Positions 1 through 32,000 of a stretch of 32,000 bases of DNA are shown in pieces. Source of the stretch: Candidatus Saccharimonadota bacterium (lineage in GTDB: Bacteria > Patescibacteriota > Saccharimonadia > Saccharimonadales > Saccharimonadaceae); contig CP064995.1 of the NCBI GenBank assembly GCA_016700015.1, positions 240,001 through 272,000 of the forward strand, in the 5' to 3' direction. How positions within the stretch are numbered: position 1 is the first letter of the stretch; the number at the start of each line of letters is the position of its first letter. A model generated the notes under the pieces. That model saw only the letters and a list, made by a program, of their open reading frames with translations, ran no database searches and was not told the origin of the DNA. The position numbers were made by a program, and so were the translations under genes.

Positions 1-1022
1 AAGTAGGGCGGCTACATGGCTTCGATAAATTACCACGTGAACTACCCCGTCGACTAGCATCACCTGCGGCAAAGAATACGCGTCGTGTTCTTAAGCAAAG
101 GGTTCGCGATAGTTTAACACGTGCTGGCGCCAACGAAGTGTTGAGCTATAGTTTCGTGCACGAAAATGTCATGAAACGAGCTGGTCAGAACACGGACTAC
201 GCTTTTCGGCTCAGTAATGCGCTCAGTCCTGATTTGCAATTTTATCGCCTCAGCGTTTTACCAAGCTTACTAGACAAGGTTCATATGAACACCAAGCTCG
301 GCTATGATGAGTTTGTGTTGTTTGAAATTGGTAAGGGCCACAATAAGCACGCTCATGCCGCTGATGATGGCGGGCTTCCAAAAGAACCTGAGTATATTGA
401 TATGGTGTATGCATGTAAGACAGAAAAGCAAGGAGCTGCCTATTTTGTCATGCGCCAGTTTGCCGAGCGGTTGATGCGAGACCTAAAACTCGCTGCTGAG
501 TTTCGACCATCAATCGATGCGATTGATGGTGTAGTTAGCGCACCATTTGAACCATCGCGCAGCGCAACGATTGCGTTAGCTGACGGTAATATACTGGGGA
601 TTGTCGGCGAGCTAAAACAGACGGTAAAAAAAGCCTTCAAATTACCAGCCGCTACGGCTGCAGCTAGTTTTGATCTTGCGGCTCTTCAAGCAGCGGTCGA
701 TCAAAAAACAAACGGCTATGTTCCGCTCAGTAAATATCCAACAATAACCCAAGATATTTCGCTCAAAGTCGGGTGTGAGGTAAGTTATAGCACGATCGAA
801 GCAATTGTCAGGGAGGCGCTGGCTGCACAGCTGATTGGTGTATTGATGAGGGTTGAGCCAGTCAGCATTTATCAGTCGCCGGACGATATGGAAAATAAAA
901 CCATCACTCTTCACATCGAATGTACGAGCTACGAGAAAACTTTGACTGACGATACCATCAATGCAGCAATGGAACATGTAGCAAAACAGGCGGCCAGTCG
1001 TAGCGGCGCCATACGAATATAA
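1..1022 (+). CDS. pheT: Phenylalanine--tRNA ligase beta subunit, C-terminal part (5' end lies outside the window)
   Basis: Frame 3 is open from the window edge to TAA at 1020-1022. The sequence RLSNALSPDLQFYRLSVLPSLL...FEIGK matches the conserved PheT core pattern, and the C-terminal ~90 aa look like the ferredoxin-fold anticodon-binding domain. Confidence 0.85.
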   Translation, partial: VGRLHGFDKLPRELPRRLASPAAKNTRRVLKQRVRDSLTRAGANEVLSYSFVHENVMKRAGQNTDYAFRLSNALSPDLQFYRLSVLPSLLDKVHMNTKLGYDEFVLFEIGKGHNKHAHAADDGGLPKEPEYIDMVYACKTEKQGAAYFVMRQFAERLMRDLKLAAEFRPSIDAIDGVVSAPFEPSRSATIALADGNILGIVGELKQTVKKAFKLPAATAAASFDLAALQAAVDQKTNGYVPLSKYPTITQDISLKVGCEVSYSTIEAIVREALAAQLIGVLMRVEPVSIYQSPDDMENKTITLHIECTSYEKTLTDDTINAAMEHVAKQAASRSGAIRI

Positions 1023-1055
1023 CCACTAGCTTTTGATTCTTCAGCTCGACCAGTA

Positions 1056-1061
1056 TACACT
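1056..1061 (+). promoter_or_regulatory. Candidate -10 box (TACACT) 7 nt upstream of ATG 1069, with no Shine-Dalgarno (SD) sequence; suggests a leaderless mRNA
   Basis: Sequence cagTATACACTactaatcATG; there is no purine-rich SD between the box and the ATG. Confidence 0.3.
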
Positions 1062-1068
1062 ACTAATC

Positions 1069-1917
1069 ATGACACTAGAGCGATGCACGCCGTACGTGGG
1101 AATTAGCGGAATAGCTGATCCTGTTCAGCAGTCTCGTTATGAAAAAGCATGGAGCGAAGCGGGTCTTAGTGGTGTACGTAATCTACTTCTGGGTGTTAAA
1201 GCTGTGCACAATACGCAGTGGTGTGATGTGCCAAATAAATATGGCAGCAATTGGTATCCGGTAGGGGAGGATGCTTTTTACAGAGCATTGTGGCCTAGGT
1301 ATTTATCAAACGATGACGAGATGGGGGTAGCCCAAATGTATCTTGACCCAGCTACTATCCATGATGACCCCTCCTACCCAGAGCGTTTTGTTGAGCGAGT
1401 GATGGTGCGTGGGCAAGACTGGCTGACTCATATTCAGTTCGATATGTTGCCGTTTCACGAACCGGACAGCGAGAATTGGGGCGAACTTATTCAGCGAATT
1501 AGAGGCAACGGTGTGGGGGTAATAATGCAATGTCATCAGCCGGCAATGCAACTGGGAATAAACGCTGCGCTCGACAAGCTTCGTCGTCTACCGCCGCTTG
1601 ACTATATACTGTTTGACGCTTCTCATGGAACGGGCAAACGACTTAGTGCTGATGCGCTGCTTCCATTCCTTGAAGCAGCCTATAACGACAAAGATTTAGC
1701 GGCAAGCGGCACGAATTTCGGTATCGCCGGCGGACTAGAAAGCCAGGTCATACACGACGCTATGCCTGCTGTCATCCGTTATTTCCCTGATATTAGTTGG
1801 GATGCAGAAGGCCGTTTGCATAATCCGTGGCAAGGCGAGGCAACAACACGAGGTCTGCTGAACGATCAAGCTGTGACGGATTATTTACACGCTTCGGGTA
1901 AGGTGGTTAACCGGTAA
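1069..1917 (+). CDS. TIM-barrel protein resembling phosphoribosylanthranilate isomerase (TrpF-like); function unknown
   Basis: ORF track 1033..1917; ATG 1069 is preferred as the start. The C-terminal pattern ILFDASHGTGKRL...FGIAGGL...ISWDAEGRL mirrors the TrpF pattern D-x-GGTGK...LAGGL...GVDVSSGVE. Confidence 0.5.
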   Translation: MTLERCTPYVGISGIADPVQQSRYEKAWSEAGLSGVRNLLLGVKAVHNTQWCDVPNKYGSNWYPVGEDAFYRALWPRYLSNDDEMGVAQMYLDPATIHDDPSYPERFVERVMVRGQDWLTHIQFDMLPFHEPDSENWGELIQRIRGNGVGVIMQCHQPAMQLGINAALDKLRRLPPLDYILFDASHGTGKRLSADALLPFLEAAYNDKDLAASGTNFGIAGGLESQVIHDAMPAVIRYFPDISWDAEGRLHNPWQGEATTRGLLNDQAVTDYLHASGKVVNR

Positions 1918-2000
1918 CGTCCAGTCAGAGATAGGTATGAATCAACTAGCTAAAAACAACACCTAGTAGGCTGACGCCAGTGGTTCTGTATAAGAACATA

Positions 2001-2029
2001 TTGGAACATCGGTCGCACTGGTGTATGCT
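2001..2029 (+). promoter_or_regulatory. Candidate sigma70-type promoter for the secreted-protein/SipW module
   Basis: TTGGAA (2001-2006), 17-nt spacer, TATGCT (2024-2029). It is followed by the SD-like cAGGGAa before ATG 2069. Confidence 0.4.
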
Positions 2030-2068
2030 ATAACTATATAACCACTAACATAAAGGAATACAGGGAAT

Positions 2069-2563
2069 ATGAAAAACAAAATTTTAATTGCCGCAATTGC
2101 CGTGGTTGTACTTGCGTCTGTAGCCTATGCTGCCTTTGCGCAGAATCTCCAGATTAATGGTACCGGTACGGCAACGGGTGACTGGAACGTGAAAATAACC
2201 GGCATTACTAGGACTTCAGGAACGGGTGTTACAGAAGCTTCAGGCCCATCATTCACAGATACATCAGCTACCTTTAGTACGAATCTGCAGTATCCTGGCG
2301 CGACGGCAACTTACTCTGTGGTAATTGAAAACCAAGGGAATATTGCTGCACAGTTGAGTACAATTACAAACCTTACTACAATCAATTCGGCAGCTCCTAC
2401 CTATATTACCTACGCCGTGAATGGTGTCACGCAGGGAAGTACACTTGCTGCAGGCGCTACCGCTACAGCTACTGTCACAGTGACGTGGGATGCGGCTGCA
2501 ACAGGTACAACCGGCGCAAATAAAACAGCACAAATCGACTTTAACTACATCCAGAGCACCTAG
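2069..2563 (+). CDS. Small secreted beta-rich protein, TasA/camelysin-like candidate fibre subunit
   Basis: N-terminal signal or anchor MKNKILIAAIAVVVLASVAYA|AFAQ. The mature part is rich in T/A/G/N. The strand LQYPGATATYSVVIENQGNIA and the C-terminal strand AQIDFNYIQ resemble TasA/Peptidase_M73 family patterns, from my memory of that family. The gene sits next to a SipW-type peptidase. Confidence 0.6.
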   Translation: MKNKILIAAIAVVVLASVAYAAFAQNLQINGTGTATGDWNVKITGITRTSGTGVTEASGPSFTDTSATFSTNLQYPGATATYSVVIENQGNIAAQLSTITNLTTINSAAPTYITYAVNGVTQGSTLAAGATATATVTVTWDAAATGTTGANKTAQIDFNYIQST

Positions 2564-2584
2564 TAGACGCTACTAAGGGACGGG

Positions 2585-3403
2585 GTGGCCACTATTCGCA
2601 CACTAGCAACATGGCGTGGTACACTATGGCGTGATATCGCGCTGATTGCTGTACTACCACTCCTATTTGTTAGCACGAGCTACGCACTATACACCCAAAA
2701 ACTCACCGTGAATGGGACGGGAAGTGGGGTGACGTACACCAGCTCGCAAGGACTATTTGTTAGCTATACAAAGACGGTTGTACAAGCAGGTGCAAACTGG
2801 AACTACTCCATCGCTTTTATTGTTAAAAATAATGGCACGAGCGCTATTGGGAGCTGGCAGGTTGGATTTACGATGCCGACAGGCAGCACGTCGCTGGTTT
2901 GTGCGAGTAGTGTCACTTGCTCGGCGGCTGGTATGGCAGTTACAGCTTATAGTACGGCGACAAACAAGACGATTAACGCTGGTGCGCAAAGGACATTTAC
3001 GGTTACGTTTACAGCTACGGTTGCAAATGCTGTCTTGCAGAATCTCTCGGTCGCCGGGTATTATGCCAATACGTACCAGACCATCCCTGGGCTTACGGTG
3101 TCGAATACTAGAGGTACACGCACGAAGTCGGGTCAGTGGTATTATTGGCCGTATAATTTTACTGTTACCAACAATTCAACTATTGCCATCAGTGCTTGGC
3201 GGATTACGGCGACATGGAGCAGCACGACCAATCGCGTACAATCCATGGCAACAACGGTAAACTACACGACAAGCGCAACTCAACTTACTATAACCAGTAA
3301 AACTGCAGTTGCCAAAAATAGCACGTTCAACTTTACGGGCTCGCTGGGCTCTACGAGCACCACATGGGTATTGAGCGGTATCGTGATACAGGGGATGCCG
3401 TAA
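2585..3403 (+). CDS. Secreted protein with two tandem CBM2-like beta-sandwich repeats; shares its N-terminal processing motif with the preceding gene
   Basis: GTG start preceded by aAGGGAcGGG. The N-terminus ...LLFVSTSYA|LYTQKLTVNGTGSG parallels the upstream protein's VAYA|AFAQNLQINGTGTA. There is an internal repeat: IVKNNGTSAIGSWQVGF... versus FTVTNNSTIAISAWRITA... Confidence 0.6.
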   Translation: MATIRTLATWRGTLWRDIALIAVLPLLFVSTSYALYTQKLTVNGTGSGVTYTSSQGLFVSYTKTVVQAGANWNYSIAFIVKNNGTSAIGSWQVGFTMPTGSTSLVCASSVTCSAAGMAVTAYSTATNKTINAGAQRTFTVTFTATVANAVLQNLSVAGYYANTYQTIPGLTVSNTRGTRTKSGQWYYWPYNFTVTNNSTIAISAWRITATWSSTTNRVQSMATTVNYTTSATQLTITSKTAVAKNSTFNFTGSLGSTSTTWVLSGIVIQGMP

Positions 3404-4572
3404 TGTGGTGGCGAACTCTGCGTGTTGTTCGTCCGACTGCGTGGATGATTCTCGTAGCTGTACTGACCGCAACGACACTCACGGTCTGGTTGCGAGTGGC
3501 TCAGATTGTGCCGATTGCATGGATCACCTATACTATCCAGCCTCTTCTGCTCGTCGTAATTGCTAGTTGGTCACTGCTTGCCACGCGTGGTCGTAGTAAC
3601 CGAGCGCGGCATCAATCAGACAAAGCAATAATTGTCGGTAGCGCTGTGGCCATGTGGTTTGTACTTCAATTTGTTAGCGGTATAGTTTTCACCTATACAA
3701 GGAATGCGCTGGCAGCAGATGGCAAGAGCATAGCGCTTAATATTTTGGCCTATAGCATTGTTGCAATTGCAATCGAAATAACTCGCTCGCGACTCATTAT
3801 GCTTGTCGGACGTCGGAATGCCGTGTGGTTTGGAATGATTGTGACAATAGTGCTTGCGCTTCCCTATATGAATTTAGGACAGGCGGTTGAATTGACGTCA
3901 GCGGAACGAGTGGTCAAGATGATATTTATCGACGTCGTACCTTCACTGATGATGAGTACCGTGTTAACATTTTTGGCAGTAGCTGCAGGGTTTGCTTCAC
4001 AACTTACCTTCAGGCTCGGCATTGTTGCTGCGACTATATTGCCACCGATCTTGCCAAAATATGACTGGTATTTGATCGCCATGTCGTCGATGCTTGTCTG
4101 TGTAGCAGTATATTTAGTAATAGATCGCAGCAGCCGCCCTCATGTTAATCACCGGGCACATCGCATCTCGCAGGTAAGGATTGCCTATGAGATTATGGCG
4201 TACAGTACAATTGTTGCACTAATATTATTTATGACAGGCATTTTTGCCTATCGACCGATGGCTATCGTCTCCAATAGTATGAAACCGGTCTTCAGTAGAG
4301 GTGCGATGATAGTTGTGCAGCAAGTGCCTGCTGTGGACATAAGCACAGGCGATATAGTACAATATCAGGGACCAGGAAGAATGGTGACGCACCGTGTTAT
4401 AGCGATAGACTATGATCCTTCGGGCACAGGTGAGCGAATATTTATCACCAAAGGTGATAATAGCCCGAGCCAAGACCCAGTTGTGCGTGCGGAGCAAATC
4501 ATCGGCGTTGTGAAGTTTAGTATTCCTTACATCGGATATCCAACAGTATGGTTAAGAGAATTTTCGGTTTAG
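3403..4572 (+). CDS. Fusion of a polytopic membrane domain (~8 TM, ~285 aa, unknown family) to an ER/archaeal-type signal peptidase I (S26B, SipW-like)
   Basis: The ATG at 3403 overlaps the upstream TAA (TAATG). The C-terminal ~105 aa carry the motifs SNSMKP (Ser codon 4276-4278), GDIVQY, MVTHRV (His codon 4390-4392) and TKGDNSPSQD, matching the SipW/Sec11 Ser-His type motifs SGSMEP / THR / TKGDNN. Confidence 0.75.
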   Translation: MWWRTLRVVRPTAWMILVAVLTATTLTVWLRVAQIVPIAWITYTIQPLLLVVIASWSLLATRGRSNRARHQSDKAIIVGSAVAMWFVLQFVSGIVFTYTRNALAADGKSIALNILAYSIVAIAIEITRSRLIMLVGRRNAVWFGMIVTIVLALPYMNLGQAVELTSAERVVKMIFIDVVPSLMMSTVLTFLAVAAGFASQLTFRLGIVAATILPPILPKYDWYLIAMSSMLVCVAVYLVIDRSSRPHVNHRAHRISQVRIAYEIMAYSTIVALILFMTGIFAYRPMAIVSNSMKPVFSRGAMIVVQQVPAVDISTGDIVQYQGPGRMVTHRVIAIDYDPSGTGERIFITKGDNSPSQDPVVRAEQIIGVVKFSIPYIGYPTVWLREFSV

Positions 4573-4580
4573 GTGGGTAA

Positions 4581-5741
4581 ATGAAAAACACATTTGAGCA
4601 ACAGCAATATAATCGTCGATTGCGTATCATGACCACAAGCGGGATTGTTTTGTTATGCTTTGCTTTGGGTGTTGCTGTCGGGCTTTGGTATCAAAAAAAT
4701 TCCGGAGCAACTGTAAGTGCGCCTTATCACTACTCGGTATCGCAATCTATCAGCAATGCGGTGTTGTACCATCAGAATAGCTTTTATGGAACAGACGACG
4801 TAATAGATAATACTGCCTTTGTAGCTCCACTTACCAATGAGATCCGCACACAATTTCATTATCAATATAGTGGCACAAAAAGTGCGGCGCTCGAGTATCG
4901 TTTTGGTGTTGCAGCGCTCATTCGGGGGACCTATGCGCTATCGGGGAAAGAAGAAGAGTCGGCAAATGTTTGGACGAAGCAGTATGAGCTCATAGCGCCT
5001 ATTACTAAGCAAATCAATGGCACAAATTTTGTGATTGATCAACCGATCACAATCCCCTATGAACAGTATCGTATATTGATCGATCAGTACCGCTCAGCGC
5101 TACAGGTACCAGTGGACGGTGAAGCAATCATTTCGATTGTCGTTAGCGTAAAAGGTGTGATTGACGGCACTCCGTTTGATGACACTAAGACGTCAACTAT
5201 CGCGCTACCTTTAACGAGGCAAATATACCAGCCGGCAACCAAATATGAAAAAAATAGTAGTAAAGATATTACGACAGCGTCGAGCCGAGCGACGCAGGCT
5301 GGTGTAAGCCAACTCCTACTAGTCACTTCAGTCGTGTTTACAGCGCTTGGGGTAGCTCTGATTGTCTTCGCAATGCGACGAAGGATTTTCCGCACGTCCT
5401 ACCAAAAAGAACTCGATAAAATTTATCGCTACCATGAAGGAATAATTGTACGCGCCCGCGAACACCCAGATTTGTCGGGTAAGCGAATTGTTGCGGTCAA
5501 GAGCTTTGATGATATTCTGAACCTCGAAGAAGAAGTAAAGGCGCCAATCGTCAGTAGTGAGGCTGGCGAGCATGCAACAAGGTTCATGATCATAAAGGAT
5601 GACGTGGTATATATGTACCTACTTGGTAGTTTATCAACGACGGATGACGAAGTGCTAAGGGAGATTCAAGATGCTTTCGACGAGAAGACAGAAGTAGCAA
5701 AAAAGCCATTAGCAAGGACTGTTCACCGCAAAGTACAGTAA
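4581..5741 (+). CDS. Bitopic membrane protein: TM, ~200-aa external domain, TM, ~120-aa cytoplasmic tail. Its architecture recalls the DUF5305 proteins found beside SipW-type peptidases.
   Basis: SD AGGTGGG before ATG 4581. Hydrophobic segments are GIVLLCFALGVAVGLWY and LLLVTSVVFTALGVALIVFAM. The family assignment rests on context and architecture only. Confidence 0.45.
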   Translation: MKNTFEQQQYNRRLRIMTTSGIVLLCFALGVAVGLWYQKNSGATVSAPYHYSVSQSISNAVLYHQNSFYGTDDVIDNTAFVAPLTNEIRTQFHYQYSGTKSAALEYRFGVAALIRGTYALSGKEEESANVWTKQYELIAPITKQINGTNFVIDQPITIPYEQYRILIDQYRSALQVPVDGEAIISIVVSVKGVIDGTPFDDTKTSTIALPLTRQIYQPATKYEKNSSKDITTASSRATQAGVSQLLLVTSVVFTALGVALIVFAMRRRIFRTSYQKELDKIYRYHEGIIVRAREHPDLSGKRIVAVKSFDDILNLEEEVKAPIVSSEAGEHATRFMIIKDDVVYMYLLGSLSTTDDEVLREIQDAFDEKTEVAKKPLARTVHRKVQ

Positions 5742-5784
5742 TATCTTCAGAAAACGACGGCCACAGTAACTAAACGGAGAGTAT

Positions 5785-6348
5785 ATGAAAACAATACTAG
5801 TAGTAACCGGCAGTGTACGCCCGCGTAGTGCGAATGCGAATGTCGTACCCGAAGTGGTGAATGCGCTCACCAAGCAAGGTGTGGGTGTGAATATTGCCGA
5901 CCTTGCTGTACTCGCGATGCCCTTTTTTGATGCACAGGTTCCACCGAGTGATCCCAGCTTTGCTCCTGAGCACGAATCTGTGAAACAGTGGACGAAAATG
6001 GTAGTCGATGCTGACGGTGTGGTACTTGTGACGCCCGAATACAATCATACAATGAGCCCCGTACAACTCAATGCGATTGACTGGATAGGAAAAGAGTGGG
6101 AACGTAAGCCAGTTGCACTTGTTGGCTATGGGTGGCGCAGTGGCGCTACGCAGGCGCACGCCACCGCCCGTGAAGCCTTGGCTGTCAATCTGAAAGCACG
6201 AGTCGGTGATAGCCAAGCTAATCTGTATTTCATGAAAGAGCTCAACGCAGATGGTACAGTTGCAGACCGAGAAGCATTTGAGCGAAAAGTAGATGCGGCG
6301 CTTAACGAATTACTTGAATTATGCGATACAAACAAGAGCGCACTGTAG
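5785..6348 (+). CDS. NAD(P)H-dependent FMN reductase family oxidoreductase
   Basis: MKTILVVTGSVRPRS...LVTPEYNHTMSPVQLNAIDW is the typical flavodoxin-like FMN_red pattern. SD GGAGAG lies upstream. Confidence 0.8.
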   Translation: MKTILVVTGSVRPRSANANVVPEVVNALTKQGVGVNIADLAVLAMPFFDAQVPPSDPSFAPEHESVKQWTKMVVDADGVVLVTPEYNHTMSPVQLNAIDWIGKEWERKPVALVGYGWRSGATQAHATAREALAVNLKARVGDSQANLYFMKELNADGTVADREAFERKVDAALNELLELCDTNKSAL

Positions 6349-6427
6349 CCAATGCGGGGTGCTAGGACTTGAACGCGATATCTTCAATTTTGTGAGGTTT
6401 ATCACACATCTTCCAGGCAATATATCG

Positions 6428-6433
6428 TATACT
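6428..6433 (+). promoter_or_regulatory. -10 box TATACT 7 nt upstream of the htpX ATG, no SD; leaderless-type promoter
   Basis: Sequence cgTATACTAACTctcATGAAGA. It is nearly identical to the rpiB upstream sequence ctTATACTAACTtctATGAAGA. Confidence 0.4.
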
Positions 6434-6440
6434 AACTCTC

Positions 6441-7310
6441 ATGAAGAATATAGCAAAGACAACAGTTCTATTGGCGATACTCACAGCGGTGTTTATGGGT
6501 GTTGGCTATGCGATAGGGGGACAAAATGGCATGTGGGTTGCCCTTGCATTTGCCACTGTAGCTAATTTTGCGATGTATTGGTGGAGCGGCGATATGGTAC
6601 TTCGTATGCAAGGAGCCATTCTGCTTGATACAACGAGCCATGCATCCATAGCGCAGATGGTGGCGGAATTGGCACAAAAGGACAACCTTCCAATGCCTCG
6701 ATTGTTTTATATCGATACGCCGATCCCAAACGCTTTTGCTACGGGTCGCAATCAATCTCATGCTGTTGTAGCCGTAACGCGGGGCATTACCGAATTGCTA
6801 AGTGATAGCGAGCTGAAAGCTGTTATAGGGCACGAACTTGGGCATGTGAAGCACGGCGACATGTTGATTAGTACAGTTGCGGCCTCACTGGGTGGTGCAA
6901 TTAGCGGGCTTGCTCAAATGGCATTCTTTTTCGGCGGCAACGAAGAAAATCGCAATCCATTTGCGTCTCTTGTCGTACTGTTGCTGGCTCCATTTGTGGC
7001 GATGTTGATCCAACTAGCAATCAGCCGAGGTCGAGAGTTCGATGCTGATGAGCATGGAGCGGAGTTGCTTGGAAACGGTGAAGCACTTGCTAGCGCCCTT
7101 TTGAAACTGGAGTCGGTCAGGCCGGCTCTCGGGGATTATCAGCCGACTCCTAACGATAAAGCGATCAACCACCTCATGTTTGCAAATATGTTCAGTCTGC
7201 AAGGACTCGGGGCATTATTTAGCACGCATCCGCCAGCAGAAGCAAGAATTGCTAGGCTAAAAGAATGGGGAAACACAGCTAAGGGTTCAGGTGTCAAAAA
7301 AACTCATTAG
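6441..7310 (+). CDS. htpX: Zinc metalloprotease HtpX (M48 family)
   Basis: N-terminal TM helices, HELGHVKHGD (HExxH), and a C-terminal ...HPPAEARIARL pattern. Confidence 0.9.
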   Translation: MKNIAKTTVLLAILTAVFMGVGYAIGGQNGMWVALAFATVANFAMYWWSGDMVLRMQGAILLDTTSHASIAQMVAELAQKDNLPMPRLFYIDTPIPNAFATGRNQSHAVVAVTRGITELLSDSELKAVIGHELGHVKHGDMLISTVAASLGGAISGLAQMAFFFGGNEENRNPFASLVVLLLAPFVAMLIQLAISRGREFDADEHGAELLGNGEALASALLKLESVRPALGDYQPTPNDKAINHLMFANMFSLQGLGALFSTHPPAEARIARLKEWGNTAKGSGVKKTH

Positions 7311-7333
7311 ATTGTCTTTACCAAAAACAAGAG

Positions 7334-7339
7334 TATAAT
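7334..7339 (+). promoter_or_regulatory. -10 box TATAAT 9 nt upstream of ATG 7349, no SD
   Basis: Sequence gagTATAATtcatgccatATG. Confidence 0.35.
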
Positions 7340-7348
7340 TCATGCCAT

Positions 7349-7615
7349 ATGGAAGTTCCCGCATCACTCCAAATTCGAATAGCGAAACATATCATGCGGC
7401 TTGCTCAGTTGTCTGATGGAAACGAAGCAATACTGAAAGATCTATATGAGGTTTGTGTTGTTATCAATGACTGCGTCCAAGACGAGTATTCAATTGCGCG
7501 AGACCTTATGGAGTATATCGAGGAGTGTTGGAAAATGGCTGCAGGGCGGGGCGATGAACGGTGGCGTGATGAACTTCTCGAAACCTTGCAGGACGATATA
7601 GATCGTGAAGACTAA
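7349..7615 (+). CDS. Hypothetical small acidic, probably helical protein (88 aa)
   Basis: ORF track entry. It has coding-like composition, is E/D-rich, and has no recognisable motif. Confidence 0.5.
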   Translation: MEVPASLQIRIAKHIMRLAQLSDGNEAILKDLYEVCVVINDCVQDEYSIARDLMEYIEECWKMAAGRGDERWRDELLETLQDDIDRED

Positions 7616-7623
7616 AGTCGTAG

Positions 7624-7629
7624 TATAAT
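7624..7629 (+). promoter_or_regulatory. -10 box TATAAT 6 nt upstream of ATG 7636
   Basis: Sequence tagTATAATgcgtatATG. Confidence 0.35.
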
Positions 7630-7635
7630 GCGTAT

Positions 7636-7797
7636 ATGTCCTTTGTCATTCAATACAATACGCTAAGTATCTTGGTATCGCCATCATGGGCTTTGCCTCG
7701 TGCGGTTTACATGACCACACAAATACCGTTATTGTTTATATTCGGCGTAGCTATTATTGCGGTGAGTATTACTATCATCGCAGGATGCGGAAGATAG
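7636..7797 (+). CDS. Candidate 53-aa single-TM micro-protein or upstream ORF preceding the ABC exporter
   Basis: My own translation gives MSFVIQYNTLSILVSPSWALPRAVYMTTQIPLLFIFGVAIIAVSITIIAGCGR*. It falls below the ORF-track cutoff. Its stop (7795-7797) overlaps the ABC exporter start at ATG 7785. Confidence 0.3.
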   Translation: MSFVIQYNTLSILVSPSWALPRAVYMTTQIPLLFIFGVAIIAVSITIIAGCGR

Positions 7798-9578
7798 TGC
7801 GCCCACTGCGTACCATAATTAGTTATACTAGCCATTTGCGGGCGTATATGGTTGCTGTTGCGGTTCTGGCGGTATTTACGTCGCTTATGGCGTTTGTGCC
7901 ACCGTTTGTTATTAAGCTTGTGACCGACTGGGTAGTGCACATATCACAAGGAACCACGATGTTTAGCTGGCAACAATTAGGGGCATACGCGCTGGTGCTG
8001 ATTGGTGTTGCGGTGCTAAGCGCAGTGATCGCAGACATCAACGGCTATTTAGGAGATCAGTTATCAATCCGTGCTCGTCATCAATTGTCGACGGCCTACT
8101 ATGGACACTTACTAAAGTTGCCACAGCAGTATTATGACAATGAAATTAGCGGCAAGATTATAAATCGACTTAGTAGGGCGATAACTGACATTACCAACTT
8201 TTTGCAATTCTTCTCGAACAATCTTCTCCAGATGCTACTTACCACTATCCTGACACTATTTGTTTTATTGTGGTATAGCTGGGGGTTGGCATTGTTGTTT
8301 GCGGTGCTCATTCCGGCAAATTTGTATCTGACGGCAAAAACAAGTGGTAAATGGCAAGCACTTGAAAAACAAAAGAATCACCATTTCGATATTGCGAGCG
8401 GTCGATTTGCGGAGGTAATCGCACAAGTACGCTTAGTAAAAAGTTTTGTTACTGAAAAACGGGAGTTCCGCTTTTTTGACAATGAAGTAAAACAAATGAT
8501 TGGTCTCACCGCAGACCAGTCGCGGCACTGGCACATGATGAATTTCCTGCGCGGTCTGGTATTTGGTATCATTCGCGCTCTCAGCCTTATTCTCATATTC
8601 TATCTTGCTGCTAATAAGCAATTAACAATCGGTGATATTGCAATGCTCGTGGTTCTTATTCAGCAGGCGAGCATGCCGCTCAATGGTCTTAGTTTCTTTG
8701 TCGATAGTTATCAGCGAGCAGTTGCAAATAGCAAGGACTATATTGACGCCATGAATGAGCCAATCGAGCCTGACGATAGTGCGCGGAAGAAATTGGCTAT
8801 AACAACAGCCCGCGTCGATTTTCGTGATGTTAGTTTTGGGTATAATACGCAACACCATGTTCTTGATGGGGTGAGTTTTTCAATCCTGCCGGGTCAAAAG
8901 TTGGCATTAGTTGGTGAATCGGGTGGCGGCAAAACGACGATTTCAAATCTACTCATGGGACTTTATGTGCCACAACAGGGAGCGATTCTTATTGATGGAC
9001 AAGCAACTGACACTATTCGACGGCGCGACCTGCGGCAATCGATAGCCACTGTATTTCAAGACGCCTCGCTTTTTAGCGGAACGATACGAGAAAACATTGC
9101 CTATGCGAAACCGGGTGCAAGTGATAAAGAAATATTTGCTGCCGCCAAAGTAGCTAACGCGCTAGGATTCATCAACAAACTCGACAAAGGACTTAACACC
9201 GAGATTGGCGAGCGTGGCATAAAGTTGAGTGGTGGCCAAAAACAGCGACTTGCTATCGCCCGCGCCGTGTTGAAAGATGCACCAATCTTAATTCTCGATG
9301 AGGCAACCAGTAGTCTGGATAGTCGGGCTGAACACGAAGTGCAAGAGGCACTTAATCGACTCATGCAGGGGCGAACAGTGCTTATTATTGCTCATCGACT
9401 TAGCACAATTGCTGGCGTTGATGTAATAGTGACACTAAAAGACGGTCGTGTCGACGAAGTCGGTACGCCCGCAAGGCTTGCTATGACAAATGGTATCTAC
9501 GGTCAGCTTTTGGCGCTTCAGATGGGCACTACTGAAGCCGCAAAGAAGAAATTAGCCGAGTACGAAATCACCAGTTAG
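7785..9578 (+). CDS. ABC exporter, fused permease/ATPase half-transporter (MsbA/CydDC-like architecture)
   Basis: Six N-terminal TM helices, Walker A GESGGGKTT, signature LSGGQKQRLAIARA and Walker B ILILDEATS. The start is moved to MRKIVRPL... because the upstream 33 codons (rich in C/H/Y) look non-coding. Confidence 0.9.
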   Translation: MRKIVRPLRTIISYTSHLRAYMVAVAVLAVFTSLMAFVPPFVIKLVTDWVVHISQGTTMFSWQQLGAYALVLIGVAVLSAVIADINGYLGDQLSIRARHQLSTAYYGHLLKLPQQYYDNEISGKIINRLSRAITDITNFLQFFSNNLLQMLLTTILTLFVLLWYSWGLALLFAVLIPANLYLTAKTSGKWQALEKQKNHHFDIASGRFAEVIAQVRLVKSFVTEKREFRFFDNEVKQMIGLTADQSRHWHMMNFLRGLVFGIIRALSLILIFYLAANKQLTIGDIAMLVVLIQQASMPLNGLSFFVDSYQRAVANSKDYIDAMNEPIEPDDSARKKLAITTARVDFRDVSFGYNTQHHVLDGVSFSILPGQKLALVGESGGGKTTISNLLMGLYVPQQGAILIDGQATDTIRRRDLRQSIATVFQDASLFSGTIRENIAYAKPGASDKEIFAAAKVANALGFINKLDKGLNTEIGERGIKLSGGQKQRLAIARAVLKDAPILILDEATSSLDSRAEHEVQEALNRLMQGRTVLIIAHRLSTIAGVDVIVTLKDGRVDEVGTPARLAMTNGIYGQLLALQMGTTEAAKKKLAEYEITS

Positions 9579-10108
9579 GGATGACGGTTAATCTGTTTTA
9601 GCGCGAAACGGTAAACGGCAACAATCGGTATGAGCGATATAGCAAGGATTGGCATGCCAAGCCATAGTACCAGCTCCATATTAGCTGTATCGGGCACGAA
9701 CTGTCTCTCGATAATTGCCGGAACAATAATAGCCAGCGCCCAGAGCAGTGAGATCACGCCCAGAAGATAGGTGGTAAGTAATAATCCATAAAGGACTCGC
9801 AACTTGCGGGATGTATAGAAAATGACCAAATACAGTGAGCCGCGGAGCAAGATCGAAACAGTGAGCAGGGCAATTGGCCACCACAGCGCGCCGCCAATAT
9901 GAACCAGCAGACCACTAAATGTGATCATGAACTGTGCATATGCAAAAACGAGAAGGGTATGTGTGACCTCAGTCGATGCTTGGACAAATATAAGATTACG
10001 CCCAGCTGGTTTCTGTGTAATGCGCAGTGTTAGCCATATTTCAAGCACACTAAAGAAGAGATAAATAATAACCGGCACGAGAATAAGGCAATAAAGCACG
10101 GCTACCAC
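9575..10108 (-). CDS. 177-aa polytopic membrane protein occupying the CydB position; non-canonical partner of CydA
   Basis: About 5-6 hydrophobic helices. Its start overlaps the cydA stop by 7 nt. It is about half the length of a typical CydB and lacks the usual N-terminal DGFD-like pattern. Confidence 0.5.
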   Translation of the reverse strand: MVAVLYCLILVPVIIYLFFSVLEIWLTLRITQKPAGRNLIFVQASTEVTHTLLVFAYAQFMITFSGLLVHIGGALWWPIALLTVSILLRGSLYLVIFYTSRKLRVLYGLLLTTYLLGVISLLWALAIIVPAIIERQFVPDTANMELVLWLGMPILAISLIPIVAVYRFALKQINRHP

Positions 10109-11364
10109 GACTGTTTCTCCTCGCTACGCCAGCGCCGTGTCGTATAGACCAGAGCATACGTAGTTGTGAGCCCGAGGAGTACAAACAGTACTATAAATAG
10201 GTACTGAGTGCGATGAATATTGGCGCCTAGCGTATACGCAGACTCTGTGCTGAGTTTGCCGACGACTGTCCAGGTTTGACGACCGAATTCTGTGATAAGC
10301 CAACCGAGTTCAAGCATGACGAATCCGATACTACTGAAAGGGACTAGTACAATGCGTAGCCATCGCGGCTGTTTGTGAATTCGCCATCCATACCATACGA
10401 CGAGCAATATAATAGCGCATGAGAGCCCGACAAGGATCATTTTGATGTCGAACATCGTATGCACAACTAAGAAAGGCCATTGGTCACGAGGAATTTCATT
10501 AAGACCTTGCACTTTTGTATCAGTGGACCATCCTACCAGCCAACTAAGGACACCTGGCAATACAATACCACCCGTTGCTTTGCCACTATCATCAATCATG
10601 CCGCCAATTCGCAGAGGAGCATTTGTCTGAGTGTTGTCTAGAATTTCAATTGCAGCTAATTTGTGCGGCTGAGTCGATGCGAGTAATACCGCGGATTGAT
10701 GTCCCAGCACGGCGAGCGCGATAAGTAGTAGCCCGGCAATAACACCAAGCTGCAGCATAACAGACTGCAAGAATTTTTGCGCTACTAGCGTTTGTTTTTT
10801 TAGACTCCGCCACGCGATATAGCCAAGCACCAAAACAGTCGTGGAGAATAGGTAGCTGGCAACAGAGTGCATTACTTCATTGGCGGTTGTAGCGGTAAAT
10901 ATCGCTTCGGGGTTATTCATGTAGGCGTTCACCGACGTAATAAAGAATGCGGAACCAATCGTGCCGATGCTAATTGGTAGTCCGATCCAAAAATGCTTTA
11001 TGCTGCCGATTGTATTTAACGTGCCTAAGTACCAGCTTAGGAACACCGCTTCAATGAGGAACATATAGCCCTCAAGCTGAAAAAGAACACCCACGCTAGG
11101 GCGCACGTGATCAAGAAAAGGTGCCCACAGTGTCGACAACTGAAGCGCAACTGCAGTTCCGGTGAAAACGCCGGCAACTACAAATACGGCAGCCCAAAGC
11201 GCCAGTAGGCGTGTTAGCCGTCGGTACTCATGGCTTTTGTGTCTCCAAGCCTGCCATTCAAAATAGCTCATTAGTACCGGCAAGCCGATAGAAATGGTGA
11301 CAATAATGATATGTACAGCAAGAGTATGTCCGATGAGCTCGCGTCCAGCTGAGAGGGCATCCAT
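10102..11364 (-). CDS. cydA: Cytochrome bd-type quinol oxidase subunit I (short Q-loop)
   Basis: N-terminal His-containing helix (GHTLAVHIII), LEGYMFLIEAVFL, the Q-loop motif QPHKLAAIE, and GWLITEFGRQTWTV. Confidence 0.85.
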   Translation of the reverse strand: MDALSAGRELIGHTLAVHIIIVTISIGLPVLMSYFEWQAWRHKSHEYRRLTRLLALWAAVFVVAGVFTGTAVALQLSTLWAPFLDHVRPSVGVLFQLEGYMFLIEAVFLSWYLGTLNTIGSIKHFWIGLPISIGTIGSAFFITSVNAYMNNPEAIFTATTANEVMHSVASYLFSTTVLVLGYIAWRSLKKQTLVAQKFLQSVMLQLGVIAGLLLIALAVLGHQSAVLLASTQPHKLAAIEILDNTQTNAPLRIGGMIDDSGKATGGIVLPGVLSWLVGWSTDTKVQGLNEIPRDQWPFLVVHTMFDIKMILVGLSCAIILLVVWYGWRIHKQPRWLRIVLVPFSSIGFVMLELGWLITEFGRQTWTVVGKLSTESAYTLGANIHRTQYLFIVLFVLLGLTTTYALVYTTRRWRSEEKQSW

Positions 11365-11452
11365 GGGATATATTCGCTTTCTTCTTTATGCTTATGGCTA
11401 TGTTTGCTATTATACATGCTGTGATAAAAATAATAACTATACGAGAAAGCTA

Positions 11453-12655
11453 ATGGCGGTCCAGGTTACGATTGTCGGTGGGGGTTTTGGTGGAGTAAAA
11501 GCCGCGCTGGAGATCGCAAAGGACTCGAAAAGTCATGTTACACTTATTACTGATAGAGCCGACTTTCAGTACTACCCTACGCTCTATAGCAGTGCCACTG
11601 GCCATAGTCATGCCGAAAGTTGGGCGCCGCTTGGTGAGATTTTTGCCGATCATCCCAATGTTCACGTCTATGTCGATGAGATACAATCGATTGATCCAAC
11701 AACCAAGTCGGTGATTGGCGTGTCGGGAACTCGCTATGACTACAAAACGCTCATCATTGCCATAGGGGTTGTCACTACCTACTTCAATATCCCCGGGCTC
11801 GAAACCTACGCCTATGGGATAAAAAATGCCGATGAAATTCACCGTCTAAAACAGCGGCTATTTATTGATATCGCCGAGAAGGGTGAGCTTGACAAGAACT
11901 ATGTCATCATTGGAGCCGGACCAACCGGTGTCGAGCTAGCGGGTGCGATCGGTGAATATATCCGCCGACTATGTGATAACTACAGGGTGCGAAACGATAA
12001 GGCTAAAGTACGGCTTATCGAAGCTGCACCACGTGTATTGCCGCGGTCACACAAGAAAGTTAGCCAGAATGTGGCTCGCAGGCTCAGGGGACTTGGCGTC
12101 CGTATCGAAACCAACAAGCGTGTCGAGAAAGCTAATGCCCACGAATTGATTGTAAGCGGAAGTCCTATCGAGAGCCACACCGTTATTTGGACATCTGGTG
12201 TCTGCAATCATCCACTATTTGCGCGTCATCCTGACATTTTTACACTAGCCAAAAATGGTCGGGTGCAAGTTGACGACAAATTACAAGCTTACGAAGCCAT
12301 CTATGTTATTGGGGACAATGCCGCCACGCCATATACGGGACTTGCGCAAACTGCTATTCATGATGCGAGATTTGTAGCCCGTCATCTCATGCATCGTACC
12401 GCGAAGCGTAGCTACCGGGCCGTACAGCCAGTACAGGCCATCCCAGTTGGTGCGGGATGGGCGGTAATCGAGTGGCGCTGGATACGAATTTATGGGTGGC
12501 TTGGGGCATGGATACGTCGTGTCGCTGACCTAGTGGGCTATAGCGAGCTTTTGCCGCTCGGCACATCTCTAGGATCGTGGCGTGCCGCGAAAGTATATGA
12601 AAACGATTATTTTACTCCAACTTCACGCACGATTCCTCGTCGTAAAAAACAGTAA
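11453..12655 (+). CDS. ndh: Type II NADH dehydrogenase (NDH-2), FAD-dependent pyridine nucleotide-disulfide oxidoreductase
   Basis: VTIVGGGFGGV and VIIGAGPTGVELAG dinucleotide-binding motifs. The start is set at ATG 11453 (MAVQVTIVGGG); the longer track ORF runs antisense into cydA. Confidence 0.8.
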   Translation: MAVQVTIVGGGFGGVKAALEIAKDSKSHVTLITDRADFQYYPTLYSSATGHSHAESWAPLGEIFADHPNVHVYVDEIQSIDPTTKSVIGVSGTRYDYKTLIIAIGVVTTYFNIPGLETYAYGIKNADEIHRLKQRLFIDIAEKGELDKNYVIIGAGPTGVELAGAIGEYIRRLCDNYRVRNDKAKVRLIEAAPRVLPRSHKKVSQNVARRLRGLGVRIETNKRVEKANAHELIVSGSPIESHTVIWTSGVCNHPLFARHPDIFTLAKNGRVQVDDKLQAYEAIYVIGDNAATPYTGLAQTAIHDARFVARHLMHRTAKRSYRAVQPVQAIPVGAGWAVIEWRWIRIYGWLGAWIRRVADLVGYSELLPLGTSLGSWRAAKVYENDYFTPTSRTIPRRKKQ

Positions 12656-12696
12656 CCTGAGCGACCAATTGCAGGCGTCAAACCCGTGTAATGTTT

Positions 12697-12704
12697 GCTA
12701 TAAT
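12697..12704 (+). promoter_or_regulatory. Extended -10 promoter element (TGcTATAAT) upstream of the FKBP gene
   Basis: Sequence ttTGcTATAATag, followed by SD AGAGGAA before ATG 12734. Confidence 0.35.
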
Positions 12705-12733
12705 AGTGTTAAAAGCTAACGACAGAGGAATAT

Positions 12734-13417
12734 ATGGCGACAACGAAAACCCAGCGCTGGGGTATACTGGCAATCCTGATAGTGACTGTTATTGGTACGG
12801 TTGGTTCATTTGCGGTTATGATACTTGCCTCGGAAAATCAGGCGAACGATTCGGCAAAACAGCAACAAGCCTATGATGAGTATCAAAAACGCTCGCAGGA
12901 GTATCAACAGAAAGTGACAGCTCAGGCCGACGAACTTTCCGTACAGTACCATGAGACGTTTGCGCCATACGCTGATAATGTGATTGAGTTTGATAGTGCG
13001 AGTGTTACTAGCCTCACTACAAATGATATCGTCATCGGTGAAGGAGAAGAAATTAGCGGCTCAACACCGTTTGCTGCTTATTATGTTGGCTGGAATCCAA
13101 AAGGAAAAGTATTTGACAGTAGTATTGATACTGATAAGAGTAAACTGAAAGCTCCGCTGTTTGCTAATGTAAGTCTCGACAAGGGGCTCGACAATGCAAC
13201 GCTAATCACCGGTTGGAAAGAGGGTATGAAGGGGATGCGTGTTGGTGGTATTCGTGAGATCACCATTCCATCCGACAAAGCCTATGGAGAGCAGGGGCAG
13301 GGTGACGATATTCCGCCAAACACACCACTTAAATTTATTGTCATGGCAATTTCTGCGCCCGCTGTGATAGAACAGCCGAGTATTCCGGCAGAGCTCTACC
13401 AAGGAATGACTAGATAG
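12734..13417 (+). CDS. Membrane-anchored FKBP-type peptidyl-prolyl cis-trans isomerase
   Basis: N-terminal TM (WGILAILIVTVIGTVGSFAVMIL), a Q-rich linker, and the FKBP core GWNPKGKVFDSS...ITGWKEGMKGMRVGGIREITIPSDKAYG...PLKFIV. Confidence 0.85.
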   Translation: MATTKTQRWGILAILIVTVIGTVGSFAVMILASENQANDSAKQQQAYDEYQKRSQEYQQKVTAQADELSVQYHETFAPYADNVIEFDSASVTSLTTNDIVIGEGEEISGSTPFAAYYVGWNPKGKVFDSSIDTDKSKLKAPLFANVSLDKGLDNATLITGWKEGMKGMRVGGIREITIPSDKAYGEQGQGDDIPPNTPLKFIVMAISAPAVIEQPSIPAELYQGMTR

Positions 13418-13425
13418 GGGGATAT

Positions 13426-14367
13426 ATGGATGAACACGCAATAAGAGATGTTATCATGGTGGGCGCCGGCCCCAGTGCACTAGCGGCGGCTATTTATACA
13501 ACGCGTGAGAATATCGATACCGTTCTGTATGAAAAGGGCGTTGTCGGTGGATTAGCGGCTATCACTGATAAAGTTGACAACTATCCTGGCTTCGCCGATG
13601 GCGTTGAGGGTATGGTGCTCGCCGAACAGTTGCAAAAACAAGCAGAGCGGTTTGGTGCCCATATTGAATATGGTGATGTAACCGCGGTGCGCGACGAGGG
13701 TGATTATCGAGTGGTGACTGTGGATGGAAATGAGGTAAAGGCTCGTGCTGTACTTGTAGCAACAGGAAGCGATTACAATAAACTTGGTATTCCAGGTGAG
13801 GCGGAATACTATGGTCGCGGTGTCCACTACTGTGCCACTTGTGATGGCGCATTTTACCGCGACAAGCGGATTGTCGTAGTGGGTGGTGGCAATAGTGGTG
13901 TACAAGAAGCCATATTTCTGACACGGTTCGCAAATCACATCGACCTTTTGGTACGTAGTACGCTGAAAGCAAGTGATATTCTCCAGCGCGATTTGCAACA
14001 GTACATAGACGAAGGGCAGGTTACGGTTCATCTTCAGACGGTTCCGACTGAAATTGTGGCCGGTGATGATGGCAAGGTGCACAAGGTAAAAACTCTACAG
14101 AACAACGAACCAGTCGATATCGCCACAGACGGCGTATTCGTCTTTATTGGGCTTAAACCAAATACGCAATTTTTGGCCGGTAGTGGTGTCGAGCTCGACG
14201 AACATAATCTCGTAAAAACAGATGTTCACCTGGCGACGAATGTGCCCGGTGTCTATGCAAGTGGCGATGTCCGTAGTGGCGCAACCATGCAAGTGGCCAG
14301 TGCTGTGGGTGAAGGCGCAACCGCTGCACTTTCGATACGCGAATTTATCGATAGCTCGAAACAGTAA
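13426..14367 (+). CDS. trxB: Thioredoxin-disulfide reductase
   Basis: GAGPSALAAAIY, the redox-active CATCDG, and GGGNSGVQEA. Confidence 0.9.
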   Translation: MDEHAIRDVIMVGAGPSALAAAIYTTRENIDTVLYEKGVVGGLAAITDKVDNYPGFADGVEGMVLAEQLQKQAERFGAHIEYGDVTAVRDEGDYRVVTVDGNEVKARAVLVATGSDYNKLGIPGEAEYYGRGVHYCATCDGAFYRDKRIVVVGGGNSGVQEAIFLTRFANHIDLLVRSTLKASDILQRDLQQYIDEGQVTVHLQTVPTEIVAGDDGKVHKVKTLQNNEPVDIATDGVFVFIGLKPNTQFLAGSGVELDEHNLVKTDVHLATNVPGVYASGDVRSGATMQVASAVGEGATAALSIREFIDSSKQ

Positions 14368-14373
14368 AGTAAA

Positions 14374-15102
14374 TTAGCTTTCTTGTTTTATGGCGTCGCG
14401 AAACTTGTCGGGATAATTAGTGACGATGCCATTAACACCCTGTTTTTTCAAATGAGGAAGAGCAGAGGGCCGATCGACGGTATAAGCATAGATGAATAGT
14501 TTTGCACGCTTTGCAATCTCAATAGCAAAGGGGTTAAGGTAGAGTCGATGAAATCCGACTGCCGTTAGTCGCAGAAAGCGCTGGTAGGCTACAAAAAGAA
14601 AGGGGTTTTCATGATGCAACATCGCCAGATTCGCATGATCCGCCAGGCGGCGCACGCGCAGCAGTTCACTTCCGCGAAATGATGATATTAACACATTGTC
14701 CCAATCAGCAACTTTTTGAATGTAGGATTTTTTTAGCAGTTGTATGAGCAGTTCGCCGCTGCCCCTACTTTTTAGTTCGATATTCAGCAAAATGCGACCG
14801 AAATAGCGATCAAGAATAACATCTAATCGTGTAATTGGGGGATATTTTTCAGACAATGATTGAAGTTCCTGGTAGGTCGAGCGACTAATCAGCGATGCTT
14901 TGTGATGGGTGCGAATAGTGTGAAAGTCATGGACAACGACAAGAATATTGTCGCGGGTCAAACGGACATCAAATTCTAGTATATCTGCCCCCGCGTCAAT
15001 ACCAGCTTGAAACGCTTCAAGTGTATTTTCGGGAGCTAGCCCTGCTGCGCCCCTGTGCCCGATGATGAGCACACTGTTTGGTGGAGCTTCCATGATAAGC
15101 AT
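14374..15102 (-). CDS. Glycerophosphodiester phosphodiesterase (GDPD family). The true start is possibly ATG 15093.
   Basis: IIGHRGAAGLAPENTLEAFQAGIDAGADILEFDVRLTRDNILVVVHD. A TATACT box directly abuts the first ATG, which favours the second ATG. Confidence 0.85.
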   Translation of the reverse strand: MLIMEAPPNSVLIIGHRGAAGLAPENTLEAFQAGIDAGADILEFDVRLTRDNILVVVHDFHTIRTHHKASLISRSTYQELQSLSEKYPPITRLDVILDRYFGRILLNIELKSRGSGELLIQLLKKSYIQKVADWDNVLISSFRGSELLRVRRLADHANLAMLHHENPFLFVAYQRFLRLTAVGFHRLYLNPFAIEIAKRAKLFIYAYTVDRPSALPHLKKQGVNGIVTNYPDKFRDAIKQES

Positions 15103-15108
15103 AGTATA
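15103..15108 (-). promoter_or_regulatory. -10 box TATACT (minus strand) directly upstream of the GDPD gene
   Basis: The minus strand reads gtTATACTATGcttatcATG, giving 9 nt to the second ATG. Confidence 0.3.
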
Positions 15109-15157
15109 ACAGCTGGCCTAGGACTATTGCTATTTAATGAACGCTAACGAATGCCTT

Positions 15158-16159
15158 TTATTGAATATGCGAACTGAGAAACGACTCAAGCTGTTTGATA
15201 ATGGCTTTGTCACTTGTCTCGAGTGCAATTTCGCGGGTGCCCAAAAGCCCACCTACAAACATGAAGTTATGCGACCCAGTTAGGGCGACTTTGCGTTTGT
15301 CGGGCATTGTGAACAATATATATTTTGCATGCAGGTATTGCTCTTTCGTATACTGTGTTTCTTGACGTGTGGTTGTCATGCCAAAGCTGATAAGCAGACG
15401 ATTGAACCAGCTAGCGCTGCGCCAATGATTGAAATATAACGTGGCATGCTTGCGTCGAAGGATACGCTGGAGCTTGCCTGTCGGACAATACTGAGATACA
15501 AGTGTAATGTCCGTCGCTTGTTGGGCCAAGCGACAGGCACGCTGGTATATTACTGAGTTTGCAACAATGCCGCCATCGATGAGTACTGTCGAAGTATCTG
15601 AAATGGCGATAGAATGGTTTTTGGTAGCATGCCCGGCGCGATCGGCTTTAAGCAGGCGAAGGTGCTGTAAGAATAATTGATCGGCAAAGTCACGGTTTTT
15701 GAACTGGAGCATAAAGTCGTTATTCATGAAGCTCTCTTCGTCGATATTTATTCCACCGAAACTGAGTACGGTATCATCGGCGATAAGCCACTTGGAGTGA
15801 GTGCGGCCGGCAAATCCAACATTGCTTTTGCTACCAAGCCAGTGGAAGTCGGCACCATGCTGTTTAAGCTCGTGTTCGATCTTGATGGCGCTAAGCGCGC
15901 GCAGGGGATGACGTTTGGGGGAGCGTAAAATAAATTCCTTCGGCTCTGTATAGGTGTATGCATCGGCACAGACAGTAACAATGACTTTTCGATCGGCTGC
16001 TCGGCAAAGTGCATCAATAATACGCCGACTGCTATTGCTGTCAGCTCGAAACGTTGTCGCAACAAGGGCTACGCGCGAGGTAGCACTGTCAATAGCTTTC
16101 ACCGCGGCATCGGCAAAGTCACGAGCAATAATAAGTTTTGGTCGATGGAGTAGGGACAT
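15158..16159 (-). CDS. Phospholipase D superfamily protein with two HKD motifs (cardiolipin-synthase/PLD-like, no TM)
   Basis: HSKWLIADDTVLSFGGINI and HAKYILFTMPDKRKVALTGSHNF are two HxK(x)4D-type motifs. Confidence 0.75.
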   Translation of the reverse strand: MSLLHRPKLIIARDFADAAVKAIDSATSRVALVATTFRADSNSSRRIIDALCRAADRKVIVTVCADAYTYTEPKEFILRSPKRHPLRALSAIKIEHELKQHGADFHWLGSKSNVGFAGRTHSKWLIADDTVLSFGGINIDEESFMNNDFMLQFKNRDFADQLFLQHLRLLKADRAGHATKNHSIAISDTSTVLIDGGIVANSVIYQRACRLAQQATDITLVSQYCPTGKLQRILRRKHATLYFNHWRSASWFNRLLISFGMTTTRQETQYTKEQYLHAKYILFTMPDKRKVALTGSHNFMFVGGLLGTREIALETSDKAIIKQLESFLSSHIQ

Positions 16160-16229
16160 GGGCTTACATTAGTATATCGTACCGCTACAAAAGCTGATAC
16201 ACTTATTGGTAAGTAAGCGAAAGGAAACT

Positions 16230-16757
16230 ATGCCTGATTTTAATATTGTATTAACGCCTGGCGCCACTGACAATGGTATGGTAAACACTGTTGTCGAAAT
16301 ACCTGAGGGCTCTCGGCTTAAGATTGAATGGGATCGTGACAGAGCGGCTTTTATGCTCGATCGTGTCGAGCCGCGCATTTTTGCAAAACCGTGTAACTAT
16401 GGCTTCATTCCAGGAACACTTGACGAAGACGGCGATGAACTTGATACTTTGATTATCTGTCCTGAGCCATTACCGACTGGGGTATGGCTTGAGGCAAAGA
16501 TACTAGGTGTTATGAAGTTTGAGGATGATGGTGAGGTTGATGACAAGATTGTGTGCGTACCTGCCGATAACCGAGATGATGGTGATGCTATACAATCGCT
16601 TGCTGATATCGGTCATCTTGTGAAGCAGTTTGAAAATCACTTTACACACTACAAAGATTTGAAAAAGCCTGGTAGTACAAAAGTACTAGGTTGGGGTGAC
16701 GTTTCTGAAGCACAAGCTATTATCAAAGAATGTATAACGCGCTATAATAATCGCTAA
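16230..16757 (+). CDS. ppa: Inorganic pyrophosphatase (family I)
   Basis: VVEIPEGSRLKIEWD...YGFIPGTLDEDGDELDTLII...DDKIVCVP. SD AAGGAAA lies before ATG 16230. Confidence 0.9.
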   Translation: MPDFNIVLTPGATDNGMVNTVVEIPEGSRLKIEWDRDRAAFMLDRVEPRIFAKPCNYGFIPGTLDEDGDELDTLIICPEPLPTGVWLEAKILGVMKFEDDGEVDDKIVCVPADNRDDGDAIQSLADIGHLVKQFENHFTHYKDLKKPGSTKVLGWGDVSEAQAIIKECITRYNNR

Positions 16758-16773
16758 GGGAGAGATTTAGTAT

Positions 16774-17259
16774 ATGGACGATAACTATACAATGTATGAC
16801 ACTGCTTACAGCACAACATCAACTACAGCTGCCGATCCGGCTGCGGCGGCAGCAATTATGGGGTTTATGGCGGTCTACACACTTGTTGTATTTGCAATCG
16901 CGGCAATAGGTATTGTGTCAATGTGGAAATTGTTTGAAAAGGCAAAGAAACCAGGATGGGCGGCACTAGTGCCTGTTTATAACATTGTTGTCTTGCTGGA
17001 AATTATTGGTCGTCCACTTTGGTGGGTTGCAATGATGTTGGTACCTATTGCGAATCTTGTGTTCGGAGTTATGATGTATATTGACCTTGCTAAATCATTT
17101 GGTAAGGATGCTGGCTATGGAGTGCTACTTATCCTCTTCTCGCCGGTTATGTTTCCGATATTTGCGTTTAGTAAGTCAACGCAGTATGTTGGTCCGGTTG
17201 GCCCAGAACGCCACAACACCACACCCCCAGCTACGCCACCAGCTCCTGTTACGCAATAA
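16774..17259 (+). CDS. DUF5684-like small membrane protein
   Basis: KLFEKAKKPGWAALVPVYNIVVLLEIIGRPLWW is the characteristic pattern of that family as I recall it. The C-terminus is a Pro/Thr-rich tail. Confidence 0.6.
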   Translation: MDDNYTMYDTAYSTTSTTAADPAAAAAIMGFMAVYTLVVFAIAAIGIVSMWKLFEKAKKPGWAALVPVYNIVVLLEIIGRPLWWVAMMLVPIANLVFGVMMYIDLAKSFGKDAGYGVLLILFSPVMFPIFAFSKSTQYVGPVGPERHNTTPPATPPAPVTQ

Positions 17260-17275
17260 TTACAGCTACCCATTG

Positions 17276-17310
17276 ACGAAACCGGCCTATTACCGGTTTC
17301 GTTTTCGTTT
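17276..17310 (+). terminator. Rho-independent terminator for the 16774..17259 gene, overlapping the 3' end of the convergent rel gene
   Basis: Perfect 9-bp stem CGAAACCGG (17277-17285) / CCGGTTTCG (17293-17301) with loop cctatta, then TTTTCGTTT. The rel stop codon (17290-17292) lies in the loop. Confidence 0.6.
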
Positions 17311-18837
17311 ATCAATCCGTTCTTTCGCTTTGCGCTGGATAATGGCGGCTGCATTGCTGAGCTGGCCCAAAAAACCACTTCTCCGTAGTTGCGCACGTAG
17401 CTTAAGGCGAGCGTGAGTAGTTACAACATACTGCACCCAATCAGGCTTTGGCCTGGCGCTACGGCTTGTAAGTATCTCCACGACATCACCATGAGAAAGT
17501 TGATGGCTAAATGGCTCCATTTTGCCATTAACCATAAATCCGCTGGCGCGTGCCGCCAGGTCACTATGCACTCGATAGGCGTAGTCTAGCGGGTAGGCGC
17601 CATGGGGTAGGTCATAAATATCGCCCTTGGGTGAGTATACAAATATCCGATCACCAAATAGGTCAACCCGCAGGTTCGCTTCGTCGAACTCCTTGCCCTC
17701 ACTAACAAGTGCGGCTGCATTTTGTAGATCGCGAATCCAGTGGAGGTCGGCGGGTAGCTCAGCAATCGTCCCTTTTTTGTAGGCCTCGGTTAGTTTTTGC
17801 TCATTGTAGTGAAAACTCGCAGCCAATCCACGCTCCGCATAGTCGTGCATTTCATGAGTACGCACCTGAAACTCAACAGGCTGTCCTGATTTCGTGATAA
17901 CAGTCGTGTGGAGTGACTGATAACCATTCGGTTTTGGAGTAGCGATATAGTCTTTGATACGCTCAAACATGGGAGTATAAAGACTGTGTAGTTCTCCAAG
18001 CACTAGATAGCAGGTGGCGACATCGTCAACGATAATACGCAGCGCCATGAGGTCGTAGATATCGTCAATATTGGGTATGCGTTTCATTTTTTTGTATAAG
18101 CTATAGACGCTTTTGACTCGCCCATCAATCTCATGAGCTATCTTTTCTGTTGTCAGGTGAGCGTCAACTTCGCGTTTCACGCTTTGTAGTTTATGTTCAC
18201 TCTTCTTGAGTCGGCTATCCATCAACCGCTTCGTGTGTTCAAACTCGGTTGGTAGTAGGTAGCGAAAGCTGAGTTCTTCGAGCTGTACGCGCACTCGCCC
18301 CATGTTGAGACGGTCGGCTAGGGGCGCAAACACCTCAATTGTTTCGCGGGCGATTTTTGTTTGTTTGGCTGGACTTTTGTACTGGAGGGTTTGCATGTTG
18401 TGCAGGCGGTCTGCTAGCTTGATAATGATGACGCGGACATCTTGACCAACAGCAATCAGCAGTTTGGTGAGATTATCTTTGGTACCAGGCAAGTAACTTT
18501 CCAGGTCGCGCATACCAGACCGTGCGCGGCTTACTTTTGTAACGCCGTCGACGAGAAAGGCAACATCATGTCCAAAAAGATGTTCGATATGTTCGAGCGT
18601 GGCGACAGTATCTTCAACCGTATCATGGAGTATGCCGGCTACAATTGTATCGATATCCATCCCCCATTCAATGAGGGTCGCGGCGACAGCGAGTGGATGA
18701 GTGATATAGGCTTCGCCACTCTTACGGAGCTGCCCGCTATGTACCTCGGTGGCATAGTTGATCGCACGTTCGAGGACGACAAGCTGCTTGTCATCATAGT
18801 GACCTTTAGCTACGCGGAGCAGTTCCCTCATGTCCAT
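17290..18837 (-). CDS. rel: Bifunctional (p)ppGpp synthetase/hydrolase, short Rel/SpoT homologue (HD + synthetase + TGS, no C-terminal ACT/RRM region)
   Basis: HD motifs HPLAVA...HDTVEDT, the synthetase pattern GYQSLHTTV, and a TGS-like IFVYSPKGDIYDLPHGAYPLDYAYRVHSDL. The start is set at MDMREL because TATACT lies 6 nt upstream. Confidence 0.85.
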   Translation of the reverse strand: MDMRELLRVAKGHYDDKQLVVLERAINYATEVHSGQLRKSGEAYITHPLAVAATLIEWGMDIDTIVAGILHDTVEDTVATLEHIEHLFGHDVAFLVDGVTKVSRARSGMRDLESYLPGTKDNLTKLLIAVGQDVRVIIIKLADRLHNMQTLQYKSPAKQTKIARETIEVFAPLADRLNMGRVRVQLEELSFRYLLPTEFEHTKRLMDSRLKKSEHKLQSVKREVDAHLTTEKIAHEIDGRVKSVYSLYKKMKRIPNIDDIYDLMALRIIVDDVATCYLVLGELHSLYTPMFERIKDYIATPKPNGYQSLHTTVITKSGQPVEFQVRTHEMHDYAERGLAASFHYNEQKLTEAYKKGTIAELPADLHWIRDLQNAAALVSEGKEFDEANLRVDLFGDRIFVYSPKGDIYDLPHGAYPLDYAYRVHSDLAARASGFMVNGKMEPFSHQLSHGDVVEILTSRSARPKPDWVQYVVTTHARLKLRAQLRRSGFLGQLSNAAAIIQRKAKERIDKRKRNR

Positions 18838-18843
18838 AATCAC

Positions 18844-18849
18844 AGTATA
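18844..18849 (-). promoter_or_regulatory. -10 box TATACT (minus strand) 6 nt upstream of the rel ATG 18837, no SD
   Basis: The minus strand reads gcTATACTgtgattATGgacATG. Confidence 0.4.
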
Positions 18850-18963
18850 GCAAAGCATATACTATCAATAAAAACATCATGCTGTAAATGTCAATATATA
18901 TCTGAAGCCGAAGATACGCTATACTGACAGGCATACAGGTAATGGTTAATACTGGAGTGGGCA

Positions 18964-20004
18964 ATGACAAAAGTACGAATAGCAATCAATGGATTTGGAC
19001 GGATCGGACGCAACGCATTTAAAATCGCATTTGGGCGCGATGACATAGAAGTTGTAGCCATAAATGACTTGACAGACACAAAAACTCTAGCACATCTTCT
19101 GAAGCACGACAGTAGCTATGGCACCTACGATAAAGCAGTCGGATTTGACGAGACGGGAATCATTGTGGACGGCCAGCATATTGCCGTGCTCGCCGAGAAG
19201 GAGCCCGTTGCACTGCCATGGCGTGATTATTCAATTGATGTTGTTATCGAAAGTACAGGGTTTTTTGTCGACCCAGCTAAAGCAAACGCTCATATCGACG
19301 CGGGTGCGCGCAAAGTAGTCATTAGTGCTCCAGCCAAGGGTGAAGGCGCTGACACAATTGTCCTTGGTGTAAACGAAGACATGATTGCAACCAGCACGCC
19401 AGTTATCAGTAACGCTAGTTGTACAACAAACTGCATTACACCAGTCATGGCCGTGCTCGAAAGCACATTTGGTATTGAGAAAGCCATGATGACGACAGTT
19501 CATAGCTATACGGCGAGCCAGCGGCTCCAGGATGCTCCCGCTAAGGATCTACGCGAAGCTCGAGCTGCTGCCGAAAATATAGTACCTACTACCACGGGCG
19601 CCAGTATTGCCGCCGCCAAGGCGCTGCCTGTGCTCGAAGGTAAGTTTGGTGGGCTTAGTGTTCGAGTTCCTACGCCTGTCGTTAGTATGAGCGACTTCGT
19701 GGTACTTTTGAAACGCGACACTACTACGGAAGAGGTGAACCAAGCATTCAAGGATGCTGCCGCCAAACCATTTTATCAAGGCATCCTTGACGTGACAGAG
19801 GAAGAGCTCGTTAGCACTGACTTTAAGGGCAACAGTCACTCATCAATTGTCGATTTACCACTCACCAATGTTGTGGGTGGAAATTTAGTGAAAGTGGTCG
19901 CTTGGTATGACAACGAGTGGGGCTATAGCAACCGACTCGTGGAGTTAGTGGCAGACGCGGGTAGGGCACTTGCGGCGCGGTCGGAGAATGATCAAACACA
20001 GTAG
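18964..20004 (+). CDS. gap: Glyceraldehyde-3-phosphate dehydrogenase, type I
   Basis: INGFGRIGRN, SNASCTTNC and WYDNEWGYS. SD tGGAGtg lies upstream. Confidence 0.95.
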   Translation: MTKVRIAINGFGRIGRNAFKIAFGRDDIEVVAINDLTDTKTLAHLLKHDSSYGTYDKAVGFDETGIIVDGQHIAVLAEKEPVALPWRDYSIDVVIESTGFFVDPAKANAHIDAGARKVVISAPAKGEGADTIVLGVNEDMIATSTPVISNASCTTNCITPVMAVLESTFGIEKAMMTTVHSYTASQRLQDAPAKDLREARAAAENIVPTTTGASIAAAKALPVLEGKFGGLSVRVPTPVVSMSDFVVLLKRDTTTEEVNQAFKDAAAKPFYQGILDVTEEELVSTDFKGNSHSSIVDLPLTNVVGGNLVKVVAWYDNEWGYSNRLVELVADAGRALAARSENDQTQ

Positions 20005-20737
20005 TCGGATACGCTACCTGCGCGCATTCACGCTTGTCGAGCTCATCATTATCGTATTTGTAATCGCGCTTTTGGCGACACTTGCTCTTGTTACGTATGG
20101 GGGTGTTCAAAAACGCTCAACCGACGCGGTAACACAGCGTACGGTAGCCGATGCACTAAAAAGTTTGCAGCTATATCATGTTGAAAAGCGGAGCTACCCT
20201 TCGAATCTGGCCGACACCGACTACCTGCCGCCTTTGACAATTGCAACCAAACTTTTCACCAATGCGCCGCAAATGCCTACCTATCAAAACCTCACAAGCG
20301 AGCAAAATGCTCAGCTATTTCTTAATTCCTGTAATGGCTATATGCCCATTATCAGTGGCGGGCAAACGTATAATACATCGTGTGTGTATAACGGCAACAA
20401 CATCCATATAAAAGGCCAGGTCTCATCGAATATCGTGATCCATGGACCAACTATAGCGCAGGCTAGCTTTGTACTCCCGTGCGGTTCAGACTGCTCGATA
20501 GCTCAAGCCAATATCATCAACACTTTTATCGCTCAAGGCGGCTCATTCCCGATCAGCGTTCCCAAGTCTGGCAGCACACTGCCGAGTCCGGTAATGGTCA
20601 ACACAGGAGTAGCCTCTCGGTTCTGCGTCGAAGGGCGGGCGGGACAATACACCGACGTGGTTTATCACTCCAATTCTGAAACCCAGCTCATCGAAGCAGG
20701 TTCTTGTGGCGCAGACCCTACTCTCCATTACCCCTGA
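19988..20737 (+). CDS. Type IV pilin-like protein (prepilin-type N-terminal cleavage/methylation domain)
   Basis: MIKHSSRIRYLRA|FTLVELIIIVFVIALLATLALVTYGG, with Glu at +5. The start overlaps the gap 3' end by 17 nt. The globular part contains six Cys. Confidence 0.75.
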   Translation: MIKHSSRIRYLRAFTLVELIIIVFVIALLATLALVTYGGVQKRSTDAVTQRTVADALKSLQLYHVEKRSYPSNLADTDYLPPLTIATKLFTNAPQMPTYQNLTSEQNAQLFLNSCNGYMPIISGGQTYNTSCVYNGNNIHIKGQVSSNIVIHGPTIAQASFVLPCGSDCSIAQANIINTFIAQGGSFPISVPKSGSTLPSPVMVNTGVASRFCVEGRAGQYTDVVYHSNSETQLIEAGSCGADPTLHYP

Positions 20738-20774
20738 TCCATGATAGTCATTTGAAAAGATTTACCATAGCGCT

Positions 20775-20780
20775 TATACT
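20775..20780 (+). promoter_or_regulatory. -10 box TATACT 7 nt upstream of the rpiB ATG, no SD
   Basis: Sequence ctTATACTAACTtctATGAAGA. Confidence 0.4.
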
Positions 20781-20787
20781 AACTTCT

Positions 20788-21249
20788 ATGAAGATTTTTA
20801 TCGGTTCTGACCATGGCGGCTTTTATCTTAAGGAAAAAGTTGAAGCATATCTTACGAAGCGGGGTTTTAAGTGGGAGGATGTGGGTGACAAGATCCTCGA
20901 TCCACAGGATGATTTCCCGCAGTTTGCACAAATGGCTGTGACAAAGGTGCTGGGAGAGGACGATGTGGACGATCCTAGAGCGATTTTGATATGTACTGGC
21001 GGGCAGGGTATGGCGATGGCTGCCAATCGCTTTCGTGGCATCCGGGCAGCGGTCATATGGGATAGTTTCGAAGCACGTGAATGCCGCAACGACAACAACA
21101 GTAACGTGCTGTGCTTGCCAGCAAGAGTAGTCGATGCCGAGGGCGATGATCTGGAGCTCTGGAAAGACATCATTGATACCTGGCTGGCGACACCGTTTGC
21201 AGGTGCAGCGCGTTATGTACGCCGAAATACGGCACTGGATGAGTTCTAA
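20788..21249 (+). CDS. rpiB: Ribose-5-phosphate isomerase B (RpiB/LacA/LacB family)
   Basis: MKIFIGSDHGGFYLKEKV...ILICTGGQGMAMAANRFRGIRAA...NVLCLPARV. Confidence 0.9.
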   Translation: MKIFIGSDHGGFYLKEKVEAYLTKRGFKWEDVGDKILDPQDDFPQFAQMAVTKVLGEDDVDDPRAILICTGGQGMAMAANRFRGIRAAVIWDSFEARECRNDNNSNVLCLPARVVDAEGDDLELWKDIIDTWLATPFAGAARYVRRNTALDEF

Positions 21250-21623
21250 TGCCATCATATCAACAACCGTACGAACCAAGTGCGTCAGTCGGTATCACTG
21301 GTGCGACCAGGATATGGGCTTTGCTTGTTGCTTGTGGTATGTTTTTTGCCAACGGATTCATCGCTTTTGCCGGACTCATTGGATTTGTCATGAACGATAC
21401 TGGTAGTCCAGGGATGGCGATAGCAGCGATAGGTGTATTGGTAGTATCTCTGCTTGCGGGCATAGCTAATATCGCTCTCTTTATTCTCCAGGGAATCAAG
21501 GTTTCTATGCAGTCGCATACAATGCACCGAAGGTGGGTGGTGGGCCTGACAATCTTTGGCGGTGTTGTTATCTCGGTGCCATTTGGTTTTTACGTACTCA
21601 GTGTAGCAGAATCGGTTTTCTAA
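21249..21623 (+). CDS. Hypothetical 4-TM membrane protein
   Basis: The ATG overlaps the rpiB TAA (TAATG). There are four hydrophobic segments and no recognisable motif. Confidence 0.55.
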   Translation: MPSYQQPYEPSASVGITGATRIWALLVACGMFFANGFIAFAGLIGFVMNDTGSPGMAIAAIGVLVVSLLAGIANIALFILQGIKVSMQSHTMHRRWVVGLTIFGGVVISVPFGFYVLSVAESVF

Positions 21624-21625
21624 GT

Positions 21626-21657
21626 ATGAATATGGATCAGATGTATTCATTTTTTAT
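21626..21657 (+). terminator. Weak AT-rich hairpin plus T-run, possible terminator
   Basis: Stem ATGAATA (21626-21632) / TATTCAT (21644-21650) with an 11-nt loop, then TTTTTATT. Confidence 0.3.
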
Positions 21658-21694
21658 TCTCAGTCAAGCATAAGACAGTAAGATAGGAGGCGAT

Positions 21695-22339
21695 ATGCCA
21701 GTAATTGTACCAGCAATTCTCTGTGAGACAGAAGACGACTACAAGGCAACTGTTGAGCGGCTGCACTCTTTTGCGCAACGTGTCCACATAGACCTGACAG
21801 ATGGTGAATTTGCCCCAACTTTTACAGTGGGAGTTAATCAAATATGGTGGCCACAGGAATGGACGGTTGACGTGCATGCTATGGTGGCTAGGCCAAGCCA
21901 GTATGTCGACGCGCTCATACAGCTAAAGCCGGCAACAGTAATATTTCATGCTGAAGCCAGTGAAGACCTGACTCCGATACTAGCAAAACTAAAGCAAGTG
22001 GGTATAAAAGCAGGCGTGGCGTTACTGAAGCCGACGGTACCGAGTATCGTGCAACCATATATCGAGGCTGCTGACCATGTGTTGGTATTTAGTGGCGATC
22101 TTGGGCACTATGGCGGTACCGCAAGCCTCATGCAACTTGAAAAAGTGCGACTGATTCGCAATATCCACCCTGAAGTTGAAGTCGGTTGGGACGGGGGTGC
22201 TAATGCTGAAAATGCCTTTAGCCTTGCCCAGGGTGGTGTCGATGTGATCAACTGTGGTGGAGCCATCAACAAGGCTCAAGATCCAGCAGTAGCATACAAG
22301 CAGCTTGTTGACGAAATCAACAAACACGCGGTGATTTAG
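21695..22339 (+). CDS. rpe: Ribulose-phosphate 3-epimerase family protein (divergent)
   Basis: VHIDLTDGEFAP, DVHAMV, FHAEA and VGWDGG align with the Rpe metal-ligand pattern HxD / DvHLM / VDGG. SD AGGAGG lies upstream. Confidence 0.7.
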   Translation: MPVIVPAILCETEDDYKATVERLHSFAQRVHIDLTDGEFAPTFTVGVNQIWWPQEWTVDVHAMVARPSQYVDALIQLKPATVIFHAEASEDLTPILAKLKQVGIKAGVALLKPTVPSIVQPYIEAADHVLVFSGDLGHYGGTASLMQLEKVRLIRNIHPEVEVGWDGGANAENAFSLAQGGVDVINCGGAINKAQDPAVAYKQLVDEINKHAVI

Positions 22340-22374
22340 TAATGGTCCTGCATGCAGATATAAAACGCTTATGC

Positions 22375-22380
22375 TACACT
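22375..22380 (+). promoter_or_regulatory. Candidate -10 box TACACT 8 nt upstream of the transketolase-N ATG, no SD
   Basis: Sequence gcTACACTggtaatatATG. Confidence 0.3.
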
Positions 22381-22388
22381 GGTAATAT

Positions 22389-23249
22389 ATGAATGGGCAG
22401 CTGACAACAATACAGATCGAACAAAAAGCCAATAGTATCAGAAAAGACATTGTGAAAATGCTCGAACACGCCGGTAGTGGGCACAGTGCAGGACCTTTAG
22501 GGTTGGCTGATCTTGTGGCGACGCTTTATTTTCATGTCATGAACTGCGATCCCAAGAACCCGGAGGATCCAGAGCGCGACATATTTTTCCTGTCCAATGG
22601 CCATTGTGTGCCAGTGCAGTATGCCACAATGGCAGAGGCGGGGTATTTTGACAAAGATGAACTGATGACGCTGCGCAAACTTGGTTCCAGGCTCCAGGGC
22701 CACCCAGAGCGCACAAAGCTACCCGGCCTAGAAAATACTAGCGGTCCACTAGGGTGTGGTATAGGGCAGGGTGCAGGGTATGCCTATGCATTGCAGTATC
22801 TCGATCATCAACCCCATCGCTGGGTATATGTGGTGACGGGTGACGGTGAGCTTGACGAGGGGAACAACTGGGAATCGATTATGTTTGCCGGTAAATACAA
22901 GTTGAGCCAGCTAATTGTATTTGTCGATCGCAATAACATACAGATTGATGGGCCAACCGAAAGCGTTATGCCGCTCGAAAATCTTCGAGCAAAATGGGAA
23001 GCATTTGGATGGCATGTTCAAGAGATCGATGGCCACAATATAGAGAGCATTATTGACGCGGTCGGTATGGCAAAAGCCATCGAAAATAGACCGAGCTGTA
23101 TCATTACCCACACGATACCGGGCAAAAATGTTGATTTCATGGAGTACAATTACAAGTGGCACGGCATCCCGCCCAATAAGGATCAAGCCAAAGAAGCACT
23201 TCATGAACTACGTACGCTCGGCGGAAGAATCACGAGTGAACACCAGTAA
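22389..23249 (+). CDS. tkt: Transketolase, N-terminal (thiamine-diphosphate-binding) subunit
   Basis: GSGHSAGPLGLADLVATLYF...LSNGH...GDGELDEGNNWE... Confidence 0.9.
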   Translation: MNGQLTTIQIEQKANSIRKDIVKMLEHAGSGHSAGPLGLADLVATLYFHVMNCDPKNPEDPERDIFFLSNGHCVPVQYATMAEAGYFDKDELMTLRKLGSRLQGHPERTKLPGLENTSGPLGCGIGQGAGYAYALQYLDHQPHRWVYVVTGDGELDEGNNWESIMFAGKYKLSQLIVFVDRNNIQIDGPTESVMPLENLRAKWEAFGWHVQEIDGHNIESIIDAVGMAKAIENRPSCIITHTIPGKNVDFMEYNYKWHGIPPNKDQAKEALHELRTLGGRITSEHQ

Positions 23250-23269
23250 TTATCGTCTAAGGAGATATA

Positions 23270-24187
23270 ATGAACAACGAAGACCCAGCAAATCAAGCAT
23301 CAAATCAAGTCACACCTACGACCACTTCGGTTCAGGACGTGATGCAAGGGGCACAATACGTCGCGGCAGCCCCCTCTAGTATGAATGCGCCCACTGCCAA
23401 TCCCGGTAAAACGCTGGGCATAGTTAGTATTGTAATGGGGGTATTGGGCATCTGGCTCGGTGGTCTACCTGTTGCAATTGTGTCGCTCATGAAGTCTCGC
23501 CGGGCAAAACAATCTGCAACATGGGGTATAGTCGGTGTAGTTGTGAATACACTTTCACTCATCCTCTCGATAATAGTTGCTGTCATGTTCTTTGCGGTCT
23601 TTGCAAATATGGATGATAATAAGGCAAAATCGGGTCAATCATCGACACAGACGAACGCAAAATCAACAGATACACCAAACGCTGAATTAGTGGATATCCC
23701 GCTGAGCCAGCAGTACAAAGTGACAGGCCAGTTAGGTAAGGCATACTGGGCGGCAGATATTCCCAAGGGTGATTGGGAAGCAGATATTCTTGACCAGGGC
23801 GGTAAAAATCATTTCATTCGCAAAGATAAAACAGCCGAGTTCACAACTTTCCAAGGCTATGACCCTTCGCTCAGTGGCGACAGCGATCTTAAGGCGACAC
23901 GGGCAGGTATTGCTTCGCTTACACAGGGAGGAAAGTCGCTTGAGCTCGGCGATGAGAGTACCACTGCATTTATTGAAATGGGTCGCGGCAAGACAGTCGA
24001 GTTTGTAGTACAAGATTACACGTATAGCACGAATGATGGTCAAGTGATGAAAGCTCGTATGACGGGACGTGCATTTGACGGTGGTCAATACCTATATGCG
24101 TGGTATGTCTCGACGCCTGCAATGTTTAGCGAAAGTGACTGGCAGATGTTTGTGAATGGTTTATCTGTGAATGACGGAGCGATATAA
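23270..24187 (+). CDS. Membrane protein with a DUF4190-like two-TM N-terminus and a ~170-aa external domain, inserted between the two transketolase subunit genes
   Basis: GKTLGIVSIVMGVLGIWLGGLPVAIVSLMKSRRAKQSATWGIVGVVVNTLSLILSIIV. SD AAGGAG lies upstream. Confidence 0.55.
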   Translation: MNNEDPANQASNQVTPTTTSVQDVMQGAQYVAAAPSSMNAPTANPGKTLGIVSIVMGVLGIWLGGLPVAIVSLMKSRRAKQSATWGIVGVVVNTLSLILSIIVAVMFFAVFANMDDNKAKSGQSSTQTNAKSTDTPNAELVDIPLSQQYKVTGQLGKAYWAADIPKGDWEADILDQGGKNHFIRKDKTAEFTTFQGYDPSLSGDSDLKATRAGIASLTQGGKSLELGDESTTAFIEMGRGKTVEFVVQDYTYSTNDGQVMKARMTGRAFDGGQYLYAWYVSTPAMFSESDWQMFVNGLSVNDGAI

Positions 24188-24211
24188 AAGTGACCCAGCA
24201 AAGGTACGGGC

Positions 24212-25210
24212 GTGAGTAGCTACAAACTAAACAGTAATATATATTTGGACACGCCGGATGCCGAGCCGACTCGTGCAGGGTTTGGTCGTGGCCTCAAAGC
24301 GGCAGGCGAGGCCAACCCCAACGTGGTGGGGCTGTGTGCCGACCTTGTAGAAAGTGTGCAGATGCATCTATTCGCTGAAGCATTCCCAGATCGCTATATC
24401 GAAGTTGGGATTGCCGAGCAAAATTTACCGATCATCGCGAGCGGCTTGGCGCGAGCGGGTAAAATTCCATTTGCGGCGAGCTACGCAGCGTTTAGCCCAG
24501 GCCGTAACTGGGAGCAGATTAAAACCACAACAGCGCTCAACGAGCAACCAGTTAAAATGGTTGGTGCTCATGCGGGCCTAACGGTTGGCCCTGATGGCGC
24601 TACTCACCAAATGCTGGAAGATATTGCCCTTATGCGGGTCATGCCGGGCATGGTAGTGGTGTCTCCGGGTGACAGCATCGAGGCCGAAAAAGCCACGCTG
24701 GCGATTGCCGAGCACCCGAGTGCTTGCTACCTGCGCATTGCCCGCGAGAAAACACCGATCTTTAGTACGACAGAGTCACCATTTGAAATCGGCAAAGCCT
24801 ATGTGCTGCGTGAAGGCAACGATGTTACGCTGCTGTCGACCGGCATCGAAACGCCGTATGCACTGCGGGCAGCCGATAAACTTGTTGCCAGTGGTGTGTC
24901 AGTTGAAGTAGTGCATGTACCGACTATCAAGCCGCTTGACGAGGCAACAATTCTTGCTTCAGTCAAAAAAACCGGCCGGGCAGTATCGTGCGAGGATGCG
25001 CAGGCTGCCGGTGGGTTTGGCGGCGCTATCGCTGAGCTTTTATCTGAAAAATTACCCACTCCACTATTGAGGCTGGGTATGCAAGATCGCTACGGCGAGT
25101 CAGGCGCGCCACTTGAAGTGCTGGCGCACTTTGGCCTAACTGATGATGGGATTGCTGCCAGCGTGAAGCAGTTTGTTGCCGTCACGCCAAAGTACCACCA
25201 GGGATTTTGA
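24212..25210 (+). CDS. tkt: Transketolase, C-terminal (pyrimidine-binding + C-terminal domain) subunit
   Basis: GTG start. TRAGFGRGL...DRYIEVGIAEQNL...HAGLTVGPDGATHQMLEDIALMRVMPGM. Confidence 0.9.
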   Translation: MSSYKLNSNIYLDTPDAEPTRAGFGRGLKAAGEANPNVVGLCADLVESVQMHLFAEAFPDRYIEVGIAEQNLPIIASGLARAGKIPFAASYAAFSPGRNWEQIKTTTALNEQPVKMVGAHAGLTVGPDGATHQMLEDIALMRVMPGMVVVSPGDSIEAEKATLAIAEHPSACYLRIAREKTPIFSTTESPFEIGKAYVLREGNDVTLLSTGIETPYALRAADKLVASGVSVEVVHVPTIKPLDEATILASVKKTGRAVSCEDAQAAGGFGGAIAELLSEKLPTPLLRLGMQDRYGESGAPLEVLAHFGLTDDGIAASVKQFVAVTPKYHQGF

Positions 25211-25221
25211 TTTGAGATCTA

Positions 25222-25250
25222 TTGATTAATTTTTACAACTATGATATAAT
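25222..25250 (+). promoter_or_regulatory. Sigma70-type promoter with extended -10, upstream of the 25299 ORF
   Basis: TTGATT (25222-25227), 17-nt spacer ending in TG, TATAAT (25245-25250). SD AGGAAG lies before the ATG. Confidence 0.45.
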
Positions 25251-25298
25251 ATTACTGTTCATACTGCGCTAAACCAACTCTTAGGAAGTAGGGTCAAG

Positions 25299-25604
25299 AT
25301 GGACTTCGATCTTAGCGTGTACATTCCAGCGGGCGCCGTCCAGGGAGCCCTGGGCTCAGCTGTCATCGCCTTTACGGCGGTGGTTGGTATCGCCCTTATC
25401 GCCGCGCTTGTCGGGGGTATGATGAGCCTCGGCGGCAACAGCGGTGACTTTGGGAAAGCCTTGAATAAGGGGCTGATGTACATCGTGTTGCCGGCGACCG
25501 TGATCGGTGGTTTCATCGGTTGGCTGGGTGCACCATGGTATGTCGGCGTGCTCGCCAATATGTGCTTCTATTGGTTGCTTTTCAAGTTTGGCAACCGAAA
25601 GTAG
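25299..25604 (+). CDS. Hypothetical small membrane protein (101 aa, ~3 hydrophobic segments)
   Basis: ORF track entry. It has its own promoter, SD and a strong terminator, and appears to favour G/C at third codon positions. Confidence 0.6.
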   Translation: MDFDLSVYIPAGAVQGALGSAVIAFTAVVGIALIAALVGGMMSLGGNSGDFGKALNKGLMYIVLPATVIGGFIGWLGAPWYVGVLANMCFYWLLFKFGNRK

Positions 25605-25627
25605 CGCCAGCGCTAGCGCACAACTTC

Positions 25628-25663
25628 GCCGCAGAAAACTCAGTTTTCTGCGGCTGCTTTTTT
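25628..25663 (+). terminator. Rho-independent terminator
   Basis: Perfect 12-bp stem GCCGCAGAAAAC (25628-25639) / GTTTTCTGCGGC (25643-25654) with loop tca, followed by tgcTTTTTT. Confidence 0.75.
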
Positions 25664-25680
25664 GGAAATGATAGTTCTAA

Positions 25681-25718
25681 CTAAATGAAATGAAACAGCC
25701 CACCGAAGCGGCCTTGGG
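25681..25718 (-). terminator. Possible terminator for the minus-strand small ORF
   Basis: The minus strand reads CCCAaggCCGcttCGGTGGG (a bulged hairpin) followed by the interrupted U-tract ctgtttcatttcattt. Confidence 0.3.
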
Positions 25719-25767
25719 TTGTAAGAGCTTGAACTCTCACAACGAGCCGTTTCGATGGGCATAGGTA

Positions 25768-25962
25768 TCATCTGCGCTTGTTCGGGCGATGCGTCCAGGT
25801 GAGAGCGAACACGGTGACGATGATCCACAGTATGTGGCTGGCGTCGCCCGTCTTGAAGAACTGGACAACAAACCAGGCTGCCAGGATGAGCAGCGCGACG
25901 TCGAGGGCTGCCGAGATGGACCTGCGCACAGGATGCCTTCTTTCTGAGGTGCACTTTCGCAC
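25768..25962 (-). CDS. Hypothetical 64-aa two-TM protein with basic termini
   Basis: GTG start. The product is MRKCTSERRHPVRRSISAALDVALLILAAWFVVQFFKTGDASHILWIIVTVFALTWTHRPNKRR. It is the only sensible reading among three overlapping minus-strand ORFs and lies downstream of a consensus promoter. Confidence 0.45.
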   Translation of the reverse strand: MRKCTSERRHPVRRSISAALDVALLILAAWFVVQFFKTGDASHILWIIVTVFALTWTHRPNKRR

Positions 25963-25995
25963 CTTCTTTTGTGGGTGTGATCGAAAGACATTTTA

Positions 25996-26024
25996 ATTAT
26001 AGCATACTTATATATAAATGTCAA
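25996..26024 (-). promoter_or_regulatory. Perfect-consensus sigma70 promoter (TTGACA-N17-TATAAT) on the minus strand
   Basis: The minus strand reads cTATTGACAtttatatataagtatgcTATAATtaaaatg. The -35 box is at 26019-26024 and the -10 box at 25996-26001, with a spacer of exactly 17 nt. Confidence 0.6.
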
Positions 26025-26027
26025 TAG

Positions 26028-26055
26028 TTACCACTATTATGACCGATGATATACT
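26028..26055 (+). promoter_or_regulatory. Candidate promoter for fba, back-to-back with the minus-strand consensus promoter
   Basis: TTACCA (26028-26033), 16-nt spacer, TATACT (26050-26055). SD AGGGGG lies before ATG 26092. Confidence 0.4.
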
Positions 26056-26091
26056 AGATAGTAGATAACCATAACAACTTTTAGGGGGTAC

Positions 26092-27003
26092 ATGGGGCTA
26101 ACTATTACTGAGATTCGTGACCGTACACTTCGTGCCAGGCATTTGATGCAGCGGAGTCGGCAGCAGGGCTTTGCGGTGGGTGCATTTAACATCGACAACC
26201 AAGAAACGCTGATTGCCGTCTGTCGAGCAGCGCAAAAGCTTAATGCACCAGTGATGGTCGAAGTGAGCGATGGCGAAGTAAAAGCACTTGGTCTCGAAAA
26301 CATTCGCGATATGGTCGACAATTACCGTGACGAATACGGGGTGGAGATATATATTAACCTTGACCATAGCCCAACGGTTGAGGCGTGCAAGCAAGCGATC
26401 GATGTTGGGTTTGAATTTATTCATATTGACATCAGCCAGGCAAATCACGATGCTACTGAAGAAGAAATAATCGCTAAAACCAAAGAGGTGGTGGAGTACG
26501 CCCGTTTTACAGGTGCGCTCGTTGAGAGTGAGCCACACTATTTTGGCGGCAGTAGCAACGTACATCACGAAGACATCAACTACGATGAGATTAAAAAAAC
26601 GTTTAGTACACCTGAAAGTGCCAAAGCATTTTGCGACGCGACGGGTGTCGATACGTTTGCCGCAGCGATCGGCAACTTGCACGGTAAGTATGACGTACCG
26701 AAAGAACTTGATATTGAGCTACTGCAGCGTATCCGCGAAAGCATCGGTTGCCAGATTAGCCTGCACGGTGGCAGCGGCACGCCACTCCACTACTTCGAGG
26801 AAGCGGCTAAAGTGGGCGTGAGTAAAATCAACATCAATAGCGATATGCGCTATGCATTCCGTACGGTGCTCGAGCAGTCGCTTCAGCAGCACCCCGATGA
26901 ATTTGCAGTGGTGAAACTAATGGACGACGTAAAAGACGCTGTGCAAGCGGTGGTCGAAGAAAAGATCACAGCATTTGGCAGTGCCGGCAAGGCAGTTCGC
27001 TAG
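26092..27003 (+). CDS. fba: Class II fructose-bisphosphate aldolase family protein
   Basis: GAFNIDNQETLIAVCRAAQKLNAPVMVEVS, LDHS, HIDIS, LHGGSGTP. Confidence 0.9.
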   Translation: MGLTITEIRDRTLRARHLMQRSRQQGFAVGAFNIDNQETLIAVCRAAQKLNAPVMVEVSDGEVKALGLENIRDMVDNYRDEYGVEIYINLDHSPTVEACKQAIDVGFEFIHIDISQANHDATEEEIIAKTKEVVEYARFTGALVESEPHYFGGSSNVHHEDINYDEIKKTFSTPESAKAFCDATGVDTFAAAIGNLHGKYDVPKELDIELLQRIRESIGCQISLHGGSGTPLHYFEEAAKVGVSKININSDMRYAFRTVLEQSLQQHPDEFAVVKLMDDVKDAVQAVVEEKITAFGSAGKAVR

Positions 27004-27004
27004 C

Positions 27005-27994
27005 ATGGTGAAGATTTTGAGTATTGGCAAGGGCACGCAAGACGTGTTCCTCAAAAGTGACGAATTTGACCCGCACAAAGAAGGCAGGCATATGTATACT
27101 CACTTGCCACTCGGTCTTAAAATGGAGGTCGAAGACGTGCATTTTTGTACAGGTGGCAATGCGACCAATGTTGCAGTGACTTTTGCGCGGCAGGGGCTGG
27201 AGAGTGGGTACCTGTGGGGGCTGGGTGACGACCCGGCGAGCGCGTCGATACTACGCGAGCTGGACGAAGAGGGAGTCAATACCTCGCATGTGGTACAAAA
27301 GCCTGAATATCAGTCGGGCTATTCGGTGATTATGATTGCGACAAATGGCGAACGAACTATACTCAACCATCGTGGCAAAGCATTCGGTCGCACCGGACGA
27401 CACAACTTTGACCTAGCTGTAATCGGCTCGTATGACTGGATATATCCAACAAGTCTTGGTGACGGTGGTTTGCCACTGCTTCACGAAATTGTCTCGACAG
27501 CCGCTCGGCACAAGGTAAAGGTGATGCTCAACCCAGCTGGGCCGGAATTGGCTGATCCTGCAAGATTAAAAACAATCCTTGAAGATGTCGAGGTACTTTG
27601 CTGCAACAAAGAAGAAATGAGTTTGCTCGTTGCAGGCGCTACTTGTGAAGAACTGGCACTTCACGCGTTAAGCTACGTGCCAGTAGCCATCGTGAGTGAT
27701 GGCCCTAATGGCGTGGTTGCGACCGATGGCAAAACCATCGTACGTGCTGGTATGTATGAAGACGTGCCGGTAGTGGATCGCACCGGTGCGGGTGACGCGT
27801 TTGCCAGTGGATTTTTGAGTCAGTGGAGCCAAGGTAAAAGTCTCAAGCAGTCGATTATATTTGCCAGCGCCAATAGCACGAGTGTTGTCACAAAGATTGG
27901 CGCGAAGGCTGGTATACTACCCAAAAGTGTACGGCTACATGAGATGCCAATTCATGAACGTCCCGTTAATTTACGCGAGGCGCCCCATGTCTAA
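27005..27994 (+). CDS. PfkB-family carbohydrate/nucleoside kinase
   Basis: The ATG lies 1 nt after the fba TAG. Motifs present are TGGNATNVAVTFARQG (di-Gly motif) and DRTGAGDAFASGFL (anion hole and catalytic Asp). Confidence 0.85.
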   Translation: MVKILSIGKGTQDVFLKSDEFDPHKEGRHMYTHLPLGLKMEVEDVHFCTGGNATNVAVTFARQGLESGYLWGLGDDPASASILRELDEEGVNTSHVVQKPEYQSGYSVIMIATNGERTILNHRGKAFGRTGRHNFDLAVIGSYDWIYPTSLGDGGLPLLHEIVSTAARHKVKVMLNPAGPELADPARLKTILEDVEVLCCNKEEMSLLVAGATCEELALHALSYVPVAIVSDGPNGVVATDGKTIVRAGMYEDVPVVDRTGAGDAFASGFLSQWSQGKSLKQSIIFASANSTSVVTKIGAKAGILPKSVRLHEMPIHERPVNLREAPHV

Positions 27995-29483
27995 ATATCT
28001 CCAACAGCTACTTGGTGCCGATGAGCCGATGTTCAGTACGACGCTCAGGCAGCTAGAAAAAATGACTGGGCATAAGGCGACAGACGTGGCTTATATCGCT
28101 GATATGACAGCACGAGCCCACCAGGTGATGCGCCGTATGGGACTCGATGTTGCCGACACCACCGAACACGAACTCTACCGTGCGCTCGCTGCCCATGCCC
28201 ATAACCAGACCCTGTTCATAGCAACCGATGACGTGGGGATCATCATCCACGGTCAGGCTGTATCGTTTAATTACGAAGACGTGCAGGAAAACATTCATCG
28301 CCCATTTGCTGAACGCATGACTGAGCACATGAAGTGCCAAATCAAATACGGCCTGACTTCGCGCTATGTGGCCGCCGATGGTGATGATGAAGTAGCAATT
28401 GAAGAACTTATTGCTCAAGCAGGGCTTAGTGTGTGTGACATGAGCGACTATCACGAACATAAGCAGACAAATGTAAAGCAAAAGACTCGGCCGCCGCGGC
28501 TGCTATTTATTGGTGACATTTTTACCGACGCGTTTATCAAACTCAGCCCGAAAGTCGCTCGCGTCGATAAAGACGACCAGGGTCGATCATGGATTAGTAT
28601 TCCATTCGGTGGCCGTCCGCCCTATGAGGAAGTGGAGATCGTCCAATCGGTTGGCCCAGCTCCCAATGCAGCCGTTTCTTGTGCGCGACTTGGACTTGAT
28701 GTGAGTTTGATGAGTTGGCTTGGTGACGACAAGCCTGGCGGTGATTCGCTCGCATACCTTTCCAAACAACAGGTTAACACGCAGCTCGTATCACAGAAAA
28801 AGCAGGCAAAATCAAACTACTACTATGTACTGCGGCTTGGCGCAGAGCGTACGATTTTGACGAAAGATGAAGACTATAGCTATGTATGGCAAGAGCCGCA
28901 TATGGTGCCAGATTGGATCTACCTGGCCAGTATTAGTGGTGAATCGTGGGGGTTGCATGAAGCCCTCGACAACTACCTAGGGCAGCACCCAGACATAAAA
29001 TTTGTCATTCAGCCGGGTACGTTTCATTTTGAATGGGGCGTCAAGAAGATGGCGCAGCTTTACCGACATGCCTATATGGTGATCCTTAACCGCGAGGAGG
29101 CCGTTATGCTCACAGGCAAAAGTCATGAGTCGATACCAGAACTAGCAGCTGCGTTGCATGAACTTGGTCCGCTCTATGTGGTGATTACTGATGGCCCTTC
29201 TGGTTCGTACGCGTCTTTTGATGGAAAGCTCCTAAAAATGCCTAACTATCCAGACCCGGCGCCGCCGTATGATCGCACTGGTGCTGGCGATGCTTTTGCG
29301 AGTACGGTGGTCGCAGCGATGGCACTAGGAGAAGGTTTTGAAACGGCCCTTACGTGGGCGCCTATCAACAGTATGAGTGTTGTCCAAAAACTCGGGGCTC
29401 AAGCGGGATTACTTTCCAAAGCGACAATCGAGGAGTATATCAAAAAAGCACCGAAATGGTATAAGTTAGAGGAGATTAAATAA
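27987..29483 (+). CDS. PfkB-family kinase with a ~170-aa N-terminal domain of unknown function
   Basis: The start ATGTCTAA overlaps the upstream stop by 8 nt. The C-terminal ~320 aa carry DRTGAGDAFASTVV, but the di-Gly motif is replaced by VGPAPNAAVSCARLG. I do not recognise the N-terminal MSKYLQQLLG...AQAGLSV region. Confidence 0.75.
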   Translation: MSKYLQQLLGADEPMFSTTLRQLEKMTGHKATDVAYIADMTARAHQVMRRMGLDVADTTEHELYRALAAHAHNQTLFIATDDVGIIIHGQAVSFNYEDVQENIHRPFAERMTEHMKCQIKYGLTSRYVAADGDDEVAIEELIAQAGLSVCDMSDYHEHKQTNVKQKTRPPRLLFIGDIFTDAFIKLSPKVARVDKDDQGRSWISIPFGGRPPYEEVEIVQSVGPAPNAAVSCARLGLDVSLMSWLGDDKPGGDSLAYLSKQQVNTQLVSQKKQAKSNYYYVLRLGAERTILTKDEDYSYVWQEPHMVPDWIYLASISGESWGLHEALDNYLGQHPDIKFVIQPGTFHFEWGVKKMAQLYRHAYMVILNREEAVMLTGKSHESIPELAAALHELGPLYVVITDGPSGSYASFDGKLLKMPNYPDPAPPYDRTGAGDAFASTVVAAMALGEGFETALTWAPINSMSVVQKLGAQAGLLSKATIEEYIKKAPKWYKLEEIK

Positions 29484-30106
29484 TGAGATATCAGATTTGC
29501 GTATCTGGTGCGGCTGCTGGTGAAACTGTTGATGATTCGCACAGCCAAGCATTTGCACTTGGTGTCGAAATTGCTAGGGCTGGCAAAACTCTGCTAACCG
29601 GTGCAACCGTGGGTTTGCCTCACTATGCGGCTATGGGTTTTAAGAGTATTAAAAATCCAAGAGGTAGTTCTATTGGCTTTAGCCCGGCGAGTTCGTTTCG
29701 CGAGCACGTAAGCACTTATCGTCTCCCTACGATTGAATTTGACTACATTAACTTTACCGGCATGGAATATGTGGGGCGTGACGTGCACTTGGTACGTAGT
29801 AGTGATGCAGTCATTACAGTTGGGGGTCGGATGGGTAGTTTGCACGAAATGGCGACCGCACTTGAGAGTCGTAAGGTATGTGGCGTATTGCTTGGAAGCG
29901 GTGGTTTGGCTGATTATGCTGCGACGTTACTGAAGCATGTTGAAGCTCCCGGAGGCAAAGATGTCATATTTGATACAGATCCAAAAAAGCTAGTTGCTAA
30001 GGTTGTTGAGGCACTTGATAAGAAATATGCAGATTTCCATGATTCATCAGCCGAAGTTGCATCGCGTGATCAGCTGGTCAATAAAAAGACGGTACGAAGA
30101 GGGTAG
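29483..30106 (+). CDS. LOG/TIGR00725-like (SLOG) Rossmann-fold protein
   Basis: The ATG overlaps the upstream [17 protein letters not shown]...LLTGATVG...[18 protein letters not shown] resembles the LOG-family GGxGTxxE region. Confidence 0.6.
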
Positions 30107-30108
30107 CG

Positions 30109-30114
30109 TATAAT
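30109..30114 (+). promoter_or_regulatory. -10 box TATAAT 6 nt upstream of the uvrB GTG
   Basis: Sequence gcgTATAATaaaaagGTGaat. Confidence 0.3.
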
Positions 30115-30120
30115 AAAAAG

Positions 30121-32000
30121 GTGAATCAATTTCGCCTTTATTCCAAGTACCAGCCTACTGGCGATCAGCCCACAGCGATTGCTCAGCTTGTTGAAGGTCT
30201 CGCGAATGGCGAACATGAGCAGACGCTACTTGGTGTGACGGGCAGCGGAAAAACATTCACAATGGCAAATATTATTGCAAATCGCAATGTTCCGACGCTG
30301 ATACTTGCCCATAACAAAACACTCGCTGCACAATTGTTCGGTGAATTTAAATCATTTTTTCCAGACAACGAAGTCCACTATTTTGTCAGCTATTTTGATT
30401 ACTACCAGCCCGAAGCCTACATTGCCAGCAGTGATACCTACATTGAAAAAGACTCGGCGATCAACGAAGAAATTGACCGATTGCGTCATGCTGCGACCAG
30501 TGCCTTGCTAACGCGAAGAGACGTTATTATTGTGGCCAGCGTCAGCTGCATCTATGGTATTGGTTCACCCGATGATTATGCCGACATGTCGATAACAGTT
30601 CGTCGCGGTGAACGCCGTGTTCGGGACAAATTTATTCGCCAGCTTACAGACATTCAATATCATCGTAATGACATCGATTTCGCTCGTGGTACGTTTAGGG
30701 TACGCGGCGATGTTGTTGACGTATTTCCGGCTGGTCGTGACACGGCGTATCGACTTGAGTTTTACGGCGATGATATTGATCGTATTACAACTATCGACCC
30801 GCTAACTGGCGAAATTCTTGACGAGCCTGAAGAGTGTAAAATCTTTCCGAGTAGTCACTATGTGACGCCGCGCGACAAAGTAGCACGAGCAATTGAAGGA
30901 ATTCGTAAAGAATTCGAAGAACGAATGGCGTGGTTTGAGCAGCACGACAAGCTGCTGGAGGCGCAGCGGCTTGCACAGCGCACGAAATTTGACCTTGAGA
31001 TGCTCGAAGAGACAGGTTTTGTGAAAGGAATTGAGAACTACAGTCGCTACCTGACTAACCGTGAACCTGGTGAACAGCCAGCAACACTCCTTGATTATTT
31101 CCCGGATGATTTTTTGTTATTTGTTGATGAAAGCCACGTCACACTGCCGCAAGTTCGTGGCATGTACAATGGTGATCGCGCGCGCAAGGAAGTACTGGTT
31201 GACTACGGGTTTCGGCTGCCAAGTGCACTTGATAATCGTCCGCTAAGGTTTGATGAGTTTGAAAAACACGTGAATCAAGTGGTTTATGTGTCGGCCACAC
31301 CGAGTGATTACGAGCTGCAGCATAGCCCGCCTCCTGCACAGCAAATTATCCGTCCAACTGGTTTGCTTGACCCGGCGATTACTGTCAAGCCGATTCATGG
31401 TCAAATCGATGATCTGATTGCGGAGATTAGAGATCGAACAGCCAAACACCAGCGTGTACTCGTGACCACACTCACCAAGCGCATGGCGGAAGACCTTAGC
31501 GCCCACCTTATCGATCTGGGCATGAAAACAGCCTATATTCATAGCGACATCGATACGCTCGAACGTGGTGACATCCTACGCGATCTACGTATGGGTACCT
31601 ACGACGTACTCGTCGGTATTAATCTATTACGCGAAGGGCTCGACCTTCCGGAAGTCAGCCTAGTGGCGATTTTAGACGCTGATAAAGAAGGATTTTTGCG
31701 GAGCGAAGGCGCGCTCATACAGACGATCGGCCGTGCGGCCAGGCATGTTGAGGGTGGTGTAATTATGTATGCTGACCAGGTAACGGGCAGTATGCAGCGT
31801 GCAATTGACGAAACCAACCGTCGTCGAAGTATACAGCAAGCCTACAATGAATCGCACGGTATTACGCCGCGCGGCGTCGACAAAGCAATCGATGAAGGCT
31901 TGCGATCAATTATCCCTCAAAAAGAAGACGTGAAAGAAAAATTAAATCTCAACAAGATACCGAAGGATGAGTATGCGGCGCTCGTGAAAGACCTAAAGGG
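30121..32000 (+). CDS. uvrB: Excinuclease ABC subunit B, N-terminal ~626 aa (3' end lies outside the window)
   Basis: This gene is absent from the ORF track because it has no stop in the window. My translation gives [27 protein letters not shown]...[15 protein letters not shown]...[14 protein letters not shown]-like ([11 protein letters not shown] here). The frame stays open to position 32000. Confidence 0.9.

Follow-up and report, generated by a model that had tools for sequence, protein, structure and literature searches.

This locus raises the question of what a compact group of four genes does in the genome of a Candidatus Saccharibacteria. An earlier note had described four co-directional, tightly spaced or overlapping genes, and all four open reading frames (ORFs), here termed p1 to p4, are present as described, all on the forward strand and spanning 2069-5741 of the window, i.e., of the whole 32,000-nucleotide stretch that was analysed (Table 1). 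p1 and p2 are separated by 21 nt, p2 and p3 overlap, and p3 and p4 are 8 nt apart. Identical proteins are deposited under Candidatus Saccharibacteria bacterium, IPM09_01345. The true start of p3 is probably the ATG at 3403, since homologues measure 386-396 aa and the end of p2 coincides with the start of p3 elsewhere as well; the product would then comprise 389 aa, and its start would overlap the stop of p2 in TAATG.

Table 1. Features of the four-gene locus, in window coordinates.
Feature	Position	Strand	Description
upstream intergenic region	1918..2068	+	candidate signals only, read from sequence
p1	2069..2563	+	164 aa; putative major fibre subunit
p2	2585..3403	+	272 aa; putative tip or nucleator subunit
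p3	3364..4572	+	402 aa as ORF; dedicated signal peptidase
p4	4581..5741	+	386 aa; DUF5305 protein, putative peptidase accessory subunit

The genes had been placed behind one candidate promoter. In the 151-nt gap upstream of p1, a promoter consensus scan turned up no site, and its counts across the scanned region are not above those in shuffled sequences. By eye, only TGCTATAAC at 2026-2034 is a possible extended -10-like element, and AAGGAA at 2053-2058, ahead of p1, is a Shine-Dalgarno-like candidate.

When every ORF of 46 related loci was clustered, only four families turned out to be conserved: p1 in all 46 loci, p3 in 40, and p2 and p4 in 38 each. The next real family occurs in at most six loci; no fifth co-conserved gene was found among them, and no anchor, sortase or regulator in the module. 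All four genes occur in the same order in 31 out of 36 Saccharibacteria-type loci (L001-L036), while of the remaining five, four are truncated at a contig end and L033 is degenerate. None of the 36 record titles of these loci names an oral or cultivated strain. The module is also present in gut Bacilli and Clostridia MAGs (L037-L043), with p2 undetected in three of these. The arrangement is far beyond chance, and this co-conservation bears out the claim of a real four-gene secretion or surface module. Two observations on gene content speak against a fibre model: no cell-anchoring component is encoded, and distant p1-like genes occur without peptidase genes (L045, L046).

p3 consists of about nine transmembrane (TM) helices (aa ~24-301), a count on which the AF2 model and the hydropathy profile agree, followed by an S26 catalytic domain (aa 283-396, nt 4210-4551); the model (pLDDT 84) displays a helix bundle and then a beta domain. 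SipW, for comparison, is a small peptidase that is not known to carry a polytopic domain. p3 scores 81.4 bits against TIGR02228 (cut-off 51.85), its SNSM, THRV and KGDN boxes are in register with SGSM, VHRV and KGDN of human SEC11A/C (phmmer, E about 1e-8), and Foldseek ranks SEC11A (7p2p_A, E 5e-4) first. The invariant residues include S305, H343, D365 and D371. Judged by these matches, p3 is an ER/archaeal-type (SEC11/SipW-class) signal peptidase with Ser305 and His343, and the earlier description of an ER-type (Ser/His) signal peptidase fusion holds, the fusion partner being the polytopic membrane domain.

The guess that p4 is a DUF5305 protein proved right, with 76.7 bits against Pfam PF17231 (cut-off 29; aa 131-346, nt 4971-5618). 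It is not bitopic as had been stated; two TM segments are predicted (aa 16-34 and 245-263), with an extracytoplasmic domain between them and a cytoplasmic C-terminal domain after the second, in agreement with the DUF5305 topology described for AbpX loci. DUF5305 corresponds to TafG and, in AbpX loci, to the "SPase I accessory", and is sometimes fused to the peptidase (PMC11821415, bioRxiv 10.64898/2026.01.04.697558). The AbpX loci contain a distinct ~10-TM SPase I (bioRxiv 10.64898/2026.01.04.697558), and deletion of tafD abolishes TafA processing and fibres (PMC11821415, PMC12337348). From the co-conservation together with the archaeal TafD/TafG genetics we infer the pairing of p3 with its putative substrates and the accessory role of p4.

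The putative major fibre subunit, p1, carries a Sec-type leader (aa 1-21, 2069-2131) ending in VAYA|AF and a conserved N-terminal strand, AFAQNLQINGT (aa 22-32, 2132-2164). In the AF2 model (pLDDT 86) the body (aa 41-162) is a seven-strand beta-sandwich, while aa 24-39 are disordered and yet more conserved than the body (2.3-3.2 vs. 1.65 bits per column). Family conservation peaks at the cleavage site (YA|AF) and the N-terminal strand, and extends ~11 residues into the mature protein. The family is large, unnamed and distinct (5073 clusters at 50% identity), and many of its larger members have adhesin-type C-terminal domains (LRR_5, DUF285, Flg_new).

Among 177,635 PDB sequences, AbpX is the sole match of the p1 profile, at an HMMER E of 1.2, which is below significance. 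The profile comparison with hhalign yields a probability of 90.8% and, with a more diverse profile (Neff 4.6), 95.3% locally (137 columns) and 96% globally (157 columns). Its score of 53.5 compares with 16.7 +/- 2.8 for 60 shuffled-AbpX controls (top probability 23.7%); with the mature sequences alone, 78.8% is reached. Cleavage sites and donor strand are in register (p1 YA|A-F-A-Q-N-L-Q-I, AbpX YA|Q-W-S-E-T-L-S-L), as are the leader ends (VAYA|AF and LTYA|QW), and the YA|AF junction that had been named as a hallmark is both the conservation maximum of the p1 family and exactly aligned with the AbpX cleavage site. p1 gave no sequence match to DUF1102 or to TafA/E. Its body also has a weak resemblance to generic CARDB/DUF11/HYDIN Ig-like domains, so that a common beta-sandwich motif could account for part of the similarity to AbpX. 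On sequence grounds, p1 is most likely a small subunit distantly related to archaeal AbpX and bacterial TasA matrix-fibre proteins. Calcium-mediated complementation as in AbpX is unlikely, because p1 is not acidic (4.2% Asp+Glu vs. ~15% in AbpX) and has Gln at mature position 4 instead of the Ca-binding Glu of AbpX.

For p2, the expected 272-aa secreted two-domain protein was found. Its leader (aa 1-34) ends in TSYA|LY and is followed by a strand of the same type as that of p1, LYTQKLTVNGTGS (aa 35-47), and by two tandem CBM2-like domains (aa ~55-162 and 163-272) that match each other (95%). The assignment is in good agreement with Pfam CBM_2 (30.7 bits, cut-off 24) and with the CBM2 structures 2rtt and 1exg in the PDB (E about 4e-9); the Cys106/Cys112 pair is conserved. 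Leader and strand of p1 and p2 are homologous (97%, 30 columns), but the bodies are not (3-39%). With a leader and strand like those of p1, p2 could donate a strand; lacking a p1-type body, it presumably could not accept one and would thus be placed at the distal end.

We consider it fairly probable that the four genes encode a donor-strand fibre of the AbpX/Tafi type, with presumed polymerisation of p1, a lectin-fold tip subunit and release by a dedicated peptidase complex. They would constitute a TasA-superfamily module for a surface fibre, self-contained and with a design closest to that of the AbpX and Tafi loci. p1 and p2 are exported via Sec, as their sequences and the unusual conservation of their leaders, which end in Y-A, show. 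The SEC11/SipW-class domain of p3, located outside the membrane, would cut after Y-A together with p4; enzyme class and catalytic residues are the firm part of this step, and the pairing is the conjectural one. Cleavage would liberate the N-terminal strand, which is amphipathic (x-aromatic-x-Q-x-L-x-I, with an N-G turn behind it) and, by homology to AbpX, could enter the beta-sandwich of the next p1 (donor-strand complementation) and so give rise to a thin p1 polymer. p2 may be the nucleator and/or the glycan-binding tip at the distal end, a role that parallels TapA, AbpB and TafC. Such a fibre may be attached to the cell through a basal subunit that has not yet been cleaved or through the p3 membrane domain.

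The alternative that survives best regards p1 and p2 as ordinary secreted surface or glycan-binding proteins, non-polymerising and dependent on a specialised signal peptidase complex for their maturation, with the conserved N-terminal motif serving only as peptidase recognition element or wall-retention tag. It would accommodate the weak full-length matches of the p1 body to CARDB/DUF11/DUF7507 Ig-like domains, the CBM2-like body of p2, the lack of a pilin-like structure in the Foldseek search, the absence of an anchor or assembly gene from the module, and an AF2 monomer that is a complete sandwich with the N-terminal segment unused. However, p1 has full-length profile homology, with cleavage sites in register, to a donor-strand fibre subunit solved by cryo-EM, the ~11 conserved mature-side residues are common to two proteins with unrelated bodies, and the combination of DUF5305 and dedicated SPase I has been reported in the literature solely from fibre loci. 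We regard this alternative as rather unlikely.

Very improbable, and already largely refuted, is the view that p1 is a true TasA/camelysin (PF12389) member and the locus orthologous to the tapA-sipW-tasA operon of Bacillus. p1 does resemble TasA (checked on PDB 8AUR) in its A|AF junction, its PG..N.G motif and its terminal F/Y-x-Q strand, 9 out of 102 distant p1 relatives match Peptidase_M73 (E < 0.01) and three match NF046066 TasA, and PF12389 homologues are known from Patescibacteria, noted in one sentence (PMC9245690). The M73 matches, however, are confined to positions ~49-83 of the 196 in the profile, stay below the gathering score and correspond to a ~30-residue PGD..N.G motif common to CARDB/DUF11 Ig-like domains. 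Two checks proposed in the earlier note gave negative results: p1 and p2 match none of Peptidase_M73, TasA, TIGR04088 and TIGR04089 even at E <= 1, and Foldseek of p1 against the PDB found no TasA/ABP-like structure. p3 attains 52.9 bits where the SipW equivalog requires 190, and a polytopic peptidase and DUF5305 are foreign to the tapA-sipW-tasA operon as described (PMC9245690). By hhalign, p1 and TasA reach 21-26% (score 28.9), about the level of the top-scoring shuffled control (27.3). The label "TasA-like" can therefore be kept for p1 at the superfamily level, via AbpX, and neither for the TasA/camelysin family nor for p2, whose body is CBM2-like. Hardly credible, finally, is a type IV pilin-like p1 whose retained hydrophobic N-terminal helix forms the filament core: the top Foldseek match of full-length p1, the Sulfolobus AAP pilus subunit (E 0.018, TM 0.21), does run through N-terminal helix and beta-sandwich, but it is not significant, p1 has no G|F-x-x-x-E prepilin motif, its leader ends in a canonical SPase I site of the small-x-small type (A-Y-A) that aligns with the predicted AbpX cleavage site, where the solved mature AbpX chain begins, the linked peptidase is of the S26 ER-type and not a PilD-type aspartyl protease, and T4P assembly genes were not found in the window.

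The donor-strand fibre reading can be set against the known systems. AbpX loci (Pyrodictium abyssi AbpX, with archaeal and Bacillota/Chloroflexota homologues; bioRxiv 10.64898/2026.01.04.697558, PDB 9sj2) share the small Sec-secreted beta-sandwich subunit with N-terminal donor strand and an aromatic residue at mature position 2, the dedicated TIGR02228-type SPase I and the DUF5305 accessory; they also encode minor or tip subunits, whose counterpart here would be p2. Unlike these loci, the module is minimal, without SLH or LPXTG anchor, sortase or c-di-GMP regulator, its tip protein has a CBM2-like body, p1 forms a large family of its own, and the host is a Patescibacterium. The haloarchaeal Tafi system (TafA-G; PMC11821415, PMC12337348) likewise pairs a dedicated peptidase, TafD, with a DUF5305 protein, TafG, with spans of aa 132-349 in TafG and 131-346 in p4. 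It comprises major and minor pilins and a tip protein giving the first donor strand, the role proposed for p2, and its non-halophilic relatives have Sec leaders as found here. However, TafD has four TM helices, an N-terminal peptidase domain and an extra C-terminal domain, whereas the peptidase domain of p3 is C-terminal; Tafi pilins have Tat leaders, whereas p1 and p2 lack a twin-arginine motif; and TafB (regulator) and TafF (anchor) are absent here.

The tapA-sipW-tasA operon of B. subtilis (PDB 5OF1, 8AUR; PMC9674648, PMC10151520) also combines an ER-type peptidase with its fibre substrate. That peptidase processes fibre subunit and accessory protein, for which p1 and p2 are the proposed counterparts; mature p1 begins with A-F as TasA does, and the strand-supplying role of TapA in TasA donor-strand exchange is again the one proposed for p2. 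The differences are a mature p1 of 143 aa against 234 aa, failing PF12389 and NF046066 models, hhalign at background, and a DUF5305 that is not among the three operon genes as described (PMC9245690). The module differs from the SipW-BsaA system of Clostridium perfringens in that TIGR04090, the "BsaA family SipW-dependent biofilm matrix protein" (NCBIfam), is touched by 2 out of 102 distant p1 relatives (E about 1e-3) and not by p1.

p1 belongs to a module that is conserved as a whole, and small secreted subunits are also known from monoderm bacteria, BsaA with its SipW-dependent polymerisation being one. Loci with pilin, tip protein, ~10-TM SPase I and DUF5305 are known in archaea and bacteria (PMC11821415, PMC12337348, bioRxiv 10.64898/2026.01.04.697558). 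The earlier claim of novelty is narrowed by this: the locus type was described in 2025-2026 and PF12389 homologues had been noted in Patescibacteria, while no literature description of such a fibre locus was found for the tiny epibiotic Saccharibacteria. Most likely, the conserved four-gene cassette builds a thin surface fibre.

The four genes of the module are all encoded on the forward strand; p1 and p2 are 21 nt apart, p2 and p3 overlap, and p3 and p4 are separated by 8 nt. They encode a putative fibre subunit (p1), a putative tip protein (p2), a signal peptidase (p3) and a DUF5305 protein (p4). The length of p3 in the table is counted from the longest start; its true start is probably the ATG at 3403, which overlaps the stop codon of p2 (TAATG) and leads to a product of 389 aa. 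Sequences identical to p1 and p2 have been deposited as IPM09_01345 and the protein next to it, on a 1.01-Mb contig of Candidatus Saccharibacteria. An element TGCTATAAC is visible by eye upstream of p1; a consensus promoter scan of the upstream gap found no site, and the candidate promoter of the earlier note was thus not recovered. A tRNA and Rfam search across the window gave no matches.

Coordinates of the module and of further features in the window
Feature	Position	Strand	Remark
ORF directly upstream of the module	1033-1917	+	294 aa
Element TGCTATAAC	2026-2034		upstream of p1
Whole module	2069-5741	+	four ORFs
p1, putative fibre subunit	2069-2563	+	164 aa
p2, putative tip protein	2585-3403	+	272 aa
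p3, signal peptidase	3364-4572	+	402 aa
p3 membrane domain, residues ~14-295	3403-4248	+
p4, DUF5305 protein	4581-5741	+	386 aa
ORF beside cytochrome bd oxidase subunit I	9575-10108	-	177 aa
Cytochrome bd oxidase subunit I	10102-11364	-
Pyridine nucleotide-disulphide oxidoreductase	11294-12655	+	longest ORF
Two adjacent PfkB-family carbohydrate kinases	26975-29483	+	second ORF 540 aa

A profile-guided scan with one genome per species provided 46 related loci. 36 of these (L001-L036) are of the Saccharibacteria type, where 32 are named Saccharibacteria, Saccharimonas, Saccharimonadales or Saccharimonadaceae and four only "bacterium"; the other ten (L037-L046) are metagenome-assembled genomes of Bacilli, Clostridia or other Bacillota, mostly from gut sources. 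The four genes are strictly co-conserved, with all of them present in 35 of the 46 loci. Their order p1-p2-p3-p4 is found in 31 of the 36 Saccharibacteria-type loci, four more being interrupted by contig ends, and about a dozen loci carry a tandem second copy of p1. The same architecture occurs in seven loci of gut Bacilli and Clostridia (L037-L043, e.g., Clostridium sp. CAG:571) with a p1 identity of ~50%, and in three of them (L038, L042 and L043) p2 was not detected. This recurrence may reflect either old inheritance or inter-phylum transfer. All-against-all clustering of the ORFs of the 46 loci returned only four conserved families, while the next real family occurs in at most six loci and the flanks vary. 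According to this clustering, the module comprises neither an anchor nor a sortase nor a regulator. The four-gene module described in the earlier note is thus found as claimed.

Some loci deviate in detail. In L037 and L038 a second p1 copy lies between p3 and p4. The Saccharibacteria-type locus L033 comprises, at its positions 75-960, only a truncated p1 (residues 1-120) and a part of p2 (residues 16-113), and neither p3 nor p4 is found in the 5.6 kb of sequence present downstream; the locus has either decayed or been misjoined in the assembly. The ORF directly upstream of the module in our window has no Pfam match at E <= 1e-5 and is placed outside the module, since L002 is the only other locus where the two are adjacent.

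The module is surrounded by housekeeping genes: pheT, an FMN reductase, HtpX, an ABC transporter, cytochrome bd subunit I, RelA/SpoT, GAPDH and transketolase. Its GC content is that of the remaining window, and since neither plasmid nor phage matches nor a GC anomaly were found, a mobile-element origin was rejected. The cytochrome bd subunit I gene is followed by a 177-aa ORF without a Pfam match at E <= 1e-5. This is the usual place of a subunit II gene; compared with a canonical CydB, the ORF would be short. For the neighbouring oxidoreductase, the longest ORF extends ~70 nt into the beginning of the divergent cytochrome bd gene. Since its Pfam match begins at residue 57 only, the true start of the oxidoreductase probably lies further downstream. 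The longest ORFs of the two adjacent PfkB-family kinase genes overlap by ~130 nt, and the kinase domain of the second makes up only the C-terminal half of the ORF.

p3 consists of an ER-type Ser/His peptidase domain on a scaffold of about nine transmembrane (TM) helices. Its C-terminal ~115 residues pass TIGR02228, the archaeal/ER-type signal peptidase I model (81.4 bits vs a cut-off of 51.85), and stay below the Bacillus SipW equivalog NF046067 (52.9 bits vs 190). Judged by these scores, p3 is a homologue, not an orthologue, of Bacillus SipW. The catalytic domain aligns with human SEC11A/C at an E-value of about 1e-8, including the S-to-A mutant chain 9rjb, and the best fold match in the PDB by Foldseek is SEC11A of the human signal peptidase complex (7p2p_A, E 5e-4). 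The boxes of p3 and SEC11 are in register, namely SNSM/SGSM (Ser305), THRV/VHRV (His343) and KGDN/KGDN, and S305, H343, D365 and D371 are invariant in 51 homologues. p3 thus shows the features of class S26B (SEC11/SipW), a Ser-His(-Asp) arrangement in SxSM, HR and GDN boxes without a catalytic Lys. The ~280 residues preceding the catalytic domain form the TM helices according to the AF2 model (pLDDT 84) and the hydropathy profile, and have no match in Pfam or the PDB. Recurrent weak Amidase_6 matches in 30 of the 51 homologues are uninformative on the membrane domain, since they fall inside the peptidase domain. Within the membrane domain, N114, N126 and D234 are invariant polar residues among the 51 homologues, at least 90% of which also retain E138 and R141; these conserved polar residues sit in predicted helices or in the loops between them.

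The partner of p3 is p4, which passes DUF5305 (Pfam PF17231; 76.7 bits vs 29) and has two predicted TM segments around an outside domain, followed by a cytoplasmic tail; no match to PDB sequences was found. A dedicated SPase I and a DUF5305 gene beside subunit genes are what the module has in common with the AbpX and Tafi fibre loci. In the Tafi system of Haloarcula, the signal peptidase TafD has the DUF5305 protein TafG at its side; when tafD is deleted, the pilin TafA is no longer processed and fibres are lost. Thermococcales and Archaeoglobales harbour conserved clusters of a peptidase, a DUF5305 protein and two to three Sec-secreted proteins of ~150-200 aa (PMC11821415, PMC12337348). The loci of AbpX, a fibre subunit of Pyrodictium abyssi, also hold minor subunits and tip proteins; in bacteria as in archaea, the SPase I associated with AbpX has a distinct structure with ten TM helices, and DUF5305 is its putative accessory, sometimes fused to it (bioRxiv 10.64898/2026.01.04.697558). 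The ~10-TM peptidase of these loci and p3 with its ~9 helices are likened here by described topology. In the literature searched, all mentions of DUF5305 concern fibres of the TasA superfamily. The p3/p4 pair thus assigns the module to a described class of fibre loci.

The two putative substrates, p1 and p2, carry a common, highly conserved Sec-type leader ending in Y-A (MKNKILIAAIAVVVLASVAYA in p1 and MATIRTLATWRGTLWRDIALIAVLPLLFVSTSYA in p2). An RR (Tat) motif is absent from both leaders; the pilins of Tafi have twin-arginine leaders, whereas p1 and p2 resemble its non-halophilic relatives in this respect. Overall, p1 and p2 match each other with an hhalign probability of 95.9%, which originates from the leader and the N-terminal strand (97.1% over 30 columns; ASVAYA↓AFAQNLQINGTGT vs STSYA↓LYTQKLTVNGTGS, with the arrow at the predicted cleavage site), while no significant relation was seen between their bodies (2.8-38.6%).

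Among PDB sequences, the p1 profile picks up AbpX alone (9sj2, E 1.2). A PDB search with a profile of full-length distant p1 relatives gave only a spurious reductase match, due to long C-terminal extensions drawn into the profile. For direct comparison by hhalign, the AbpX precursor was taken from the preprint supplement and corrected over the stretch covered by the PDB alignment, so that its C-terminal third is the supplement text alone. The Saccharibacteria-only profile of p1 reached 90.8%, and a profile of 146 diverse members (Neff 4.6) reached 95.3% over 137 columns in local and 96.0% over 157 columns in global mode. Sixty controls in which mature AbpX was shuffled and the leader kept scored 16.7 +/- 2.8 vs 53.5 for the real sequence, with a maximum probability of 23.7%. 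Reversed AbpX gave 0.1%, and the mature sequences alone still 78.8%. By full-length profile comparison, p1 is homologous to AbpX, a donor-strand subunit of the TasA superfamily solved by cryo-EM. The predicted cleavage sites are in register (VAYA↓AFAQNLQI in p1 vs LTYA↓QWSETLSL in AbpX), and in both proteins mature position 2 is aromatic and positions 6 and 8 are hydrophobic. Likewise, p2 (TSYA↓LYTQKLTV) and TasA (TWA↓AFNDIK) have an N-terminal strand after a predicted SPase I site with an aromatic residue at position 2. The predicted N-terminal semi-tryptic peptide of mature p1 is AFAQNLQINGTGTATGDWNVK. AbpX is acidic (~15% D/E) and has a Ca-coordinating Glu at position 4, whereas mature p1 is non-acidic (4.2% D+E) with a conserved Gln at this position, and thus the calcium dependence of AbpX is not transferable to p1.

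The body of p2 is of a different kind. Its first domain belongs to CBM family 2 (Pfam PF00553 CBM_2; 30.7 bits vs 24), and its profile matches ChiC (2rtt, 3.6e-9) and Cex (1exg, 4.1e-9) in the PDB. In the 1exg alignment, two Trp of Cex in the aligned region face non-aromatic consensus residues of p2. Homology also links the second domain with the first (95%, hhalign), in agreement with the two-domain secreted protein noticed earlier. Mature p2 has a pI of ~10, 0% D+E and a conserved Cys pair. With the family strand on a non-pilin, lectin-fold body, p2 is likened to TapA, AbpB and TafC, for which a role as strand donor at the fibre end was proposed (PMC10151520; PMC9245690; PMC11821415). By this analogy, p2 would donate its strand at a fibre end and act as nucleator or as tip adhesin.

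The p1 family is large, its profile collecting 5073 clusters (50% identity) at E <= 1e-3. Many members among the distant relatives (P0288-P0410) are 300-870 aa long; they begin with a p1-like leader, strand and domain and end in adhesin-type repeats (LRR_5/BspA, DUF285/PARCEL, Flg_new or DUF6273). A few have two p1-like domains. The adhesin-type C-termini are consistent with the fibre-end role proposed for p2.

Taking these data together, the assignment of the components, i.e., the peptidase, the DUF5305 protein and the substrates with a shared leader, can hardly be doubted, and for the module as a whole we somewhat favour a donor-strand fibre. In the main rival reading, p1 and p2 would be surface proteins that do not polymerise and have a peptidase of their own. 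This would fit the module without an anchor gene, the Foldseek search, which was negative, and the matches to Ig-like domains of a generic kind: the PGD..N.G region and more of the p1-family body also match CARDB, DUF11, DUF7507 and HYDIN Ig-like domains. The AbpX homology of p1 and the fibre-specific literature context of DUF5305 argue against it, as does the conservation on the mature side past the cleavage site across two unrelated bodies. In the diverse p1 family, the cleavage region shows 3.2 bits per column, the next 11 residues 2.3 and the body 1.65, and the conserved post-cleavage segment is the part that is unstructured in the AF2 monomer. This pattern, as expected of an inter-subunit strand, is compatible with the donor-strand fibre; a pure recognition tag also fits.

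Membership of p1 in TasA proper is essentially excluded. The earlier note had assigned p1 to TasA/camelysin and had named Peptidase_M73/TasA, TIGR04088, TIGR04089, DUF5305 and Peptidase_S26 as models to be searched. The latter two are borne out by p4 (PF17231) and p3 (TIGR02228). p1 and p2 match neither Peptidase_M73 (PF12389) nor TasA (NF046066) even at E <= 1, and none of TIGR04088, TIGR04089 and TIGR04090 at E <= 1. Of 102 diverse members of the p1 family tested by HMM, two match TIGR04090 (E 1.2e-3), the sole SipW-leader-class model to appear, and nine touch Peptidase_M73 below the threshold (best E 6e-4; at most 17.8 bits vs 22.5), where the matches span only profile positions ~49-83 of 196, the ~30-residue PGD..N.G motif. 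The hhalign comparison of p1 with B. subtilis TasA, whose sequence was verified against PDB 8AUR, yields 21-26% and a score of 28.9, which is about level with the best of 60 shuffled controls and thus at background, and phmmer of TasA against the p1 family aligned only the PGD..N.G motif and placed the TasA leader inconsistently. The earlier reading was thus right in kind and is not upheld in its specific TasA/camelysin assignment, nor in taking p2 as a second TasA-like protein, since p2 shares only leader and strand with p1 on a CBM2 body. A type IV pilin identity of p1 rests on one non-significant Foldseek match and is contradicted by the linked peptidase, which is of S26 and not of PilD type, and by the leader, the class III signature G↓F/M-x-x-x-E being absent from p1 and p2.

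For the donor-strand fibre, the following assembly may be envisaged. p3 and p4 would form a processing complex, and cleavage after Y-A would free the strand, whose complementation between subunits would yield a p1 polymer. p2 would cap or nucleate the distal end and bind a glycan, and the fibre would grow at the membrane with the newest subunit still held by its leader. A more far-reaching joint reading, which we consider unlikely to hold in full, is that environmental Saccharibacteria and some small-genome gut Bacilli assemble an appendage not seen before, namely a donor-strand pilus that is gated by the peptidase and built tip first. Here, p2 would be a distal CBM2-fold lectin recognising a host or substrate glycan, and the ~9-TM domain of p3 together with DUF5305 would be the monoderm equivalent of an usher, coupling leader cleavage to strand insertion.

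Papers of 2025-2026 already describe this type of system, in which a subunit and a tip protein are combined with a polytopic SPase I and DUF5305, and this limits the novelty claimed in the earlier note. The literature searched holds nothing that links Saccharibacteria with TasA, SipW or donor-strand fibres, save one sentence listing Patescibacteria among the phyla with PF12389 homologues (PMC9245690). New are the minimal, non-acidic, CBM2-tipped variant in environmental Saccharimonadaceae, common to gut Bacilli, the size of the p1 family and its link to AbpX.

In the literature searched, work on the surface of Saccharibacteria deals mainly with type IV pili, with a type IV secretion system and with a small number of adhesins. 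A compact conserved fibre module would give environmental Saccharimonadaceae a second kind of appendage and, if the joint pilus reading is true, Patescibacteria a second route of host attachment that is independent of type IV pili. With four genes and neither regulators nor anchors, it would also be a minimal system for the assembly of TasA-superfamily fibres by a SEC11-like peptidase and DUF5305. The p1 family, with more than 5,000 clusters at 50% identity, has no name yet and is often fused to adhesin repeats in gut Firmicutes, and thus a function assigned here would carry over widely.

Follow-up and report, generated by a model that had tools for sequence, protein, structure and literature searches.

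The signal peptidases dedicated to fibre subunits are exemplified by SipW from Bacillus, which is encoded with TasA, and TafD from haloarchaea, which is encoded with TafG and TafA-E. In both systems, as is proposed for the locus described here, a dedicated peptidase of the S26B class lies beside donor-strand subunits, and deletion of TafD stops subunit processing (PMC11821415, PMC12337348). TafG is a DUF5305 protein, and DUF5305 proteins have been proposed to act as accessory subunits of the signal peptidase in Taf/AbpX loci (PMC11821415, PMC12337348, bioRxiv 10.64898/2026.01.04.697558). The last of these sources, a preprint from 2026, also describes a "ten-TM" type I signal peptidase (SPase I) in AbpX loci, with bacterial members in Bacillota and Chloroflexota.

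Further precedents come from polytopic proteins of the CPBP (Rce1/type II CAAX protease) fold. [quoted passage not shown] SpdC (LyrA), a CPBP scaffold with no catalytic function, holds the TM helix of SagB, an extracellular hydrolase with one membrane pass (6u0o; statement in PMC12260438), although this partner is a glucosaminidase and not a peptidase.

The locus analysed here lies in a stretch of 32,000 nucleotides (the window) from a member of the Saccharibacteria, a group absent from the preprint's list. Like the AbpX-locus SPase I, its peptidase is a dedicated TIGR02228-type enzyme, encoded beside putative AbpX-like donor-strand subunits and a DUF5305 gene, and has TM helices far beyond the usual one or two. 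However, the AbpX-locus enzyme has ten TM helices, whereas nine are predicted for the window protein, none of them C-terminal, and homology between the two membrane domains is assumed. In addition, the acidic residue at position 4, which the preprint links to calcium-dependent assembly, is missing from the putative donor strand. The fusion architecture has already been reported once, in a single sentence of the preprint, without domain assignment, conserved residues or function. SipW and TafD, on the other hand, lack the N-terminal eight-TM domain. The NCBIfam SipW model comprises 189 positions, as opposed to the 389 residues of the window fusion, while TafD, unlike the window protein, has four TM helices as well as an additional C-terminal domain outside the membrane, and the Taf subunits travel by the Tat pathway.

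The four-gene cassette and its fusion peptidase

The first gene of the cassette (2069..2563, forward strand) encodes a small secreted subunit of 164 aa, supported by its ORF, its profile and homologous loci. Its signal peptide ends in ...VAYA, directly before AFAQNLQINGTG, with an aromatic residue at P2' that is present in 6/6 homologues. A homologue occupies the same position in two Saccharibacteria loci (L001 and L003), and three paralogues are found in a locus of a Bacilli MAG (L013). The best PDB matches of the small-subunit profile are to AbpX (9sj2_C, E 0.011; 9rhp_A, E 0.056), in an alignment that covers only ~75 residues, including the PG(A/D)...N.G motif. This weak but specific similarity suggests that the protein is probably a fibre protein of the AbpX/TasA superfamily.

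The second gene (2585..3403, forward strand), with a GTG start, encodes a larger secreted protein of 272 aa bearing two CBM2-like beta-sandwich domains (Pfam CBM_2, E 4.1e-7), possibly a minor or tip subunit. A CBM2-like gene is also found directly upstream of the peptidase in the loci L001, L003, and L015. The predicted cleavage site, SYA before LYTQKLTVNGTG, is accompanied by the same N-terminal motif as in the small subunit, so that both proteins carry YA↓(A/L)(F/Y)xQxLx(V/I) at the cleavage site (arrow) and mature N-terminus. The aromatic P2' residue of this motif is shared with TasA (PMC10269814). An earlier reading of this DNA made without database searches (the sequence-only reading) had taken both gene products for substrates of the peptidase, and their common motif makes them plausible cognate substrates.

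The fourth gene (4581..5741, forward strand), missing from the sequence-only reading, encodes a DUF5305 protein of 386 aa (Pfam PF17231, E 2.2e-21, 76.7 bits against a cut-off of 29), a homologue of TafG in which two stretches, around residues 17-37 and 243-265, are hydrophobic and TM-like. In each of the five loci compared (L001, L003, L004, L013, and L015), the gene that directly follows the fusion peptidase encodes a DUF5305 protein. The cassette—AbpX/TasA-like subunit, two-domain CBM2-like protein, fusion peptidase, and DUF5305 protein, in this order—is conserved in Saccharibacteria, in the uncultured Bacilli MAG, and on another low-GC contig, and it predicts TasA/AbpX-type donor-strand fibres in Saccharibacteria. 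A literature search found no paper tying TasA or SipW to this group. Counts from a promoter and terminator scan of the cassette were at the level of shuffled sequence, and the remainder of the window is housekeeping metabolism.

The third gene, that of the fusion peptidase (3403-4572, forward strand), is an uninterrupted ORF of 389 aa with its ATG at 3403 and its stop codon at 4570-4572. The TAA of the upstream gene (3401-3403) shares one base with this ATG, as had been noticed before; the overlap shows possible translational coupling, not the stoichiometric co-expression that had been read into it. An in-frame ATG at 3364 would give a protein of 402 aa; the starts of the homologues match the 3403 position, and there too the gene either overlaps its upstream neighbour by one base or is separated from it by one base.

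More than 140 near-full-length homologues from Saccharibacteria/Patescibacteria (342-402 aa, nearly all of ~390) span the protein from end to end. A survey with a profile of the N-terminal membrane domain (N-domain) alone retrieved at least 927 protein clusters at 50% identity, mostly of 380-400 aa and with the domain in N-terminal position, from Saccharibacteria/Patescibacteria and uncultured Bacilli; the low-GC branch is poorly sampled taxonomically, with two loci only from a single-protein scan. Among the full-length, diverse representatives of this family, the N-domain is always fused to an S26B peptidase (Peptidase_S26 match in 117/117), which bears out the earlier description of a SipW-type peptidase joined to a polytopic domain. 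The annotation of the family, which reads just "signal peptidase I", leaves two thirds of the protein out of sight.

The fusion could in principle be an artefact, either of a frameshift or an assembly join, as the sequence-only reading had itself considered, or of a gene-calling error merging two genes. Such an explanation would be consistent with a database entry of 655 aa (P0235) that joins the CBM2-like gene to the peptidase gene via an in-frame TGA read as Trp, and with the database entry for the window protein itself (P0001, 402 aa), which begins at the upstream ATG 3364. However, it would have to account for an uninterrupted ORF in the window, for the independent origin, similar length and end-to-end coverage of the homologues, for the presence of both parts in every diverse representative, and for the conservation of the linker and the ninth helix (TM9). 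The short members of the family that were checked, seemingly stand-alone matches, are fragments on truncated contigs of ~1 kb. An artefactual fusion is therefore rejected on conservation and can be regarded as effectively refuted.

Topology, conserved residues and the peptidase domain

The N-domain comprises residues 1-245 (3403..4137, forward strand), as delimited by AlphaFold2, charge counts and conservation. The AlphaFold2 model (pLDDT 88.6, pTM 0.86) holds eight helices between residues 11 and 244, in agreement with the ~8 TM helices counted previously; the extent of ~285 aa then given to the domain is reduced to ~245 aa, the ninth helix being the predicted anchor of the peptidase. Averaged over the 117 sequences, the predicted cytoplasmic loops contain 11.6 Lys+Arg, as opposed to 1.7 in the outer loops, a distribution that places both termini of the domain in the cytoplasm.

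The near-invariant residues of the N-domain are Gly93, Asn113, Glu125, Arg128, Pro215, and Pro218. Three of them lie in TM4 (helix 107-135), namely Asn113 (3739-3741, conserved in 115/117), Glu125 (3775-3777, 114/117), and Arg128 (3784-3786, 114/117), all encoded on the forward strand. Glu125 is located ~10-12 residues from the cytoplasmic end of this helix, a depth that we take to be similar to that of the catalytic Glu of Rce1. The two most conserved outer loops, G(Y/F)xxNPY and PIxPxxxW, are both modelled with low pLDDT, which may indicate that they need a partner. The single Cys of the domain, C233, is not conserved, and its His residues (70, 247, 250, and 253) are all in loops, so that the earlier statement of one Cys and no intramembrane His is correct; no conserved His or Cys was found among the 117 family members.

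The N-domain is followed by an Arg/His-rich linker (residues 246-257), predicted to be cytoplasmic, and by TM9 (~258-283), both encoded at 4138..4251 of the forward strand and delimited by AlphaFold2 and charge counts. In the AlphaFold2 model, TM9 comprises residues 252-277, and the TIGR02228 match begins at residue 270, which points to TM9 as the peptidase's own membrane anchor. The loop that precedes it has a mean of 5.3 Lys+Arg over the 117 sequences, and by this positive-inside count the catalytic domain is predicted to lie outside the membrane, carried on TM9.

The catalytic domain (4252..4572, forward strand) belongs to the archaeal/ER-type S26B signal peptidases according to TIGR02228 (sigpep_I_arch, residues 270-383, 81.5 bits against a cut-off of 51.85, E 5.9e-23), its conserved residues and Foldseek, whose best PDB match is human SEC11A (7p2p_A). 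It ends without a C-terminal TM helix. The motifs singled out by the sequence-only reading are present, with Ser292 in SNSM (4276-4278), His330 in THRV (4390-4392), and Asp352 (4456-4458) and Asp358 (4474-4476) in GDN...D, all on the forward strand and kept in 116-117 of the 117 family members. The catalytic residues are Ser/His rather than Ser/Lys, together with the conserved Asp residues, and the domain is predicted to be a catalytically intact Ser/His/Asp peptidase. Its description as SipW-type holds for the class, as judged from the TIGR02228 match, but not for the SipW equivalog (NCBIfam NF046067), for which the fusion protein scores 53 bits, below the cut-off of 190. By these profiles, the enzyme is SipW-like in class but no SipW orthologue.

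Relationship of the N-domain to CPBP proteins

No family match for the N-domain was obtained in Pfam and NCBIfam scans of the window protein and ten distant members, in a Pfam scan of the 117 members (E<=10), or in a PDB profile search (E<=10), so that the inability of the sequence-only reading to assign a family is confirmed at this level. The CPBP family, PF02517, is matched by 0/117 members at E<=10 and not by the window protein either. A lone weak match to DUF7546 (E 0.083, in P0235) is absent from the families matched by several members. An exosortase/archaeosortase (EpsH family) was rejected, with C233 not conserved and no conserved His; neither of the two upstream proteins carries a C-terminal TM helix or sorting tag, and the PDB matches included no exosortase structure.

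Structural comparison, which had been proposed earlier, gave a more specific though weak signal. In Foldseek searches with AlphaFold models covering the N-domain, the best matches to this domain were the eight-TM proteins Rce1 (4cad_C/F, TM-score 0.45-0.46) and SpdC (6u0o_A, TMt 0.48), the only natural proteins with a TM-score >0.4 among ~350,000 PDB chains in two independent runs. Their alignments cover 258-266 columns at a sequence identity of ~10%, all TM-scores are <0.5, and the E-values are weak (0.0095 for SpdC and 0.76 for Rce1). With the N-domain alone every E-value exceeded 0.1; the fold call therefore stands on TM-scores and not on E-values. The number of helices and the in/in topology also match those of Rce1.

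Profile-profile alignment points to the same family. The alignment of the 117 sequences against CPBP by hhalign gave P values of 0.007-0.02 and a probability of only 2-5%, with a real score of 22.3 that exceeded 150/150 column-permuted and 149/150 block-shuffled controls. The CPBP profile was kept at eight seeds, since the sequences returned by a database search were all closely related (65-97% identical) orthologues of one seed, that from B. cereus. A single co-linear register places Glu125 on EExxxR (motif 1) and Phe151 on the Phe of FxxxH (motif 2). In motif 1, the TM4 motif (A/I)E(Y/I)xR has Glu125 on the first Glu of EE, with the spacing to Arg off by 1-2 residues. In motif 2, different residues occupy the His position (Tyr in the window protein, Gln or Pro in many Saccharibacteria homologues), and the His of motif 3 (HxxxN/D) aligns near Tyr203/Arg204. 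Both CPBP His motifs are missing from the N-domain, and no His is conserved in its 117 members, whereas both His residues are invariant in the eight genuine CPBP seeds. The motif-1 alignment emerges only from the diverse set; with a Saccharibacteria-only alignment (A2), the score of 15.3 equalled that of the reversed control.

The N-domain thus probably has the CPBP fold, a call of moderate confidence that relies on modelled structures and is not secure at the sequence level. It would be a degenerate CPBP-like module that has probably kept the Glu and Arg of motif 1 and lost both catalytic His motifs, the non-catalytic state of LnsB, SpdC, and SpbR. The earlier statement that the domain does not fit the exosortase and CPBP catalytic patterns stands, as there is no conserved Cys or His, but CPBP was set aside too soon, given that the closest structures are those of Rce1 and SpdC and that Glu and Arg align with motif 1. 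No CPBP gene was found elsewhere in the window.

The resemblance could also be a coincidence between eight-helix bundles, with the N-domain representing a new membrane fold with another job, such as a platform or anchor that nucleates the fibre, a receptor, linked to lipid or cell wall, that takes up the base of the fibre, or a conduit by which subunits pass from Sec to the peptidase. No Pfam or PDB family is linked to it by a sequence profile, and all scores, structural as well as profile-profile, fall in the twilight zone. Moreover, the conserved NPY and PIxPxxxW loops, of low pLDDT, face the outside, where a fibre would grow, and the preprint saw no cellular anchor in the minimal AbpX locus of P. 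abyssi. This explanation nevertheless appears doubtful, as both natural proteins above the TM-score of 0.4 belong to the CPBP family, hhalign independently yields the same register, helix count and topology agree with Rce1, and the sequence bears no signs of a channel.

If the CPBP affinity is accepted, the N-domain might still be an active intramembrane glutamic protease, which would turn the fusion protein into two proteases. Once the S26B domain has cut at ...YA, the membrane domain would cleave or clear what is left of the signal peptide, in the manner of a signal-peptide peptidase, or alternatively make a second cut in the pre-subunit. The conservation of Glu125, Arg128, and Asn113 within TM4, the alignment of Glu125 with the catalytic Glu of motif 1, its distance from the cytoplasmic end of the helix, and the fact that a cleaved signal peptide remains in the membrane beside the N-domain are all compatible with such an activity. 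However, both His motifs characteristic of active CAAX proteases (PMC12260438) are absent, with no conserved His in their place, degenerate CPBP proteins with Glu/Arg, such as SpbR (HELYMR), show no proteolytic role, and the spacing is ExxR instead of EExxxR. A second protease is therefore unlikely, and its specific form, a His-independent glutamic protease derived from the CPBP fold with Glu125/Arg128/Asn113 as active site and acting after the S26B cut, is more improbable still. If true, it would be a new catalytic variant within the CPBP superfamily and the first case in nature of a signal peptidase fused to an activity of the signal-peptide-peptidase kind.

A candidate scaffold or gate for the peptidase

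The preferred reading, to which we give a probability of about one half, is that the fusion protein serves a surface-fibre cassette of four genes as its dedicated signal peptidase, and that its non-catalytic CPBP-like domain acts as a scaffold or gate on its own peptidase. By analogy with SpbR-SpsB, the N-domain would pack against the anchor helix of the peptidase, and the catalytic domain would be touched by its outer loops, G(Y/F)xxNPY and PIxPxxxW, making the fusion protein a covalent version of the S. aureus complex. In this way, the N-domain would fix how the active site lies with respect to the membrane or control entry to it, and the enzyme would cut only its cognate pre-subunits, after ...YA. 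Cleavage would free the N-terminal strand (AFxQxLxVNG...) for donor-strand polymerisation, and the DUF5305 protein would be the third module of a small signal-peptidase complex.

SpbR-SpsB and, if the fold call holds, the window fusion both combine a polytopic, degenerate CPBP-like part without His motifs with a type I signal peptidase. However, SpbR is not fused to SpsB, the latter is a bacterial Ser/Lys (S26A) housekeeping enzyme whereas the window peptidase is S26B, and the N-domain is not recognisable as CAAX-like by HMM. SpbR, furthermore, is an inhibitor of SpsB (PMC12260438), and the CPBP-like part of the window protein is likened to it by analogy; a permanent inhibitor on a dedicated peptidase would have little point unless it were a selective gate. 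Rce1, for its part, carries all three catalytic motifs, unlike the N-domain.

The sequence-only reading had suggested that the fusion couples processing to export, anchoring or polymerisation of the substrates, a claim that it regarded as failing if the membrane domain belonged to a well-known family with an unrelated role. A CPBP-like fold is indeed probable, but its role is not unrelated, since SpbR regulates a type I signal peptidase (PMC12260438), and the claim does not fall on this account. Scaffolding or gating of the peptidase would nonetheless have the better precedent, judging by these analogies.

For a pure scaffold, near-invariant Glu125, Arg128, and Asn113 inside the membrane are unexpected. 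By their conservation, these residues could mark an active or ligand-binding site.

Provided that the N-domain is CPBP-like, its fusion to a peptidase supports the idea that CPBP-like pseudo-proteases and type I signal peptidases are functionally linked, since proteins fused in one lineage usually interact in others; SpbR-SpsB of S. aureus is so far the only pair for which this has been shown. Together with the DUF5305 protein, the fusion suggests that prokaryotes have multi-module signal-peptidase complexes for fibre subunits, loosely resembling the eukaryotic complex.

Obligate fusion of the N-domain to a signal peptidase

The fusion peptidase (389 residues) is encoded on the + strand from the ATG at 3403 to the stop codon at 4570–4572. 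As the sequence-only reading stated, it overlaps the preceding gene, whose TAA stop (3401–3403) shares one base with ATG 3403. An in-frame ATG 39 bases upstream, at 3364 (3364–3402), gives a 402-residue reading, the start chosen by one database gene caller for the deposited copy of this protein (P0001). The homologues use the start equivalent to 3403, and a one-base overlap or a one-base gap also occurs at two other loci. One homologue (P0014) holds a 13-residue N-terminal extension (MGADRRADSGGAM...) resembling that of the 402-residue reading; the extension is probably an out-of-frame reading of the preceding gene's conserved 3′ end.

The C-terminal part of the protein is an archaeal/ER-type signal peptidase I, matching TIGR02228 over residues 270–383 (81.5 bits, cut-off 51.85), and Ser292, His330, Asp352 and Asp358, its catalytic residues, are kept in 116–117 of 117 diverse family members. 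Because it reaches only 53 bits with the Bacillus SipW equivalog model (cut-off 190), the protein belongs to the SipW class but is not a SipW orthologue.

Searching the database with the full-length sequence gave more than 140 clusters of 342–402 residues, nearly all of about 390 and most at 88–100% query coverage, labelled as Candidatus Saccharimonas, Saccharimonadales or Patescibacteria. A profile built from just the N-terminal 258 residues recovered 927 clusters (E ≤ 0.001) among 1.84 billion representatives; most of the best 150 are proteins of 380–400 residues in which the domain is N-terminal. Large as it is, this family carries no annotation beyond "signal peptidase I". The fusion proposed from the sequence is conserved in relatives, with a Pfam Peptidase_S26 match in all 117 full-length representatives. 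Those of the "stand-alone" matches (233–294 residues) that were checked lie on contigs about 1 kb long, and the clusters of two of them contain full-length members. The 655-residue P0235 (705–2672 of L015, the low-GC metagenome contig SRR29758288_884770), an apparent triple fusion of CBM2-like protein, N-domain and peptidase, is an artefact of gene calling that translated an in-frame TGA as Trp; table 11 restores the usual pair of genes (...AFVR and a stop, then MKKTFLK...). Thus, the N-domain (residues 1–245) is fused to an S26B peptidase wherever this can be checked, and an artefactual joining of two genes is effectively excluded by the same architecture across the family.

A conserved four-gene cassette and its putative substrates

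Four closely spaced genes on one strand form the cassette, with that of the fusion peptidase (3403–4572) in third place. The first encodes a 164-residue secreted protein (2069–2563), the second a 272-residue secreted protein with a CBM2-like domain (2585–3403; Pfam CBM_2, E 4.1e-7), and the fourth a DUF5305 protein (4581–5741; E 2.2e-21). Directly upstream of the cassette, a 294-residue ORF (1033–1917) lacks a significant match in Pfam or NCBIfam; its one hit, to PRAI, is weak (E 0.05). The cassette is conserved: all four genes recur in two further Saccharibacteria contigs (L001 and L003), where the flanking regions are unrelated, and at least the last three are present in L015. A locus of an uncultured Bacilli MAG (L013) has three small-protein paralogues instead of genes one and two; after them come the fusion peptidase gene and one that occupies the place of DUF5305. 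These paralogues lie in tandem (2640–5812), with a transposase-like ORF (3809–4414) between the first two. In L001 (8350–11955), genes for a LexA-DNA-binding-like protein, an RVT_1 reverse transcriptase and a large serine recombinase come directly after the cassette, which suggests an adjacent mobile-element insertion.

Both upstream proteins share the cleavage-site and mature N-terminal motif ...YA↓(A/L)(F/Y)xQxLx(V/I)NG, which, as YA↓(A/L)(F/Y)(A/S/T)Q.L.(V/I)NG, directly follows the signal peptide in all putative substrates from Saccharibacteria to the Bacilli MAG (2069–2140 and 2585–2700 in the window). Like them, the SipW substrate TasA has an aromatic P2′ residue (PMC10269814). AbpX was the best PDB match of the small-protein profile (E 0.011 and 0.056), the alignment spanning the PG(A/D)...N.G region. 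A January 2026 preprint (bioRxiv 10.64898/2026.01.04.697558) assigns AbpX to the TasA superfamily of donor-strand fibres, names DUF5305 as an accessory protein of the signal peptidase, and reports ten TM helices in the SPase I enzymes of bacterial and archaeal AbpX loci, leaving the extra helices without identity and naming neither CAAX nor CPBP; the many-helix architecture had therefore been noticed, not analysed. In haloarchaeal Taf fimbriae, TafA is processed by a dedicated peptidase, TafD, whose proposed partner TafG is a DUF5305 protein (PMC11821415, PMC12337348). The window cassette follows the same logic as the Taf and AbpX loci—a dedicated peptidase with a DUF5305 protein—and predicts TasA/AbpX-type fibres in Saccharibacteria.

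Topology and fold of the N-domain

Confident AlphaFold2 models of the full-length protein (pLDDT 82, pTM 0.74) and of the N-domain alone (pLDDT 88.6, pTM 0.86) place eight long helices within residues 11–244, a ninth at 252–277, and then a beta-rich catalytic domain. Over the 117 sequences, Lys+Arg averages 11.6 in predicted cytoplasmic loops versus 1.7 in predicted outer loops, counts that give the predicted layout: N-terminus inside, an 8-TM domain ending inside, a strongly basic linker, TM9 as peptidase anchor, and the catalytic domain outside. Near-invariant N-domain residues are Gly93, Asn113, Glu125, Arg128, Pro215 and Pro218, the polar three (Asn113, Glu125 and Arg128) all within TM4. 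The two prolines belong to PIxPxxxW (residues 213–221; 4039–4065), one of the domain's two best-conserved extracellular loops; the other is G(Y/F)xxNPY (residues 98–106; 3694–3720). Both loops are the lowest-confidence parts of either model (pLDDT below 50–70), and may become ordered only with a bound partner. No conserved His or Cys was found in the N-domain across the family; for the window sequence, the earlier count of one Cys and no intramembrane His was correct.

No sequence-profile match for the N-domain was obtained in Pfam, NCBIfam or a PDB profile search. In Foldseek against PDB, the full-length model matched SEC11A best, followed by chain 6u0o_A of the SagB–SpdC complex (E 0.0095, probability 1.0, TMt 0.48 over 258 columns). 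The N-domain model gave only poor E-values, and the sole natural proteins above a TM-score of 0.4 were two Rce1 chains of 4cad (0.44–0.46 over 259–266 alignment columns), other natural membrane bundles scoring 0.25 or less. Both SpdC and Rce1 are CPBP/type II CAAX protease family proteins.

The 117-sequence alignment was compared by hhalign with eight annotated CPBP genes from plasmids, whose relatives carry PF02517 and in which EE..RG, F...H and H...N are invariant. The P-values were 0.007–0.02, with a probability of only 2–5%. Glu125 falls on the first Glu of EExxxR and Phe151 on the FxxxH Phe; once the co-linear alignment is extended, the His of motif 3 comes to lie near Tyr203/Arg204. The score of 22.3 compares with 13.9 and 14.7 for two single-reversed alignments and at most 17.6 for seven unrelated window ORF products, mostly membrane proteins, and beats 150 of 150 column permutations and 149 of 150 block shuffles. 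A score of 20.7 resulted when both alignments were reversed; this mirrors the same comparison and is thus not an independent control. A Saccharibacteria-only alignment gave no signal against the CPBP proteins, and by motifs and HMM the N-domain falls outside the CPBP protease family. With a probability of roughly two in three, the N-domain would be a very divergent CPBP-fold module that keeps the motif-1 Glu and Arg and has lost both histidine motifs. Since the CPBP statistics are weak, an unrelated fold, serving as fibre platform or anchor, is retained as a rather unlikely alternative.

Proposed role of the N-domain, and other window genes

Two degenerate CPBP proteins have been studied experimentally: SpdC, which holds SagB, a single-pass hydrolase, by its TM helix (6u0o), and SpbR, which binds the signal peptidase SpsB at its TM helix and extracellular domain and controls its choice of substrates (PMC12260438). 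Because both work in this way, a non-catalytic, cis-acting role is favoured for the N-domain. The case for an active intramembrane protease that works without histidine, and that might for instance clear the signal peptide, rests chiefly on Glu125, Arg128 and Asn113, which are near-invariant and lie within the membrane; we regard this reading as improbable. Under the non-catalytic role, TM9 would dock onto the CPBP-like bundle and the catalytic domain would be in contact with the conserved outer loops, so that the N-domain might position or gate the active site. Cognate pre-subunits would then be cut after ...YA, freeing an N-terminal strand for polymerisation, with DUF5305 as a third module. 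The protein resembles a covalently joined SpbR–SpsB pair in which an S26B peptidase stands in for SpsB; this link and the predicted fibres in Saccharibacteria are what make it of interest. It is read as a signal peptidase dedicated to fibre subunits that carries an extra membrane module, probably a CPBP-like one.

Elsewhere in the window, the gene for cytochrome bd oxidase subunit I (10102–11364, − strand, E 6e-74) adjoins an ORF (9575–10108, − strand) of only 177 residues, short for subunit II. Two adjacent PfkB-family kinase ORFs (26975–27994 and 27861–29483) overlap by about 130 bases as listed. In the second, the PfkB match is limited to residues 265–516 of 540; either its N-terminal half is without a family or its start is miscalled.

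Follow-up and report, generated by a model that had tools for sequence, protein, structure and literature searches.

The window analysed here, a stretch of DNA of 32 kb, carries adjoining genes for cytochrome bd subunit I (CydA) and a truncated CydB, with a type II NADH:quinone oxidoreductase (NDH-2) divergently transcribed from cydA (Table 1). The features and coordinates of the original prediction were all found in the sequence, and its supposition that the genome is CPR-like was borne out, every named relative being Saccharimonas or Saccharibacteria. The thioredoxin reductase and the FMN reductase that it had placed near the bd genes were also recovered. The former matched TIGR01292 at 306 bits (E 2e-91), short of the curated cut-off of 343, and its translation contains a CATC motif. 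The FKBP-type isomerase and TrxB occur in the same order at the related locus L002, where the ABC half-transporter is absent from the synteny. For this transporter, the top NCBIfam match was MsbA (396 bits, under the MsbA cut-off); with 271 bits against CydD (cut-off 435) and the CydC cut-off also unreached, MsbA fits better than a CydDC-type exporter. No men, ubi or hem genes were found within the window (the genome is 1.01 Mb), and no cydS or cydX-like open reading frame adjoins the cydA/short-cydB operon.

Table 1. Features of the cytochrome bd locus, numbered from the first letter of the window.
Feature	Position	Strand	Description
NADPH-dependent FMN reductase family protein	5785-6348	plus	187 aa; PF03358, E 7e-31; context
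MsbA-like ABC half-transporter	7818-9578	plus	convergent with short cydB, bounds the operon
truncated cydB	9575-10108	minus	177 aa; five predicted transmembrane helices
codons of invariant short CydB residues	E23 10040-10042; E47 9968-9970; H50 9959-9961; R89 9842-9844	minus	
cydA	10102-11364	minus	420 aa; qOR3-like cytochrome bd subunit I with a short Q-loop
K308-M309 of cydA	10438-10443		clade-specific
divergent intergenic region	11365-11452	.	88 bp, between cydA and NDH-2
conserved leader	11384-11396	minus	CATAAGCATAAAG
-10-like box for cydA	11409-11414	minus	GTATAATA
NDH-2	11453-12655	plus	type II NADH:quinone oxidoreductase, 400 aa
FKBP-type peptidyl-prolyl isomerase, membrane-anchored	12734-13417	plus	PF00254, E 9e-17; syntenic context
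thioredoxin reductase (TrxB)	13426-14367	plus	redox/oxygen-tolerance context

CydA matched PF01654 with an E-value of 6e-74 and 249.5 bits (cut-off 26.2) over profile positions 5-415 of 418, and both QPHKLAAIE and GRQTWTV are present. When residues were mapped to E. coli numbering across 48 CydAs, the haem-ligand and proton-channel residues H18, E98, E105, H166 and E359 corresponded to His19, Glu99, Glu107, His186 and Glu445, and each was kept in 27/27 clade members, as were the quinol-site residues K235 and E240 within QPHKLAAIE (E. coli Lys252 and Glu257). R362 is also carried. At the position of E. coli Met393, the second axial ligand of haem b558, the clade reads FDIKM as opposed to FDxM elsewhere, with Lys308 in the aligned column and M309 one residue later; in one clade member the Met is replaced by Ile (K-I). 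Conservation of the quinol-site, proton-channel and H18/E359-type set is what defines the quinol-oxidising family (bioRxiv 10.1101/2021.01.16.426971). Judged by its ligands, the 420-aa protein appears to be a complete quinol-oxidising CydA, and the earlier view of it as catalytically complete held on alignment, the haem and quinol ligands being present with the Met393 position shifted by one residue.

The proton-channel glutamates lie 6 residues apart (EGYMFLIE), a spacing shared with qOR2, qOR3 and qOR4a (bioRxiv 10.1101/2021.01.16.426971). The closest PDB match was 5doq_A (E 9e-50). In the phylogeny, which was made by neighbour-joining only, the CydAs paired with a short CydB grouped together as sister to Staphylococcus and Bacillaceae CydAs, next to the Bacillota qOR3 enzymes, and the clade grouped with the CydA of locus L001, whose partner is a 300-aa CydB, with 97% bootstrap. 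From the 5doq_A alignment, the first of the qOR3 tyrosines Tyr115/Tyr117 (Geobacillus numbering) is present as Y112 and the second is Gly (G114). The glutamate spacing and the nearest kinship to the Bacillota/Geobacillus enzymes thus fit membership of qOR3, which is listed for Patescibacteria in Supplementary Table 3 of the same survey (bioRxiv 10.1101/2021.01.16.426971).

The open reading frame of NDH-2 was listed from 11294; since homologues are 388-411 aa long, the start at 11453 (MAVQVTIVGGGFGG) is preferred, which gives the protein and intergenic lengths of Table 1 and agrees with the predicted divergence from cydA across 88 bp. The protein matched PF07992 (E 2e-41) and PF00070, and its top PDB matches were characterised NDH-2 enzymes, namely B. 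subtilis YjlD (3e-32), C. thermarum 4nwz (4e-26) and S. aureus 5na1 (2e-25), with Ndi1 also matched. GGGFGG and GAGPTG motifs are found in the translation, in keeping with a flavoprotein of two dinucleotide folds. The quinone-binding motif of NDH-2 is AQxAxQ, and the AQTAIH present in the window protein presumably stands in its place. NDH-2 is divergent to cydA in 8/8 loci of the subclade with CydAs of 417-423 aa, and no NDH-2 was found within 6 kb at the loci with CydAs of 443-457 aa, indicating that the linkage is limited to one subclade. Comparison with the same region in loci L002, L005 and L007-L010 revealed the conserved -10-like box GTATAATA, which a generic promoter scan of the intergenic region had missed, and the leader CATAAGCATAAAG.

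The b558 site is also where a job other than respiratory quinol oxidation might be sought for a complex of CydA and its half-length partner, as a peroxidase, an NO detoxifier, a haem store or sensor, or an enzyme with another electron donor. Lys beside or replacing Met would shift the haem potential, and the K-M at the Met393 position is clade-specific, one member having K-I. The bd superfamily includes members with other donors (bioRxiv 10.1101/2021.01.16.426971), and bd enzymes have been implicated in stress responses (PMC8951039). However, K235, E240, the proton-channel glutamates, H18 and E359 are all conserved, and a quinol-making NDH-2 is the divergent neighbour throughout the subclade, so a different job is considered unlikely.

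The protein encoded 3' of cydA is, as the open reading frame coordinates confirm, about half the normal CydB size, compared with 379 aa in E. coli, 342 aa in 5doq_B and 374 aa in 9r2g_D. A canonical CydB has nine helices (two four-helix bundles and a peripheral helix) in about 300-380 aa, so the 177 aa and five predicted helices found here fall short of that description. The AlphaFold2 model of the short protein, with a pLDDT of 91.3 and a pTM of 0.85, has five helices. The window protein alone gave no Pfam or NCBIfam match, and a narrow Saccharimonas-only profile gave no PDB match. When the short family was aligned with the 300-aa PF02322 CydB family by hhalign, a probability of 98.9% (E 2e-17, 168 columns) was obtained, the homology spanning CydB positions 7-174 of 310. 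Residues 1-135 alone reached an E-value of 6e-18, and helix 2 and helix 3 separately found their collinear CydB counterparts (E 1e-6 and 3e-7), while the controls remained at noise (scores of 24.7 against CydA and 18.1 against a reversed CydB alignment). PF02322 (Cyt_bd_oxida_II) was matched by 21/32 short-family members, with a best E-value of 2e-11, and member P0170 has a precomputed weak match to it; the window protein itself reached 5e-5 against the 300-aa CydB HMM. Among 177,635 PDB sequences, the short-family profile matched only 5doq_B (1.3e-6) and 9r2g_D (2.8e-4), both of them CydB chains. In Foldseek, bd-oxidase chains were the main full-length matches (RMSD 4.5-6 A over 120-140 columns, no significant E-value), and small helical-bundle domains matched at similar RMSD, likewise with non-significant E-values.

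The original prediction held that the protein lacks the N-terminal CydB pattern, but the pattern is there in diverged form, LEI, STEVTHTLLVF and RGSLYLVIFY standing against VECG, WEVTNVFLVF and RACLVLxxFY in the 300-aa family. In the profile matches, the 9r2g_D counterparts of E47 and H50 are E57 and H60, and E23 falls on D25 of that chain via the 300-aa family consensus; E47, present in 32/32 sequences, also aligns with the WEVT glutamate of 5doq_B. Protons have been described as reaching haem d along D25B-H60B-E57B, and the position of E. coli CydB Asp58 as conserved throughout the bd family (PMC12994193); this acidic residue (Glu57 in M. smegmatis AppB) is retained as E47. Taken on sequence grounds, the 177-aa protein is a genuine homologue of CydB corresponding to the N-terminal half, with five helices, and "non-canonical", if read as meaning something other than CydB, has to be given up in view of the hhalign result, the PF02322 matches, the CydB-only PDB matches and the retained acidic residue.

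A split CydB, in which the 177-aa protein would be the first piece of an ordinary enzyme whose second bundle is encoded elsewhere, is conceivable for a subunit built of two bundles and one helix (PMC8951039), and the readable DNA is 32 kb of a 1,011,181-bp contig. Nevertheless, a profile of the C-terminal CydB half, which scored 1.6e-46 on the full-length CydB of L001, drew no match with an E-value of 1 or less from the open reading frames of the window or of the 6 kb on either side at 28 related loci, and a full-length cydB was likewise not found in these regions. The 300-aa CydB search also yielded no C-terminal pieces of some 130 aa encoded on their own. Split membrane subunits are usually adjacent, whereas the gene downstream of the short cydB varies by locus (ABC transporter, PheT, acyltransferase or T2SS ATPase). 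In the window, the stop of short cydB overlaps that of the convergent ABC transporter gene and therefore leaves no downstream space for a second half. On the DNA covered, a split subunit is accordingly considered quite improbable.

Several observations indicate that the short cydB is a maintained gene. Preceded by a GAGGAG ribosome-binding site, it starts with GTG inside GTGGTAG, a string that includes the cydA stop and accounts for the predicted 7-nt overlap. Some 40 clusters with lengths of 174-184 aa show identities of 52-65%, and 31 representative clusters were found among 1.84 billion proteins, every full-length member being 163-179 aa. In 29/29 places inspected the short gene lies immediately 3' of cydA, and in most of them its start codon overlaps or adjoins the cydA stop codon; 23/23 GTDB-representative loci with it belong to Saccharibacteria or Patescibacteria. 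E23, E47, H50, R89 and P161 are invariant in 32/32 family sequences. The dN/dS of close pairs (0.03, 0.02 and 0.055; range 0.02-0.06, dS 0.8-3) points to strong purifying selection on the short cydB.

A decaying remnant, that is, a relic operon of genome reduction with a pseudogene-like cydB and an inactive enzyme, would suit CPR genomes, which are much reduced and generally without electron-transport chains (PMC7507113), and Saccharibacteria, in which haem and quinone synthesis is reported missing (PMC6031116). It is very improbable given the low dN/dS, the five invariant residues, the preserved start-stop overlap with cydA and the CydA catalytic residues kept in 27/27 members, as well as a length of 170-185 aa held across lineages whose CydAs are just 35% identical. 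Replacement of CydB by an unrelated accessory subunit, as CydA' did in archaeal CydAA', can be given hardly any weight, since the missing Pfam, NCBIfam and narrow-profile PDB matches are outweighed by three independent profile-level tests leading to the CydB family and not to CydA (hhalign, PF02322 and PDB), by shared CydB motifs visible by eye, and by a reversed-profile control that argues against a compositional artefact; an unrelated or foreign subunit is contradicted by these tests.

The locus therefore probably encodes a minimised qOR3-like cytochrome bd-type quinol:O2 oxidoreductase with a half CydB, to which quinol is supplied by NDH-2. The quinol site and the sites of the three haems would all reside in CydA, and subunit II would have shrunk to five helices in some 175 residues, keeping the first four-helix bundle of CydB and lacking the second. 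The solved bd structures show a proton pathway at the CydA/CydB interface, leading from the cytoplasm to the haem that reduces O2; it is flanked by TM2 and TM3 of the first bundle, and its residues on the CydB side come from this bundle; E23, E47, H50 and R89 would be the corresponding residues in the short CydB. We know of no haem ligand assigned to the second bundle. In the qOR3 structure, O2 enters haem d straight from the membrane, without a CydB channel (PMC8951039). CydA and the short CydB are expected to form one complex, and this complex may reduce O2. NDH-2 would pass electrons from NADH to the membrane quinone pool and CydA would re-oxidise the pool with O2, a route by which NAD+ could be regenerated for a fermentative cell and O2 lowered; if electrogenic like other bd oxidases, the reaction would add to the membrane potential. 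Haem and quinone would presumably be obtained from outside the cell.

In E. coli CydB, mutations in the quinone groove abolish activity, and a half CydB may therefore be insufficient. The solved bd oxidases, moreover, all have a nine-helix CydB, for which the term "invariant fold" has been used (PMC8951039). The searchable literature yielded no account of a truncated CydB, and hence no characterised class to which the 177-aa protein would belong. Against that literature, the bd enzyme with its conserved half-length CydB appears to be a previously undescribed form of a familiar enzyme, and it may represent a natural "minimal" bd oxidase, the enzyme having hitherto been reported with the full nine-helix partner alone. 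Use of host-derived quinol is not a new idea, since it has been put forward for a cyo-bearing Saccharibacterium as well as for Nanoarchaeota and Parcubacteria (PMC6142677, PMC4508563, PMC6031116).

Among known systems, the closest solved structure for both subunits is the qOR3 enzyme of Geobacillus thermodenitrificans (5DOQ, CydA/CydB/CydS; E 9e-50 for CydA and 1.3e-6 for CydB), which shares the short Q-loop, the 6-residue glutamate spacing and, within subunit II, the WEVT motif of TM2. It differs in having a CydB of 342 aa and nine helices, as against five here, and no cydS-like open reading frame adjoins the operon here; in the CydA described here an additional Lys precedes the b558 Met, and Y112 is kept, with G114 instead of the second tyrosine. 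In the bd-II of Mycobacterium smegmatis (qOR-2; 9R2G), D25, H60 and E57 of AppB are the equivalents of E23, H50 and E47, whereas D184 and R187 at the cytoplasmic entrance of this 374-aa subunit fall in the part that is absent here (PMC12994193).

The archaeal CydAA' (qOR4a/4b; Caldivirga maquilingensis) is the sole documented quinol-oxidising bd without a canonical CydB (bioRxiv 10.1101/2021.01.16.426971), and it works, indicating that subunit II can change drastically with O2 reduction kept. There, CydB was swapped for a CydA paralogue of roughly full size in Archaea, whereas here it was halved but kept, in CPR bacteria. The two-enzyme logic is the same in lactic acid bacteria and Streptococcus agalactiae, in which electrons enter at NDH-2, pass through menaquinone and have CydAB as their sole exit; these are fermentative, Gram-positive-like cells that respire only with external haem and, in some cases, quinone (PMC6030563, PMC2696406). 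They possess a full-length CydB and CydDC, and their cofactor auxotrophy has been demonstrated, while here it is inferred. Nanoarchaeota and Parcubacteria are likewise ultra-small episymbionts with cydA and without quinone synthesis, for which no truncation of subunit II has been reported (PMC6142677, PMC4508563). In Nanoarchaeota, too, automatic annotation missed subunit II, and only a distant similarity allowed it to be recognised in a membrane protein encoded 3' of cydA. Terrestrial Nanoarchaeota are without a quinone reductase, whereas in the Saccharibacteria-type locus described here NDH-2 adjoins the bd genes.

The predicted gene map, in which cydA is followed by a 177-aa ORF and faces a divergent NDH-2 gene across an 88-bp gap, was borne out by the ORF scan. 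The NDH-2 start at 11453 was chosen against the lengths of its homologues (388-411 aa), and with this start the divergent intergenic region measures 88 bp. The minus-strand junction between cydA and the short ORF reads ...CAG TCG TGG TAG CCG TG..., in which the short ORF begins with the GTG of GTGGTAG, the 7 nt by which it overlaps the end of cydA, as predicted; GAGGAG is present upstream of this GTG. The short ORF ends in a stop that overlaps the stop of a convergent ABC transporter gene, so that there is no room for more cydB on its 3' side. As listed, the ABC transporter ORF begins with 44 extra residues of unusual composition (7686-7817), and its true start is likely the Met at 7818, giving 586 aa.

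Coordinates of the oxidase module and of the sites discussed in the text
Feature	Position	Strand	Remarks
cydA	10102-11364	minus	420 aa, ORF scan
Short cydB ORF	9575-10108	minus	177 aa, ORF scan
NDH-2 (pyridine-nucleotide-disulfide oxidoreductase ORF)	start 11453	plus	MAVQVTIVGGGFGG, 400 aa
CydA K308-M309	10438-10443		haem b558 Met-ligand position
-10-like box and leader	11384-11414	minus	compared: window, L002, L005, L007-L010 (related loci with short cydB)

CydA matched PF01654 from end to end (E 6e-74), and its nearest solved relative was chain A of 5DOQ from Geobacillus thermodenitrificans (E 9e-50). When its residues were placed on E. coli numbering through an alignment of 48 CydA sequences, E. 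coli H19, E99, E107, H186, K252, E257, E445 and R448 were all matched, in agreement with the original prediction of a catalytically complete CydA; the counterparts are H18, E98, E105, H166, K235, E240, E359 and R362, each kept in 27 of 27 clade members. Six residues separate the proton-channel glutamates, a spacing that corresponds to the qOR2/3/4a state and not to qOR1 in the superfamily survey, where Patescibacteria are entered with qOR3 (bioRxiv 10.1101/2021.01.16.426971). In a neighbour-joining tree, the CydAs with short subunits clustered (66% bootstrap) and formed a clade with the CydA having a 300-aa CydB (97% bootstrap), the next relatives being Staphylococcus and Bacillaceae. The named close relatives of both CydA and the short subunit were all Candidatus Saccharimonas or Saccharibacteria, as expected for the presumed CPR genome.

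At the site of Met393, the second haem b558 ligand, F-D-I-K-M was found in every CydA paired with a short CydB, and F-D/R-x-M in all other CydAs aligned. The clade Met lies one residue farther from the upstream motif and in register with the downstream helix, and from this alignment we read F-D-I-K-M as a one-residue Lys insertion next to the b558 ligand. Alternatively, haem b558 may be ligated by the Lys itself; one clade sequence (P0087) has K-I at this site, with Ile replacing Met.

Scans of the 177-aa protein alone against Pfam and NCBIfam gave no matches, nor did a PDB search with a narrow profile built from Saccharimonas only; the homology to CydB became visible only once distant family members were added. 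The near family comprises about 40 clusters of 174-184 aa with 52-65% identity, and among 1.84 billion representative proteins, searched with the family profile, just 31 short-family clusters were recovered, whose full-length members were all 163-179 aa. For two of the CydA relatives retrieved, the next gene was compared: a 301-aa protein bearing PF02322 follows P0094 (36% identical), and after P0092 (35% identical) comes a 172-aa protein with 27% identity to the short subunit. For motif comparison, a 300-aa CydB family was collected and aligned alongside the short family: the acidic residue of helix 1 stands in ET in the short family and in VECG in the 300-aa CydB family, the helix 2 motif is ATWEVTHTLLVF and FTPLWEVTNVFLVF, respectively, and the helix 3 motif is RGxLYLxLFY and RACLVLxxFY, respectively. 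Profile-profile comparison of the two families gave a 98.9% probability (E 2e-17, 168 columns), placing short-family positions 7-180 on CydB positions 7-174 of 310, with a score of 117 for CydB versus control scores at noise level for a CydA alignment (25) and a reversed CydB alignment (18). When 32 short-family members were scanned singly, 21 matched PF02322 (best E 2e-11), and the short-family profile had exactly two matches in the PDB, both of them CydB: 5doq_B (1.3e-6) and 9r2g_D (2.8e-4). Together these profiles identify the 177-aa protein as a truncated CydB.

An AlphaFold2 model on the diverse alignment (pLDDT 91.3, pTM 0.85) contained five long helices. When this and a second model (pLDDT 82.8) were searched against the PDB with Foldseek, no match at E<=0.001 was obtained with either; the main full-length matches were bd-oxidase chains with an RMSD of 4.5-6 Å over 120-140 columns, none of them significant, which is consistent with CydB homology and not decisive. 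The second subunit is half-size as claimed (177 aa, five helices modelled), and the suggestion that it is foreign to CydB was overturned by the profiles.

The strong homology signal lies in helices 1-4 (residues 1-135, E 6e-18), and helices 2 and 3 each alone reached E 1e-6 and 3e-7 against CydB. Invariant residues in the short family are E23, E47, H50, R89 and P161, of which E47 and H50 aligned with E57 and H60 of Mycobacterium smegmatis AppB (9R2G chain D), and E23 aligned with AppB D25 through the consensus of the 300-aa family. In the M. smegmatis bd oxidase, D25B-H60B-E57B is described as the route by which protons from the cytoplasm reach haem d, and the position of E. coli CydB Asp58 is conserved throughout the bd family (PMC12994193, 2026); a review puts the proton channel where CydA meets CydB, bordered by TM2 and TM3 of each subunit (PMC8951039). 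The retained half thus bears the CydB residues to which those structures assign a proton-pathway role. For the qOR3 enzyme of Geobacillus, O2 is described as entering haem d straight from the membrane and not via CydB (PMC8951039), and the second four-helix bundle, which is the half that was lost, has no catalytic residue assigned to it in the qOR3 type. The last helix may correspond either to TM5, by simple C-terminal truncation, or to TM9, by internal deletion of the second bundle. Scored alone, it did best with the final helix of the 300-aa CydB (18.5), and in E. coli CydB, too, its best match was the final helix (residues 343-355); this is regarded as noise since the CydA and reversed-CydB controls score 18-25. 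C-terminal fragments had no match to PF02322.

A locus scan of one genome per GTDB species with the Saccharimonas-only profile as query yielded 23 loci with the short gene, labelled Saccharibacteria, Saccharimonadaceae, Saccharimonadales, Patescibacteria or unclassified bacterium. In the window and in all 28 fetched loci, the ORF directly after cydA matched an N-terminal-half CydB profile and measured 170-201 aa as called, or about 170-185 aa from the conserved start. With the C-terminal-half profile, no ORF was found at E<=1 in the window or within ~6 kb either side at the 28 loci, and the positive control, the full-length CydB of the related locus L001, was recovered at 1.6e-46. The dN/dS of the short gene in close pairs was 0.03, 0.02 and 0.055, at dS of 0.8-3. 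The half-CydB enzyme is real and conserved, and it is probably functional.

Among full-length proteins, those most closely related to the short subunit were unusually small CydBs of 298-318 aa (L001:6301-7206 and the retrieved homologues P0172-P0223), compared with 342-379 aa for the CydBs of solved structures. One member of this family is named Saccharimonadales, and the family may represent an intermediate stage of reduction. At a distant locus with cydA and short cydB (L006:1-464), genes encoding a heliorhodopsin, a Cu-binding MopE-like protein and a P-type ATPase adjoin the oxidase.

The best matches of the 400-aa flavoprotein were Bacillus subtilis YjlD, the NDH-2 of C. thermarum and of S. 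aureus, and yeast Ndi1. The divergent NDH-2 was present in 8 of 8 loci of the subclade with a 417-423-aa CydA, the window included, and no NDH-2 was found within 6 kb of cydA in the subclade with a 443-457-aa CydA. The window and L002, with CydAs 50% identical to each other, share the gene order NDH-2, FKBP, TrxB, PLD. In the NDH-2-linked subclade, all 7 loci compared have a conserved -10-like box, GTATAATA, upstream of cydA, and 6 of the 7 have a CATAAGC(A/G)(T/A)AAAGGA leader there; no Rex-like or other palindromic operator was found in the 88-bp region.

The window has a G+C content of 44-53% and encodes an FMN reductase, an HtpX-like protease, an FKBP isomerase and TrxB, the predicted identities of TrxB and the FMN reductase being verified, together with a glycerophosphodiesterase, a PLD-like protein, a pyrophosphatase, RelA/SpoT, GAPDH, and pentose-phosphate and glycolytic enzymes. 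The 32-kb window contained no genes for the synthesis of quinone or haem, and tRNA and Rfam scans of it gave no matches. The ABC half-transporter was considered as a candidate CydDC and is not counted as a demonstrated component of the system: it is MsbA-like, falls under every cut-off including those of CydD/CydC, and is not syntenic in L002. In region 22389-25210, two separate genes encode transketolase, its N-terminal part at 22389-23249 and its C-terminal part at 24212-25210, and the 305-aa ORF between them (23270-24187) has no Pfam match. A possible module for secreted or surface proteins lies at 2585-5741, where three genes in a row encode a protein with a CBM_2 (cellulose-binding) domain, one that weakly matches S26 signal peptidase, and a DUF5305 protein. 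Two PfkB-family kinase ORFs at 26975-29483 overlap by ~130 nt as called, and the start of the second (540 aa) may be mis-called because its 260-residue N-terminal extension has no Pfam match.

In the superfamily survey, subunit II of qOR1-3 consists of CydB homologues and no truncated form is mentioned (bioRxiv 10.1101/2021.01.16.426971); all solved cytochrome bd oxidases have a nine-helix CydB, the two-subunit core being termed an invariant fold in reviews (PMC8951039), and CPR genome papers record cytochrome bd in Saccharimonadia just as present or as 'several steps' (PMC12592800, PMC10031880). Where named by the sources, the short proteins are called hypothetical, and no description of a truncated or half-size CydB was found in the literature outside subscription. 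CydB carries no haem, and the reason why it is needed is still debated. If a half-size CydB that has been maintained over long evolutionary times supports activity, this would mark the first four-helix bundle with the proton-pathway residues as the indispensable part. Being small, the short form would also lend itself well to mutagenesis and cryo-EM, with a bearing on bd oxidases as antibiotic targets. Surveys scoring the Saccharimonadia 'cytochrome bd' as partial or as subunit I only probably overlook a conserved, unannotated subunit II, and O2 handling in these episymbionts may be more complete than annotation suggests.

The module comprises a complete CydA, a conserved, selected and translationally coupled half-CydB with proton-pathway residues, and an adjoining NDH-2. 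CydA and the short subunit would most likely form a bd-type quinol oxidase, with one CydB bundle docked on the haem-bearing bundle of CydA. NADH would reduce membrane quinone through NDH-2, and the oxidase would re-oxidise this quinone with O2, thereby regenerating NAD+ for a fermenter and removing O2. A joint reading, which as a whole we consider possible and yet rather unlikely, is that Saccharibacteria run a minimised bd oxidase whose CydB is a single four-helix bundle plus one helix, arranged 1:1 with CydA or as paired short subunits mimicking both bundles, and that haem and menaquinol come from the actinobacterial host, the episymbiont tapping host respiratory cofactors and the clade Lys retuning the quinol-entry haem b558 for that use. 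The half-size CydB also sharpens the question whether ultra-small symbionts respire with haem and quinone from the host. Scavenging of haem and quinone was suggested earlier for a cyo-bearing Saccharibacterium (PMC6031116), and use of host quinol for Nanoarchaeota and Parcubacteria (PMC6142677, PMC4508563). As a physiological model, the NDH-2/CydAB chain found in streptococci and lactic acid bacteria comes closest; it works only with supplied haem and, in some species, also with supplied quinone (PMC6030563, PMC2696406).
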